Notes under the pieces: generated by a model
Seen by the model: only the letters and a program-made list of their open reading frames with translations
The model's database searches: none
Told to the model about the DNA's origin: nothing
Translations under genes and position numbers: made by a program
Shown here: positions 1 through 64,000 of the stretch, piece after piece
How positions within the stretch are numbered: position 1 is the stretch's first letter
How the letters are laid out: each line of letters begins with the position of its first letter
DNA from: Eledone cirrhosa
Taxonomy: Eukaryota
DNA: 64,000 nt
Assembly: GCA_964016885.1 (NCBI GenBank)
Contig: OZ024742.1
Span: forward strand, 283,960,001 to 284,024,000
Direction: 5' to 3'

Positions 1-72
1 CAAAGAGTGAGACTTTGCTTCCTGGGGGGTGGCGAAAAGTACGTCTACTGTGGCATACTTTCTGCCTCGTGT
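1..72 (-). mobile_element. Tx1-like LINE ORF1 fragment (runs off the window start)
   Basis: Minus-strand translation TRGRKYATVDVLFATPQEAKSHSL matches the ORF1 motif TRGKKYATVDVLFATPQEAK of the Tx1 copies at 24-35 kb and 53-59 kb. Confidence 0.85.
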
Positions 73-187
73 AGTGTTGAAAATCTGGGGAACGTGAATC
101 TGTTGTAAGGCTGACATAGTGTCAGTCAGTTGTTAGCTAATAACCGAGAATTGTAACTCTTGTTTGTTTTAACTTTAATCGGTAGAT

Positions 188-975
188 GTTGATGGTGGTG
201 GTGGTGGTGATAGTGGTGGTGCTGGTGATTGTGGTGATGGTGGTGGTGATGGTGGTGATGGAGGTGATGGTGGTGGTGGTGGTAGTAGTGGTGATAGTGG
301 TGGTTGTGATGGTGGTGATAGTGATGGTGATAGTGGTGATGGTGGTGGTGGTGTCAGTGTGATAGTTGTGGCGGTGGTTGTGGTGATGGTGGTGGTGGTG
401 ATAGTGGTGTTGGTGGTGATGGTGGTGGCGATGATGGTAGTGGTGTCAGTGTGATAGTTGTAGTGGTTGTGGTGGTATCAGTGTGATAGTTGTGGCGGTG
501 GTGGTGGTGGTGGTGATGGTGGTGGTGAGGGTGGTGGTGGTGGTATCAGTGTGAAAGTTGTGGCGATGGTGTTGGTGTGATAGTTGGGGTGGTGGTGGTG
601 GTGTGGTGGGGGTGATGTAATGATTGCGGTGTTATGGTAGTGTTGGTGATATGGTGGTGGTTATGTGTGATGTTGATGATTTAATGATAGGAGAGTCAGT
701 AGTATTATAGCAACCATCCCACTACTATTATAACACTAGCCTAATCATTAACAACAACATACCACACCACATCACACCAAACCACATCACATCACTGCTA
801 ACACCATCACGCTAATACTTTCACTACCGCCATCACACCCCCACCCCTTCCTCCCATTACATCCCCATCATCACAGATCCACCATCACCACCACCATCAC
901 TACCACCACCACCATTACTACTGCAACAACACAATCATTGCATGACTTAACAACCCATCCTATCAACCACTGATA
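188..975. repeat. Low-complexity (GGT/GAT)n tract followed by an (ACC/ATC)n tract
   Basis: Degenerate trinucleotide repeats read directly: GGT-rich 188-680, ACC-rich ~750-975. Confidence 0.85.
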
Positions 976-1260
976 CCACTATATGTGAGTATTGTATATG
1001 TGAACAAGCATTCAAAGCTCCGAAAACACTCCTTGAGTTTGACGTAAAGTTTTTATCAGCTCCATATTGTAGTTTTTTTTTGTTTGTGTTATTTTATTGG
1101 GGGTTTTTTTCTATGAAAGATTAATGCGTATTAATAACAATAGGTTATTATTGCTGTTGGTATTTAGCTTCAGGTCGAGCTCACCTAAATTTCTATTTAT
1201 ACATTTAAACTAGTGCGAACTCACAATCATAAATAAAGTTTCTTTCGCATTGATATCATT

Positions 1261-1680
1261 GTCACGTTCGAGACATTTGATGAGGTTGGGCCGCTGCCAG
1301 AGAAGTTTTTGTCATCGCTGGCGGCTCGTCTTACTGAGTTGCCTGGTGATATCCGTGAGGGTGCCTGGTTGTTTCAGCGCCTTAGCCTTGCAATCACCCG
1401 TGGCAATGCTGCGAGCGTATTGGCTTGCTTTAAAGTTTTAGTTAGCCCTTATGATGTGATGTGCGGCCGTTTGCCGCACTTGGTGGTGAATTGGTGGTCG
1501 TTTTTTTTTTTGGCTCTCCTCTCAGCTTTTTTCTTTCTCTTTTCTTTTTTATGCGTTTATATTTGTGTTTATCAACGACATTATATTTGTGAGCAATTTA
1601 TAATGTTATTTACGCATTTGTAATGCTATTTATGTATATATTTAAAACATATTGTAATGTGAATAAAACCTTTTATCCTC
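1261..1680 (+). mobile_element. CRE-clade non-LTR retrotransposon 3' end (RLE C-terminus and 3' UTR)
   Basis: Translation VTFETFDEVGPLPEKFLSSLAARLTELPGDIREGAWLFQRLSLAITRGNAASVLAC fits the CRE RLE C-terminal pattern ET.G..G...FL..L..RL...GD.RE..WLFQRLS.A..RGNA; AATAAA at ~1662. Confidence 0.75.
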
Positions 1681-1803
1681 ACTCACCACCATACAGATTA
1701 TTTCTATACTATATATATCTAGACAAAGTGCCGCGTTTAAAATGACCAATACAAACCGTGTCTCATGGCGGTGTACCTATGACTTCATAGCGAGTTAAAC
1801 CCT

Positions 1804-2015
<212 letters not shown>

Positions 2016-2999
2016 GATAAGCGTTTACCGTTTCGATAGCAAAACGGTAAAGGCTTAACAGTAGAGCAGAAAATCCTTATCTCTACATTCTACTTTTCTT
2101 ATGTCCAGTATGTTCCGTTTGATATTCTTGTTAAACTCACTATACTGTTTATTTCTAATTATATATTCTTACATTCTTTACAAATTATCTCCTTATTTAA
2201 TGTTTGATATATTTCTATATACACACTCAGACATACATTCACATAAACACACACATACATTTACACACACACATACATACACAGCATAACAAACGAAACG
2301 CCAGCCGTTATTTTTCTAAAGTCTTTTCACCACCCCTGCCTTCCTTTTACGCACACATACATTCACACAGGCAGCAGAGGTAAAGAGAGAGGGGGAGTAT
2401 GAGGTAGTTAAACTACTCCTCTCTCTTTACGTATTGTGACAGAATCACAAAAATTTATATATAGATGTCATTCGCTTTTGAATGTATATTAAGAGCTCGG
2501 AATTTTTTCTTTGGGCTTCCTTTGCAGGCGATATGGCGCATGTTTATAATTTTCTCAGACAAGACATCTTTATTCATTTTAGTATTATAAATATGCTCAT
2601 CAATGTTATTTTAGTCGATCATTTTATTGTTGAATGTTTTTTTTTGTTGAATGTTTTTTTACTGCTATTCCTAACTATCCACATACCTATTCACGTCACA
2701 TGGACAAAACTGAGAGGCAGTGTTTTTTTAGAAACTCCATGTGTGTTTCGGCCAATCCTTAGATTTGTTTTAGAAGTGTAAGTTCATATAGTTAAATCTC
2801 TCTCGCCGGTCATCCTAATTAACCATTGAACTAAACCATTTCAAAGGTGAAACATGATTCTGAAGCCATAAAGGAATTATGTACGTAGACTTAATCCGTC
2901 TCCTTGTTAAACACCACCACCTAGCATTCTGGCCAGGTGATGGGGTTTAACAGTGGCTCTGCTATTTCTAGCAAGGTCGAACGACTACGTAGATGCACC

Positions 3000-3032
<33 letters not shown>

Positions 3033-3549
3033 TCATCAACATAGCAATAGCAACAACAGCAGCAGCAACAACAACAACAGCAACAACAACAGCAACAATA
3101 GTTGCAACAACAACGTCATCAACTGGAGTGGCAAACATTACCATCGCCACCAACACTAACAACAACAATAGATTGCACAGGAAGCATGTAAGAACGTGTG
3201 TGTATAAAGAGATATTTCGTTGGTGGGCTTAACGTGAAGTAAACATGTAATCTAATGTAAACAAATACTCGCTTTCGGAACTGTCTAAACTTACAAAGGA
3301 AGTATGAGACGGCGTTAAAAACGCTATCTTATTATTTTATTTTTATACTCTTTAACTAAATTTAATCAGGTCTCGTTTGCCTTAAAAATGTGAGGGGGAC
3401 AATCCAACATTTGTTGATTCTTAAAGGAGCATAAATTACTTATGGTGACTTTCTCGGACCCTATCACATAAGGAACATTTTACGCTAATTAAATTTTATA
3501 TATTCAAATGATAAAATAAAGCACTAGCAATACACTGGGGTCTCACCCG

Positions 3550-3910
3550 CGGGGGACTGGAACGACATCATAGACGCATGCGGGGGATTGTGTAGGAGTA
3601 GCTGATAGGACCGGAGCCGGGGGTGCAAAAGCCTCAAGTACCTGATCAGCCAGTTCCAACTGTCTGACAAGTACCGACAAGATTTTCAGTGTGAACCTGG
3701 ACTGACAGCACAGAGTCATCTAGATCGTATATAGATGGGTTTTTCGTTGGGTCAACAGATAAGGATAGTATAGATTGTCCACCTTTTCGAACGATCGCCT
3801 ATTCAAATCACACATTTGTGATCTGCATGGTCGACCTAGATAGAATATGCTAGCTAGTACTTGGTTACTGCAACCTTAACGCATCATTCCTGGCGTGTAA
3901 ACCCTATACA
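3550..3910 (+). mobile_element. Degenerate Tx1-like APE endonuclease fragment
   Basis: GDWNDIIDA, SYIDG and NHTFVIC..DLDR segments are colinear with the EN region of the Tx1 copies; frameshifted; preceded by a SINE remnant at ~3510-3540. Confidence 0.75.
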
Positions 3911-4036
3911 AATGCAGACACATGCACTCACACAACAGTGTATGTATGTATGTATGTATATATAATATATATTTCAGAAGATCCCGTTAAGGGTGAAAGC
4001 AGCGATTCTTTGCTTAAACTTTAATCTGTTATTTTA

Positions 4037-4097
<61 letters not shown>

Positions 4098-4130
4098 TGT
4101 ATGTATGTATGTATGTATGTATGTATGTAT

Positions 4131-4768
4131 GTCAGGTCACCAGCTGGTGCTACTGGTAACATGTATCCCAGTACAACCTGTCTCATGGTCGGGTCGTTGG
4201 CGACTAAACTGGCAACCCCACCAAGGTTTCTTGGTGAGGGGGGTGACTTTGGACATCCTGCAGGACTAAAAACAAAACCTGTCAAAGGGCAAAGGAGCTC
4301 TTAAGAGTCAATGGCCATCCAAAATCACCGGGAGAGATGACCCCTTAGCCCTTGTCGAGGCAGAATTCTAGGAGAAGGAAAACTCTGATATAACACCTGC
4401 AACCCTGATGGTATCCAATGATGTTGACTTGTTCTTCTTTTTGGTAAATATCATCTTGGTTAAGAGAGTGGGACTGGCTTTGTGCAGTGCCTTTGCTCAC
4501 TATAAAGGCTTCACGGCACAGGCATTGCTTTATATCTGGAGATCTCTCTGCACTTGTCCTCACATGGGCCCAGCACTATGTGTCAATAATTGTCCTACCA
4601 TGGGCCCAGCACTATGTGTCAATAATTGTCACAGGTGTAGTGTTTGTACCAGAGGTTTCAAGTCGCTGGCTGGACTAAAAAGTCACACTCGTTCAGCGCT
4701 TCGGTAGGGGTTATCCTACATGGATGTAAAGTAGTGGCCGTACTCGAAAACGAGTTGGCAGCCACCAT
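4131..4768 (+). mobile_element. Bipartite non-autonomous RTE-derived element, copy 1, flanked by (ATGT)n
   Basis: RTE-like 5' UTR (CTAGGAGAAGGAAAACTCTG motif) joined to an RTE-like C-terminal C2H2 finger (CSVCTRGFKSLAGLKSHTR) and a 3' end GGCAGCCACC(ATGT)n; homologous copies at 14.1, 35.8-39.6 and 44.9 kb. Confidence 0.7.
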
Positions 4769-4868
4769 GTATGTACGTATGTATGTAAAAGGTAAACAGA
4801 AATAACAACACAATCGGTACAGTATATATTAGATTAACGCTTGATATAGCAGGAAGAGGGTCTTGACG

Positions 4869-4920
<52 letters not shown>

Positions 4921-5162
4921 CAACTCATAGCTACAGCTGAGTGAAATGGGGCAACGTGAAATAAAGTGTCTTTCTGAAGGACACAATGCATCGCCCGGTC
5001 CGGGAATCGAACTTCCAACCGCACAATTGTGAATCTAACCTCTAAATATGCCTTCACATATATATCTACTATATATTGGAGAGTATATGTGTGTATGTGT
5101 GTATGTATGTAAGTATGTATGTGTGTGTATATGTATGTGTGTGACTTTGTGTGCGTGTGCGT

Positions 5163-5207
<45 letters not shown>

Positions 5208-5325
5208 CGTGTGTGTGTGTGTATGTGTGTGTGTATACAAATATCGCTCCGAGATCAACTGTACCTTCTATCCTTTCGGAGCCGATGAAATAAGTACCAG
5301 CCAAGGATGATAGATTGACAGAATT

Positions 5326-5520
5326 CACCTGTCAACTCTCCCTGACTGACGGAGAGATCTCCGATCCACTTCGGCGTGGGTGAGAGTTGTCTTCTCTTGT
5401 GAAGATGGGTATAACTTTCATTATGTAAAATCTCCCCATTTTGTCTCATTTCTCCCCGTTTTGGGGTATTTTTTTTTTCATTGTACTCCCCGTTTGGGTT
5501 TTTAGAAGTTGGCAGGGTTG
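5326..5520. mobile_element. MITE with CCTG(C/T)CAAC...GTTG(G/A)CAGG termini (hAT-like); second copy at 43190-43330
   Basis: Short terminal inverted repeats; the two copies are homologous in opposite orientation. TSD not clearly seen. Confidence 0.6.
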
Positions 5521-6396
5521 ATATATTGAATACTTGTTTCTACTTTTGACACAAGGCTAGCAATTACCCCAGTGCATTAACGGTGCTTTACGTAAGGATG
5601 AAAGACAAAGTTAACTTCGGCGGAATTTGAATTCAGACCGTAACGGGCCATAACTCTGTGCTGCAAAGCCTGGAGTTCGACCCTCTACCAATACTGACTA
5701 GGTAATGTGAATCCACTCACCTCACTGTATTTAATGCTAAAATATTAATTAGATATTAGTTAAGTTCAGGGCTAGGTATTTATTCTATCTCACTGTGTTC
5801 TGATGTTCTGAGTTCAAATCCTCGCGAGGTAAATGTTTCCTTTCCTACTTTGAGGGTCGATAAAAATGAAGTGTTATTATAAGGTAGTGGGTTGGCAGAA
5901 TCATTAGAACGCCAGACAAGATGCATTATGGTATTTGTGTCTCAGTTCTTGGGTGGTAGACTGAATCTGTCACCTTATTTAACACCACCATATTTTGTGT
6001 CCCAGAGTTGTCTCATGCGTGTTTTGTATAACTATGACATAATGCATGAAACAATTTGTAACGTAGAACAATTCTATCCCAATAATTGATTGCACTACAC
6101 ATGATTATATGTTTTGGAACACCGTCGGTGCCGACGACGAGTGTTTTGGTTGTCCGAACAACGGAACTGACTGCTCGTAAAAATTACTGTGCAAGTATGA
6201 CGTGCACAATTAGTTCTCAGGGAGATTCAGCGTGACATTCTGTGCGACAAAATGTACCTAAATTACAGGTACATCGTTTCTATTTGATTGAACTGGTGCA
6301 ACGTAAATAAAATTTCTTGCTGAAGGAAAAATGCACCAACGGGAACCGAACTCACGACCTTACGACCATGAGCTGAACTTTCTAACCATCTCTGTC

Positions 6397-6499
<103 letters not shown>

Positions 6500-6981
6500 A
6501 GACCGAAAAATGCGGGCGCATGTGTATTAATATTCTTAAATAATAATAAACCTGGAAAAGTACAGGACAAGTAGAATTAACTCTTAAAATATTGAAGCTG
6601 GAATTTGAATTTGATGAATTCAGTGTACAGTAAAATTAGCAATGCCAAGAGATAATAAGAAATAATAAGTAATTAGGGGATTTATTAGATATTAAGTCTC
6701 ATCAGTTTGCCTAAGTCAGCAATCACCATTTTGCCAACCAAATGCAATTAATGTCATCAATCTTTTGTACATAAATTGTCAGTTCATTTAAGTTGTCACT
6801 TTTTTTGTCCCTTTAGTGGGTTAATTATACGGTATTACTTTAAAAATTGACATTAAAAATTAATTGAAATTAATAGTAAAAAGTAATGAGCTAAATTTTG
6901 CATAAATTGTCATCATATTAAAATTATTAATCTAATTTCATTTTAAAAAAAGTTAAGCCAAAATTTGTCAAGATCGAATTA

Positions 6982-7100
6982 CAGTTGACTCTCCCTAATT
7001 GTCAGCGCCATTTTTGGCCCAACTTTTATTTTTTGTGACTCTCCCTAATTGTCAGTCATTTTTACAGTTCCTTTGAGTGACAATTAGAGATAGTCAACTG
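6982..7100. mobile_element. Tc1/mariner (pogo/Tigger-like) MITE
   Basis: TA|CAGTTGACTCTCCCTAATTGTCA ... TGACAATTAGAGATAGTCAACTG|TA: ~23-bp TIRs and a TA target duplication. Confidence 0.85.
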
Positions 7101-7271
7101 TATTTCAAAAAGAAAATTCAGTGATCAAGTGCGATATCTTTCTGATTGATAATCTGGATTACTGTTCCTTTCTTATGAGGAAAGCAGGGACTATCTTTTA
7201 GAGATTAGCACCAAAGATTAACTAGGCCATTCCTAATGAATCAAGGTGATTTCTAGATCGTTTCTAATTAT

Positions 7272-7700
7272 TTAATTAATAATTAAAGTGCACTTTCGTT
7301 GATGTCTGCATGCCATGATGATCTCTGATTTCAGGTTGACTGCGTAACCCTTTAATCTCACTATCTCCATGGCTTCGGACAAGCACAGCCTGCACTTCCC
7401 CTCGCCGGCCGAGTATGCATTAGCACGTTGAACGATACTCCAGTTGAGATCGTACGTGGTGCCGCTGTCCTTCAAGTCCCATATCAGGTCCACCAGTCTA
7501 GTGGAGTGTCTCTGGCTCCGGTCCTTGAATGAGTTCGTGTGATTGTACATCTTCGATTTAAAGGTCGTGGATGCTGCGCCGATGTAGATGTGCTTGGTCT
7601 TGGTGTTATGCGTGCTAACTACACATTTATAGACTCCGCCCTCCGCTAGGCAACTTCCCTACAGAGGGCATTGTGTGTCCACTCGGCAGTTGCATGTTCG
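7272..7700 (-). mobile_element. Penelope-like element GIY-YIG endonuclease fragment (Neptune-type)
   Basis: CNCR..CPL*GSCL..GGVYKC...YIGAASTTFK..MYNHTNSF...CRLCLSE...NLKSEIIMACRH; one in-frame stop. Confidence 0.88.
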
Positions 7701-7940
7701 GGCTGTGTGTTGCTCATTCCTTACGCGGGGGCCTGGCCTTTTTGTGGGGCTCTCCCCATCCGCTGAGTGGGCTCCGTGCTTTCGTGCTGTGCCCCCTGGT
7801 TATCGAGTATTGTGTCTCCTACGGGTAGATCGCCTCCCATGGAGTTAATTATTATTGAGTAAAATGACAGATCTTAAATATTTCTCTCTACTTTTCAGCT
7901 CCTTGGATTGTATTATTCCTTTATTAGATAAATTTCGTAA

Positions 7941-7996
7941 CACGTGATGATGTCACCGGGTTCTTGCAGAGCCCGGTCATTGAAATGTGCATAGTG
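7941..7996 (+). ncRNA. Degenerate minimal hammerhead ribozyme motif next to the Penelope EN fragment
   Basis: CAC-GTGATGA-T-[stem ACCGGG..CCCGGT]-T-GAAA-TGTGCA-TA-GTG; C3 is replaced by G. Confidence 0.55.
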
Positions 7997-8051
7997 CTTT
8001 ATAATAAACCTTTAAGGAATTTCACCAGTCCAGCCTCCTGTCATTTTACTT

Positions 8052-8181
<130 letters not shown>

Positions 8182-8460
8182 ATCTACCAAAATATACGGT
8201 AGTGTCCAATCCGTATGAAGAACTCAATGTAATCCAAATATCATGAAAAGAGAAAATGTATTCAAAATTTTTTTCGATGAAAATCACAGGAAAACAGTCA
8301 AGATAAATTAATAAAAACAATGAATAAAAACAAAGAAACAGTTCCTTATATTAACAAATTCATCATTTTATATCATTATATATCCTAGAAACGATCGTAA
8401 AATGATGAATTTTTTAATATAAGGAACTGTTTCTTTGTTTTTATTCATTGTTTATAATTA

Positions 8461-8526
<66 letters not shown>

Positions 8527-8726
8527 CATTCTATTCTTCTCACTTTTGTGTTTCTGTCTTCCTTCACACTTCCTTCTCAATCACACGTCACTACGGCTCT
8601 TTCTCTTTATCTGTACATTTATGCGTGTATATGTGTGACCGTGCAGCTGTGTATATATGCGTGTGTGTATATATATGTGTGTGTGTTTATTATGTATGTA
8701 AATATGTATGAATGAATATACATATA

Positions 8727-8757
<31 letters not shown>

Positions 8758-9759
8758 ACACACACAATAACCCTCCTATTTCTTCCTTTACATTGTCAGA
8801 CCCTTGGATAAACAAAGTAAATTCCTTACACTACTTGCTGTCGAGAATGAAAACACACTCGGTATGTCCATTTCGTGCCATCACGGAAAGACGAATGTCA
8901 AAGCCGATGGGAACAAGACCAAAGATGCCGACGGTGGCAGTGACAGCGACAACGACAACGAAGGGGTTGTTATTGATGATGACTATGATGATGATGATGT
9001 TGGTGAGGAGGATTGCTAGTCACTTGTTTAGAAATAACAGAAGCGATGTCGTATCTTCTCCTGTGCTTCATGTTTCTAACTATCAAAGAAGCTTCCACGC
9101 AAGTAATTCGAGGGAAACCCAATGGGAAGACATGGAACCATTATTTGAAAATGGTAGCTAATAAAAACCTTTCAAAAGTTACCCCCGAGACCGAACATTA
9201 CGGCAAGCAACAAAAGCGAGTCTTTAATAAGAGATTGCCGTCATTGCCAACATGGGTAGCGCGAGGCAGTAATGAAGGGAAAACTTCTAAACAACGCCTT
9301 ACTAAAGAAAATTTTGAACAAACCAGACGACATGACAGATTAGATGAGTTACCATTTCCTTCCTCAACTAATGAAAGAAGAAATCAAGTATGAGCATTTT
9401 TGTTATTTAATTGACATATTTTCTTTCTATGTAATTGATCTTTCCATTTAATTTATATATTTCCATTTAATTTATATATTTATTAATTTATATATTTCCA
9501 TTTAATTTATATATTTTAACAAGTATATATATATATGATTAGAGCAAACATCACGGGCGCTCTATCTCAAAATTATTTTTGAAAAGCATTAGAAATGCGC
9601 AACCGGTAAAAACTTAAAACCAAAACTGAATACTAACCAATACTATTACTAATTTTTACTTATTCCTAATTAAACTATTTTTTACTGGGAACAATTTGTC
9701 AGCATTTTCTTTTCCTTTTACCAATATATCATAACTCGTGTGTTACACCTCTATTCTTT

Positions 9760-9806
<47 letters not shown>

Positions 9807-9896
9807 GAAAAGTATAGAAATTGTTGTAGCGAGAAGTATTCCATAATATATGTGACTATAGCGTCAAAATGGGAAAATAGTTAACATAAGATATGG

Positions 9897-9931
<35 letters not shown>

Positions 9932-10110
9932 AAAAAAGGAAAAGAATGTCTTCACTTGTAATTGTAAACAATTTAATTTTATAATATTACAATTTTACAA
10001 TTTAAAGCAAAATTGTAATATTATAAAATTAAATTGTTTAGAACTACAGGTGAAGTCATTCTTTTCCTTTTTTCAAATATTCCTAACTGTACCAAGGATT
10101 TCACACATTT

Positions 10111-10236
<126 letters not shown>

Positions 10237-11246
10237 CAGTTTCTATATTTTAAATTATCAAAATTAACTTATCTAAAAAAAAATCTCAGATCAGTTTGAT
10301 GGAAATTATTTTTACCATCTTATTCCTTTCTTTACCACGTCTATATCTTGCTTTGCAGTTTGAAATTCCTACATGCTTTAAACAAGGGTTTTGCCCCATA
10401 CGTGAGAATTTTATTTCCCTCGTGACTTATAAATTTATTCAAATTTATAAACTTTATTGAACTAATTTTTTGTTGAATACTACTACCAGCATTCTCGTAT
10501 TCTACAGCTAAAATGTGTAGTTGATACTCCTCTAATTTGTAGTTGATACTCCTCTATGAAACCAAAGACACTCTTGAGAAAAATCTGTTCATCATCATTA
10601 GTTTGTTGCTGGATAGGCTTTCAGATATTTCGGGCCTATGTCTTTTGGAGGAAAATAGGGATATATTGATGCTATTGCTTTTCTGGCTACCTTTTAACCA
10701 TGGATCGAAACCACATCGCGGACTAGGTTCACAAGGATCTATCTCTTGCTCTAAGGCGTCCACCATATTACCTCTTTCACTTATCTACTGCCAACCAAAA
10801 TGAATCAAAATTAAAGTTCAGTGATTAAGTAAATATGGATCTTCATCGGTTTCGACGATAAGTATTCATTTGTTTGATGATCTGAATTTGCTTGTAAATG
10901 GCTTATTATACCACAGACACGTGTACCCTTAACGTAATTTATGAAGGCACGTGGACTAGTGATAAGGATGTTGGACTCATGATAATAAAATCGTAGGTTC
11001 GCTTCCTGGGCGGAGCAGCGTGTTGAGTTCTTGTAAAAAATACTATATTCATATTGCCCCTTCTGTTACGACCGACGGATATCTTCTGCAATGGAAACTT
11101 TATCTCCCTAGACTAATCTAATAATCGGCTCATTTTCCTTTTTCTTTTTAACGTAACCCATCAACCAATGACCTCCACCCATCCCAATCACCACCCTCTC
11201 CTACCACCAGAAAATGTATAAATACCACCATATTACATTGACAGTC

Positions 11247-11382
11247 GGCGTCCTGATTATTTCTCCCGAATGAAACAGTTCTAGTCCTGTAGAAGCCATT
11301 TCTATATTAAATATTTATACTCTTCTATGTATTGAGTACCTTACTTACTGTGGTTACCTCCGTTTCAACCCGGGATAAACTT
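11247..11382 (+). mobile_element. Penelope-type 3' terminus with degenerate hammerhead; second copy at 22808-22920
   Basis: GGCGTC-CTGATTA-T-TTC.TCCC.GAA-T-GAAA-CAG..CTG-TA-GAAGCC, followed by a ~85-bp tail ending in (TA)n that is shared with the 22.8 kb copy. Confidence 0.6.
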
Positions 11383-12159
11383 ATATATATATATATATAT
11401 ATATATCCTTACGGTAAACTTTGATGTAATTCAATTCAAGCACTCCACCTACTTTTTCCACATAATAACGGAGTATATTTAGAATAAGAAAATGTGAATT
11501 AGTTGCAGATGTTAAAGTCGTTTATTGATAAGGCTGTGATACATATTTCAATGACGACAGTGATCATGCTATTCCACACAACCAGTGCCATGATCTCATT
11601 AGACAGCTTCTTTACATAATAAGGTTACGTTCTCGAGGCAATCCAAACTAAAACGACAAGGGAACGGACAAAGATGATGTTTTTGAAGCCTTCGCCACAA
11701 GTCCAGCAATTTGAATGGAAAAGGAAAGTCGATGAAATTGACCCAGTACTTTACTGACACTTTTTTCTATCGATCTCGTAACATCATTTTTTGTACATGT
11801 TAATTTTTTAACATATAAAGATCCTTTAGATATATATATATCAGGTGCGCTTTTCACACCCCTTTTTTTAATCATTTTCCTTATATATGTTTTGTAGCTT
11901 AACGTCTCTAAATTAATGTTTTGTCCTTCGTCTCTTACTCCACTGGACAGCATTTGGCTTATGTCAGATGCTGTGACCCTCAATGAACCAGCAGTACCGT
12001 TGGTAAGGGTCGAAACTGCCAAAGTCCATCTCAACAGCCGAAGACCATGGAGTTCTGTGTCCTTCGATTGCATTTTTAGGTTTCCCCTTAAAAATTGTTT
12101 TTTCGTTTTCTTTTGTTTCCGTTCGTTGTCTTGTCCTCTCTTTGTTAATCCTCTTAAGT

Positions 12160-12254
<95 letters not shown>

Positions 12255-12344
12255 TTTGAGTATATATTGGTTGTTTACCGACACCTCAGTATGCAGATTG
12301 GAGCACTCGACGAAGTAGCAGGTTGGTTTGTTTACTCCGGAGTA

Positions 12345-13167
12345 ATGTAAAATAAGTAACTCAAACATGTAAAATTTGGCTTCGTTTATTATAAATTCTT
12401 TGCTATATATATTTCGGTGACAGCTATTATTGGCTGTGACCTCTTTGGGCAGGGGTCTGTTTGGGTTCCCAGGGTGGGTTCCGGGTCCACCATTCCTCTC
12501 CTCCACATGGCTCTGCTGGGTGGCTATATTGTCAGTTGCTGGCTGTGTGTAGTTTCTAAGTCTACTCCTTTATTTCATTTTATATTTTTCTTAATTTTCG
12601 ATTTTTTTTATTTTTATTCCTTGTAACAGACACGCATTCTTTATTTGGCATCCCGCACCACGTGAAGTGGTGGCAGGATAGATGCAAGTCTACACACATA
12701 AATTCTTCAGATCATAGCAGCAGCCTACTAAGGCTGACCTGCTAGCTGACCTCTTAACACCACTACCACTACAAGTACCGCCACAGTAAAGGAAGTCAGC
12801 TGGACTTAAACATTCTGATAAAAACAACTATAACAGGCTGACCTGTCTCTGAAGAATTTCTATAGACTTTCGGCTGGGGAGTGGTATGACAACTGACCAA
12901 TGGGGTACGAGCGTGTCCTCTGACGCTGAAATTCGTTTTTTCTAGCCCATATGATTCCAGTTCCGCGGAGTACTAACAACACACCCAGGAGCTGGACATA
13001 TCGATGTATTGACAGAGTGGAACACATTTCAACAACATGTTTACCTGTTCTTTCTACATTAATTCGTACTGCCTGAAGAGGTCACAGCCAATAATATATT
13101 TCCACCGAAATATATATAGCAGAGAATTTATAATAAATGAAGCCAAATTTTACATGTTTGACTTACT

Positions 13168-13176
<9 letters not shown>
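12345..13176. mobile_element. Inverted pair of Penelope-type termini (arms 12345-12452 and 13069-13176)
   Basis: The two ~108-bp arms are reverse complements, each contains a hammerhead motif, and both point outward toward (TA)n tracts. Confidence 0.75.
13069..13122 (+). ncRNA. Minimal type-I hammerhead ribozyme with intact core
   Basis: CTGC-CTGAAGA-GGT..ACC-GAAA-TATATA-TA-GCAG: stem I CTGC/GCAG, CUGANGA and GAAA boxes, palindromic helix III, UA before the cleavage site. Confidence 0.8.
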
Positions 13177-13215
<39 letters not shown>

Positions 13216-13238
13216 ATTGGTGCTCCAAAATAGCGATG

Positions 13239-13790
13239 TATACATGAATGTATGTATAGTATATTTGGCAATATACCGTATGTTTATATAAAAACATTTA
13301 GAAGACCATACGCTATCATTTTTAAAGTAGTGACCGTGTCACTTACTTCTTTTCAGCGAAAGAAGGGAGAGAAGCTGACAGTCTGTTTCACGCTGGTTGG
13401 CGTTTATCAGAGCCACGTACTCCTCTGTTTTCGCCGAAAATTATAGAAGCTGGATTCTTATAGTATTCCAGTAATAATCAAGATCTGATTATACAATCCT
13501 AATACCTAATTTTTGCTGGACCGGCAATCGCTCTGTATAATCAGCTCCTGGTTATTACTGGAATTCTATAAGAATCCAGCTTCTATAATTTTCGGTGAAA
13601 GCAGAGGAGTACGTGGCTCTGATAAACGCCAACCAGCGTGAAACAGACTGTCAGCTTCTCTCCCTTCTTTCGCCAAAAAGAAGTAAGTGACACGGTCACT
13701 ACTTTAAAAATGATAGCGTATGGTCTTCTAAATGTTTTTAATTAAACATACGGTATATTGCCAAATATACTATACATACATTCATGTATA
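13239..13790. repeat. Foldback with 257-bp inverted arms and a 38-bp spacer, each arm carrying a hammerhead-like motif
   Basis: 13239-13495 is a near-perfect reverse complement of 13534-13790; motif GGCT-CTGATAA-ACGC.CAACCA.GCGT-GAAA-CAGACTG-TC-AGCT at 13615-13656 (+) and 13373-13414 (-). Confidence 0.9.
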
Positions 13791-13984
13791 TGCAGAGAAA
13801 TGAAACTGGTGAAGCAGCTATAATGGACATGTTGTGGTCTGTTCTGAAGCACGGTAAAATGACTGGTGAGTAACTTACAGTATTTATTAAAACACATCAA
13901 TGCTTTGTGTATGCATTATTGTGTGTGTTTATGTATATGTACATAAACACATACATACATACATACATACATACATACATACAT

Positions 13985-14017
<33 letters not shown>

Positions 14018-14100
14018 TGCATGCATGCATACATACATACATACATACATACATACATACATACATACATACATACATACATACATACATACATACATAC

Positions 14101-14729
14101 ATAATGGCTGCCCCTTCGTTATCGAGTATGGCCATTTCACGATATACCATTATTAATAATTATTAATTAATTCTATCGTGCAATGCCTGTGCTTGAAGAT
14201 ATTTTTTAAAGTGAGGAAAGACTGTGCACTGAGCCAATCCCACTCTCTGAGAGACAGTAGCTATAACCCGAAAAGAAGAAAAGATCAACATCATCGGTAA
14301 CTACTGAGCCACAGGTTTTATATCGGAGTTACCCCAGTTTCCTGAGTTGCCTTCTCCTAGAAGAATGCCCTGACAAAAGCTATGGGTCCTTCACTCCCAG
14401 TGGTTTAACCACGCGATCGGATGTCCAGCCCGACTATTGCTATGACCCCGCGCATATACATACACATGCACCCATGTATATACACATATACATATACATA
14501 CATATGTACATGTGTATATACATATTTACACACTTTTGGATGGCCGTTGACTCTTATGAGTTCTTCCGCCCTTTGTCAGGTTTTGCTTTTGGTACTGCAG
14601 GGTGTCCAAAATCACCCTCCTCACCAAGTAAACTTGGTGAGGTTGCCGGTTTAGTCGCTGACGACCCGACCATCCGACAGGTTGTACTGGATTACATGTT
14701 ACCAGTAGCACTCAAGAGTGACCCGACAT
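14101..14729 (-). mobile_element. Bipartite non-autonomous RTE-derived element, copy 2, within (ACAT)n
   Basis: Homologous to 4131-4768; same 5' start and 3' GGCAGCCAT(T/C)(ATGT)n end; (TACA)n on both sides. Confidence 0.75.
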
Positions 14730-14802
14730 ACATACATACATACATACATACATACATACATACATACATACATACATACATACATACATACATACATACA
14801 CA

Positions 14803-15594
14803 CTCAAAAAGCCTGGCATGGAGTTCCGACAAGTTTATGACATCACACCTTGAGGGATATCTCTATGCAATACAGGAACAAGAACTCCCTATCAAATATC
14901 TGCTGCACAAAAGGGGAGGGCCATCAGCTGACAATAAATGTAGGCTATGTAAAACAAAGATCGAGGATGTAAGCCACATTGTTGCCAGCTGCGAAAGAAT
15001 GTCATCTCGCTACTACCTCCCCATGAGACACGATGGGATAGCTAGAACTATCTGGAACGCACTTCGGAAAACAAAATTAACAACAAACGAGGAAGAATAT
15101 ATTGAGACAGATGGCACTAAGGAATACTGGTGGAACCTGAAAACAAAAACTGCCACCAAATTAAAGCACAACCGGCCTGATATTGTAGTTTGGGACCACA
15201 CATTGAAAACGTGTTCTGTTGTGGAGATCAGCTGCCCACTTGTGGTAAACGTTGTCAGAAAAATACAGGAGAAGGAGGACATCTACGGACCATTGATGAG
15301 GAGTTTACAAATCCAGTATCCAAGATACACCTTTAGCTTCATACCCATCATTATTGGTGCTACGGGTTATATACCAACCCGCTTGGACCAAAGTATGACC
15401 GAACTTGGATTTGCGGACAAAAAGCGCAGCTCCCTAATTCATAGTCTACAAATGGCTGCGATAGCTGGCACCTTCAAAATTTGCAAAACATTCTTGCGAT
15501 TCAAGGGATGACAATTTCTTTTCTTTTACAACCTTGCCACCAGGAAGGTGGCCGGTCAAAAAAAATATACTCGAAATTAAGAGAAAGAGAAAAC
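14803..15594 (+). mobile_element. 5'-truncated RLE non-LTR retrotransposon (R4/Dong-like) inserted in (ACAT)n
   Basis: AIQEQ, CRLC..EDVSHIVASC (CCHC), RHD, HNRPDIVV, VEISCP, QEKEDIY, IPIIIGATG: zinc knuckle plus PD-(D/E)xK nuclease; (TACA)n on both sides. Confidence 0.88.
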
Positions 15595-16717
15595 ATACAT
15601 ACATACATACATACATACATACATACATACATACATACATACATACATACATACATACATAGAGAGTAAAGTCCGTAAGCATCATAATATATAGATATAT
15701 ATTCATAATGCTTGTAAGACAAACGCATATATTATAGAATATAACTGGAGAAATAAAATTAAAATATGTCACATAAATGGTTAACTTTGCCTTTCATCCT
15801 TTCGGGGTCGATAAAATAAAGTACCAGTAATACACTGGGTAATTGCTGGCCTTGTGCCAAATGTAGAAACAGTTATATGTAGACCCAAAGTGACATTTTT
15901 ATTAAGAGGTGTTCCGAAAAACTGTACACTCGTATGTAACAGAAACATACTTTCTTTTTTCGAAACTAAAATAAGAGAAATGTTACAGTCCTATATACAT
16001 ATATGTAGTAGTTAAAAAAAAACCTGTGCCGAGTGGTTGACCATATTTCAATGCATTTTCTATATAGTTATATATACTCTGTTGTGAACTTGAGTTCGAA
16101 ATTGAAAATAATTCGATATTTGTGCCGTTCTTCTGAAAACATTTAAATAACATGTTGGCATTTTTAATCAAGAGCTGCAGCGAGTAAGTAGAACAGAAGC
16201 TTAATTTTCGTGTTTGGTTAATATATAATTGTTTCTACTTTTGGCACAAGGACAGCAATTATCCCAGTGCATTACTGTTGCTTTATTTTATCGACCCCGT
16301 AAGGATGAAAGGCAAAGCTAACCTCGGCGGAATTTGAACTTAGAACGTAAAGAGCCATAACTTTATGCTGCTAAGCATGGTGTCTGAAGCTCTACCGATA
16401 CTGCCAATCCACCGCCCTTTGGTTAATAGATAATACGATTCCATCTTCGTTTAAATATGTTATTTTCCTTAGTTGTAACATAAGTATCAGTGGTGGCTGT
16501 GGTTGTTATTTTCGTTCTTCTTCTTCTTCTTCTTCTTCTTCTTCTTCTTCTTCTTCTTCTTCTTCTTCTTCTTCTTCTTCTTCTTCTTCTTGTGGCGGTG
16601 GTTGTGGTGGTGGGGATTGTAGTGGTGGTGGTGATGGTTATGAAAATTATACCGACTCCAATATCTCGATATTCATTATATTCATTTGGCTTTTTTAATT
16701 GTTTCTGCTTTTCACAG

Positions 16718-16894
16718 ATCACCTCAAAGAAGAATTTAGAAAATTTGAAGACAGTGACAGTTATTGGTCAATGTTAAATGACATCATGCCTGAAGGTGAA
16801 CTTTTTGTGGAGATTGGTGGATGTAAAACTGCATACCGTGTAGCAATGGATTGGAGAAATCACCACTCATCCATTATCGCATTGTTATTTCAAG
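16718..16894 (+). CDS. Host gene exon (first confidently read); start of methyltransferase-like unit 1
   Basis: ttttcacag|AT ... CAAG|gtgaga; phase 1-1; HLKEEFRKFEDSDSYWSMLNDIMPEGELFVEIGGCKTAYRVAMDW... Confidence 0.8.
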
Positions 16895-18401
16895 GTGAGA
16901 CTCATTACAGTTTATTTGGTGGAGGAGTCCTGAATGTGATATCATTATATGTTGACTTTGCCTTTCATCCTTACGGGGTCGATAAAATAAAGTACCAGTA
17001 ATGCACTGGGTAATTGCTGGCCTTGTGCCTAAAGTAGAAACAATTATATATATTCTTTTTCTCTTCTACTCCGTTCTCACGAATCAATGAGGCTGATCTT
17101 TAGCTCATTTTCAATGTAGAATTACCCCTCCACATTCAGTGACCCATAGTCTCCCTCAAAACGTAATGAAACCCTAAATGATCCTAAACTTATGGAATTA
17201 GCAGTAAATGTAATGTTCCATCACTTTCTAAATGCATTTGGTTCCTAAACTACAATCGAGACAGTAACTACATAATAACATGGAGCGTTTTTACAAAGGC
17301 AAAATCATACAACGTTGAGTTTAGTCACAGTTAACTATGTGCAACTGAAAAACTCATAATTCTGATTCTATCTGCCCACATTTTAAACAGAAGAAAAATA
17401 TTTAACGCCATGCCTTCACCCCAAAAAGAAGAAGAAAAAGAAATTTTAGGCTTTCAAATTTTGAACTGCAAACTGACTGAACCTACAGCTGACTTACAGG
17501 ATCTACTGAGAATGAAGCAAATTATTTAACTATCTAATGCATTTGTCTTCTTTCAATTTTGGCTGTTTGGCGTTTTTAATGATTTCAAGGTGTAATCTTG
17601 ATAAATTAGTATATATGTAATGTTATGTAAACATTGTTTAATATTAAATTTGATAATTTCTTTTTCTGTTCCTAAGCATTTTTTTAATATCTTCTTTAAA
17701 GCAACCTGATGTTTAAAAATTTATGCTGATATCATAAACACAGATCCCCATAGAGATAAAAATAATTGTAAACGGGATTGTAGATTTTCATTTCAAAGCA
17801 AATACCTTCAATTCAAAAATTAGAGCCATTACATTCCTCTTGGGCACCACATGGCCCTTATTGTGTTGATCATTGCCCATTCGGGTCTAAGTTCTAATTT
17901 AGGTCCTTATATTTAATGTGATACCAAAAAGTGAACTTTTACACCAATTTGAAATGATTTGTTGTCGGGTCCCTCCCATTAACTAGATGGTATCTGAAGG
18001 ACAATCTAAAGTTATGTTTGGAATCAGCGCCTAAAACGCCAATTTCGTCTCCGTGAAAAAAACAATTTATTTTGTTGTCCATTTTATTTCTTTACTATTT
18101 AGTCTGATGCGACAGTGGAGACTGGCGCGAAAGGCACCACACCCGAGTGCTAAGTAATGCGTTAAACCGACCGACCGACCGACTAAGTTTACCACCCAAG
18201 TAGAACGCAAAGAGCGAGAACAAATACTACAAGACATCTCGTCCAACGCTCTCATCGTCAATCATTTGACGCTCTAACTCTCAATACACTGTATTTATGT
18301 TATCGATTCTGAAAATATGAAGGGCAAAGTTGACTTTAGCGAGATTTCAACTCGGAAAGCAGATTGATAGTACAATAATTCTTCAGCATTTTTATGTTGT
18401 A

Positions 18402-18814
18402 CTAGCAGAATGGCCTGGCGTTGCTCGGGATTTCCTCTAGGGTTCTTATATATTTGATATATATTTATCCTTATCGAGCCTCGTGAATAAATACGTTTGT
18501 TTATATTTTGTTATTGTGTATGCAAAAATATCTGTACACGAATATATAATTATATATATATATATATATAACAGTACAGAGAAGTACGGAATACCTCGGC
18601 CTCAAAAAGAGAAAGACTAAGAATTATAGAGAGAGATGGCTACATCGCCTAATGCGGTCCGTGGGGCATTGAAAGTTTGAAATTTCTTTTTGCTCAAAAC
18701 ACTCACAGGACCATAAGTATTACATGTGTAAAGTTTGAAAACAATCGGTTGGGTGGTTCTCGAGTTTTAGTGAGCTGACAGACAGACAGACATTCTCTGT
18801 TTTAGATATATAGA
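18402..18814 (-). mobile_element. Complete non-autonomous Helitron carrying a (GTCT)n microsatellite
   Basis: A|TCTATATATCTAAAA 5' end, 3' CCCGAGCAACGCCAGG hairpin followed by CTAG|T, no TSD; 5' end and an internal segment are shared with 40999-41990. Confidence 0.85.
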
Positions 18815-18854
18815 TAATGTAGCTCAAACTAAGAATTTCCTTTTCTGTTTAAAG

Positions 18855-18973
18855 AAGATTCTATGGAATGGTGTGTGTCAAAGGGCAAGAAATATGGTCT
18901 TGAAGGATATTTTGTTGCCTCCATTGTCGATTCAGTTCAACAAATTGTTCAATCACTTTATTTAGATAACCAA
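18855..18973 (+). CDS. Host gene exon
   Basis: ttttctgtttaaag|AA ... CAA|gtaagt; phase 1-0; EDSMEWCVSKGKKYGLEGYFVASIVDSVQQIVQSLYLDNQ. Confidence 0.82.
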
Positions 18974-19022
18974 GTAAGTGGTAATCTCTTCTCCCCCACT
19001 CTCTCTCTCTCTCTCTCCCTCT

Positions 19023-19087
<65 letters not shown>

Positions 19088-19495
19088 GCACTCTCCCTCA
19101 AAATCACTCTCTTCCTTTCACTCCGTCACTCTCCCCTTCTCTTTCTCTCGCCCTTAATGTTTCATTGTTTTTCATATGACTGGGGGCCTTATCATCAGAA
19201 CACCCGAGAAACCCCCTATGAGATGCAGCCTCGTATGAGGCCAGTTAAACATATATAGATGTAAGCTGTAAATTTCATTTTTTCATCTTGTATAGCTCTT
19301 ACTCTCCTCTTTCTCCTCCCTCCCTTACCATCACCGCTCTGCCTTTCTATTAAACACACAACAACAATGACTCTACTGTCACTTAACTATCATATGACTC
19401 TTTCTCTCTTTCCCCCTTTCCCTTTTTCACCTTGACATCTCCCCCTCTCTCTCTACATATATGTGTGTATTATGTGTGTATATATATGCGTCTGT

Positions 19496-19551
<56 letters not shown>

Positions 19552-20171
19552 GATTTAAACCCCACCGAGCATAATTTTGCCTTTCAACAATTCGTGGGCA
19601 ATAAATTACCAATCCAGGAGCAGAGGATTGGCGGAACTGTTAAATAGTTAGACGGAGTGGGGTGTTTTGCGATATGTGATTCATGTCTGTGCATTCTGAG
19701 TCCAAGCCCTGCATCCAACTGTCAGGAGTTGTGGCCAGCCGATAGTATCAACTTGCAATAGATGAAGCGACTCAATTGCAGTAAAGCGGCCATGATTGGC
19801 AGTATCGTTAGAGGGTCGGACGCCATGCTTTGCAGCATAGAGTTACGCCCCTTTATGATCTGAGTTCAAATCCCGCCGAGGTTAACTTTGCCTTTCATCC
19901 TTACGGGATCGATAAAATAAAGTACCAGTCACGCACTGGGGTCGATTTAATCGACTGTCCCCTCCCCAAAAATTGCTGGTCTTGTGCCTATATAAGAAAT
20001 CATTATGATAAAATATGATGTAGTCAAATCTTCGTTGAAGCTTCATCAAGTCTTCATCAAAGTTTCGTCAAGGCTTCATCTTCCCAATGGATTAGAGGAA
20101 ACACGACGACGATGTGTGATTAATTCTTCATTGAAAATCTAACAGTGTCCACCTTGTTTATATCATTGCAG

Positions 20172-20315
20172 ATCTCGCTGGAATATCTCCTCATAAGCGA
20201 CATTCACACACTTCTTCGTGGACTGCTGCCGCATGAAAGTGTTCATCTTTTAATCTCGCTTCTCTCTTTCACTAACACTGTGTTTGTTATTCATCGGACT
20301 GACACACAACAACAG
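20172..20315 (+). CDS. Host gene exon
   Basis: tatcattgcag|ATC ... CAG|gtgata; phase 0-0; ISLEYLLISDIHTLLRGLLPHESVHLLISLLSFTNTVFVIHRTDTQQQ. Confidence 0.8.
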
Positions 20316-20922
20316 GTGATAACACATATTTAGACGTTAACTTTGCCTTTCATCCTTACGGGGTCGATACTGGGTAATTGCTGGCCTTGTGCCAATAGTA
20401 GAAACAATTATTATTGTAGTGGATTGGCAGTATCAGTAGAGGGTCGGACGCCAAGCATAGAGTTACGGCCCTTGCCATTCTGAGTTCAAATCCCACCGAG
20501 GTTAACTTTGCCTTTCATCCTTACGGGGTCGATAACATAAAGTACCAGTAATGCACTGGGTAATTGCTGGCCTTGTGCCAATAGTAGAAACAATTATTAT
20601 TGTAGAGGGTTGGCAGTGGATTGGCAGTATCAGTAGAGGGTCGGACGCCATGCTTTGCAGCAAAGAGTTACGGCCCTTTATGGTCTGAGTTCAAATCCCG
20701 CCGAGGTTAACTTTGCCTTTCATCCTTACGGGGTCGATAAAATAAAGTACCAGTAATGCACTGAGATAATTGCTGGCCTTGTACCAAAAGTAGATTCACC
20801 CCTAGATGTCTTTATGGGTCATTTTGAAAAGCCCTGGTTTAAATACAGATCAGGTCTATGATCAAAGTAAACCTATGATTTAAAGTAGACTTATGATTAA
20901 AGTATATATCATCATTATCGTC

Positions 20923-21030
20923 ACTAGCAGAAAAACCACCCTTGGGTGGTTTTCTGCTAGCATGTGTAATGTGTATATTGATATTATACATGTAGATATG
21001 ATACATCAAATAAAATCGTAATTGACAATA
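20923..21030 (-). mobile_element. Helitron 3' terminus (second family); homologue at 42880-42980 (+)
   Basis: AAAACC(A/G)CC..GG(T/C)GGTTTTT hairpin followed by CTGCTAG|T in both copies; the upstream ~50 bp are homologous. Confidence 0.7.
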
Positions 21031-21984
21031 TACACAGAAATTGAACGAAGTCTATGTTACACTGTCTTCTGTAATCAATAACGTAATCCATGATACATTT
21101 AAAAAAAGACGATATTATAAACTGCATTAGGAGAAAATTAGCGACGGAAATATATGCAATATTTTTATAAGTGTTGTAATATAATGGCCGCTAAACGGAA
21201 GTGTTGACATTTGAACATTTTAAAGAAGGGAATCTTTAAATAAGCTATAAAATATATTTAATCAACAGCCACGAAATTTAGTACATAAATGATGTAATAT
21301 TCATTCATTATTTATTTAAAGGCGGTGAATTGGCAGTATCGGTAGAGGGTTGGACGCCATGCTTTCTAGCACAGTTACGTCCCTTTACGGTCTGAGTTCA
21401 AATCCCGCCAAGGTTAACTTTGCCTTTCATCCTTACGGGGTCGATAAAATAAAGTACCAGTAATACACTGGGTAATTGCTGGCCTTGTGCCAAAAGTAGA
21501 AACAATTATTTATTCAAAGTAATCCAACTTATTTTACAAACGGGGTAAAAGAAATATATTCTGGACGCAGTCCCGCACTCCTTTCTTTATTATAGTTAAG
21601 ATCACCATCTGGGGTTGCGTCATGCTCACACGTTCCATCTTTGGCATGGTTTCAACAACTGGATACACTTCCTAACACCAACCACATTACGGAGTGTACA
21701 GGATGCATTTTACCAGTACACGCAAGTGGATTGGGTACATTCTGTTGCACCACCAACACTACCACATTACAGAGTGTATTGGGTGCATTCTATTGTGGCA
21801 TCCGACTCACCATATTCAGAGTGCACGTCTCTATTTGTATGTATTCACTTTATGAATAGCGGAGGCGCATTTAATTGGAGAACAAAAGCCGACTCTGAAC
21901 CGCCAGAGTGATTTGAAAACACCTGTACATATACTCCAACAGGTAAAAAAAGAACGACAGAGTCTGAGAAAGATTTTAGATCTG

Positions 21985-22120
21985 AAAGTGCTCGAATGGC
22001 TCTTCCAACGCATCTCCATTACCATCCTCCGGGGAAACGCCTTCTCCATTCTGTCCGCCGGGGCTGTGAGGCGGCCAGCACGTGAGACCCCATTTGCTCA
22101 CTATACAGAGAGGTGAGTAG
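21985..22120 (+). mobile_element. CRE-clade RLE C-terminal fragment
   Basis: LEWLFQRISITILRGNAFSILSAG. Confidence 0.7.
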
Positions 22121-22571
22121 GGCGTAAGAGATGGGGTCTATGACAGTGGCAGTTCTGCTCTTCCATGTTCGGACACATTGCACCTGTCAAGAGTGTATTT
22201 TCATATTTATAACCATTAACTACCCCATTACCCCATACTAACACATACCAACCTAGCAACAAAGATCGTAGACAGTAGCCGTGTGTCCGTTTACGGTAAA
22301 TATATTAATCCCAACTCTAATTCCAATCTTTATTCTATCTTTTTTCTAATATTTAATTATAACTTTAACTCACACACCTCTTCCTATCTACGCCTTTATC
22401 CTCACCTAAACAAACAATAAAACACAAAACGTTTACCGTTTTATCTCGCATATTTGTTCTATTTATTTCCTCCTCTCAGCCCCTTTATAGCTTCCCCTTC
22501 ATTCCTCGATTACGTAACACTGACTGGAACTGCCCGTAACTACAACGACTATACAACCCTATATATGTAGA

Positions 22572-22806
22572 CGCATGGCTTAGTGGTTAGAGCATTGAGG
22601 TTGTGAGTTCGATTCTCGGACCAGGCTTTGCGTTGTGTTCTTGAGCAAGACACTTTATTTCCCTTTATTTCACTCCGCTGTAGAAATGAGTTTGTGATGT
22701 CACTGGTGCCAAGCTGTATCAACATTTGCCTTTCCCTTGGACAACATAGGTGGCGTGTAAAGAGAAGACTGGTACGCATGGGCGACTGCTGGTCTTCCAC
22801 AAACAA
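22572..22806 (+). mobile_element. tRNA-derived CORE-type SINE (other copies ~4920-5035 -, ~6120-6385 -, ~10945-11060 +, ~40390-40620 +)
   Basis: TGGCTTAGTGG A-box, GAGTTCGATTC B-box, CORE-like GTGTTCTTGAGCAAGACACTTTA. Confidence 0.75.
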
Positions 22807-22916
22807 GTGAAACAGTTCTAGTCCTGTAGAACCCTTTTCTATATTAAATATTTATACTCTGCTTTGTATTGAGTACCTTACTTACTGTGGTTACCCCCGA
22901 TTGAACCCAGGATAAA

Positions 22917-22952
<36 letters not shown>

Positions 22953-23160
22953 TTCTTTTGTTAACCTGTTTAGCTTGCTTCGTTTTTTTTTACTCAGGTG
23001 GCTGATAGCTTCACGACCACCGTTTTCACTTTGTCTGGCCTCTATAACGTATGTTAATTGCTCTGGTCTTCTTTTAGTCCATTGAGCGCTTGCCGCATAT
23101 CTCGAAATTTGCGTTTCGCTTTGTTTTTGGCCACCGCCGAAATACGATCTCGCTGAAATA

Positions 23161-23274
<114 letters not shown>

Positions 23275-23522
23275 AAAATATCTGCTCGAAAGAACTGAGA
23301 CGCGAATACGAGGACAGAAAAAACATTATATCATCTTCGCTCGTCAACCGTCTAATTGGAATGGACACTTATTTCAACACATCTATATATATTAAGTCGT
23401 CAAGTATGAAATTTGTAGAAATTAGTTTTTTTTCTAACAATTTCTACAAATTTCAAACTTGACGACCCAATAGTCCCTACACTATATTGTACTGTTTTTG
23501 TTGTTTTGTTTTTGATTTTAAG

Positions 23523-23714
23523 GTGGGGGTACATTGGTGGACATCCCTAGAAGATTTGCTAACCAATACATGTATGACAGGACAGCTACTTTGCCGTATC
23601 ACACACCTTCGTCGTACAAGGAATGAGGTAGCCTTCTTCAAAGTGGCCGTTCTGAAAAAGAAGATTCTCAATAAGCTAAAAGCTGAAGTAGACACCGGCA
23701 CAACCAACAAAATG
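23523..23714 (+). CDS. Host gene exon
   Basis: tttgattttaag|GTG ... ATG|gtgagg; phase 0-0; VGVHWWTSLEDLLTNTCMTGQLLCRITHLRR...TTNKM. Confidence 0.82.
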
Positions 23715-24000
23715 GTGAGGTCGCTTCTTTGAGTTTGGCTCGTTCGTTTCTTCTTCTTCTTCTTCTTCTTACGACAGCAATATATTATTATTATTATTAT
23801 TATTGGTGGATTGGCAGTATCGGTAGAGGGTCGGACACCATGCTTTGCAGCAAAGAGTTACGGCCCTTTATGGTCTGAGTTCAAATCCCGCCGAGGTTAA
23901 CTTTGCCTTTCATCCTTACGGGGTCGATAAAATAAAGTACCAGTAATACACTGGAATAATTGCTGGCTTTGTGCCAAAAGTAGACACAATTATTATTATT

Positions 24001-27000
24001 AGTCTAATCGGACGTCTTTTGCTCGCTCCCAGTAAGTCGCTTTATTTGCCTGTTAAAATTATTTGTTGTTAAATATTTCTTGTAGTGTAAGGGATATAAG
24101 CCCTTAAATTTTGCCCTGTGAAGGGGAAAGTATAATATTTGGGCCTTTTGGCCGAAATATTTGAACATTTTACTTTTTTTTTTAAATTATTTAAGAAAAA
24201 CATGGCTGAGCCACGTCCCCCAGGAATATGTCTGCTGCCGTGTGACAACGGCGTAAAAGTTGAGAGGAGGATTAGTGAAATTCATACAACAGACACCACC
24301 TTAAACAACGTGAACAAAGACAACAACACTGAGAACACTAATTTTGAAAACATTACCACACCAACTACAACAATAACAGCGTCAACCAAAATACAGACAA
24401 CAGAAAAAAATGACAACAAATGCAACAACGATATTAACCCCACTAACAAGAAAATAAACAACGACAACACCAACAGCAACAATACAAATTGCATCGAAAA
24501 CAACAACAACGGTGACACCAAAAACACAACCAACTACAACAGTGATAACAGCAACAACACCAACAACACCGTTTGTAGCAGTAGCAACAGCAACAGCACC
24601 AATAACAATCCCAATAGCAGCAGTAGCGGCAGCAATAATGGAGCCACTTCTTTCGCAGGGATGGCCCGAAATATAGAGATAATGCTAGTCACGGAAGAGG
24701 AGGCAGTCGCAAGAGCCATGGTGTCAAGAAATGACAATAGAGTTTCCCTGAAACCTCCACCCGATTTCTTCAAAGACCAGCAGCTGCGCACGGTGACTTA
24801 ACGCACCGTAAGCAAAATGTCACATCGGGTGGAGAGAGCCACAGAGGCTCCGCGCAAAACCCACATCACCCGAGGCAAAAAGTACGCCACAGTAGACGTA
24901 CTTTTCGCCACCCACCAAGAGGCGAAGTTTCACTCTTTGGAAACCCTAAAGGGTGAGGAGATAGACTTGGTGCTCTCCTACTGCGGGCAGAAATTTGTGA
25001 GGGTCAAAGTGACGCAGTTCCCGCCCGACGTGCCCATACCTTGGCTGGCCGCGTCTGTACTGGCTGGAATCGAGGATAAGCCAATACAGACTGACCAGGA
25101 GTGCGTCGAGGCCATCCGGGACATCATAGACCTCAAAGAAGGGCTCCAACTCCCTATAAGCGTGGAAGGAAGGCGCCCAAAGTGCTATCTCTGTGGGCAG
25201 AAGGGTCACCTCAGGGCCTTCTGCCCGCAGAAGACAGCCAAGAAGAGCCCCCCCCTCCTTCTGACGCCTGATCCGTTGCTACCAAGAGCAGGGCAGGAAA
25301 CAGAGGCAGAAGACCCTTCCATGGTGAGTAGGAGGGCCACGTCCGTGGCACCCATACCAAGGCCACGGACAACTAAAGCGGCAACACCAACAGTCACAGT
25401 AGCTACACCGGCGGCAAAATCGCCGGAGAGGGCTCCACTACCACCACCAACAGCAGTGGAGCTCATATCCCTCCCAGACGCTACGAAATCTGACATGGAG
25501 TTTGAGGCGGGAGGGAATGGCAAACGGTCTGCCACAAAAAGAAAAAAGGAAAAACCCGTTAGCTTCACGCTCCAAAAGCGAAGACAGACAAAGAGGAGTA
25601 AAGGCTGCAAGAAGACTTGCAGCAACACCACCACCATCACCATCACCACCACAAGCATCACCAACAACAACAACCACACAACCACCACCAACATCACCAA
25701 AAACACCAACATCGCAAACACAACAAAACACACACACCCAACAGCAACAACAAGAAAACAGCAACAAAATCACCCCTCCCCCCAAAAAGTACACAGCCAT
25801 AAACATGGCAAATAAAGAACTCATATAAAGCAGCAACATATAAAGCAGCACACAGACATCACATAAAAAACTACTACACCCCACCAAGACCAAGAACTCT
25901 CCCGACAAACATAAACATCATTGAAATCAAAATAGAACATTACAAACTTTTAAAACAAAAATTCCCCAACGCAGTTGGAGACTTCAGAGGGTCGGTTACC
26001 AAGAGGATATACACCGACATCCTCTTGGAAACACCCATGACCGGCCAAAGGGACGGTTCTACTGTCCATTCACCACACGATCAGGGTTGCCGTGTTTTTC
26101 GGAGAGGCTTGGATCTCGCCATACGGGCCATCTTCCTGGACCCAGAAGGTAAGTCGGTAGTGCTGGACGTGACCGGCAGCGAAGGCACCACCGACTTTCA
26201 GGCTAGTAGCCGTCTACGCCCCGACAGGGGCAGGACGGCAACATTTCTTCAGACGTCTAGAGACCTTTCTTGGAACGTCCCGCTCTTTAGTGTTAGTGGG
26301 CGACTGGAACGGTATCTTAGATGCACGCTGGGATTATGTGGGGCTAGTAGACAGGGCAGGAGGGTGTAAAAGCCTCAACAACCTGCTCAGACGTTTTGAA
26401 CTGTCTGACAGGCATAGACTGGATTATCCGAATGTGCCAATATAGACATGGGCAAACCGCATCGGGTCATCCAGATCGTATTTAGATAGGGTATTCTGTA
26501 GGGAAACAGATAAGGCTAGTGTAGGTTGTCCTCAATTTAAAGTAGTCGACTACACGGACCACAAATTTGTGATCTGTGAAGTTGACTTAGATAGACTCCA
26601 TAGGCAAGGGCCCGGCTACTGGAAGCTGAACGCGTCGTTCCCGGCGCGCAAAGCTTACAGAGACCGGATTAGCGAATTAGTTAAGCGTGCGTTGACGGGT
26701 GCGATCGTCAACAACAGGTGGTGGTTTACCCTGAAAAGGGCTATTAGAGTAGAATCGATAAAGTTTAGCAAAGGAGTAGTGATAGAGGAAAATAGAGTAG
26801 AGGGAGAGTTAGTTAGAAAGCTAGCAGAGGCGTTTAGGACAGGCATCGCAACCGACATGCTTGCGGCGAGATTGGCCTTCGACCAATTCTTCAACGCAAA
26901 GCATGAAGGCTGCGTTGTCAGAGCTAGAGCGCGTGCTCTAAGACACGAGAGGACGAAAGCCGTTCAATGGGCCCGGGTGGTGGAGGCGTGACGTGGAAAC

Positions 27001-29555
27001 AAGTCCACAATTTGGTCTTTGCCTGATCAAAACGGGCGCATGTTGCTCGAACCCGAGCAGATGTGTGCGGCTTTTCAACAGCACTTTGCTCAATTGTTCG
27101 GGAGCGGCGGCGGGCCGGATCGGAGTATGGACTTCGGTGCATACCTCGACGGACTGCCGCGGCTCTCGACGACCGCAGCGCAGTGCTGCGAAAAGCCGAT
27201 AACAGCAGGTGAAATACGGGAAGCGATATCTGACTGCACGAGGGGTAAATCGCCAGGTTTGGATGGTCTGCCCTACGATCTTTATGCGTATATGCTAGAC
27301 TTGTTCGGTGACCTCTTGGCAGATGTCTACTGCAACTGGCAGCAGAACGGGAGCATTCCCAGTTTTGTGAGCCGGGGAGCGGTGGCGCTGCTGAGAAAAG
27401 ATCCGAACAAGGGGGACGTTATAGACAACTTGAGGCCCATAACTCTGCTAAACGCAGAGTTTAAGATTTTGGCCAAGGTGTTAGCAAAGAGATTGGCGCT
27501 TGTCGTCGGTGATCTGGTGGAAGAGGCGCAGACATGCGCCATCCCGGACAGATCCATCCACGACAATCTCCATCTCATGCGATACATCATAGAGAGGGTG
27601 GTTAAGGAACCTGGCACGGGTCGGGCCCTGATCAACTTGGATCAATCTAAAGCATTTGATAGGGTCGACCATCGGTACCTGGCTGCGGTCCTCGAGGCGG
27701 CCGGCTTCGGGCTCGTTTTCAGGGGCTGGATTGCTGCGATGCACAGTGACATCTGCTCGATTGTGAGGGTGAATGGTCACCTGGTGCAGCCTTTCAGCAT
27801 CATGCGCTCGGTCCGCCAGGGTTGGCCCCTCTCGTCCCTCTTGTACGTACTGGCCGTAGAGCAGTTACTGCACAAATTGGTGACGATGAGGGGTGTCCCA
27901 CGCGAACTGGGATGCGGGAGATCCGTGTCAGCTTACGCCAACCACGTCACCGTGGTGGTGTCGAGCACCAAACACGCCCAGATGCTCGGCACTGCTCTCA
28001 ATGAATACGAAGCAGTGACAGAAGCAAAGATAAACCAAGAAAAGTCGGTGGGCTTGCAACTCGGCACCTGGAGAGGCAGGTCCATGCCGTCCGACAGCGT
28101 CGTGGGGCGCTGGACGAAAGGACCGGTTAAATTGCTCGGAGTCTGGTTCGCTCCGGACCTCCAGATGGAGAAAAACTGGAGCGAGGTGACGAGCAGGGTG
28201 GCCTCTTTCACCCAGAAATGGGCCGAGAGGAGGCTGTTTCTGAAAGGTCGGGCAGAGGTGGCGAATGCGTACATAGCGTCCGTCATCTGCTACCACCTGA
28301 CCGTCGTACCTTGCCGCCGCCCAACTCTGACCAAAATGGTGCACCTTCTCTTCCGCTTCTTGTGGAAGTGACGTGTTCCCATGGTCAGACGATCCATTTG
28401 CTGTCAACACCCGTTGCGTGGAGGACTAGGCATGCCGTAGCTGATGATGCGCAAACATGCGCTGAGGCTGCGACATCTCTGGCGCTTCTTTGACGGTGAA
28501 CAGGTGTGGTCGCCGTTTGCCAGACGCACTTTTCCCCAGCTCGTCTCCTTGGCGGAGCTGCATTCCTGTATCAGGAAAAGACCGAGGGATAGCGCTTGGA
28601 AGCTGGAATGTCTCCAAGCGCTCACCGCCCTCTACCAGCTGGGCACTAGTATCGGTGGAACATCCACCTCGGCGTTCTATAGAGGGCTAGGGGAGAGAAA
28701 GAGCGACGACGTTCTCGGGGACACCCTGGGCGTCGAAAACGATTAGCTGTTCGCTCTCTTCAAGAGAACTTTCAGACCGGGGCCTATGGATAACTTCCAG
28801 AAATCCCTGGCCTGGCAGTGCTACCGGGGAGCGTTGCCGGTTCGGGATAAGCTTTACAGGCACGGAGGTGCAGTCAGCCGAGCCTGTCCGAGATGGGCGT
28901 AGGGCGACGAAACCGTCCTGCACGCACTCATTCAGTGCCCGAGGATTGCTGACTTGTGGAGCTATGTTGAACAGCTGCTGTCGCGTGTAGGACGGATCCG
29001 GTTATCGACTGAGTCCATTGTGCAGATAGCCCCGCCATCCTCCTTTAAAGAGGAGGAAGGGCAGGCAGTTTTTATCTGCCTGGTGGCCATGGCGAAAGAG
29101 ATTGTGTGGTGGACAAGGTTGAAAGGGTTGAAGACAGACACTTTCCTCTTCGGCCAATCCCTGATTAACTTATTCAAGTTTCATTTGAAGGGGAAAATCA
29201 GGGTGGAGAGGCAAGTGCTGTCTTCTAGTAAGTTTGTTGAAAGGTGGGTGAAAGTGGCGAGTCTGGTCCGAGTGAACGGGCCCGCTCTGAGTATGCGCCT
29301 TATGTCTGAGGAGTGGGAAAACTGAGAGAGGGCGCTTTCCCTGGTGGTCAGGGTCGTCGTGGTCTTTTTTGTGTGGTTTTCGCTACGAGTGACCCCTTTT
29401 TGGGGAACTTTTGTTATTTGAATATTTTTTTATTTCTAGCCCGATTTTGTTATAACCTGTTTACATGACCAAAACCCACTTTGTATCGTCCTGTACTGTT
29501 CTGTGCCGTCTCTTCGTGTTAGCCCTTGTGGCCAATAAAGAAACCATTATCATTA
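24001..29555 (+). mobile_element. Tx1/L1-group LINE copy A (degenerate, near full length)
   Basis: ORF1 with CYLCGQKGHLRAFC knuckle; ORF2 with APE (VYAP, GDWN, SYLDR, TDH), RT (KSPGLDG, RPITLLN, DQSKAFDRV; YADD mutated to YANH) and C-terminal zinc motif; several stops; AATAAA and ATT tail; begins in the (ATT)n tail of SINE 23804-24000. Confidence 0.93.
27019..28371 (+). pseudogene. Tx1 copy A reverse transcriptase domain (catalytically mutated)
   Basis: RT motifs are present but the catalytic motif reads YANH; premature stops flank the segment. Confidence 0.88.
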
Positions 29556-29709
29556 GACGGCCCTTTATGGTCTGAGTTCAAATCCCGTCGGGGTTAACTT
29601 TGCCTTTCATCCTTACGGGGTCGATAAAATAAAGTACCAGTAATGCACTGGGATAATTGCTGGTCTTGTGCCAAAAGTAGAAACAATTATCATTATTATT
29701 ATTATTATT

Positions 29710-32700
29710 GAATGCTATGGTTGACAGAGGCTCGGCTCTGTAAGGTATTGTAAATTTTGACCGCTATAACAATTGTAAATTGTTTAAAACTTTAACCAAA
29801 TTGTAGAAAAAAACACCCTCCTCCTCGTGAGAGGGGTCTTTCTGCCCGTTATTTGGCCCTTCGGGGTTAAATAACCGCTTATTGGGGTTTTGTGCCCAAT
29901 ATTTATTTTAAACCCATAAAACATGGCTACGAAAAAGAATTTTCATAAGTCACTCCCACTCATTCCGTCTTCTTCTTCCTCAATCGTCACTACACCAGAG
30001 AGAAGATTGTCTCTCTCCCTCCCTTCTCTTTCGCAAGCGACGCCAGTAAAGAAAAATCACGTAGAAAGCGTGCAACATTTCTCCACGACGACGACGACGA
30101 CAACGACGAAAAAGGTGTGCGGTAAATACGAAAACCCATTTCATTCGTCTGACGTCATGAATAATAGCAGTAGCAGCCGTAATAACAGCAGCAGCAGCAG
30201 CAGCAACAGTGACAAGGAAAACAACAGTAGCAGCCGCAACAACATCAGCAGCAGCATAAACAACAACAGCATTAGCAGCAACAGCAACAACAACAACAAC
30301 CACAGCAACAGCGGCGGCGGCAGTAGTCGTAGTACCTGCAGCAACAACAAAAGTAACAGCAGCTCTGACGACAACAACAACAACAACAGCAGCAAAGAAA
30401 AACCAATCTCGTTTGCAAGTATCGCAAAGAACCTGGAAACCATCCTCATAACAAATGAGGAATTAGAGGAAGCGAAGAAGATGGTGACGAAAACCGGACA
30501 CCGAGCAATCTGCAAGGCAGCCGAAAAATTTTTCGAAACCCAACAGCACTGTACGGTCACGTACCGTACAGTAAGCACAAAATCCTGTAGGGTTGAAAGA
30601 GCCACAGAGGCTCAAATACAAAAAGCCTTAGAGTCTGTGTGGCAGCGGAAAACGCACATCACCCGAGGCAAGAAATATGCCACCGTAGACGTGCTTTTTG
30701 CCACACCCCAGGAGGCAAAGGGTCAATCCTTAGTGACCCTAAGGAGCGAGGAAATGGTGTTGGTGCCCTCCTACTGCGGGCCAAAAATTGTGAGGGTCAA
30801 ACTGACCCCCCCCCCCCCCCCCGGGATGGCCCCTTCTTGGCTGGCCGCGTCTGTCCTCGTCGGAATCGAGGACAAAACAACTGTACTGCAAGTACAGAAA
30901 AGAGTAAGAGAAGATTGGGTCGGCACCTCCATTGAGATGTTAATCGCTGTGGATCGAAGACTCACCTCAGGGCCTTCTGCAACGAGAAGACCCTGAGAAA
31001 GGAGAAAACCCCCCTCCTTCCGAAACCGGCTCCACTGCTACCAGCAACAAGACAAGCGGCAACCAGGAACGATAGGTCCGTGGCACCCATACCCACGCCA
31101 CGGAAATCAAGAACAGCAGCAGCAGTGGAAGTATTAACAACAACAACAGTAATACCAAATGCAGCTGCAACAGAGACTCCACTGCAAACATCACCAACAA
31201 CAACAAGTGAAAGAGTGGAGCTGGTACCCCTCCCCGACCTCACAGAATCAGACATGGAGTGTGAGGTGGGAGAGGGATGGCAAAAGGTCGTAAGAAGGCA
31301 CAAACGCAGAAGCAGCGCATCGTCGCCTTCGAAAAGGGAGGAAAGAAATGAAAAAAGGGTAAAGGTTACTGCAAAGAGACTCACAGCAGCAACACCACCA
31401 ACACCATCACCACTCACACTAGCACCACCATCACCACCGGCGACAACCCCACCGCCAACAACAACAACACCTTCAACACCACCACTACAAGCACCAACAT
31501 CGCAAACACAATAAAACACACACAGCCAGCAACAATGACAAGAAAATAGCAGAACCACACCCCACCCCAGAAAAACAAATGCACGGCAATAAATACACAC
31601 AACAAGAAACTAATGACTTACATAATTGAACACACAGACATTTCACAGCACGACTACATAATACCAGCACCAATCAAAACGCCAACGAACATAATACCGG
31701 AGAGTATATTCGGACATACTCATAGAAGAGCCAACGACCAGCCGAAGGGACGATTCAACGGTCCCTTCACCAGACGATCAAGTGAAAAGGGATGGAAAAA
31801 CCATCCTTCCTCTACGAAAAGTACGGTAAGTGGTCTTTCCCATCTTTTCCACTCTATTTTTAAACATGACCTCAATCAGAATAGGCAGCATAAATGCGCG
31901 TGGCTTGGGGTCGTCATGGAAGCAGGGTCTAGCATAGGCTGTCCACAATTCAACATAGTCAGCTACACAGACCACAAATTCGTGATCTGTGTGCTTGACT
32001 TAGATAGGCTTCATAGACGAGGACCCGGCTACTGGAAGCTAAACGCGTCCTTACCAGCGCGCAAGTCCTACAGAGACCGGATTAGCGAACTAGTTAAGCG
32101 GGCGTTGACGGGGGCTATCGTCAACAAGTGGTGGTTTGCTCTGAAAAGAGCGATTAGAATAGAATCCATTAGGTTTAGTAAGGCTTTAGCAATAGAGAAA
32201 AATAGAGCAGAGGGAGAACTAGTTAGAAAATTAGATGAGGCGCTTAGCAAAGGCATCGCGACCGACGTGCTTGCGGCGAAATTGGCCCTTGACCAATTCT
32301 CCAATGCAAAGCACAAAGGCTGCGTTGTCAGAGCTAGGGTGTGTGCTCTCAGACACGAGGGGACGAAAGCCGTTCAATGGGCCCAAGTGGCGGAGGCACG
32401 TCGTGGCAACAAAGCTACGATCCGGTCTTTGGTGGACCACGACGGGCGCATGCTACTCGATCCCGGGCGAATGTGTGAAGCTTTTCAGCGACATTTCGCT
32501 CAGCTGTTCGGGGGCAGCGGTGGGCCGGGTCGAGGGATGGACTTTAGTGTCTACCTCGACGGACTGCCGCGGCTCTCGGCCACTGAGGCGGAGTGTTGCG
32601 AAAAGCCGACAACAGCCGCTGAAGTACGGGAGGCAATGACTGGCTGCACAAGGGGTAAATCGCCTGGTTTGGATGGTCTGCCCTATGAACTTTACGTACA

Positions 32701-34902
32701 GATGCCAGACTTGTTCGGAGGCCTCTTGGCGGACGTCTACTGCAACTGGCAACAGACGGGAGAATTACCAGCTCTGTGAGCCGAGGAGCGGTGGCATTGC
32801 TGAGAAAGGATCCGAACAAGGGGGATAACATAGATAATTTCAGGCCCATAACTCTGCTAAACACAGTGTTCAAGATTTTGGCCAAGGTGCTAGCAAAGAG
32901 GTTGGCGCTTGTCGTTGGTGGTCTGGTGGGAGAGGCGCAGACATGCGCCATTCCCGACAGATCCATCCACGGGTGGGTCCTTGATCAATTTAGATCAGTC
33001 GAAAGCTTTCGATAGGGTCGACCATCGTTACCTAGCGGCAGTCCTGAGGGCGGCTGGCTTTGGGCCCGTCTTCAGAGGCTTGATCGCTGCCATGCACAGC
33101 GACATCTGCTCTGTGGTGAGAGTGAACGGTCACCTTTCGGAACCGTTCAACATCATGCGCTCGGTCCGCCAAGGATGTCCCCTCTCGTCCCTCTTGTACG
33201 TATTGACTCTCGAGCCATTACTGCACAAACTAGAGACGTTGAGGGGCGTCCCGCGCGAACTAGGATGCCGGAGATCCGTGTCAGCATATGCGGACGATGT
33301 CACCGCAGTGGTGTCGAACGCCAAACACATCGAGGCGATCGGCACTACACTAAGAGAATACGAAGCGGTGACAGGAGCAATGATCAACCAGAAAAGGTCA
33401 GGGGCCTGCAGCTCGGCACCTGGTGAGGCAGGTCCATGCCGTCCAACAGCGTCGTCGGACGCTGGACGGACGGACCGGTTTAATTGCTAGGGGTCTGGTT
33501 CGGTCCGGACCTCCAGACGGACAAAAACTGGGACGAGGCGACGAGCAGGGTGGCTTCTCTCACCCAGAAATGGGCGGGGAGGAAGCTATCCCTGAAAGGT
33601 CGAGCGGAGGTGGCTAACGCGTACATCGCGTCTGTCATCTGCTACCGCCTGACCGTCGTACCTTGTTCTAAGCTCCGCCTGACTGCGCTGGAGCGTTTGC
33701 TCTTTCGCTTTTTGTGGAAGGGACGCGCTCCGATGGTCAGGCGGTCCATCTGCTGTCAACACCCGCTACGTGGAGGGCTGGGAATGCCGTGGCTGATGAT
33801 GCGCAGACACGCGCTCAGGCTACGACATCTCCACCTCTTCCTCGACGGTGATCAGGTGTGGTCGCCGTTTGCTAGACACGTATTTCCCCAGCTCGTTTCC
33901 TTGACGGAGCTGCAGTCCTGGGTCAAGCGAAGACCGAGAGGGAGCGCCTGGAGACTGGAATCTCTTCAGGCGCTCACAACCCTCGACCAATCGGGCAATG
34001 TGATCGGTGGAAACTCCACCTCGGCGTTCTATAGAGGATTAGTGGAGGGGAAGAGCGACGACGTACTTGGGGAAACTCTAGGCGTCGACGAAAATCAACT
34101 AGCCAATCTCTCCGGAAGAACTTTCGGCCCGGGACCTATGGACAACTTCCAGAAATCTCTGGCCTGGCAGTGCTACCGAGGAGCCTTGCCAGTTCGGGAT
34201 AAACTCTACAGTCATGGAGGTGCCGTCAGCCGGGCATGTCCGAGATGCGCGCAGGGCGACGAAACCGTCCTGCACGCACTCGTCCAGTGTCCGAAAATTG
34301 CTGACTTGTGGGTTTATGTCGAACACCTTCTGTCGCGTGTAGGACGGATCCGGCTATCATCTGAGTCCATCGTGAGGATTGCTCCGCCCTCTTCCTTTAG
34401 CCGGGAAGGGCAGGCAGTTTTTATCTGTCTGGTGGCCATGGCGAAAGAGATAGTATGGTGGACACGTTTGAAAGGGCTGAAGACGAGCACTTACCTCTTC
34501 GGTGATGCCCTGATTAACTTTTTCAAATTTCATTTGAAAAGGAAAATCAGGGTAGAGAGGGAAGTGCTCTCTTCCCACCATTTTGTTGAAAGATGGGTAA
34601 GAGAAGCAAGAATGGCCCGAGTGAATGGGCCTACTCTGAGTACGTATATGTAAATTAAAGGTGGAAAACTGGGAGAGGGCACTTGCCTTGGTGGTCAGGG
34701 TCACTGTGGCCTTTTACTGGGCTTTCTCCACAAATGTCCCTCCGAAGTCTCCCCCCTATTGGGGAATTTTTCATTGTAATTTTTTTGTTACATCCTCTGT
34801 TTTTGTTTTTTACACGCAGAAATGCCCATTTGTACCGTCCTGTATTGTCCTGCACTGTCCTTAATGTCTACTTTATGTAAACCCTTGTGGTTAATAAAGA
34901 AA

Positions 34903-34936
<34 letters not shown>
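29710..34936 (+). mobile_element. Tx1/L1-group LINE copy B (intact termini, most of the endonuclease deleted)
   Basis: ORF1 MATKKNF... from 29923; RT with YADD at ~33287; CPRC..ETVLHALVQC; ~570 bp of EN missing relative to copy C; (ATT)n at both ends. Confidence 0.95.
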
Positions 34937-34937
<1 letters not shown>

Positions 34938-35298
34938 AGGGTGGTGGATTGGCAGTATCGGTAGAGGGTCGGACCCCATACTTTGCAGCAAAGAGTTACG
35001 GCCCTTAATGATCTGAGTTCAAATCCCGCCCAGGTTAACTTTGCCTTTCATCCAACGAGGTCGATAAAATAAAGCACCAATAATAAACTGGGGATCAATT
35101 TAATCAACTTTTCCCCCTCCCAAGATTGCTGGCCTTGTGCCTAAATCTGAAACAATAATTGGTAGTATCGGTTGAGCGTCAGCAGACACCTTGCTGTGCA
35201 ACATAGAGTTACGGCCGTTTACACTCTGAGTTCAAATCCCTTATGCCTAAAGTAGAAACAATTATTATTAAATGTATTATGTTTGTTGTGTTTTTTAG

Positions 35299-35497
35299 TG
35301 TTGGGAAAATTGTGATACGAAAACGATTATTGAGAATAACAACAACAACAACAACAGCACCACCACCAACCACAACAACAACAAAAATTACTACTACTAC
35401 AAGACAGAGAGTAACAACAACAACGGTAGCAAACAAAGAGCTTATAGTGATGGGAGATACTACTCTAAGAGATACAGTTTCCCAGTTTCAGTTGAAG
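35299..35497 (+). CDS. Host gene exon with Asn/Thr/Tyr runs
   Basis: gtgttttttag|TGT ... GAAG|gtaatc; phase 0-1; CWENCDTKTIIENNNNNNSTTT...YYYY...RYSFPVSVE; supplies the phase change needed between its neighbours. Confidence 0.72.
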
Positions 35498-36224
35498 GTA
35501 ATCTTACTTTAGTCATCATCATCATCATCATCATCATCAACATAGTTCAACTGCAGCAGTAACCACAATCCTTTATCACTCATTTTATGTATGTATGTAT
35601 GTATGTATGTATGTATGTATGTATGTATGTATGTATGTATGTATGTATGTATGTATGTATGTGTGTATGTATGTATGTATATGTGTATGTATGTATGTAT
35701 GTATGTATGTACGTACGTATGTATGTATGTATGTATGTATGTATGTATGTATGTATGTGTGTATGTATGTATGTATGTATGTATGTATGTATGTATGTAT
35801 GTATGTATGTATGTATGTATGTATGTATGTATGTCGGGTGACTCTTGGGTGCTACTGGTAACATGTAACCCAGTACAACCTGTCGCATAGACGGGTCGTC
35901 GGCGACTAAACGGGCAACCCCACCAAGTTTACTTGGTGAGGAGGGTGATTTTGGACACCCTGCAGGACAAAAACCAAAACCTGACAAAGGGCGGAAGAAC
36001 TCATACGAGTCAACGGCCATCCAAAAATCTGTAAATATATATACACATGTATACATGTGTATGTATGTATGTATATATATATATATGTGTGTATATATGA
36101 ATATACATGCATGCATGTGCATGTATGTATATATATATATATATATGTATATACATGTATGCATGTATATATATATATATACAATATATTAACAAATGGA
36201 AACTATATTTATAAAACCATATTT

Positions 36225-36288
36225 ATTTCACTATACATATTTCAAGGGCCACCAGAGCAAACTATGGTGCGCTTTCATCAGATAAAAT
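36225..36288 (-). ncRNA. Minimal type-I hammerhead ribozyme with intact core
   Basis: ATTTTAT-CTGATGA-AAGCGCACCA..TGGTGGCCCTT-GAAA-TATGTA-TA-GTGAAAT. Confidence 0.78.
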
Positions 36289-37939
36289 ATAATATAGGTT
36301 AGTTTTATAAATAAATATTGACATACCCTTAAAAAATGCAACCATTCTGGTTGGAATCTCCTGGATAGTGGAGTTATTAGATTTATTGTTTGTTTATTAT
36401 GCAAATTAGTGTCGGAAAGGTTTAAAAACAGTATATTTAAATTAAACCGTTGGAATAGGGAAAAAAGAGAAAATAAAGAGAAAAAAACGAAAGAAAGAAA
36501 GAAACCTGAGTATATTTTAGTGAGAGAGAATAGCGTAATTTTGAGAGAAGAGGCGAAGAAATAAATATGGCGTGGATGAATACCGTAAGATGGATAAACA
36601 ATAATTGTTTCTACTTTAGGCACAAGGCCAGCAATTACCCAGTTCATTACTGGTACTTTATTTTATCGACCCCGTAAGGATGAAAGGCAAAGTCAACCTC
36701 GGCGGGATTTGAACTCAGATCGTAAAGGGACAAACAATAATAATAACCAATAACAGATAATAATAAAGATGGATAAACAATAATAAAGTTGAAGAATTTA
36801 TCTAATGTTTAATTAATAAATTTGATTAAATGTTTAATTAATAATTTATCAATTCAAACCGTAGTTTAAATGTTTAAATGTGTATGTTATATTATTAAAG
36901 TTGAGACCTATATATTATTATTAAAGAATATATATTATTAAAAAATATGTTATTATTACAAAACCATATATAATTTTATTATTTATTATTAATTCTTAAA
37001 AAAAATTTGTAAGTTTAAAATATCCGAATATTTCTAAGCTCATGGAATTTCTGAGAGTTTACAGAAGAATAATCCCTTATTTGTAATAGCAGTAGAGCGT
37101 AAAGGAAATTGCTAGCGATTTATTAATAATTTAGATAGCTCTAAGGATTAAATGCTATAAAGTTAAGATGTTAAAACATTTTAATTATCCATTTTAATAA
37201 TGTAATTAGAGTATGAATTTTATGTTATTTTATAGCAAGTTATAAATTCATAACTCCAACCTGTTATACAGTTATGACTGTTAAAAACATAAATTTGTTT
37301 GCTATAACGTGTTAACATTTAAAAATTCATTCATTGGAATATATCCAAAGCATAAACCATAAAAAAATCTTTCATAAGAGTATATCTGTAGAATATATTT
37401 AAAGTATAAATTTTATATATATATATAAACATTTTGACATACATATACATACACATGCACATATATATATATATACATCAAGCATTTGAAAAATATATAA
37501 ATACAAAATATACAATATAAAATATGAAATATGAATTATAATTTAAATTATGAATTATGAATTCTTTGTACCCATCATAGAAATTTTCAGAAAAAACTCC
37601 TTCTTCAAATCTTTCAGTACGTTTATCAAGAAAAGTTTTTCAAGAAAAAATCCTTTCAAGATAGTTATAAGCAATCATATGAAGGAATCCAATGAATTAT
37701 CGATAGGTTTAATAAAGATGAGTTATGTATTACAATTTATATATATATTTAAACGTTGAGTTCAATCTATGATTGCAAGAACTGAAAAGATTACTTCTTA
37801 AATTAACAGAATTTTTACTATTAAAAAGTAATCTTTTTACTATTAAAAAGTAATCTTTTCAGTTCTTGCAAACTACAGGTGAAGTCATTCTTTTCCTTTT
37901 TTCAAATATTCCTAACTGTACCAAGGATTTCACACATTT

Positions 37940-38053
<114 letters not shown>

Positions 38054-38760
38054 TTTGTTTTTGAGTGTGGAACGGTCAAACATTTATTTACTTCAATGAC
38101 AACAAAGATTATTACATTTCATACGAAACAACAATTATTCAAAAGCAACAGATAAATTTATTCAACAACAAAAAAACAGCGATAAATCTTTTTTAAAACA
38201 TCTCTCAACGAACGTGGAAGAAAGAAGTATCAATTTATTTACTATACACAATAATATACTCTATGGGTTCACTAAACCTGCTAGAAACAGCAGCTAACTC
38301 TCCCCCATATCTCACCCCTCCCTACTGTTTTAAATTTAGAAAACACACATTAGACAACCATGCAGAACAACTCCATCGCAGCTCTGTTGTTCGGCTGGCA
38401 TCGTCTACGCGCGTGTTGCGCAAGTACTGTGAAACAATAAATTTCAATACTTCTTTGCACAGAGATAATATCCATAGGCGAAACTACAATTGTCACTGCT
38501 GACGCAGCTCCTGCTTCGGCAGTCCAGGTCTGCAATTCATTCACCCAGTGCCTGGCAGACAAAAAAGTGCTGCAATAAAATGGGTGGTGCAACCTAACTT
38601 TGGTAACTTACTGACCCCGAGCAACGCCGGGCTTTAATGCTAGTTTACATAATAAACCAACAATAAATCTAATAACTCCAACATCCAGGAGATTCCAACC
38701 AGAATGGTTGCATTTTTTAAGGGTATGTCAATATTTATTTATAAAACTAACCTATATTAT

Positions 38761-38824
38761 ATTTTATCTGATGAAAGCGCACCATAGTTTGCTCTGGTGG
38801 CCCTTGAAATATGTATATTGAAAT
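38761..38824 (+). ncRNA. Minimal type-I hammerhead ribozyme with intact core (sense to the host pre-mRNA)
   Basis: ATTTTAT-CTGATGA-AAGCGCACCA..TGGTGGCCCTT-GAAA-TATGTA-TA-TTGAAAT. Confidence 0.75.
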
Positions 38825-38955
38825 AAATATGGTTTTATAAATATAGTTTCCATTTGTTAATATATTGTATATTTACTCCAATAATTTGTTGAGTGCTTTA
38901 TATCAGTTATAAAAATATTTTGCTTGTTGTATCCCAACAAATTAAATATAACCTC

Positions 38956-39045
<90 letters not shown>

Positions 39046-39059
39046 CATGTATGCATGTG

Positions 39060-39194
<135 letters not shown>

Positions 39195-39779
39195 TTATAC
39201 ATGTATATATATATGTATATACATATACATGTATGCATGTGTATGTACTGTATATGCGCGGGGACATAGAAATAATCGGGCTGGATGCCCGATCACGCAG
39301 TTAAACCACTGGGAGTGAAGAGCCCCTAGCCCTTGTCATGGCATTCTTCTAGGAGAAGGTAACTCAGGAAACTGGAATAACTCCGACATAAAACCTGCGG
39401 CTCAGTAGTTACCGATGACGTTGATCTTTTCTTCTTTTCGGGTTATAGCTACTGTCGCTCAGAGAGTGGGATTGGCTCAGTGCACAGTCTTTCTTCACTT
39501 GAAAAAATCTTCACGCACAGGCATTGCACGATAGAATTAATTGATCATTATTAATAATGTTATATCGTGCAATGGCCATACTCGATAACGAAGGGGCAGC
39601 CATCATGTATGTATGTATGTGTGTATATGCATGCTGTATGTATATATGTATGTATGTATGTCTCTCACTCCACAACCTCCCTAAAAAAAGGATATATATA
39701 TATATATATACACATTCACACACACATACAAAAGACGACATAACTACATTTTATCCCCCCCCCCTCCCCCCTCACACAC

Positions 39780-39845
<66 letters not shown>

Positions 39846-40183
39846 ACGCACACGCGCGGCATTGTTTCTTCATAACTTGCCTAATATTTGGTAGAGATAC
39901 AGTTATGAATGTGCAGATTACGATTATATTTATAAAATTAAATAACATTTATGAATTTTCGGTCTTTACCAGAAGTTGTATATGATCTTAAAACAAAGGA
40001 TTACCAATACATGCATTTGCCTGTAACCTATACATAAATCATGTATTTAGTACTCGTTACTTAATGAGCAGTTTGAAATGGAGACTACATATCACATATA
40101 GCCTGTCTATTTCCGATTTTGCACGGGCCGGGTCACATCCAAGAAAATTGTATCATATATATTTGTTTCTCCTTTGTATGAAG

Positions 40184-40302
40184 GTATCCGTTATTCTGAA
40201 TATAGTCGCCGACTATTGTTCCAGGAATGTCTCCAGGTGCCATCTATATTTTGGAGGAAAATGGTAGCATCATCTCTGATAATACTGAAAAACAGTCACA
40301 CG
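40184..40302 (+). CDS. Host gene exon
   Basis: ctcctttgtatgaag|GT ... ACG|gtaagt; phase 1-0; GIRYSEYSRRLLFQECLQVPSIFWRKMVASSLIILKNSHT. Confidence 0.75.
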
Positions 40303-40742
40303 GTAAGTACAAATAAAACATTTTACAGAACTAGTATCAAACATGAAGGTTTAAAGGTATAAAATAAGTTGTTAATGTTAGAATTGATGGAGTGCGGACT
40401 AGTGACTAAGATGTTGGACCTACGAGCATTATGCCGTGGGTTCGATTCTTGGACGGGTTGGCACGTTGTGTGCTTGAGCAAAACACTTCATTTTACGTTG
40501 TTCCAGTCAACTCACCCGAAAATAAGTGTGATAGACTCGTGAGGTACTCTCAATCACTTAACGTCAATGAAACCGCGATAAGATCCGGTCTGATGAGCCT
40601 CCAAACTTGGAAGAGCCTTTTGTCAGAAAGTAGACAGCGATTTGACAGAGTGGTTAAAAGGTCGGAGGGAATGTTTGCAGTATTCGAGATCAACTTTGCT
40701 TTTCATCCTTTTGCGGTCGATAAAAAAGTACCTGGCGATTCT

Positions 40743-40793
<51 letters not shown>

Positions 40794-40998
40794 TTCGCTC
40801 GCTCGCGCTCTCTCTCTCTCTCTCTAGCTCTCTCTCTATCTATCTATCTATCTCTCTATCTATCTCTCTTTCTCCTTCTCTGGAAGAAATCGACTGTGTT
40901 CAGACATGAAGAGGGGATAGGTTCCACCAAGTTTAAAATACCCAAGACACGTCACTACGGCGTCCATACGACTCTATCAGGTGTCACGGGAACATACA

Positions 40999-41034
40999 TC
41001 TATATATCTAAAACAGAGAATGTCTGTCTGTCTA

Positions 41035-41104
<70 letters not shown>

Positions 41105-41330
41105 CGACTCCCTAAAACTTGAGAACCACCCAACCGATTGTTTTCAAATTTTACACATGCAATACTTATGGTCGTGTGAGTGTTTTGAGCAAAACATATT
41201 TCAAATTTTCTATGCCCTAGGCACCGCATTAGGCGCCGAACGTCGCGCCCTTGTAATATCTGTCTGTATGTCTGGCTGTCTGCATTACGACATTATGACG
41301 CTATCTGTGTGTATGTGTATATATGTGTAT

Positions 41331-41414
<84 letters not shown>

Positions 41415-41499
41415 GTAATAATAATTGTTTCTACTTTAGGCACAAGGCCAGCAATTACCCAGTGCATTACTGGTACTTTATTTAATAATATTAAATTTA

Positions 41500-41548
<49 letters not shown>

Positions 41549-41992
41549 AGTAAAAATTAGCGAGAATCGAATTTCAGCCTATGAAATAACGAAAAAACAC
41601 TTTCGAATTGTGAGGCAAGCGCTCAATAATTCAAAAGAATTAGAGCTTACAACTTACGTTAAAGGCCAAACACACTGAGATGGTGGTTAAACTAATTATC
41701 CACACAGCGAAGATTCGATCTCCTATTTCGGGTCAAACAGATATACAGATATAAAAATATATGAAAGCATAAATTATATATATATAGTGTAACGTTTTTC
41801 GAAATATTTACTCTGCGTTCACAGATTGATTTTTTTAGTTTCAGAAGATTCCGTTAAGGGTGAAAGCTGCGATTCGTCGCTTAAACTCTAATCTGTTATT
41901 TTAATAGATATAATTATATATTCGTGTACAGATATTTTTGCATACACAATAGCAAAATATAAACAAACGTATTTATTTTCACGAGGCTCGAC
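40999..41992 (+). mobile_element. Helitron (same family as 18402-18814), expanded; may extend to the CTAG at 42980
   Basis: A|TCTATATATCTAAAACAGAGAAT(GTCT)n 5' end; 41910-41990 matches 18475-18550. Confidence 0.75.
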
Positions 41993-42229
41993 AGCAACAA
42001 AAACAACAACAAAAAAGAGAGGGAACGCAATTACATGCTTTTGAAAAATTTTAATGGAAAATGATTTGCCTATTCACCCAAGGCGACTTCACTTTTTATT
42101 AGGACTTCTGCATCAATTGGTCACTGTTTTTAAGTTAGAGACATATATGTGTGTATCCCTTTCCTTCCTTTTACACACACATACATTCACACAAACACAC
42201 ATACACATTGTGTGATGGACGGGTGGACA

Positions 42230-42876
42230 GAAGTCCCTCAAATATATATACATGTGAATGGAGTTCTACTGAAGCAGTTAGAGAAGTTCAAGTATCTTGG
42301 AACCGTGTTCATGAGTGATGGAATGCAGGAGGCTGAATTAAGCGCAAGAATTGCAAAAGCTGATGCAGTGATGCGCCAGAAGGGGTAGGTGTAAAAGCCA
42401 AACTCGCTGTCTTCCTGGTATTCCTGCCAACTCTTACCGAAGATCATGAATCATGAGTAATGACCAAAAGAATACAATTGCAAATAAAAGCGGCAGAAAT
42501 GGGATTCCTCCGAAGGGTTTTTGGAGTAACGTTACTCGATAAAGTGCATAGCTCAGAGACCAGAGAGTCACTCCTGGTAGAGCCGCTACTTCTCAGAATT
42601 GAAAGATCACAACTCCGATACTATGAGCATGTGGTTAGAATGTCTCAGTAAAGAATCACTGGACACATTTTACAGGCAAAACCAAACGGCAAGAGTCCCA
42701 GAGGTAGACCCTGAGCAAGATAGTTGCATAACATCCATGAGCTTGGCTGGTCTCGCTTTGGGACCCAGCTGGATCAGTTAGAGATGTTTGTTTCTGACAG
42801 AATCGCTGGAAGGAGTGTTTGAGAAGGACTCTGCTCCCACGACCCCCTCAGATATAAGTGGGCAAAGAAGAAGATA
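42230..42876 (+). mobile_element. RTE-clade LINE 3' fragment with (GAA)n tail
   Basis: LKQLEKFKYLGTVFMSDG..ELSARIAKA; AAEMGFLRRVFGVTLLDKV; the 3' end matches 49515-49720 (-). Confidence 0.85.
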
Positions 42877-43456
42877 TTGTCGATTTACTTTTCAATTTAC
42901 ATATATATATTTGCGTATAATACCAATATGCACACTACATATGCTTCCAGAAAACCGCCTGCAGGCGGTTTTTCTGCTAGTACATTTAGTGTCAGAACTA
43001 TATATAACAAAATTTAAAATGACAAGAATTGGAAGCCAAACGATTATATGAGAACAGAATTTAATAAATTTGAAGATAAATTGTGAAAAAGTCTTTGACA
43101 ATTTTAAGCTGAATTGAGGTGAGAACAATTCAATATTGAGATTTACCTTCGTTGTTGAAAGGCGCTGCTGATGTTTTTGAGAAACGTTGCAAGGCCTGCC
43201 AACCTTTAGAAACCCAAACGGGTAGTACCATGAAAAAGGTGCCCCAAAACGGGGAGAAATCAGACATCTCTCATCCATTCCAAAGTGGGTGGGAAATCTC
43301 CCCGTCGGACGGGAAGAGTTGACAGGTCTGCGTCGCTTTCGCAAAGCAAATTGAAACAATTTCCGCAGTAATCCGATTACTGATTTGTTTTGTTTTGTTT
43401 TGTTTTTATAAATCACATATAGAAGTAAATCAGAAATGTTTCTTTATATTTTGCAG

Positions 43457-44341
43457 CACATTCATTTACCGACAAATTTCAACAACACCATTGCCAATCC
43501 AGCCAATCCGCAAAGGTCACCAATCCAACATGTAAAACCGATGTTAGTATCAGAATACAGTTTGTCTTCAAATTTTAACATAAAGACTACGACAACACCA
43601 AGAAACAAACCAAGTGAAAGCAATGCTCGTGAAGTTGCAATGGTAAATGCTTTCTGGAACCGCGATGATGATGGCGCCAATGGCTTCCTTGGCGTCCGTG
43701 GAGTTACTGATTCTCCTGTAGATTTTAAACAGAACATCTTCAAGAACCCCATAAAAAAGCAAAACAATTTGGTGAAACCAACAAAGGTTAAAAGAATCAG
43801 TAATATAAAACTTCAGAAACATCCGAAATTAAAATCCGGGCTTCTATTTGATAAGCAGAAAGAAAGGGAAGGTGGCGTTGACCGAAAAAATATTTCTTTT
43901 AAATTTCCATTATTCACCTCGGAGAATCATCGAATAACAAAGCCGAAGGAATCAACAGAACAATTTGGTCCAATAAAACATACATTCCTTCATGGTAATC
44001 TTATAAATAATCTTCCAATACCAGATAAACGAAAGTTATTACAAGTTACACCTAAATTATATGACCTCAATCAAAGAGAAACGGGAAAACTTGGTGACGC
44101 ACTGCGAAGTAAACAAATGAAGTTAGATGCTGGGCCAAGTAGAGTCAGTGAAACCACAGCATTAAGAGCAGATAACTCGAAACAGTCTTTGCTGGGACGA
44201 TATCAATCAAATAGTAAGATATCAAGATATAGTAAACAAATGGAAATCATCGAAAGCCGCAGGAAGAAGATAATTCCGGGAGTAACTGTCAAAGAATCTA
44301 GAGGGGGTTTTCAAACTGATACAGGCAACATTTACGACATG
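43457..44341 (+). CDS. Host gene large exon (basic, probably disordered linker)
   Basis: tttatattttgcag|CAC ... ATG|gtaaat; 885 nt open, phase 0-0, non-repetitive. Confidence 0.85.
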
Positions 44342-44603
44342 GTAAATATAGGTATTGTTATTGTTGTTGTTGTTGAAATCTTTATTTAAATTTCTGGCTT
44401 ATATGGGTGTTAAACATTTGGTCAAAACGGGATCAGTGTGTTAGGAGCCTAAAATTAAATATTAAATATTAAACTATTGATAAGGCATTTATCTCTGTAT
44501 AACAGTAGATGCAATAAACTATATGGAGGAAGGTAGTGTTTATTTGAGGGGAGTGGGAAAGAGAATAATAAAGCGTAAGGCTGACGAAATATATATATAT
44601 ACA

Positions 44604-44661
<58 letters not shown>

Positions 44662-44662
<1 letters not shown>

Positions 44663-44830
44663 AAAAGGCAAACAGAAATAACAAAGCAAACGACACAATA
44701 CAATGAACAAATATATTATTGTTTTACGCTTGATATAATAGGAAAAGAGTCTTAACGCTTCAGACGCTAGTCCTTCATCAGAAGATAGAATGAGAAATTA
44801 AAGAAGAATAGAAAGATTGAGGAGACGAGC
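44662..44830 (-). mobile_element. Penelope-type terminus with minimal hammerhead (44750-44785); related copies at 4790-4872 and 47088-47230
   Basis: TCTT-CTGATGA-A-GGAC.TAGC.GTCT-GAAG-CG-TT-AAGA; sister copies retain GTCC-GAAA-CG-TA and AAA-CG-TC; all end at CA or TACA microsatellites. Confidence 0.7.
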
Positions 44831-44877
44831 AGGGCGGAAACTGAAAAAAGTTTTTAAAGGAAAATAAGAGGTCTATA

Positions 44878-45385
44878 CATGATGGCTGCAAACTCTGCTA
44901 AGAGTACTGCAATCGCTTGTCAGACCATAGAGTTTGGTGCACTTTTAGGTTACGGCCAGTCACACAAACCTGTAACATATTCTGAACAAGCAATGCCTGT
45001 GCTTTGAAGGTTTTTAAGTGGCGAAAGGCCTTGCACTCGACCAATCCCACTCTCTGAGCATCGAAAATACTATCCGAAAAGGAGAACTGGTCAACATCAT
45101 CGGATGCTTCCGAAACCGCAGGGGGGGGGGGTCAGAGTTTCTCTATCTTAGAAAGGTGTTGTGGCAACAACTGGGGGCCTTTCACTCCCAGGTGAAAGAA
45201 AAAGTACTATTTGGATGGCCGTTGACTCTGCTGAGTTACTCCGTCCTTCGCTGGGTCTTGTATTTCAACCCGCAGGGTGTCCAAATATCACCCTCCTCGC
45301 CAAGCAAGCTTGGTGGGGATGACCCGACCATGAGACAGGTTGTACTGGGTTACTTGTTACCAGTAGCACTCGAGAGCAATCTGAC
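44878..45385 (-). mobile_element. Bipartite RTE-derived element, copy 4 (diverged)
   Basis: Same 5' start after (ATGT)n and the same 3' GCAGCCATCATGTA end as copies 1-3. Confidence 0.7.
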
Positions 45386-45644
45386 ATACATACATACATA
45401 CGTACATACATACATACATACATACATACATACATACATACATACATACATACATACATACATACATACATACATACATAACATTAGCAGTTGTCTTTTT
45501 ATATACATAATGTTTCCCTCTACCTATATGATATCTGTACATATCTCTCTTCTAAAATAACTAATATATACTTCTCTTCTTAAAACGCAATACGACCACA
45601 AGTAATTCCTGATTACAATCACGTAACTGTTACCTTATATTTAG

Positions 45645-45750
45645 ATCGTAACTGAAGAGAAAAAGTTTGACAGGCTCTGGAGAACGACCCGGCATCTTTT
45701 TCCAGTAGAGCGGAATGCTGAGAAAATCAGTTTTACAGTGTTGACATTTG
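45645..45750 (+). CDS. Host gene exon; start of methyltransferase-like unit 2
   Basis: ccttatatttag|ATC ... TTTG|gtaaga; phase 0-1; IVTEEKKFDRLWRTTRHLFPVERNAEKISFTVLTF(G). Confidence 0.82.
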
Positions 45751-46299
45751 GTAAGACCTTCTGGTTTTGTTATATCTGTGTTGTTGTTTAGCCATAGGCC
45801 AGCTCTGATTGAGCTAACCCTTGATCAAAGATATTCCAGCCATGACCATCCTCTTTGTCATGTTTTGTTGTTTTGTCCCGGGTTAGCCTGAACAAGCTGA
45901 CCCAATCGTGACCATCACGTCTTTCATTGAGATGTGGTGTATCTTAGATGACAGCGTGTGATTTAAGAGAGTCTGTTTGGCTGCTATTTCTAGCAGGTCG
46001 AACAATCACTTAGAGACTCTCTTGTTGGCACATTGTGGTTGCGGTTGATCATGATGATAGTGATGATAATGGTTATGGTGGTGGCATTTGTTATTGTTTT
46101 TGTTGTTGTTTAGCCCCAAGTCAGTTCTGATAAAGCAGACAGACCTATGATAATTCTGACATTTAGCAAAAGAAGTGTGTGTATTTCGGTCTTTAAGGGT
46201 TTATAAGGGTTATTTGTTGCAAAATCTTCATTCAAAGAATGTTACCGTTTAGTGTATTAATCCTAGGAAAATTTTGAAAGGCAAAATATCTTGGACCAG

Positions 46300-46645
46300 A
46301 ATATTTTGTTCTAGTGAGCTTTCCTCTTTATTGCCTCGTCATCGCGAATCTAAACAGAACAGCAGATTAGTGGCTAGATCTCATCCATTTACAGTTAAAG
46401 TTCCTAAATGCAATCGCATATTCCATTCTGATAGTATCTTTCTTGGCACTTCGCCTATGGAATTCTCTTCCAGCTTCTTGCTTTCCTGAACATAACAATT
46501 TGCAAAAATCCAGAAGTAACATATCGTCACCTTCTCTCTCTTTGAATTATCATCTCTCTCTCTTGTCCTTTTCCATTCTCAGTAACCCCTTGCATTTCAG
46601 TGACTTTATTGCTTTGCGTTTGGTGAGTGAATTATAAAAACAAAA
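46300..46645 (+). mobile_element. CR1/Jockey-group LINE 3' end fragment
   Basis: CSSELSSLLP..HPFTVKVPKC..LWNSLPASCFPEHNNLQK, frameshifted, followed by an A-rich end. Confidence 0.65.
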
Positions 46646-46877
46646 TGCGAACATAGCACCAAATGTGAACGAATAGTGGAGTCTCATCTCCTATATACTT
46701 CGTCACGCCACTATATTCACCTCACATGTGTTAACAGTTGTACCAAACAACACACTTACAATGTTCTCGAATTTTTATTCACTACAAGTTGACGCCGTGG
46801 AAACTCCATGGTTTAATTAGAAAACAGCTATTAATTATTAAAGATCAATTTTAAGTTTTATATTTATTAGTATATAC

Positions 46878-47018
<141 letters not shown>

Positions 47019-47270
47019 TGTGCGTGCGTGTGTGTCTGCGTCTGTGTGTGTGTGTCTGTGTGTGTGTGTCTGCGTCTGTGTGTATGCGAAAAATAAATGG
47101 AAGTAACAAAAGCAAACAACACAATACAATAAAGAAATATATTTGTTTAACACTTGATATAATAGGAAAAGAGTCTTTACGTTTCGGACACTAGTCCAAA
47201 AGATAAAATGAGAAGAGGAAGGAATGGAAAAATACTTTTTGAGAAAAGGCACGTGTGTGTGTTCAGTCAA

Positions 47271-47318
<48 letters not shown>

Positions 47319-47481
47319 CGAAGGAAGTGTGGTAAGCAACCAGATGGACCATAACGCACCAGAGTACTCAATACTTAGAGTAGTAGAGTGGGTAATAGGA
47401 AAATGTTCAAGACCCCGACAGCAGAGCTCAAGCCGTTTCTGGAAATAGTCCAGAAATAGCCGTCGGGGTCTTGAACATTTT

Positions 47482-47530
<49 letters not shown>

Positions 47531-47619
47531 TCACACACGAGCTGTTCCGTTGGCCAGTCCTTGACTTCGTAATGATTCAAATGACTGACAATAAATAAAA
47601 TCACAGTAAATATACAAGC

Positions 47620-47895
47620 TTTTATTTACATAAATTATCAAAATTTCAGAAAGAACATAACCAGAGAAGAAAAAATAGTAAGACTACAACAAGCAGGAAA
47701 ACATAGTGAGAAGATATGCACATTTGATTATACACCACAAGTGGTGCTGGAGCTTCCCTCTAATAATTTTTAAGCAAGCCAGCACACTGATGGTCTTACT
47801 GCAAGTGATAGAGAAGCTAAGGCACTGAAATAACCAAGCACCCTCGCAACTATCACCTGATACATGGGTAAGGTGAGCCGCCAAAAATGACAAAA
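47620..47895 (-). mobile_element. CRE-clade RLE C-terminal fragment
   Basis: FLSFLAAHLTHVSGDSCEGAWLFQCLSFSIT..ISVLAC, paralogous to 1261-1441. Confidence 0.7.
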
Positions 47896-48016
47896 ACCTC
47901 ATTTTCAGTGGACCAGCTCCCCCAAACGTCTCGAATGCTACAGGTTGGGAAAAGTAGTTTGCCTATTAATTTCTGCACAGTTGTTTTTGATAACATCGAT
48001 AGCAAATATTTTTCAG

Positions 48017-48125
48017 GGTCTCTTCACATGACATTCTTTGCTGCCAAAATTGGTCTATTGTACCCTCGGTCTGTCATAGTGAATGTAGTTATACAGGAAC
48101 ATGCTCTTACTATGGAATCTTACAG
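48017..48125 (+). CDS. Host gene exon
   Basis: atttttcag|GG ... TACAG|gtaagt; phase 1-2; (G)SLHMTFFAAKIGLLYPRSVIVNVVIQEHALTMESY(R). An alternative in-frame acceptor lies at 47981. Confidence 0.82.
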
Positions 48126-49367
48126 GTAAGTCTACTATACCTATCTACTACGTGGACGCTACGAACCAGTGAGGGAGCCTCTACATGTCCTATCTATCTG
48201 CTGGAAATAGCAGTCAAATATTCCTTAACCCTTTCAATACTGTAGAGACATATACATCCCAAAGTATAGTTTGCATTCTACTGAATAGTCTTTCTTTCTT
48301 ATAAAAATGGTATTTTCTCAAAGCTAGGTGTAGTTGACTTATTTGTTGCCTAGCATATGATTCGGTTGAAATAACCAATCCCCCTCGCGAGGATCACCCA
48401 ATACATTGGTAAGGTAAGTCGCCAACAATAACATAAATCTTGTTGTCAATGGCTCAGCTCCCATAAACGCCTCGAACGTCACAGGTTGAAAAAGGTAGTA
48501 TGGCACCAATCTATTTTGTGTTCAGTTGTTTGGCAGTATCGGTAGAGGGTCGGGCGCCATGCTTTGCAGCATAGAGTTACCTCCCTTTATGATCTGAGTT
48601 CAAATCTCGCCGAGGTTAACTTTGCCTTTCATCCTTACGGGGTCGATAAAGTACCAGTAATGCACTGGGATAATTGCTGGCCTGGTGCCAAAAGTAGAAA
48701 CAATTTTATATATTATATATATAATATATAATTTTTTATACAAGGGGCAGTGGATTGGCAGTATCGGTAGAGGGTTGGATGCTATGCTTTGCAGCATAGA
48801 GTTGCGTCCTTTTACGGCCTGAGTTCAAATACTGTCGAGGTTAACTTTGCCCTTCAACCTTACGGGGTCGATAAAATAAAGTACCAGTAATGCACTGGGA
48901 TAATTGCTGGCTTTGTGCCAAAAGTAGAAACAATTATATATATTTTTCATTGCGTTATTGAACACCGTAGGATATACATATGTTACATTAAGAAATTAAT
49001 CATGTGTTGTATAACATGTATGAATAGACTCCTGCGTGTCTTGAGCATTTAAAACCTGGCGGAGCCCATCTCCCTGTTTTGATCTGAAAGCAGCTTATTT
49101 TGTCCAGATGAGAGAGAGGGAGAGAGAGTTATAGAGGAAGAGTTGACCACAGTACTTGACTGGTAATTTTTTATCGACCTTGAAAGGATGAAAAGCAAAG
49201 TTGACCTCAGTGGAATTTGAACTCAGAGAGCGCAGAGAAGAAAGCGTAATGATGGTATTGGTAATGTTGAGGATAATAATTAAATGATCTGATGATAATA
49301 ATTATGATAACGGTGATGATTATGATGACGAAGATGATGATTTACCAAGGATGTTTGATTCTTTTAG

Positions 49368-49464
49368 GAATGTACTGACCACTAACGTGATAACAGCAGT
49401 CAATGATGCTGATGCTGATGTTGTTGCTACTCTTTACAGCAAAGCAAATCTTTTCAAATTCCAG
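49368..49464 (+). CDS. Host gene exon
   Basis: gattcttttag|G ... CAG|gtaagg; phase 2-0; NVLTTNVITAVNDADADVVATLYSKANLFKFQ. Confidence 0.82.
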
Positions 49465-49514
49465 GTAAGGTACTACTCAACAATATCCAGAATGCCCCCA
49501 TCAAATTGTTAATC

Positions 49515-50140
49515 TTCTTCTTCTTCTTCTTCTTCTTCTTCTTCTTCCCGTCATTCCTGAGAGGATCGTGGGGGCAGAGTCCTCAAATACTCCTTCCAGC
49601 GGGTCTTGTCAGAAGCAACCATCTCAAACTGATCCGACTGGATCCCCAAGCGAGACCATCCAAGCTTGTGGATGTTATCCAACCATCTTGTTCGAGGTCT
49701 ACCCCTGGATCTCCTGCCGGTTGGTGTTGTTATTGTTTCTTATCTGTTTGAGTATGTGTTAAGAGAGGGGCTGAGCTGTCAACTGATCACCATCTAATTA
49801 TCTGCAACTTAACACTACCTAAAGCCTAAGAAGCCCACAAAACTGGCAGATCCAGGGTGACCTAAAGGATAAAGTGGGAAGCGTTGGTAGATAAGGAAGC
49901 CAGGACCAGGTGTGCAAATACTATTGCATCAACATTTAGAAAACTCCCTAAGTAAACTGATGAGGTGTTGAGACTGGAGTGGAGATTGTTCAGTTCAGCA
50001 ATTTCTGCTTCAGCTGTTAAATGCTGCAGGCGAAAGAGGCTTGGTGTGACGCCGGATGGCAGGAGGACCCCTTGGTCCAATCAAGAGGTCAAAGATGCCA
50101 TCCGAGCAAAGAAAGAGGCATACAAAGCTTGGCTTAAATT
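49515..50140. mobile_element. RTE LINE fragments in inverted arrangement
   Basis: 3' end with (GAA)n on the - strand (49515-49720) and an EN-RT linker piece RRTPWSNQEVKDAIRAKKEAYKAWL on the + strand (49840-50140). Confidence 0.7.
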
Positions 50141-51126
50141 GTTAATCATTTAAAAAATGTCTAACTGTTAAACAGTTTCGCCAATCTATTGTATCTGCAT
50201 TGGCAAAGTTAACCTCGGAGGTATTTGAACTCAAGCTGAAACAAATAGCAAGGACTTTCATGCGACACTGTCACAAAAGTTGTGCCCCACTAAGGTCGCA
50301 GTCAAATGATTGAAACCAGTAAAATAATTGTTTCTACTTTTGGTACAAGGCCAGCAATTACCCCAGTGCATTACTGGTGCTTTATTTTATCGACCCCGTA
50401 GGGATGACAGGCAAAGTTAGCCACGGCGGGATTTTAACTCAGAACGTAAAGGGCCATAACTCTATGCTGTAAAGCATTGTGTCTGCCGCTCTACCGATAC
50501 TGCTAATCCATAACCAGTAAAATGATTTCTAATTTAGGCGCAAGGTTAACAATTTGTGGGAAGGGGAAAGTCAATTATACCGACCCCTTTGCTTGAGTGC
50601 TTCTTTATTTTATTGACCTCAGCAGGATTAAAGGTAAAGTTGATTTCGGTGGAATATGAACTCAGAACATAATGACCCTGGAACAAGTACTGCTAAGCAT
50701 TTGTTTGACGCTCTACCGACTCTGTTAATCCACTGCCCTGAAACCAGTAACATAAAAGAACTATACTTTTGATTTTTGTGAAAAGTTCTGTTGTAATTTT
50801 TTGATAAGTGTGTGTGGGGGGGGGGGGGGGGGGGGGGGTCGAAGCTTTCATATATATATATACATACATATATAACAAAGTGTTGTCGTTTCCTTGAAGC
50901 ATTGTGGAATAAGAAATACAAATTTAAGTAAGTTTAAATATTTGGAAGTCCGACAATGCGTGCGAAATTAATAAAATTCCTAAGGTAAAATTTTACCTTT
51001 CTCACTCTTATCTTAGTCCTTTTATTCTCTATAACTCCTATCACTTTGCCACTTTTATATATTAACGCTTCACAAAGTCTAAATTCAACACCATGTATAA
51101 CTGTAGACCATGTTGTGTAACTTCAG

Positions 51127-51315
51127 GTTTTAGACCAACATATCTTCAGCAATGTCCTCCCATTGAAAGAAAAATTCGTGACCCACTTGGGAAAACTGCT
51201 GAGTTTGGCTGAAGTCAGCGTCTTAGAACTGCCACAACTTGACCATTTCATTGAAGTCTCATATCTTTTTGGAATTGACATTTTCAAGGAACATTCACAG
51301 AAATATTGGATAAAG
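51127..51315 (+). CDS. Host gene exon (last one found; no stop reached)
   Basis: aacttcag|GTT ... AAG|gttagt; phase 0-0; VLDQHIFSNVLPLKEKFVTHLGKLLSLAEVSVLELPQLDHFIEVSYLFG...YWIK. Confidence 0.82.
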
Positions 51316-51322
51316 GTTAGTT

Positions 51323-51364
<42 letters not shown>

Positions 51365-52058
51365 AGAGCCTGCGTGTTTGTGTTCATACATGTACAAACA
51401 TATATTCACCTTTCATATATATTTTTACATTCATACATAGACATAGGCACCCACGTACACATAAGATACCCATATATATTCACATATATACACATATATG
51501 CAGTCAGTCAGGCCTACTCATACACACACACACACACATATATATATATACATATATACATATATATGTGCGCATGCACACGCACACACACACACACATA
51601 TATACACACATTTGTATATATACATACACACGCACACACACATATATATATATACACACACACACGTATATATGCTCACTCACACACAGACACACACCCA
51701 TACACATACGTACGCACACATATGAAAATATACTGTACAAAATGATTAAGAAGGTGCGTAGAAGCTTGCATATGATGCTGGATTTCGGGTGGTTCACAAA
51801 GAAATAATACGTGGAGAAATACGTAAAAATACAGAAAACGTACAAAAACGTACATGTGGGGAATTCGTCAAAGAATGCACGCAGCATCTCACATAGCGGT
51901 ATATACGCATATGCAGACACGCTTCGATGCACATGTACGTTTTTGTACGTGTGTGTGTCTGCTTGTGTGTGTGTGTATATATCCGCACAGGTAAGTGTGC
52001 GATTAACGACTGGGAATGTCTACGTATGTGTGATCACACGTGCGTGTGGGTGTGTGTG

Positions 52059-52541
52059 TGTGGAGGGACGGGCAAGCCATGGAGTGGCGAGAGAGATAAT
52101 AAAACCTCTCATATACGTTGCAGTAATTTTTGGCGACGGGATTAGGGTGAGTGACAACTCACGCATGAATGGAAATGGTCAGTGGGCAAATTTGAATGGC
52201 CATACGCTAAGATGACGTCCCGAGTTACCAACCAATCGCATATATAGCGCAAACAGGATAAAGGCAGACGATAGAAAGTCGAAGGGCAGAGTCCAGCAGA
52301 AAGAGGATTTGCTTCGAAATCACTAGACGTATCTAAGGAACTTGCGAATCCAGAGTCAGGTTCGATCCACAAACAGATCGCACCTCGAGCTGTTTGCTGG
52401 AGAAACATTTGTAATACGTAATAAATTTGTGTTCCGATGCATCACTGATTCTTCGTTTTCCATATTATCATACTCTACTCCGAAGGAGCATAGAGTGGTC
52501 AACCGGCATACCCCCTATGGACGCATCCAAGCAACCTTACC

Positions 52542-52544
<3 letters not shown>
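52059..52544 (+). mobile_element. Probable solo LTR
   Basis: TGTGG...CCACA termini; TGACGT, CCAAT and TATATA (~52213-52246) followed by AATAAA (~52420); lies between GT and AT tracts, so no TSD can be resolved. Confidence 0.6.
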
Positions 52545-52617
<73 letters not shown>

Positions 52618-52641
52618 GGGTGGGGGTTATAAAAATTTGGC

Positions 52642-52832
52642 AATTTACTTTGATGTCCCGACTGCAGTTTCGCTGTGTAATTTCAGTTTTGAACGTCCCA
52701 ATAATTTAGGATATTCTCCAATGTGAAATTTCACAGCTCCTCAGGAACTTCTCAATCAAGGAAAAAATTATTTCGAGTGATCCGTAACCAGCGACAATAG
52801 CGAAACTGCTGTCAAGACATCAAAGTAAATTG
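52642..52832. repeat. Short inverted repeat or MITE remnant
   Basis: AATTTACTTTGATGTC..GCAGTTTCGCT versus AGCGAAACTGC..GACATCAAAGTAAATT. Confidence 0.55.
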
Positions 52833-53466
52833 GTATTTTTTTTATTTTATCTTGTTTACTTTTCCTACATATAATTTTATTATAGTCTGACTAATTGATT
52901 TTTTTTTATTAATTCCTTCATTGAGCAAAACTGGTAATAGCTGGACACCTTCATATGTATGTCTCACTGTAGTAGAAAAGTGAATGATAATGATGATGAT
53001 GTGTATTGGTTGTAGATAATTGCGATAAGTAACCAATGTGTACATCTGTTGGAAAGCGAATGTGTTTTATCCGTGGGAAAAGTGATTTCCCCGATCACTA
53101 GGTTTATGGAAGAAGAATGAAAATACCCGCTACTTTTATATGAGATTTATTGTGTAGTATTTCAAGACGGATATACATGAATTAACATGTTGTTATAGCC
53201 AAAAGATATGAACAACAAGCAACGAGGAAATAATTTGTATTGCACGAGGAACGTGTGTGATATATGTTTGAGTAGGATAATAATAATAATAATAATAATT
53301 GTTTCTACTTTAGGCACAAGGCCAGCAATTACCCAGTGCATTACTGGTAATTTATTTTATCGACCCCGTAAGGATGAGAGATTTGAACTCAGATCGTAAA
53401 GGGACGTAACTATGCTGGAAAGCATGGCGTCCGACCCTCCACCGATACTGCCAATCCACCGCCCTT

Positions 53467-53467
<1 letters not shown>

Positions 53468-53507
<40 letters not shown>

Positions 53508-56500
53508 TTTCTTTATTAACCACACGGGTTTACATAAAGTAGACATTAAGGACAGTGCAGGACAATACAGGACGGTACAAATGGGCATTTCTGCGTGTAA
53601 AAAACAAAAACAGAGGATGTAACAAAAAAATAACAATGAAAAATTCCCCAATAGGGGGGAGACTTCGGAGGGACATTTGTGGAGAAAGCCCAGTAAAAGG
53701 CCACAGTGACCCTGACCACCAAGGCAAGTGCCCTCTCCCAGTTTTCCACCTTTAATTTACATATACGTACTCAGAGTAGGCCCATTCACTCGGGCCATTC
53801 TTGCTTCTCTCACCCATCTTTCAACAAAAAGCTGGGAAGAGAGCACTTCCCTCTCTACTCTGATTTTCATTTTCAAATGAAATTTGAAAAAGTCAATCAG
53901 GGCATCACCGAAGAGGTAAGTGCTCGTCTTCAGCCCTTTCAAACGTGTCCACCATACTATCTCTTTCGCCATGGCCACCAGACAGATAAAAACTGCCTGC
54001 CCTTCCCGGCTAAAGGAAGAGGGCGGGGCAATCCTCACGATGGACTCAGATGATAGCCGGATCCGTCCTACACGCGACAGCAGGTGTTCGACATAAACCC
54101 ACAAGTCAGCAATTTTCGGACACTGGACGAGTGCGTGCAGGACGGTTTCGTCGCCCTGCGCGCATCTCGGACATGCCCGGCTGACGGCACCTCCATGCCT
54201 GTAGAGTTTATCCCGAACTGGCAAGGCTCCTCGGTAGTACTGCCAGGCCAGAGATTTCTGGAAGTTGTCCATAGGTCCCGGGCCGAAAGTTCTTCCGGAG
54301 AGATTGGCTAGTTGATTTTCGTCGACGCCTAGAGTTTCCCCAAGTACGTCGTCGCTCTTCCCCTCCACTAATCCTCTATAGAACGCCGAGGTGGAGTTTC
54401 CACCGATCACATTGCCCGATTGGTCGAGGGCTGTGAGCGCCTGAAGACATTCCAGTCTCCAGGCGCTCCCTCTCGGTCTTCGCTTGACCCAGGACTGCAG
54501 CTCCGTCAAGGAAACGAGCTGGGGAAATACGCGTCTAGCAAACGGCGACCACACCTGATCACCGTCGAGGAAGAGGTGGAGATGTCGTAGCCTGAGCGCG
54601 TGCCTGCGCATCATCAGCCACGGCATGCCCAGACCTCCACGTAGCGGGTGTTGACAACAGATGGACCGCCTGACCATCGGAGCACGTCCCTTCCACAAAA
54701 AGCGAAAGAGCAAACGCTCCAGCGCAGTCAGGCGAGGCTTAGGACAAGGTACGACGGTTAGGCGGTAGCAGATGACAGACGCGATGTACGCGTTAGCCAC
54801 CTCCGCTCGACCTTTCAGGGATAGCTTCCTCCCCGCCCATTTCTGGGTGAGAGAAGCCACCCTGCTCGTCACCTCGTCCCAGTTTTTGTCCGTCTGGAGG
54901 TTCGGACCGAACCAGACCCCTAGCAATTTAACCGGTCCGTCCGTCCAGCGTCCGACGACGCTGTTGGACGGCATGGACCTGCCTCACCAGGTGCCGAGCT
55001 GCAGGCCACCGCTCCTCAGCTCACAGAGCTGGGAATTCTCCCGTTCTGTTACCAGTTGCAGTAGACGTCCGCCAAGAGGCCTCCGAATAAGTCTGGCATC
55101 TGTACGTAAAGTTCATAGGGCAGACCATCCAAACCAGGCGATTTACCCCTTGTGCAGCCAGTCATTGCCTCCCGTACTTCAGCGGCTGTTGTCGGATTTT
55201 CGCAACACTCCGCCTCAGTGGCCGAGAGCCGCGGCAGTCCGTCGAGGTAGACACTAAAGTCCATCCCTCGACCCGGCCCACCGCTGCCCCCGAACAGCTG
55301 AGCGAAGTGTCGCTGAAAAGCTTCACACATTCGCCCGGGATCGAGTAGCATGCGCCCGTCGTGGTCCACCAAAGACCTGATCGTGGCTTAGTTGCCACGA
55401 CGCGCCTCCGCCACTCGGGCCCATTGAACGGCTTTCGTCCCCTCGTGTCTGAGAGCACGCACCCTAGCTCTGACAACGCAGCCTTTGTGCTTTGCATTGA
55501 AGAATTGGTCAAGGGCCAATTTCGCCGCAAGCACGTCGGTCGCGATGCCTTTGCTAAGCGCCTCGTCTAATTTTCTAACTAGTTCTCCCTCTGCTCTATT
55601 TTTCTCTATTGCTAAAGCCTTTCTAATCCTAATGGACTCTATTCTAATCGCTCTTTTCAGAGCAAACCACCACTTGTTGTTGACGATAGCCCCCGTCAAC
55701 GCCCGCTTAACTAGTTCGCTAATCCGGTCTCTGTAGGCCTTGCGCGCTGGTAAGGACGCGTTTAGCTTCCAGTAGCCGGGTCCTCGTCTATGAAGCCTAT
55801 CTAAGTCAAGCACATAGATCACGAATTTGTGGTCCGTGTAGCTGACTATCTTGAATTGTGGACAGCCTATGCGAGACCTATCTATTTCCCTACAAAATAC
55901 TCTATCTAGATATGATCTGGATGACCCTATGCGATTTGTCCAAGTCCACATTGGCACATTCGGGAAATCCAATCGGTACCTGTCAGACAGTTCAAAACGC
56001 CTGAGCAGGTTGGTGAGGCTCTTGCACCCTCCTCCCCTATCCGCTAATCCCACACAGTCCCAGTGTGCATCTAAGATCCCGTTCCAGTCGCCCACTAACA
56101 CTAAAGAGCGGGACGTTCCAAGAAAGGTCTCCAGACGCCGGAAGAAATCAGGCCGCCCTGCTCCTGTCGGGGCATAGACGGCCACTAGCCTGAAAGCTTG
56201 CTCGTCTCCGCTGGTCACGTCCAGCACCACCAACTTACCCTCTGGATCCAGGAAGATGGCCCGTATGGCAAAATCCAAACCACTCCGAAAAAGCACAGCA
56301 ACTCCTTCCCCCGATCCAGGACGGCTGGGAGATGCGTACACATCGTAGCCGCCGAAGATCGGTGCGAAGGGCCGTGCTTCGGAGATTCTGGTCTCGCTGA
56401 TGGCCACTACATCTATGTTTAGTGACCTGAGGTCGTTGAGCAGGTGGCCCTGCTTCCATGACGACCCCAAGCCACGTGTATTTATGCTGCCTATTCTGAG

Positions 56501-58903
56501 TGAGGTCATGTTGAAATGGAGTGGAAAAGATGGGAAAGACCACTTACCGTACTTTTCGTAGAGGAAGGATGGTTTCTCCACCCCTTTTCACTTGATCGTC
56601 TGGTGAAGGGACCGTTCAATCGTCCCTTCAGCTGGTCGTCGGCTCTTCTATGAGTATGTCCGAATATACTCTCCGGTTGAGAGTCCCTCCTAGGTCTCTG
56701 AAATCACCAACTGCGTTGGGGAATTTCGTTTTAATGTTTGTGTATTGTTTTTGTGCTATTTTTACCAGTCTTATGTTCGTTGGTGTTTTGATTGGTGCTG
56801 GTATTATGTAGTCGTGCTGTGAAATGTCTGTGTGTTCAATTATGTAAGTCATTAGTTTCTTGTTGTGTGTATTTATTGCCGTGCATTTGTTTTTCTGGGA
56901 GTGGGGTGTTGTTCTGCTATTTTCTTGTCGTTGTTGTTGGGTGTGTGTGTTTTGTTGTTGTGTTTGCGATGTTGGTGCTTGTGGTGGTGGTGTTGAAGGT
57001 GTTGTTGTTGTTGGCGGTGGGGTTGTCGCCGGTGGTGATGGTGATGTTAGTGTGGGTGGTGATGGTGTTGGTGGTGTTGCTGCTGTGAGTCTCTTTGCAG
57101 TAGCCTTTACCCTTTTTTCATTTCTTTCCTCCCTTTTCGAAGGCGACGATGCGCTGCTTCTGCGTTTGTGCCTTCTTGCGACCTTTTGCCATCCCTCTCC
57201 CACCTCACACTCCATGTCTGATTCTGTGAGGTCGGGGAGGGGTACCAGCTCCACTCTTTCACTTGTTGTTGTTGGTGATGTTTGCAGTGGAGTCTCTGTT
57301 GGAGCTGCAGTTGGTATTACTGTTGTTGTTGTTAATACTTCCACTGCTGCTGCTGTTCTTGATTTCCGTGGCGTGGGTATGTGTGTCACGGACCTATCAT
57401 TCCTGGTTGCCGCTTGTACTGTTGCTGGTAGCAGTGGAGCCGGTTTCGGAAGGAGGGGGGTTTTCTCCTTTCTCAGGGTATTCTCGTTGCAGAAGACCCT
57501 GAGGTGAGTCTTCGATCCACAGCGAAAGCATTTCGGGCGTTTACCCTCAACACATATGGGCAGTTGAGTGCCGTTATCGAAGTCTATCACATCCGGGATA
57601 GCTTCGATGCACTCCTGGTTGGTTTGGATTAACATCTCAATGGAGGTGCCGACCCAATCTTCTCTTACTCTTTTCTGTACTTGCAGTACAGTTGTTTTGT
57701 CCTCGATTCCGACGAGGACAGACGCGGCCAGCCAAGAAGGGGCCATCCCGGGGGGACGTGGGTCAGTTTGACCCTCACAATTTTTGGCCTGCAGTAGGAG
57801 GGCACCAACACCATTTCCTCGCTCCTTAGGGTCACTAAGGATTGAGCCTTTGCCTCCTGGGGTGTGGCAAAAAGCACGTCTACGGTGGCATATTTCTTGC
57901 CTCGGGTGATATGCGTTTTCCGCTGCCACACAGACCCTAAGGCTTTTTGTATTTGAGCCTCTGTGGCTCTTTCAACCCTACGGGATTTTGTGCTTACTGT
58001 ACGGTACGTGACCGTACAGTACTGTTGGGTTTCGAAAAATTTTTCGGCTGCCTTGCAGATTGCTCGGTGTCCGGTTTTCGTCACCATCTTCTTCGCTTCC
58101 TCTAATTCCTCATTTGTTATGAGGATGGTTTCCAGGTTCTTTGCGATACCTGCAAACGAGATTGGTTTTTCTTTGCTGCTGTTGTTGTTGTTGTCGTCAG
58201 AGCTGCTGTTACTTTTGTTGTTGCTGCAGGTACTACGACTACTGCCGCCGCCGCTGTTGCTGTGGTTGTTGTTGTTGTTGCTGCTGCTGCTGTTATTGTT
58301 GCTGTTGCTGCTAATGCTGTTGTTGTTTATGCTGCTGCTGATGCTGTTGCGGCTGCTACTGTTGTTTTCCTTGTCACTGTTGCTGCTGCTGCTGTTATTA
58401 CGGCTGCTACTGCTATTATTCATGACGTCAGATGAATGAAATGGGTTTTCATATTTACCACACACCTTTTTCGTCGTTGTCGTCGTCGTGGAGAAATGTT
58501 CCATGCTTTGCACGTGATTTTGGAAGCTATTTTTCTTTACTGGCGTCGCTTGCGAAAGAGAAGGGAGGGAGAGAAACACATTTAGAGAAGGGAGGGAGAG
58601 AGACAATCTTCTCTCTGCTGTAGTGACGATTGAGGAAGAAGAAGACGGAATGAGTGGGAGTGACTTATGAAAATTCTTTTTCGTAGCCATGTTTTATGGG
58701 TTTAAAATAAATATTGGGCACAAAACCCCAATAAGCGTTTATTTAACCCCGAAGGGCCAAATAACGGGCAGAAAGACCCCTCTCACGAGGAGGAGGGTGT
58801 TTTTGTCTACAATTTGGTTAAAGTTTTAAACAATTTACAATTGTTATAGCGGTCAAAATTTACAATACCTTACAGAGCCGAGCCTCTGTCAACCATGGCA
58901 TTC
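53468..58903 (-). mobile_element. Tx1/L1-group LINE copy C (intact termini and EN, RT core deleted)
   Basis: Very close to copy B; ORF1 58690-56628 with one frameshift and CFRCGSKTHLRVFC; EN GSINTRGL, AISETR, VYAP, GDWN, SYLDR, TDH; ~660 bp of RT missing at ~55005; (ATT)n at both ends. Confidence 0.95.
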
Positions 58904-58939
<36 letters not shown>

Positions 58940-59122
58940 TGTTTCTACTTTTGGCACAACGCCAGCAATTACCCAGTATATTACTGGTACTTCATTTTAT
59001 CGACCCCGTAAGGATGAAAGGCAAAGTTGACCTCGGCGGGATTTGAACTCAGAATGGAAAGGGCCGTAATTCTATGCGTCAAAGCATGACGTCCGACCCT
59101 CTACCGATACTGCTAATCCACC

Positions 59123-59181
<59 letters not shown>

Positions 59182-59182
<1 letters not shown>

Positions 59183-60238
59183 GTTCCACAAGAGGAGTGA
59201 TGTCGATAGACTCTACTTAAGGAGATCTGAAGGTGGAAGAGGACTGTGTTCAGATGGAGAAAAACAACCTACACAAATACGTGACTAATAGTAGGGAGCC
59301 AATGCTCAGAATTGTATTGAAGGAGAGGACAATAGACCAGGAGATGTCCAAGGAGGAAATAACAACAAGGAGGAAGAGCAGCCTTCATGAAAAATCCCTT
59401 CATAGTACCGTCTTTGAGAAAACTGAATTTAGAGATACACAGACATGGAACTGGTCGAAAAGAGGAGACCTTAAAAAGGCTACAGAATGAATGTTAATGG
59501 CTGCGCAAGAGCAGGCCCTCAAAACGAAGTGGCTGAAACACCATATTTACAAAGAGGAGGCTAGCCCACTGTGTAGGATATGTGGAGAGAGAGAGGAGAC
59601 TGTGGCTCACATTGTATCCGAGTGTAAACACCTACCCCAGACTCACTATAAAGGCTGGAGACATGATATGATGGGCAGGGTGATCCACTGGCACCTATGC
59701 AAAGTAAACAATTTACCACATTATGAGAAGTGGTATGAGCATAAGCCAGAGTCGGTGGTAGAAAACGATCAGGTGAAGGTGCTGTGGGATTTTAGGATAC
59801 AGACGGACAAGAAACTGGAACACAATAGACCTGACCTGGTAGTTTTTGGACAAGGAAAAAAGATCGTGCCTGATTGTAGATGTCGCCTGCCCATTCGACA
59901 CGAGAGTGCAAGAGAAGGAGAAGGAGAAAATTAACCGATACCAGGACTTAAAGTGGGAGGTAAAAAAGATTTGGAACTGCCATGAAGTCAAAGTGGTCCC
60001 GATTGTCATAGGCGCACTAGGTACTATCTCAAAGAGTTTCCAAGGATGGTTAAAGAAAATTAGTCCCGCCCCGCTTTTTGGAACACTTCAAAAGGCATGC
60101 TTGCTGGGAACAGCAAGAACCCTCCGATACGTCCTGAATATCTGAGGCTGCAGGTAGTGGCTTGATATTCATTTCAACAAACTTTCCAGTTAAATAACAT
60201 CAATGACTGAGTCTCAAAGAACAATAACAATAATAATG
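59182..60238 (+). mobile_element. 5'-truncated Dong/R4-like RLE LINE in (AAT)n
   Basis: LMAAQEQAL, CRICGEREETVAHIVSEC, RHD, HNRPDLVV, IVDVACP, KEKINRY, VPIVIGALG; preceded by a long (AAT)n tract and followed by AAT/AAC repeats. Dong elements are known to target (TAA)n. Confidence 0.9.
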
Positions 60239-60239
60239 A

Positions 60240-63200
60240 AATTATTGTGTACAGTGTTCAGGTGCACTACAACTCATCAAAGGTGCATGTATAGTACATA
60301 GAATAATGTACAAATGTCAGGAAAATGAAAATTTAACGAATCATGAAATACATGTGTGCGTGTGTATAGAGGGGAGACACCAGGTGTCGTGTTGGCGAAT
60401 CTCAGGAAGCATGGAGGTTTTAAAGGATGCAGTGTCTCGACAGCTAACAACTGATGCAGGTAGTTTGTTCTATGCTTTAGCAACTCTGAACGTGAAAAAA
60501 TGTTTCTGAACGTCATGGGAGCTGTGCTGTTTTCTGACTTTGTGGGCATGCCCACGTGTGTTAGACACATGGAAATCAAAAAGGTGCTCAGGGTTGTTGT
60601 TGGCAAGATGGTTAATAATTTTGTGGGTGTTTACCAAGTCAGTTGCCAGACGTCGGAGCCCTCAATGTATCCATGCCCAGGGAAGAAAGGCGTTCAGAGT
60701 ATGGTAGATTCCTGATGGAGGGTATTCGCTTGGGCGCACGTCTCTGAACAGTTTCCAGGAGGTCAATATTCTGAGCAAGATAGGGGTTCCAGACTGGTGA
60801 TACAAATTCTAACTGTGACCGCACCATAGCTATATACAGCTTTAAATAGATAGCTGGAGAGCGGCTGACAAAGGTCTTGCTGAGTGATGCTAAGACACCC
60901 TCGGCCTTCTTGACAATTTTAGAGACGTGCTTTGTCCAACGCAAATCGATGCTGACAGTAATGCCCAGGTCACTTTCACAAAAAGACTTCTTGATATTAG
61001 TGTTGTGGATGGAGTATGTAGACGCTGGGTTTTTACTCCCAAAATGTATGGTGATACACTTGTCCACAGCCAACTTGAGTTGTCAGTCCATGATCCATTG
61101 TTGCATTGTGTCCAGGTCTGATTGCAGGAAAGATCTATAGTGTTCAGGATCTGTCCTTTTTATCTCAAGGTACAGCTTGATGTCATCTACATATTTCAAT
61201 ACTGTGGCATTCTTTAAGTTTGCATCTATGTCATTAATATATGCCACAAACAAAAGGGACCAAGAATAGATTCCTGTCGTACACCAGATGACATCTCATA
61301 CGATGAGGAATGCTGCCCTAAAACCGTGACTACCTCTCTTCAACCAGTTAAAAAGATCATCTTTCACACCCATTGCAGAGAGTTTTGCCATAAGTCTTTT
61401 GTGTGGCACAGAATTGAAAGCTTTAGTAAAGTCAAGGTAAACAACATCCACCCATGAGCCGCCATCAGTGATCCGGGTGATGTCTTCAAGAAACTTGATA
61501 AGTTGATCACAGCAGCTGGAGTTAGGGATAAATCCAAATTGCGAGGGCCGGATAAGACTGTGAGAGTTTCAGAAGTTCAAAAGTGTTTCTCTGACACAGG
61601 ATTCCATCAGTTTGGCAATGCAGCTAGTAAGACTGACTGGACGATAGTTGACAGGTGATGTGTGGTCACCCTTTTTGAACAGAGTGTAGCGACTAGCGTC
61701 ACCTTGCTCGGAGAGAAAAAACTAATTGGAGTTACTTCCCGTTGAATTCTAGAAGATTCCTTTTCTCCCTCCTTTATCGTACCGTTTTTGATGCACTTCA
61801 TTCCTTGTCGCATCCCGGCATAGCTGCCACGGTGAAGCTTATTACGGCTCGATTTTTCTGGCCTAATATGCGTCATTTAGTCACCGGTTGGGCACGTTCT
61901 TGTTTGAAATGTCAGTGCTCTAAGATTTATCGGCATGTCCGCGCTCCTCTTGTGAAATTCAGCCCGCCAGACGCACGTTTCCGTCATATTCACATGGATA
62001 TTGTTGGTCCTTGGCCCGTTAGTCGTGGGTTCACATACATATTGACTTGTATCGATCGTTTCTCTCGGTGGCCTGAAGCCATACCCTTAGTGGACATAAC
62101 AGCAGAGTCCGTTACCCGAGCTTTCATTTCCAATTGGATTTCTCGCTTTGGTGTTCCTACTAAAATAACCACGGATCGTGGACGCCAATTTGAAGCTTCC
62201 TTATTTCGTGAAATATCACGACTCTTGGGTGCTCATCACATTCATACGACCAGCTATCATCCAGCCTCCAATGGAATAGTCGAGAGGTTTCATAGACAGT
62301 TGAAAGCTGCACTTCGCGCTACGTTGGACCGAATTTTTGCCAATCGTGCATCTTGGTTGTCGTTCTGCCATTAAGACAGATTTAGGTTTTTCTTCTGCTG
62401 AACTTCTTTATTGTACCACGTTGTCTCTTCCTGGACAAATGTTAGCACCAGTGGATTCATCACATCTTGACCTAGCATCATATGTCACCAGGATTCGTTC
62501 GTATTTCTCGGATCTTCCACCAATGAACCCTCGTGACCAATCTATTTCTTCTGCTGTCCCATGGGACATCTCTACGTGGACACACATTTTCATACGGAAT
62601 GATTCCGTCAAGGGACCTTTTCGTGTGCTTTCGCACACACCAAAACACTTTACAGTGGCTGTCAATGGTCGAAAAGAGGTAATATCCGTTGACAGAGCAA
62701 AGAAGGCTTTCTCTGAAAGTTTCACATCATTTCCTGACATACCTCGCACATACACTCCTACACCAACACCTTCACCTCCACCGCAAACACCACATACCAC
62801 ACAACCATGTCACACGAAGTGGCAGGACAGTAATATAGCCACGGAAACTCTCAAAAACAATATTCGTCTAACCCCTAGTAGCATTAACTATTTGACTTTG
62901 AACAATTTTGAACTTATTTTGAACACTATTTTCCTTGCTCCCTTGTACTGTTTTGAATTGTATTGTTCCAGTTACATTTTTCTGCATGTTTATTTTCATA
63001 CTTTGCTTCTGTTACAAACCATTGTAATTTATGTACCTTTTGTTTTGCTTGCTCCTTATTCTACGGCTCCTGGCTACAATGACCTTACGGTTATTATCAA
63101 CTATCGTCTGGAGGGGAGCCTTGTAGCGACTAACGCCACCTTGCCCGGGGAGAAAAAACTAATTGGAGTTACTTCCCGTTGAATTCTAGAAGATTCCTTG

Positions 63201-63700
63201 AACTTCCAGTCTAGGGATTATAAAGGAGGGAGAAAAGAGACATCTTAGCTTATTTGGTGACCGGCTCTCGGACAGTTCACTCACGAGCGAGTTTGTTAAC
63301 ATTATTATATCTGTATCGAATTTAATTAGTGGTTGGCCTGCAGTGGCGTTTACCAAAGTAAATAACCCTGTGACCAATTCACTAAAAGAAGAATGACACT
63401 GGCAGTTTTTCACTGCTCTGGAGTAGCACCGTTGTTCAGACAGAATTGAAAGAAGAGTGATAGCTGGTGCAGAAGAAGATACTCACCACGTTTGAGAAGC
63501 AGGTACGTAACACCATCAAGACCAGGAGAGGTATGGTTGCGTTTATTTTTAAGGTGACGTCGCAGTATTGTAGGTGTAAATTCCATAGTTGTAATAGAAT
63601 CCGATGTTAGAGGTGGTGGAGATGGTACACTTTGGTCTTCAAAAGTCAAAAACATAGACTTAGTATGTTTTTAAAAGTTGGTAGAAGTGATTCTGTAGAG
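60240..63700 (-). mobile_element. CR1-group LINE RT (pseudogenised), interrupted by a Gypsy element
   Basis: SPGLDG..ATPEQ*KTASVI | PLFKKGD..NYRPVSLTSC, YLDFTKAF, YVDD, SDLGITV, LEFVSPVWNP, LETVQRRA; the frame resumes across 61684/63387. Confidence 0.88.
61685..63386 (+). mobile_element. Internally deleted Ty3/Gypsy LTR retrotransposon (integrase only)
   Basis: LTR start TGTAGCGACT at 61685 and 63122; polypurine tract GGAGGGGAG before the 3' LTR; integrase HHCC (HSLSH..CLKC) and D-D-E (HMDIVG, TTDRG, VERFH); 4-bp TSD AGAG/AGAA. Confidence 0.92.
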
Positions 63701-63711
63701 GCCACGCTAAA

Positions 63712-63925
63712 GGCCGGTAGAGCCTGTAGCAGTGGAGACTTCCGGCGTTCTTGGCCCCCGAACCACATCTTTACTCACTGCTATCGGAGCGGAGTTGGCT
63801 ACCCACAGGTGAGAGCCCCACGATGTGGAATGGCTGTTCCAGCGCGTCTCCCTCGCCGTCCTCCGGGACTTTGTATGCTCCATCCTATCCGCCGGGACCA
63901 AGAAGCGGAGGGTAAGTTAGTTGGA
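63712..63925 (+). mobile_element. CRE-clade RLE C-terminal fragment
   Basis: VEPVAVETSGVLGPRTTSLLTAIGAEL..DVEWLFQRVSLAVLR, related to 21985-22120. Confidence 0.72.
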
Positions 63926-64000
63926 AGTGGAGGATACTCGTTCGGACATCACACATTTCCTCTTCTCATCCCACTTTCACTACTACTAAGTGTTAAACAG

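Follow-up and report, generated by a model that had tools for sequence, protein, structure and literature searches.

A UCON3-body SINE of Eledone cirrhosa shares its 3' end with, and is probably mobilised by, a lineage of Tx1 LINEs

In crocodilians, mobilisation of SINEU by the LINE Tx1-Mar has been inferred from shared targets, hotspots in another repeat and concurrent ages, and the same source describes Tx1 families that target microsatellites, namely Kibi at (TC)n and Koshi at (TTC)n (Kojima 2015, PMC4494074, sections available). SINEs with an L1 tail make up 3 of the 58 pairs in the available part of the catalogue of Ohshima (2012, PMC3472496), where they come from maize and sorghum (monocots) and from Chlamydomonas (a green alga). 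UCON3 SINEs are described from chordates, nematodes, cnidarians and xenacoelomorphs with RTE, CR1 or unknown tails (Kojima 2020, PMC7245038, in part), and Deu and Nin SINEs are paired with CR1, L2, Crack or RSg-1 (Ohshima 2013, PMC3747384, in part). The accessible sections of Martelossi (2024, PMC11481361) treat four other LINE clades in bivalves and those of Kojima (2018, PMC5786205) likewise contain no Tx1. Octopus annotations give tRNA-Deu, tRNA-Core and L1-Tx1 as unpaired classes and, in the sections available, name no partner LINE, while reporting that L1-Tx1 has expanded and was recently active in octopus (Marino 2022, PMC8967140; 2026 Octopus annotation, PMC13282606). The pairing of a SINE with Tx1 considered below is likewise not stated in the accessible parts of PMC4758252, PMC4824008, PMC5804259, PMC3531059, PMC4176376 and PMC7245038, and our search found no published statement of it; Ohshima and Okada 1994 and the Repbase, Dfam and SINEBase tables lay outside that search and may name the SINE or the pair. 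The 'TX1' of Hayashi 2014 refers to mutant names and not to the LINE.

We analysed a window of 64,000 nucleotides (contig OZ024742.1, positions 283,960,001 to 284,024,000) in the 3.0-Gb genome of Eledone cirrhosa, for which a sequence-only reading had proposed that a tRNA-type SINE and a Tx1 LINE end in the same ~30 nt and that the LINE drives the SINE. Between 23.8 and 35.3 kb a single strand carries a nest consisting of a SINE, a first Tx1 element (Tx1-A), a truncated SINE, a second Tx1 element (Tx1-B), a SINE and a deleted SINE, with an ATT run forming most of the junctions. All three Tx1 copies within the window are broken. The annotated parts are as follows:

21321..21510, + strand: SINE inserted in another repeat, at a hotspot base that Tx1-B uses elsewhere too
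23805..24000, + strand: full-length short-form SINE with an (ATT)n end, 95% to the SINE consensus; its tail directly abuts the start of Tx1-A
23812..23887, + strand: SINE head with Pol III A-box-like (23812-23823) and B-box-like (23879-23887) motifs, from a motif scan
23894..23942, + strand: UCON3 body domain of the SINE, agreeing in 36-38 of 48-49 columns with four rows of Fig. S2 of PMC7245038 when aligned by eye (source available in part)
24001..29554, + strand: Tx1-A, full-length but dead, with stops, frameshifts and ~245 nt absent at the start of ORF2
ORF1 from 24202, ORF2 end at 29325, + strand: Tx1-A open reading frames
29522..29545, + strand: Tx1-A shared tail with CTTGT-loop hairpin, AATAAA and GAAACC, followed by ATTATCATT
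29557..29709, + strand: 5'-truncated short-form SINE, tail at 29662-29685; its (ATT)n at 29686-29709 holds the 5' end of Tx1-B
29710..34937, + strand: Tx1-B, 5'-complete but dead, with a deletion in the endonuclease region and frameshifts; (ATT)n at 34905-34937
ORF1 from 29923, ORF2 end at 34653, + strand: Tx1-B open reading frames
34880..34904, + strand: Tx1-B shared tail with AACC/GGTT stem, CTTGT loop, AATAAA and GAAATC
34939..35158, + strand: full-length long-form SINE behind the Tx1-B tail, 88% to the long consensus
35158..35268, + strand: SINE with an internal deletion, head and tail kept
53300..59123, - strand: second nest, made of a SINE (59123-58940), (ATT)n, a full-length Tx1-B (58903-53505), (ATT)n and a SINE (53464-53300)

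The Tx1-A and Tx1-B ends quoted in the sequence-only reading are present as quoted, at 29522-29545 and 34880-34904. The two SINE tails quoted beside them are also present, but they belong to copies that lie upstream of the interval for which they were given, at about 19978-20006 and 20383-20598, and the tails of the SINE copies inside 23780..35160 differ slightly from both. Its statement that all ends run into (ATT)n holds for Tx1-B but not for the Tx1-A copy in the window, which is followed by ATTATCATT only.

The SINE has two consensus forms, of about 190 nt (short) and 215 nt (long), the short form lacking ~30 nt of the long one and being the younger of the two. It shows the traits of tRNA-derived SINEs, being short, non-coding, interspersed and present in many copies, with a simple-repeat tail, duplications and 5' truncation, and a motif scan placed A- and B-box-like motifs at SINE positions 12 and 79; neither ARAGORN nor Rfam called a tRNA or RNA family on it. 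We presume that it is one of the known octopus OK/OR families (Ohshima and Okada 1994). When its body was aligned by eye with the rows of Fig. S2 of PMC7245038 (the part of that source used), 36/48 columns agreed with UCON3, 38/48 with the lamprey row and 38/49 with the snake and coral rows; on this alignment the body is assignable to the UCON3 domain, lying directly behind the tRNA-type head. The label 'Deu/Nin-type', under which the SINE had been introduced, did not hold, the body failing to match the published Nin domain (about 110-120 nt). Comparison by eye with Lottia_Nin and Lsa_Nin_1 gave one gapped 28-column stretch with 17 matches and no likeness over the remainder, and a CORE SINE was likewise rejected, the conserved 5' 45 nt of the CORE domain being absent by eye. 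The Deu label, we assume, may stem from repeat-pipeline classes. A gapped likeness of 30/46 to the 3' half of one CORE SINE was also seen. In a 400-kb census (40 evenly spaced 10-kb samples) the SINE covered 10,025 of 400,000 bases, or ~2.5%, in 76 segments, 46 of which had a 3' end and 25 of these 46 were 5'-truncated. It had been called the most abundant SINE here; in the census it formed the second repeat cluster (51 segments), behind an (ATG)n-tailed one (92 segments).

The LINE encodes an ORF2 with endonuclease (PF03372), RT (PF00078) and zf-RVT (PF13966) domains that matched human L1 ORF2 with an E value of 5e-46, as against 1e-20 for R2. The best named match was an Argonauta hians protein (68% identity), and the best named distant match was 'Transposon TX1 uncharacterized 149 kDa protein' (31%). 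In an RT tree of 142 sequences, which had deep nodes of 0.3-0.84 and no curated Tx1/L1 reference set, the local copies and the Argonauta protein formed one clade within the L1/Tx1-type set, far from the local RTE, CR1 and Dong elements. Judged by these comparisons, the LINE is likely Tx1 rather than L1 proper. A CCHC motif, CX2CX4HX4C, was recognised by eye in ORF1 of both Tx1-A and Tx1-B; ORF1 gave no convincing Pfam match to either a knuckle or a ZCCHC3-type domain. Four Tx1 families (Tx1-A, -B, -C and -D) were distinguished, 21-29% apart in ORF2 DNA. The earlier proposal that the Tx1 family of the window drives the SINE is kept as to Tx1 but widened as to the family, the candidate partner being a lineage of at least four Tx1 families that extends beyond the two window copies.

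The tail common to the SINE and Tx1 reads CTTGTG-N8/9-GAAA-YM-(ATT)n and spans about 24 nt. In an ungapped comparison of the last 24 nt, with the ATT run excluded, SINE and Tx1 ends were identical at 14-18 of 24 positions (58-75%); against 5,000 dinucleotide shuffles, whose means lay near 9, Tx1-A matched the short form at 17/24 (p 0.0006) and the long form at 18/24 (p 0.0002), and Tx1-B matched them at 14/24 (p 0.011) and 16/24 (p 0.0014), respectively. The CR1-type, Penelope and two Dong/R4-type ends gave 8-11 matches in the same test (p 0.37-0.78), which is the shuffle level. In a gapped, end-anchored test of nine retroelement ends against the two SINE forms, p was 0.0003-0.009 for Tx1-A, -C and -D and 0.13-0.95 for five other ends (CR1-type, RTE, two Dong/R4-type and Penelope); Tx1-B was weaker, with p 0.031 and, against the short SINE, 0.067 (not significant). 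The resemblance noticed from the letters is thus real and above shuffled controls, but it is a partial identity over about 24 nt and not the same ~30 nt, and the SINE tail is closer to Tx1 than to any of the CR1-type, RTE, Dong/R4-type or Penelope ends. Chance, or convergence of AT-rich ends beside a common microsatellite, might still produce such a likeness, given that only ~24 nt are shared, that AGAAA and ATT are of low complexity and that the comparison took in nine ends and two SINE forms. Against this stand p values as low as 0.0002-0.0007 even without the ATT run, a GC-rich loop and stem in fixed register, and the independent agreement of target and duplication length described below, the insertion-site data largely refuting an explanation that we consider very improbable.

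Genome-wide, the SINE tail pattern had 153,053 exact matches, and the reversed-pattern control gave 0 in every pattern search. When the upstream letters of the SINE were forbidden, 4,154 tails remained, and all 30 of the 30 loci examined were Tx1-A or Tx1-B. A residual pattern with 329 tails gave, at 30 loci, 10 Tx1, 16 SINE variants and 4 without a match, with no other LINE, and a longer SINE end joined to foreign upstream sequence (798 matches) gave, at 30 loci, 23 SINEs, 7 stubs and no case that ran on into a LINE. The 60 loci from the two exclusion patterns thus revealed no concealed LINE whose tail comes nearer to that of the SINE, with L2, I and other rare clades lying outside direct sampling. 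The Tx1-C tail had 2,287 exact matches (ORF2 homology at 25/30 loci) and the Tx1-D tail 155 (12/30 loci). At the loci examined, the motif outside SINEs was found only on Tx1-type LINEs, in four families.

The tail can be drawn as a small hairpin with the loop CUUGU in the SINE and in Tx1-A, -B and -C and CUGUGU in Tx1-D, on stems of AACC/GGUU (Tx1-B), GCC/GGC (Tx1-A), GGCC/GGCC (Tx1-C), AGCC/GGCU (Tx1-D) and (U)GGC/GCC(A) (SINE). In an alignment of 8 related rows, with the structure chosen by the analyst, 3 of the 4 stem pairs were altered on both sides; none of 500 shuffles equalled the covariation score, and slid controls scored lower. In gapped alignments, the C-G/G-C swap could instead represent the loss of one stem pair. 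AATAAA, which lies between the hairpin and the repeat, is kept in 4/4 Tx1 tails and has drifted in the SINE. The hairpin is the predicted local fold in the tails of all four Tx1 families and in the isolated SINE tail. In whole SINE RNA it is not the predicted fold, with a pair probability of 0.11 (short) or 0.01 (long) and a cost of 1.0 or 2.8 kcal/mol, respectively, to force it. A shared 3' stem-loop, which the sequence-only reading had suggested looking for, is thus favoured by covariation and by the folds of the Tx1 and isolated SINE tails, but not by the prediction for the complete SINE transcript. The low hairpin probability in full-length SINE RNA, together with the free variation among SINE subfamilies of the six letters after the stem, would suit a relaxed recognition in which Tx1 moves the SINE solely through pairing of (AUU)n with the nicked target and the hairpin is left over from the way in which the tail arose. 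We regard this as unlikely: both SINE forms, older relatives at 70-80% and four Tx1 families all retain the loop, the stem and AGAAA, and a CR1-type LINE that likewise has an (ATT)n end does not show the Tx1 insertion signature. Given Tx1 as the driver, the modelled hairpin probably serves as its recognition signal.

The insertion sites were compared for both elements. Every full-length Tx1 examined was preceded by an ATT run (22/22; 16/16 and 6/6 in two sets). Duplications of at least 10 nt flanked 75/336 SINE copies and 8/671 controls; they were mostly 13-20 nt long, and 70 of the 75 had ATTA or TTAT within the first 8 nt. Few duplications were seen for Tx1 in a general survey (6/36, control 3/70) because ATT arrays hide them, and in a set of Tx1-B copies selected for short tails (50 of 65 copies taken, 39 with a resolved 5' end) they were found at 15/39 copies, as against 29/1,482 in the control, and were 12-23 nt long. 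ATTAT lay no more than 39 nt before the 5' end of 18/29 random SINE copies, the reverse complement before 1/29, with a background of 7.5%. SINE and Tx1 both enter at ATTAT on the same strand, with duplications of 12-21 nt. In addition, a single hotspot base in another repeat had received 2,122 insertions, the first 100 of which comprised 99 SINEs and 1 Tx1-B, and three Tx1-B copies with duplications were found at this base. One difference remains: Tx1 favours long ATT arrays, and the SINE short sites, the tails holding 2-25 ATT units in Tx1 (median about 11) and 1-5 in the SINE.

These data also bear on a history in which the SINE took the Tx1 tail once but owes its movement to a different LINE, for example the (ATT)n-tailed CR1-type LINE or an unsampled clade. 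Such a CR1-type LINE exists, with 6,418 exact tails, and in the sources available SINEs with conserved domains are usually paired with the CR1 and L2 groups. The CR1-type tail, however, resembles the SINE no better than shuffles do, and its copies had duplications in 0/10 and 2/19 cases, ATTAT in the flank in 2/19 and no insertion at the hotspot base, the last being a weak test because CR1-type tails usually have at least 3 ATT units. The terminal repeat is (AAT)n, on the opposite strand, in Dong/R4 and (ATG)n in RTE; RTE duplications numbered 0/20, with a duplication finder that may suit RTE poorly. A driver other than Tx1 is, on this evidence, improbable, more so than relaxed recognition by Tx1 itself.

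Divergence from the subfamily consensus had a median of 4.9% for the short SINE (10-90%: 1.7-9.2, n=127) and 11.7% for the long SINE (n=36). For Tx1, in samples biased to the best matches, the median was 1.8% for Tx1-B (n=46) and 3.8% for Tx1-A (n=30), with 7-11% for Tx1-D (n=4) and, for Tx1-C, 5.3% in the assigned cluster (n=8) and 7-21% in pooled 3' ends (n=22). Tx1-B, at 1.8%, is younger than most SINE copies, at 4.9%; the succession of Tx1 families spans the SINE age range, and the activity periods of the two, as read from these divergence ranges, overlap. None of the Tx1 bodies contained a nested SINE, so the order of insertion is not fixed and tail-to-head neighbours are ambiguous; three candidate SINE-Tx1 chimeras, considered as possible products of template switching, had no enclosing duplication. 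The Tx1 3' region and the SINE both occurred in contigs of 4/4 other organisms, from four studies, the SINE tail region being covered in 3/4.

Together, these data bear out the proposal that Tx1 drives the SINE through the tail, the stem covariation, the target site, the duplication length, the hotspot and the overlap in age, and they form four partly independent lines (tail, stem, target and age), so that the case is well supported. That a Tx1 lineage is the driver is, on the sequence evidence, very probable. The full reading, to which we assign a probability of roughly 0.7, is that this is a UCON3-body SINE with a Tx1-like 3' end, copied by a Tx1 ORF2 for which the common hairpin is the predicted recognition signal. 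RNA polymerase III would use the A and B boxes of the SINE to make a transcript that runs through the (AUU)n end, and Tx1 ORF2, to go by the covariation, may bind the small stem-loop ~15 nt before the repeat. As suggested by the duplications and by known target-primed reverse transcription, the Tx1 endonuclease would place its nick in the strand facing 5'-ATTAT, and the 3' end so released would anneal to (AUU)n and prime reverse transcription; a cut of the second strand 12-21 nt further on would then yield the duplications starting with ATTAT that are seen for both elements. Each insertion would leave a new ATT run, and SINE and Tx1 copies would therefore pile into each other's tails, as seen in the window. 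Retention of AATAAA in the LINE and its drift in the SINE would be expected if a poly(A) signal is required solely in a polymerase II transcript.

Among described systems, the pair resembles SINEU and Tx1-Mar in the shared target preference, the hotspot in another repeat and the concurrent ages; SINEU, as described in the available sections of PMC4494074, has snRNA heads, poly(A) tails and no LINE with the same 3' end, whereas the SINE here is tRNA-type and shares with Tx1 both its structured 3' end and its (ATT)n tail. Like Kibi and Koshi, Tx1 here is a Tx1-group LINE inserting into a microsatellite, in this case (ATT)n/ATTAT, and no SINE partner is described for those two families in the same sections. 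A 3' stem-loop with compensatory changes and a short terminal repeat is also found in UnaSINE/UnaL2, BivaV-SINE2/CR1 and BivaCORE-SINE2/L2 (PMC4176376, PMC4824008, sections available); there the partners UnaL2, CR1 and L2 belong to the L2/CR1 group, whereas here the partner belongs to the L1/Tx1 group, is target-biased and shares a shorter part. An L1-group LINE and a SINE with a common structured 3' end likewise recall the maize/sorghum and Chlamydomonas pairs, although none of the L1-clade pairs in the accessible part of PMC3472496 is animal and none is Tx1. The tRNA-type head followed by a ~50-nt UCON3 body matches the UCON3 SINEs of PMC7245038, among which, in the sections available, there is no mollusc and no Tx1 tail; the assignment made here would extend this domain to a mollusc.

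The sequence-only reading had called the pairing unusual by contrast with Deu/Nin SINEs that carry L2/CR1 tails. The pairing is indeed unusual, because tail-sharing by the L1/Tx1 group is catalogued, in the available part of PMC3472496, only in plants and algae, but the contrast was the wrong one because the SINE body is not Deu/Nin but, by alignment, UCON3. It names a likely motor for a SINE occupying ~2.5% of the sampled genome, the expansion of SINEs in the octopod group having been a noted but unexplained genome feature, and it accounts for nested SINE/Tx1/Dong clusters at ATT repeats. It also offers a testable animal case for the proposal that an early stringency of L1-group elements towards their 3' RNA was subsequently relaxed; the 24-nt signal and its naturally occurring compensatory variants lend themselves to mutagenesis. 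More broadly, and with chances that we would put at about even, this could be the first animal element of the L1/Tx1 group that recognises its 3' end stringently through a hairpin and has a SINE sharing its tail, it may have driven one of the two largest octopod short-repeat expansions, and LINE and SINE together may seed, extend and re-target ATT microsatellites. What is new is a tail-sharing Tx1 partner in an animal, which extends the established SINE-LINE paradigm and is no new kind of system.

Insertions that comprise solely the 3′-terminal 25-35 nt of either the SINE or Tx1-B, one of the L1/Tx1-group LINE families with an (ATT)n tail, were found with full duplications at loci L170, L213, L333 and L336, sampled elsewhere in the same genome; these are minimal products, in which the hairpin and tail alone have been retained. 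At loci L077, L080 and L071, the 5′ junctions of truncated Tx1-B copies abut the body or tail of the SINE directly, without an enclosing duplication, and these joins are possibly template-switch chimeras. On genome contig G000:C1, Tx1-B tails lie at a spacing of ~6-7 kb (55.42-55.45 Mb and 56.17-56.18 Mb), which is consistent with head-to-tail arrays formed by each copy entering the tail of the preceding copy, repeatedly.

Tx1, the SINE and a CR1-type LINE all have (ATT)n tails, which a Dong/R4-type LINE enters on the opposite strand and tail-to-tail (36 ends seen). Since this LINE inserts into the tails of all three, one microsatellite is contested by several elements. A Dong/R4-type LINE with an (AAT)n end is located at window:59491-60240 (+), and many more loci carry one (e.g., L074 and L158). 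A CR1-type copy and other features of the window are as follows.

Further features of the window
60240-61300, minus strand: CR1-type LINE, 3′ fragment, (ATT)n-tailed
14780-15593, plus strand: Dong/R4-type LINE (restriction-like endonuclease), 5′-truncated, within a (CATA)n array
61697-63182, plus strand: LTR retrotransposon integrase fragment (PF00665, PF17921)
7272-7658, minus strand: Penelope-like C-terminal fragment, resembling a family whose end is ATT followed by (TA)n
36190-36370 and 38690-38870: long inverted repeat pair, ~2.4 kb between, with a SINE inside; probably a non-autonomous DNA transposon
43412-44389, plus strand: open frame of 325 aa without repeat character, possibly a host exon

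In the 400-kb sample (40 evenly spaced 10-kb genome pieces), the commonest repeat cluster (L050:7809-8297 and 91 other segments) has an (ATG)n end, as in the local RTE LINE, and probably includes an RTE-driven SINE, which would be a second SINE-LINE partnership of this genome. An RTE-type ORF of >1,000 aa at L064:6805-9999 has a PHD finger located behind the RT domain. A distinct older SINE with a CORE-like body lies at window:22570-22800 and has 14 matches in the same sample.

The single-base hotspot used by both the SINE and Tx1-B, at which 2,122 SINE/Tx1 insertions were counted, sits in an unclassified repeat (window:21200-21600; L371-L382). The end of this repeat, when read on the other strand, appears similar to a Helitron-type start.

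What the first reader, a model, noticed from the sequence alone, without database searches (positions are those of the whole stretch)
53278..60250. Self-seeding (ATT/AAT)n landing pad used by four element types
Seen in order: (AAT)n-SINE-(AAT)n-Tx1 C-(AAT)n-SINE-(AAT)n-Dong-like-AAT-CR1 3' end. The same pattern gives (ATT)n-SINE-Tx1 A-SINE-Tx1 B-SINE-SINE at 23.8-35.3 kb and head-to-tail SINE trains at 20.3-20.8 kb and 48.5-48.9 kb. SINEs and Tx1 within a train are co-oriented, and B and C start at the same base after (ATT)n. Known: several Tx1 families (Kibi, Koshi) and Dong are microsatellite-specific. Inference: each insertion adds a new (ATT)n tail that is the next target, so arrays grow and inflate introns.
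Basis: partly seen in the sequence, partly recalled or inferred. Interest (0 to 1): 0.7.

Follow-up and report, generated by a model that had tools for sequence, protein, structure and literature searches.

The report
Retrotransposon train on one ATT repeat
Five jumping-gene copies of four kinds sit end to end on one ATT/AAT repeat in an octopus-like genome; across the genome three of the kinds land at this repeat (two on one strand, one on the other) and duplicate it, while the fourth likely only supplied the first repeat, a new variant of a known repeat-seeking habit.

Summary
Confirmed: full-length Tx1-like LINEs start at (ATT)n in 54 of 57 other copies; truncated Dong copies follow (AAT)n in 25 of 38 and (ATT)n in none; Tx1/SINE/CR1 neighbours of Tx1 ends are co-oriented in 42 of 44 and Dong is opposite in 19 of 19. 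Corrected: (1) CR1 does not target the pad (0 of 20 truncated copies); it only brings an (ATT)1-7 tail. (2) SINEs and truncated Tx1 copies usually add no new tail: they duplicate a short ATT-starting site (SINE median 15 bp); only 13 of 75 SINEs have (ATT)3 upstream. So the pad is renewed mainly by target-site duplication. The SINE ends in the same small hairpin as the Tx1-like families and likely borrows their enzyme. No host gene was found, so 'inflates introns' is untested. Dong on TAA and microsatellite-seeking Tx1 families are known; an ATT target and this SINE partner were not in the papers I searched. The scan noted the same phenomenon many times elsewhere in this genome. New variant of a known kind; interest 0.42.

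The parts
53277..53297 (.). (AAT)7 run; distal copy of the target, continuing into unique flank
53298..53467 (-). tRNA-type SINE (A/B-box-like motifs by eye), small internal deletion, ends in hairpin tail
53468..53505 (.). (AAT)12 spacer between Tx1-like 3' end and SINE head
53506..58903 (-). Tx1-like (L1-group) LINE copy C: full 5' end, broken ORF1/ORF2, APE domain with motifs kept (55391-56587 frame), about 660 bp of the RT region missing, zf-RVT, 3' hairpin
58904..58939 (.). (AAT)12: SINE tail junction into which copy C's 5' end abuts
58940..59124 (-). full-length SINE
59124..59181 (.). (AAT)19 between SINE head and Dong 5' truncation
59182..60220 (+). 5'-truncated Dong/R4-like LINE; CCHC, RHD and PD-(D/E)xK-type motifs across a frameshift; opposite orientation to all other members
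60221..60237 (.). Dong tail (ACAAT/AAT) joined tail-to-tail with the CR1 ATT tail
60238..61685 (-). CR1-like LINE 3' part (RT motifs, stops); likely founder of the ATT seed; interrupted further on by an LTR-element fragment
23783..35269 (+). second train: SINE 23805-23988, Tx1-like A 24001-29545, truncated SINE 29557-29685 flanked by a 10-bp duplication, Tx1-like B 29710-34904, second-type SINE 34943-35153, deleted SINE 35158-35260
20333..20794 (+). three head-to-tail SINEs separated by a repeated 13-bp site
48522..48932 (+). two head-to-tail SINEs, AT-rich spacer without (ATT)n
50329..50733 (-). two head-to-tail SINEs with the same 12-bp non-repeat site present three times

Best explanation
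This is a stack of independent retrotransposon insertions at one ATT/AAT repeat, in which Tx1-like LINEs and a SINE sit on the ATT strand, Dong sits on the AAT strand, and each insertion likely renews the landing site by duplicating it. Inferred mechanism: the Tx1-like APE endonuclease would nick the AAT strand so that a 3' end ...AATAAT primes on the RNA's AUU end; the SINE, whose 3' hairpin matches the LINE's, likely borrows this machinery and takes any ATTAT site; Dong's restriction-like endonuclease would nick the other strand. Each event leaves two copies of a 7-21-bp ATT-starting site, one directly behind the new element's tail, so later insertions stack in fixed polarity; slippage likely lengthens pure runs. 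CR1 does not aim at the repeat but leaves (ATT)1-7 tails at unrelated sites, and such a tail likely founded this train.
For: Shown: 28 of 28 B/C-family and 26 of 29 A-family full-length 5' ends in other loci follow (ATT)>=3, none follow (AAT)>=3. 15 of 21 5'-truncated Tx1-like copies have an ATT/ATC-starting duplication or ATT run at the 5' junction (read by eye; one internally deleted copy dropped), so the repeat is target, not element sequence. Dong: 25 of 38 truncated 5' junctions at (AAT)>=3, 0 at (ATT)>=3 (5 of 43 rows dropped because the element continued). Orientation across 115 Tx1 junctions: 42 co-oriented and 2 opposite SINE/Tx1/CR1, 19 opposite and 0 co-oriented Dong, 52 unlabelled. 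SINEs: 49 of 75 with a duplication, median 15 bp, 41 starting ATT; 16 of 75 behind an element tail against 129 of 4017 ATTAT sites (p 2e-9; 2e-5 with the baseline doubled); 5 adjacent pairs 74-91% alike versus 87% mean for random pairs. B and C are 95.9% alike, no closer than C is to copies elsewhere (96.0-96.2%), with different deletions and flanks. Shared loop CTTGT with different, still pairing stems in SINE (145 of 337 motif hits in two variants), B/C (55) and A-type (6) tails. CR1: 0 of 20 truncated copies with (ATT)3 at the 5' junction, duplication >=8 bp in 3 of 20. Best genomic matches: CR1 92-94%, Dong 97-98%, Tx1 C ends 98-99%, consistent with CR1 being oldest.
Against: Genomic copies were the top 30 of 40 scored among 576-3462 candidates per search, so they are biased to young copies. 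No empty-site allele was seen, so order within the train is inferred, and pure repeats hide duplication lengths. 6 of 21 truncated Tx1-like copies and 13 of 38 Dong junctions lack the repeat. Some truncated Tx1 copies have a long 3' ATT run with no ATT at the 5' side (L037, L049, L050), which leaves room for real tail addition. Whether the endonuclease or RNA-DNA pairing picks the site was not tested. SINE mobilisation by the Tx1-like enzyme rests on tail and target likeness only. One three-copy Tx1 array with identical interrupted spacers (L179/L180) could be tandem duplication.
Confidence: 0.75

Rival explanations
1. One reading: every element type targets (ATT)n and each adds a fresh (ATT)n tail that becomes the next target.
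For: Long ATT runs follow most Tx1 3' ends (22 of 29 in each family have >=3 units); CR1 and Dong carry templated short tails; three truncated Tx1 copies have long 3' runs without a 5' run.
Against: CR1 0 of 20 at the 5' junction. SINE 3' side has (ATT)3 in only 13 of 75, and 8 of those also have it on the 5' side. Truncated Tx1 copies in unique sites (L032, L044, L053, L274, L283) show the duplication with no extra unit, L057 with 5 extra bases.
Confidence: 0.12
2. Site choice comes from RNA-DNA pairing, not the nuclease: a loosely specific enzyme or existing breaks expose 3' ends, and only ends complementary to the AUU (Tx1, SINE) or AAU (Dong) RNA end prime reverse transcription. This also gives fixed opposite polarity.
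For: Each element's target equals its own last bases; CR1 shows that a tail alone need not match the site, but CR1 is a different enzyme.
Against: Published view that the endonuclease is the main determinant in Tx1-type elements (PMC4494074, passage); no G at the base before ATT in 41 SINE sites points to recognition outside the paired stretch. Not exclusive of the best explanation.
Confidence: 0.25
3. Trains arise by local duplication or unequal crossing-over between target-site duplications, or by passive survival in neutral DNA.
For: Unequal recombination between duplications is a published route to SINE tandem arrays (PMC11481361, passage); identical spacers in L179/L180; the first SINE pair at 20.4-20.8 kb is 93.5% alike.
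Against: Members belong to different families, adjacent SINEs are as divergent as random pairs, B and C differ in deletions and flanks; base-exact junctions and strand polarity are not expected from passive accumulation.
Confidence: 0.06

Closest known systems
Kibi (TC)n, Koshi (TTC)n and crocodilian Tx1 families on (TTCC)n/(TTTC)n (PMC4494074 passages and section 15; PMC3812793 passages)
   Same: APE-type L1-group LINEs inserting into a microsatellite.
   Different: Target here is (ATT)n/ATTAT; host is a probable octopod; ORF2 is 1139 aa and clade membership was not tested against named Tx1 sequences.
Dong (R4 clade): Bombyx Dong, DongAg, snail DongBg on TAA repeats (PMC3812793 passage); Dong-R4 families listed as recently active in Octopus vulgaris (PMC13282606, table 1)
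   Same: Restriction-like-endonuclease LINE in (AAT)n; tandem Dong trains seen in L136 and L262.
   Different: Nothing new for Dong itself; here it shares the repeat with an APE-type LINE on the opposite strand.
SINEU / Tx1-Mar of crocodilians (PMC4494074 passages)
   Same: SINE and Tx1 share a target; tandem SINE insertions sandwich a duplication and are read as sequential insertions.
   Different: SINEU has snRNA heads and a Mariner target; this SINE has a tRNA-type head, an ATTAT target and a 3' hairpin shared with the LINE.
L1/Alu poly(A) tails and duplications as sources of microsatellites and of new cleavage sites (PMC3812793 passages)
   Same: Retrotransposon ends create repeats, and duplicated target sites can be cut again.
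   Different: Trinucleotide target, several unrelated clades, stacks of 7-11 kb.

Membership tests
L1 group / Tx1 clade | Two ORFs; ORF1 with zinc knuckle; ORF2 with APE, RT and C-terminal zinc finger | tested here: met
   Pfam Exo_endo_phos, RVT_1, zf-RVT, weak zf-CCHC; near-intact 1139-aa ORF2 in L180; best solved match human L1 ORF2p, E 3e-52, over R2 1e-21
L1 group / Tx1 clade | RT phylogeny groups with named Tx1 elements | not testable with these tools
L1 group / Tx1 clade | Target preference (over 20% of flanks, criterion in PMC4494074) | tested here: met
   54 of 57 full-length 5' flanks; 15 of 21 truncated
Dong (R4 clade) | Single ORF with RT followed by CCHC and PD-(D/E)xK restriction-like endonuclease | tested here: met
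   Motifs read in window and L262 translations; motif names recalled
Dong (R4 clade) | Insertion into TAA repeats | tested here: met
   25 of 38 truncated 5' junctions at (AAT)>=3, 0 at (ATT)>=3
Dong (R4 clade) | RT phylogeny separating R4 from NeSL/HERO/R2 | not tested
   No tree built; no named references in hand
CR1 clade | CR1-type RT motifs, short tandem-repeat tail, no target specificity or regular duplication | tested here: met
   Translation (typing of motifs recalled); tail (ATT)1-7, 0 of 20 ATT 5' junctions, 3 of 20 duplications >=8 bp; clade not tested by tree
tRNA-derived SINE | tRNA-related head with A and B boxes | tested here: inconclusive
   A/B-box-like motifs by eye; no tRNA match in Rfam at E<=1
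Tx1-mobilised SINE | 3' tail shared with the partner LINE and the same insertion signature | tested here: met
   Common CTTGT loop with different pairing stems followed by GAAA(C/T)(C/A); ATT-starting duplications in both; Dong and CR1 tails differ
Tx1-mobilised SINE | Trans-mobilisation shown in cells | not testable with these tools
   Needs a retrotransposition assay

The most novel reading that the evidence does not exclude
Long (ATT)n arrays are required for full-length integration of these LINEs (and perhaps for their transcription from the flank): 54 of 57 full-length copies follow (ATT)>=3, median 7-12 units, but only about 6 of 21 truncated copies do. Arrays seeded by CR1 tails and doubled by SINE, Tx1-like and Dong insertions would then be the only nurseries of active copies, a self-amplifying multi-clade niche that made most long ATT repeats of this genome and drives a SINE of roughly 280,000 full-length copies.
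Probability: 0.25. Interest if true: 0.68.

Novelty: new variant of a known kind. Interest (0 to 1): 0.42.

Why it matters
It names a likely partner LINE lineage and insertion signature for a very abundant cephalopod-type SINE (75 full-length copies in 800 kb), explains where two thirds of long ATT repeats sit (22 of 33 abut these elements), and offers a clean natural pair for an old question: an APE and a restriction-like endonuclease use opposite strands of one repeat, so nuclease versus RNA-pairing control of target choice can be tested by domain and tail swaps. The two large trains fill about 18 of the window's 64 kb, so the process contributes to genome size. Each ingredient has a precedent, which caps the surprise.

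Tried and rejected
Empty-site alleles: three contig runs of one sample laid on 52640-60700 gave no joint across the train; uninformative. Host gene: 27 long and 143 of 173 shorter frames outside the trains gave no host Pfam domain; short exons would be missed. Whether full-length copies carry their 5' (ATT)n with them: both ends of 38 fetched regions were examined (a 3' end was found for 15 B/C starts and 6 of 20 A starts); one copy (L163) shows an interrupted 16-bp duplication with at most one extra unit, the rest are pure repeats; inconclusive. The search with B's 3' end returned almost the same loci as and added two. B and C as an inverted local duplication: rejected. A duplication around the window's CR1 that would fix the order: none found; neighbouring 20 kb held no further CR1 match. 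First tail classifier merged SINE and Tx1 tails and was replaced. AAC and ACC control arrays were confounded by low-complexity ORF1. Rfam gave only chance hits. No named Tx1 references were obtained, so no tree was built. Literature searches found no paper on an ATT-targeting Tx1 family or a Tx1-partnered octopus SINE; Repbase, Dfam, Kojima and Fujiwara 2004, Ohshima and Okada 1994 and all supplements were not seen and may hold this.
Full report
Setting. The window is G000:C3:283960001-284024000 of a 3.0-Gb animal genome. The nearest named protein relative of the LINE ORF2 is from Argonauta hians at 74%, so an octopod host is inferred, not shown.

Observation. Reading the minus strand, the region runs: CR1-like 3' end, short ATT tail, a reversed 5'-truncated Dong-like element, (ATT)19, SINE, (ATT)12, Tx1-like copy C, (ATT)12, SINE, (ATT)7, unique flank. 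Copy C has APE and zf-RVT matches, keeps the endonuclease motifs and lacks about 660 bp of the RT region relative to a near-intact copy in L180. The Dong-like piece has CCHC, RHD and PD-(D/E)xK-type motifs across a frameshift, and the CR1-like piece has RT motifs with stops (motif names recalled). The 23.8-35.3 kb train is as described. The small SINE trains are joined by short repeated sites, in one case a 12-bp non-repeat site present three times at 50.3-50.7 kb.

Tx1-like target. I searched the genome with the 5' ends of C and A and the 3' ends of C, A and B; each search scored 40 of 555-1769 candidates and returned 30 loci, so the sample favours young copies. Leaving out the window's own copies, 28 of 28 B/C and 26 of 29 A 5' ends follow (ATT)>=3 within 8 bases and none follow (AAT)>=3; random positions have (ATT)3 within 14 bases in 113 of 50,000 draws. 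The sequence beyond the repeat differs from locus to locus. Among 22 copies truncated within 1.5 kb of the 3' end, one was an internal deletion and was dropped; 15 of the other 21 have an ATT/ATC-starting duplication or ATT run at the 5' junction, read by eye. So the repeat is the target. In five copies that landed in unique sequence the 3' side holds only the duplicated site (6-21 bp) and no extra ATT unit; one has five extra bases; three have a long 3' run with no 5' ATT.

SINE target. In 80 evenly spaced 10-kb stretches there are 75 full-length SINEs; 49 have a detectable duplication (7-21 bp, median 15), 41 of these start with ATT and 36 with ATTAT; only 13 of 75 have (ATT)3 upstream and 13 downstream, 8 on both sides. 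The apparent tail is therefore mostly the second copy of the target. Sixteen of 75 sit behind an earlier SINE, Tx1 or CR1 tail, against 129 of 4017 ATTAT sites (p 2e-9, or 2e-5 if both duplication copies count as available). Five adjacent pairs are 74-91% alike, random pairs 87% on average, which fits sequential insertion.

Dong and CR1. Of 43 Dong 5' junctions listed, 5 were dropped because the element ran on beyond my reference; 25 of the other 38 (the window's copy included) follow (AAT)>=3 and none (ATT)>=3. Of 29 other CR1 copies, 20 are truncated within reach: none has (ATT)3 at the 5' junction, 3 have a duplication of 8 bp or more, and the 3' tail carries 1-7 ATT units. CR1 is thus a donor of seeds, not a user; 4 of 29 CR1 tails are followed by a co-oriented SINE or Tx1-like copy.

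Polarity. Across 115 Tx1 junctions, labelled neighbours were SINE/Tx1/CR1 co-oriented 42, opposite 2, Dong opposite 19, co-oriented 0; 52 were unlabelled. Across 29 Dong 3' ends: 14 opposite SINE/Tx1/CR1, 1 co-oriented Tx1, 2 co-oriented Dong, 12 unlabelled. In the evenly spaced sample 22 of 33 (ATT)>=6 arrays abut one of the four types; Dong junctions are on the AAT strand in 12 of 12 and the others on the ATT strand in 17 of 18; (AC)n, (AG)n, (ACAT)n and (AAG)n controls give 4 of 184, (ATC)n 5 of 25.

SINE-LINE link. SINE and Tx1-like tails share a five-base loop closed by different stems that all pair (SINE TGGC/GCCA or GGC/GCC, B/C AACC/GGTT, A-type GCC/GGC, another GGCC/GGCT), followed by an A-rich stretch and GAAA(C/T)(C/A) before ATT; Dong and CR1 tails are unlike this. 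With the shared strand, ATT start and duplication length, Tx1-like mobilisation of the SINE is the likely reading; it is inferred, not shown.

Independence and order. B and C are 95.9% alike, C is as close to copies elsewhere (96.0-96.2%), and their deletions and flanking SINEs differ. In the first train a 10-bp site with an ATC interruption flanks the truncated SINE on both sides but is absent before A and after B, which suggests A, then SINE, then B (inference). In the second train the spacers are pure repeats; best-match identities (CR1 92-94%, Dong 97-98%, C ends 98-99%) fit CR1 first. No empty allele was found.

Mechanism. Shown: flank composition, polarity, duplications, tail likeness, CR1's lack of targeting. 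Inferred: nicking of the AAT strand by the APE domain and of the ATT strand by Dong's nuclease, priming on matching RNA ends, SINE trans-mobilisation, slippage growth, founding by the CR1 tail. Open: nuclease versus RNA pairing; why full-length copies sit in longer arrays than truncated ones (54 of 57 versus about 6 of 21 with three or more units).

Known versus new. Kibi, Koshi and crocodilian Tx1 families target other microsatellites, and SINEU shares a target with Tx1-Mar and forms tandem insertions around a duplication (PMC4494074: passages, and section 15). Dong targets TAA in silkworm, mosquito and a snail, and duplicated target sites are known to be re-cut (PMC3812793: passages). Dong-R4, L1-Tx1, CR1 and SINEs are listed as recently active in Octopus vulgaris with no mention of targets (PMC13282606: part 1 of 3 and passages). 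Passages of PMC4640811, PMC5786205, PMC3747384, PMC4758252, PMC3531059, PMC9115989 and PMC11481361 gave background and no ATT-targeting Tx1 or Tx1-partnered cephalopod SINE. Eight searches found none; Repbase, Dfam, subscription papers and supplements were not seen. The scan's own notes report the same ATT-seeking LINE, hairpin-sharing SINE and opposite-strand Dong at many other places in this genome; they are not independent support, and every count above is from my own calls. What this window adds is the CR1 test and the distinction between duplication and tail addition.

Verdict. Real, genome-wide, a new variant of a known kind. Interest 0.42.

Noticed in passing
window 61686-63390: LTR-element fragment (integrase domains, LTR-like piece repeated at 61685-61762 and 63122-63199) inserted into the CR1 copy, which resumes near 63390.
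   Followed up: partly
window 14267-15511: 414-aa open frame with a weak zf-RVT match, overlapping (ACAT)n runs; probably a further LINE remnant.
   Followed up: no
window 13239-13790: 552-bp self-inverted repeat (about 90%), MITE-like.
   Followed up: no
window 40410-41678, 43412-44389, 46851-47576: Open frames of 422, 325 and 241 aa with no convincing Pfam match.
   Followed up: partly
window 3551-3906: Diverged (68-69%) fragment of a related Tx1-like endonuclease region.
   Followed up: no
L179/L180 (G000:C1:57.09-57.10 Mb): Three head-to-tail B/C-family copies with the same interrupted spacer before each; sequential insertion or tandem duplication.
   Followed up: partly
L136 3349-7955; L262 1403-6381: Trains of three or four co-oriented, 5'-truncated Dong copies separated by (AAT)n; L136 came from the evenly spaced sample.
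   Followed up: partly
L058, L060, L125, L128, L136, L173, L241: A second, distant Dong-like family (about 56% to the window's copy) abuts the same arrays on the AAT strand.
   Followed up: no
L125, L229, L230, L163, L292, L300: Further recurring heads beginning GG directly after (ATT)n, probably other ATT-seeking families.
   Followed up: no
L007, L022, L028, L035, L241, L327: (TTC)n runs directly upstream of (ATT)n or of a truncated Tx1-like copy; (AGT)n or (GTT)n often continue the 3' side.
   Followed up: no
L049, L251: Dong/Tx1-like chimeric junctions without a repeat, suggesting deletions inside stacks.
   Followed up: no
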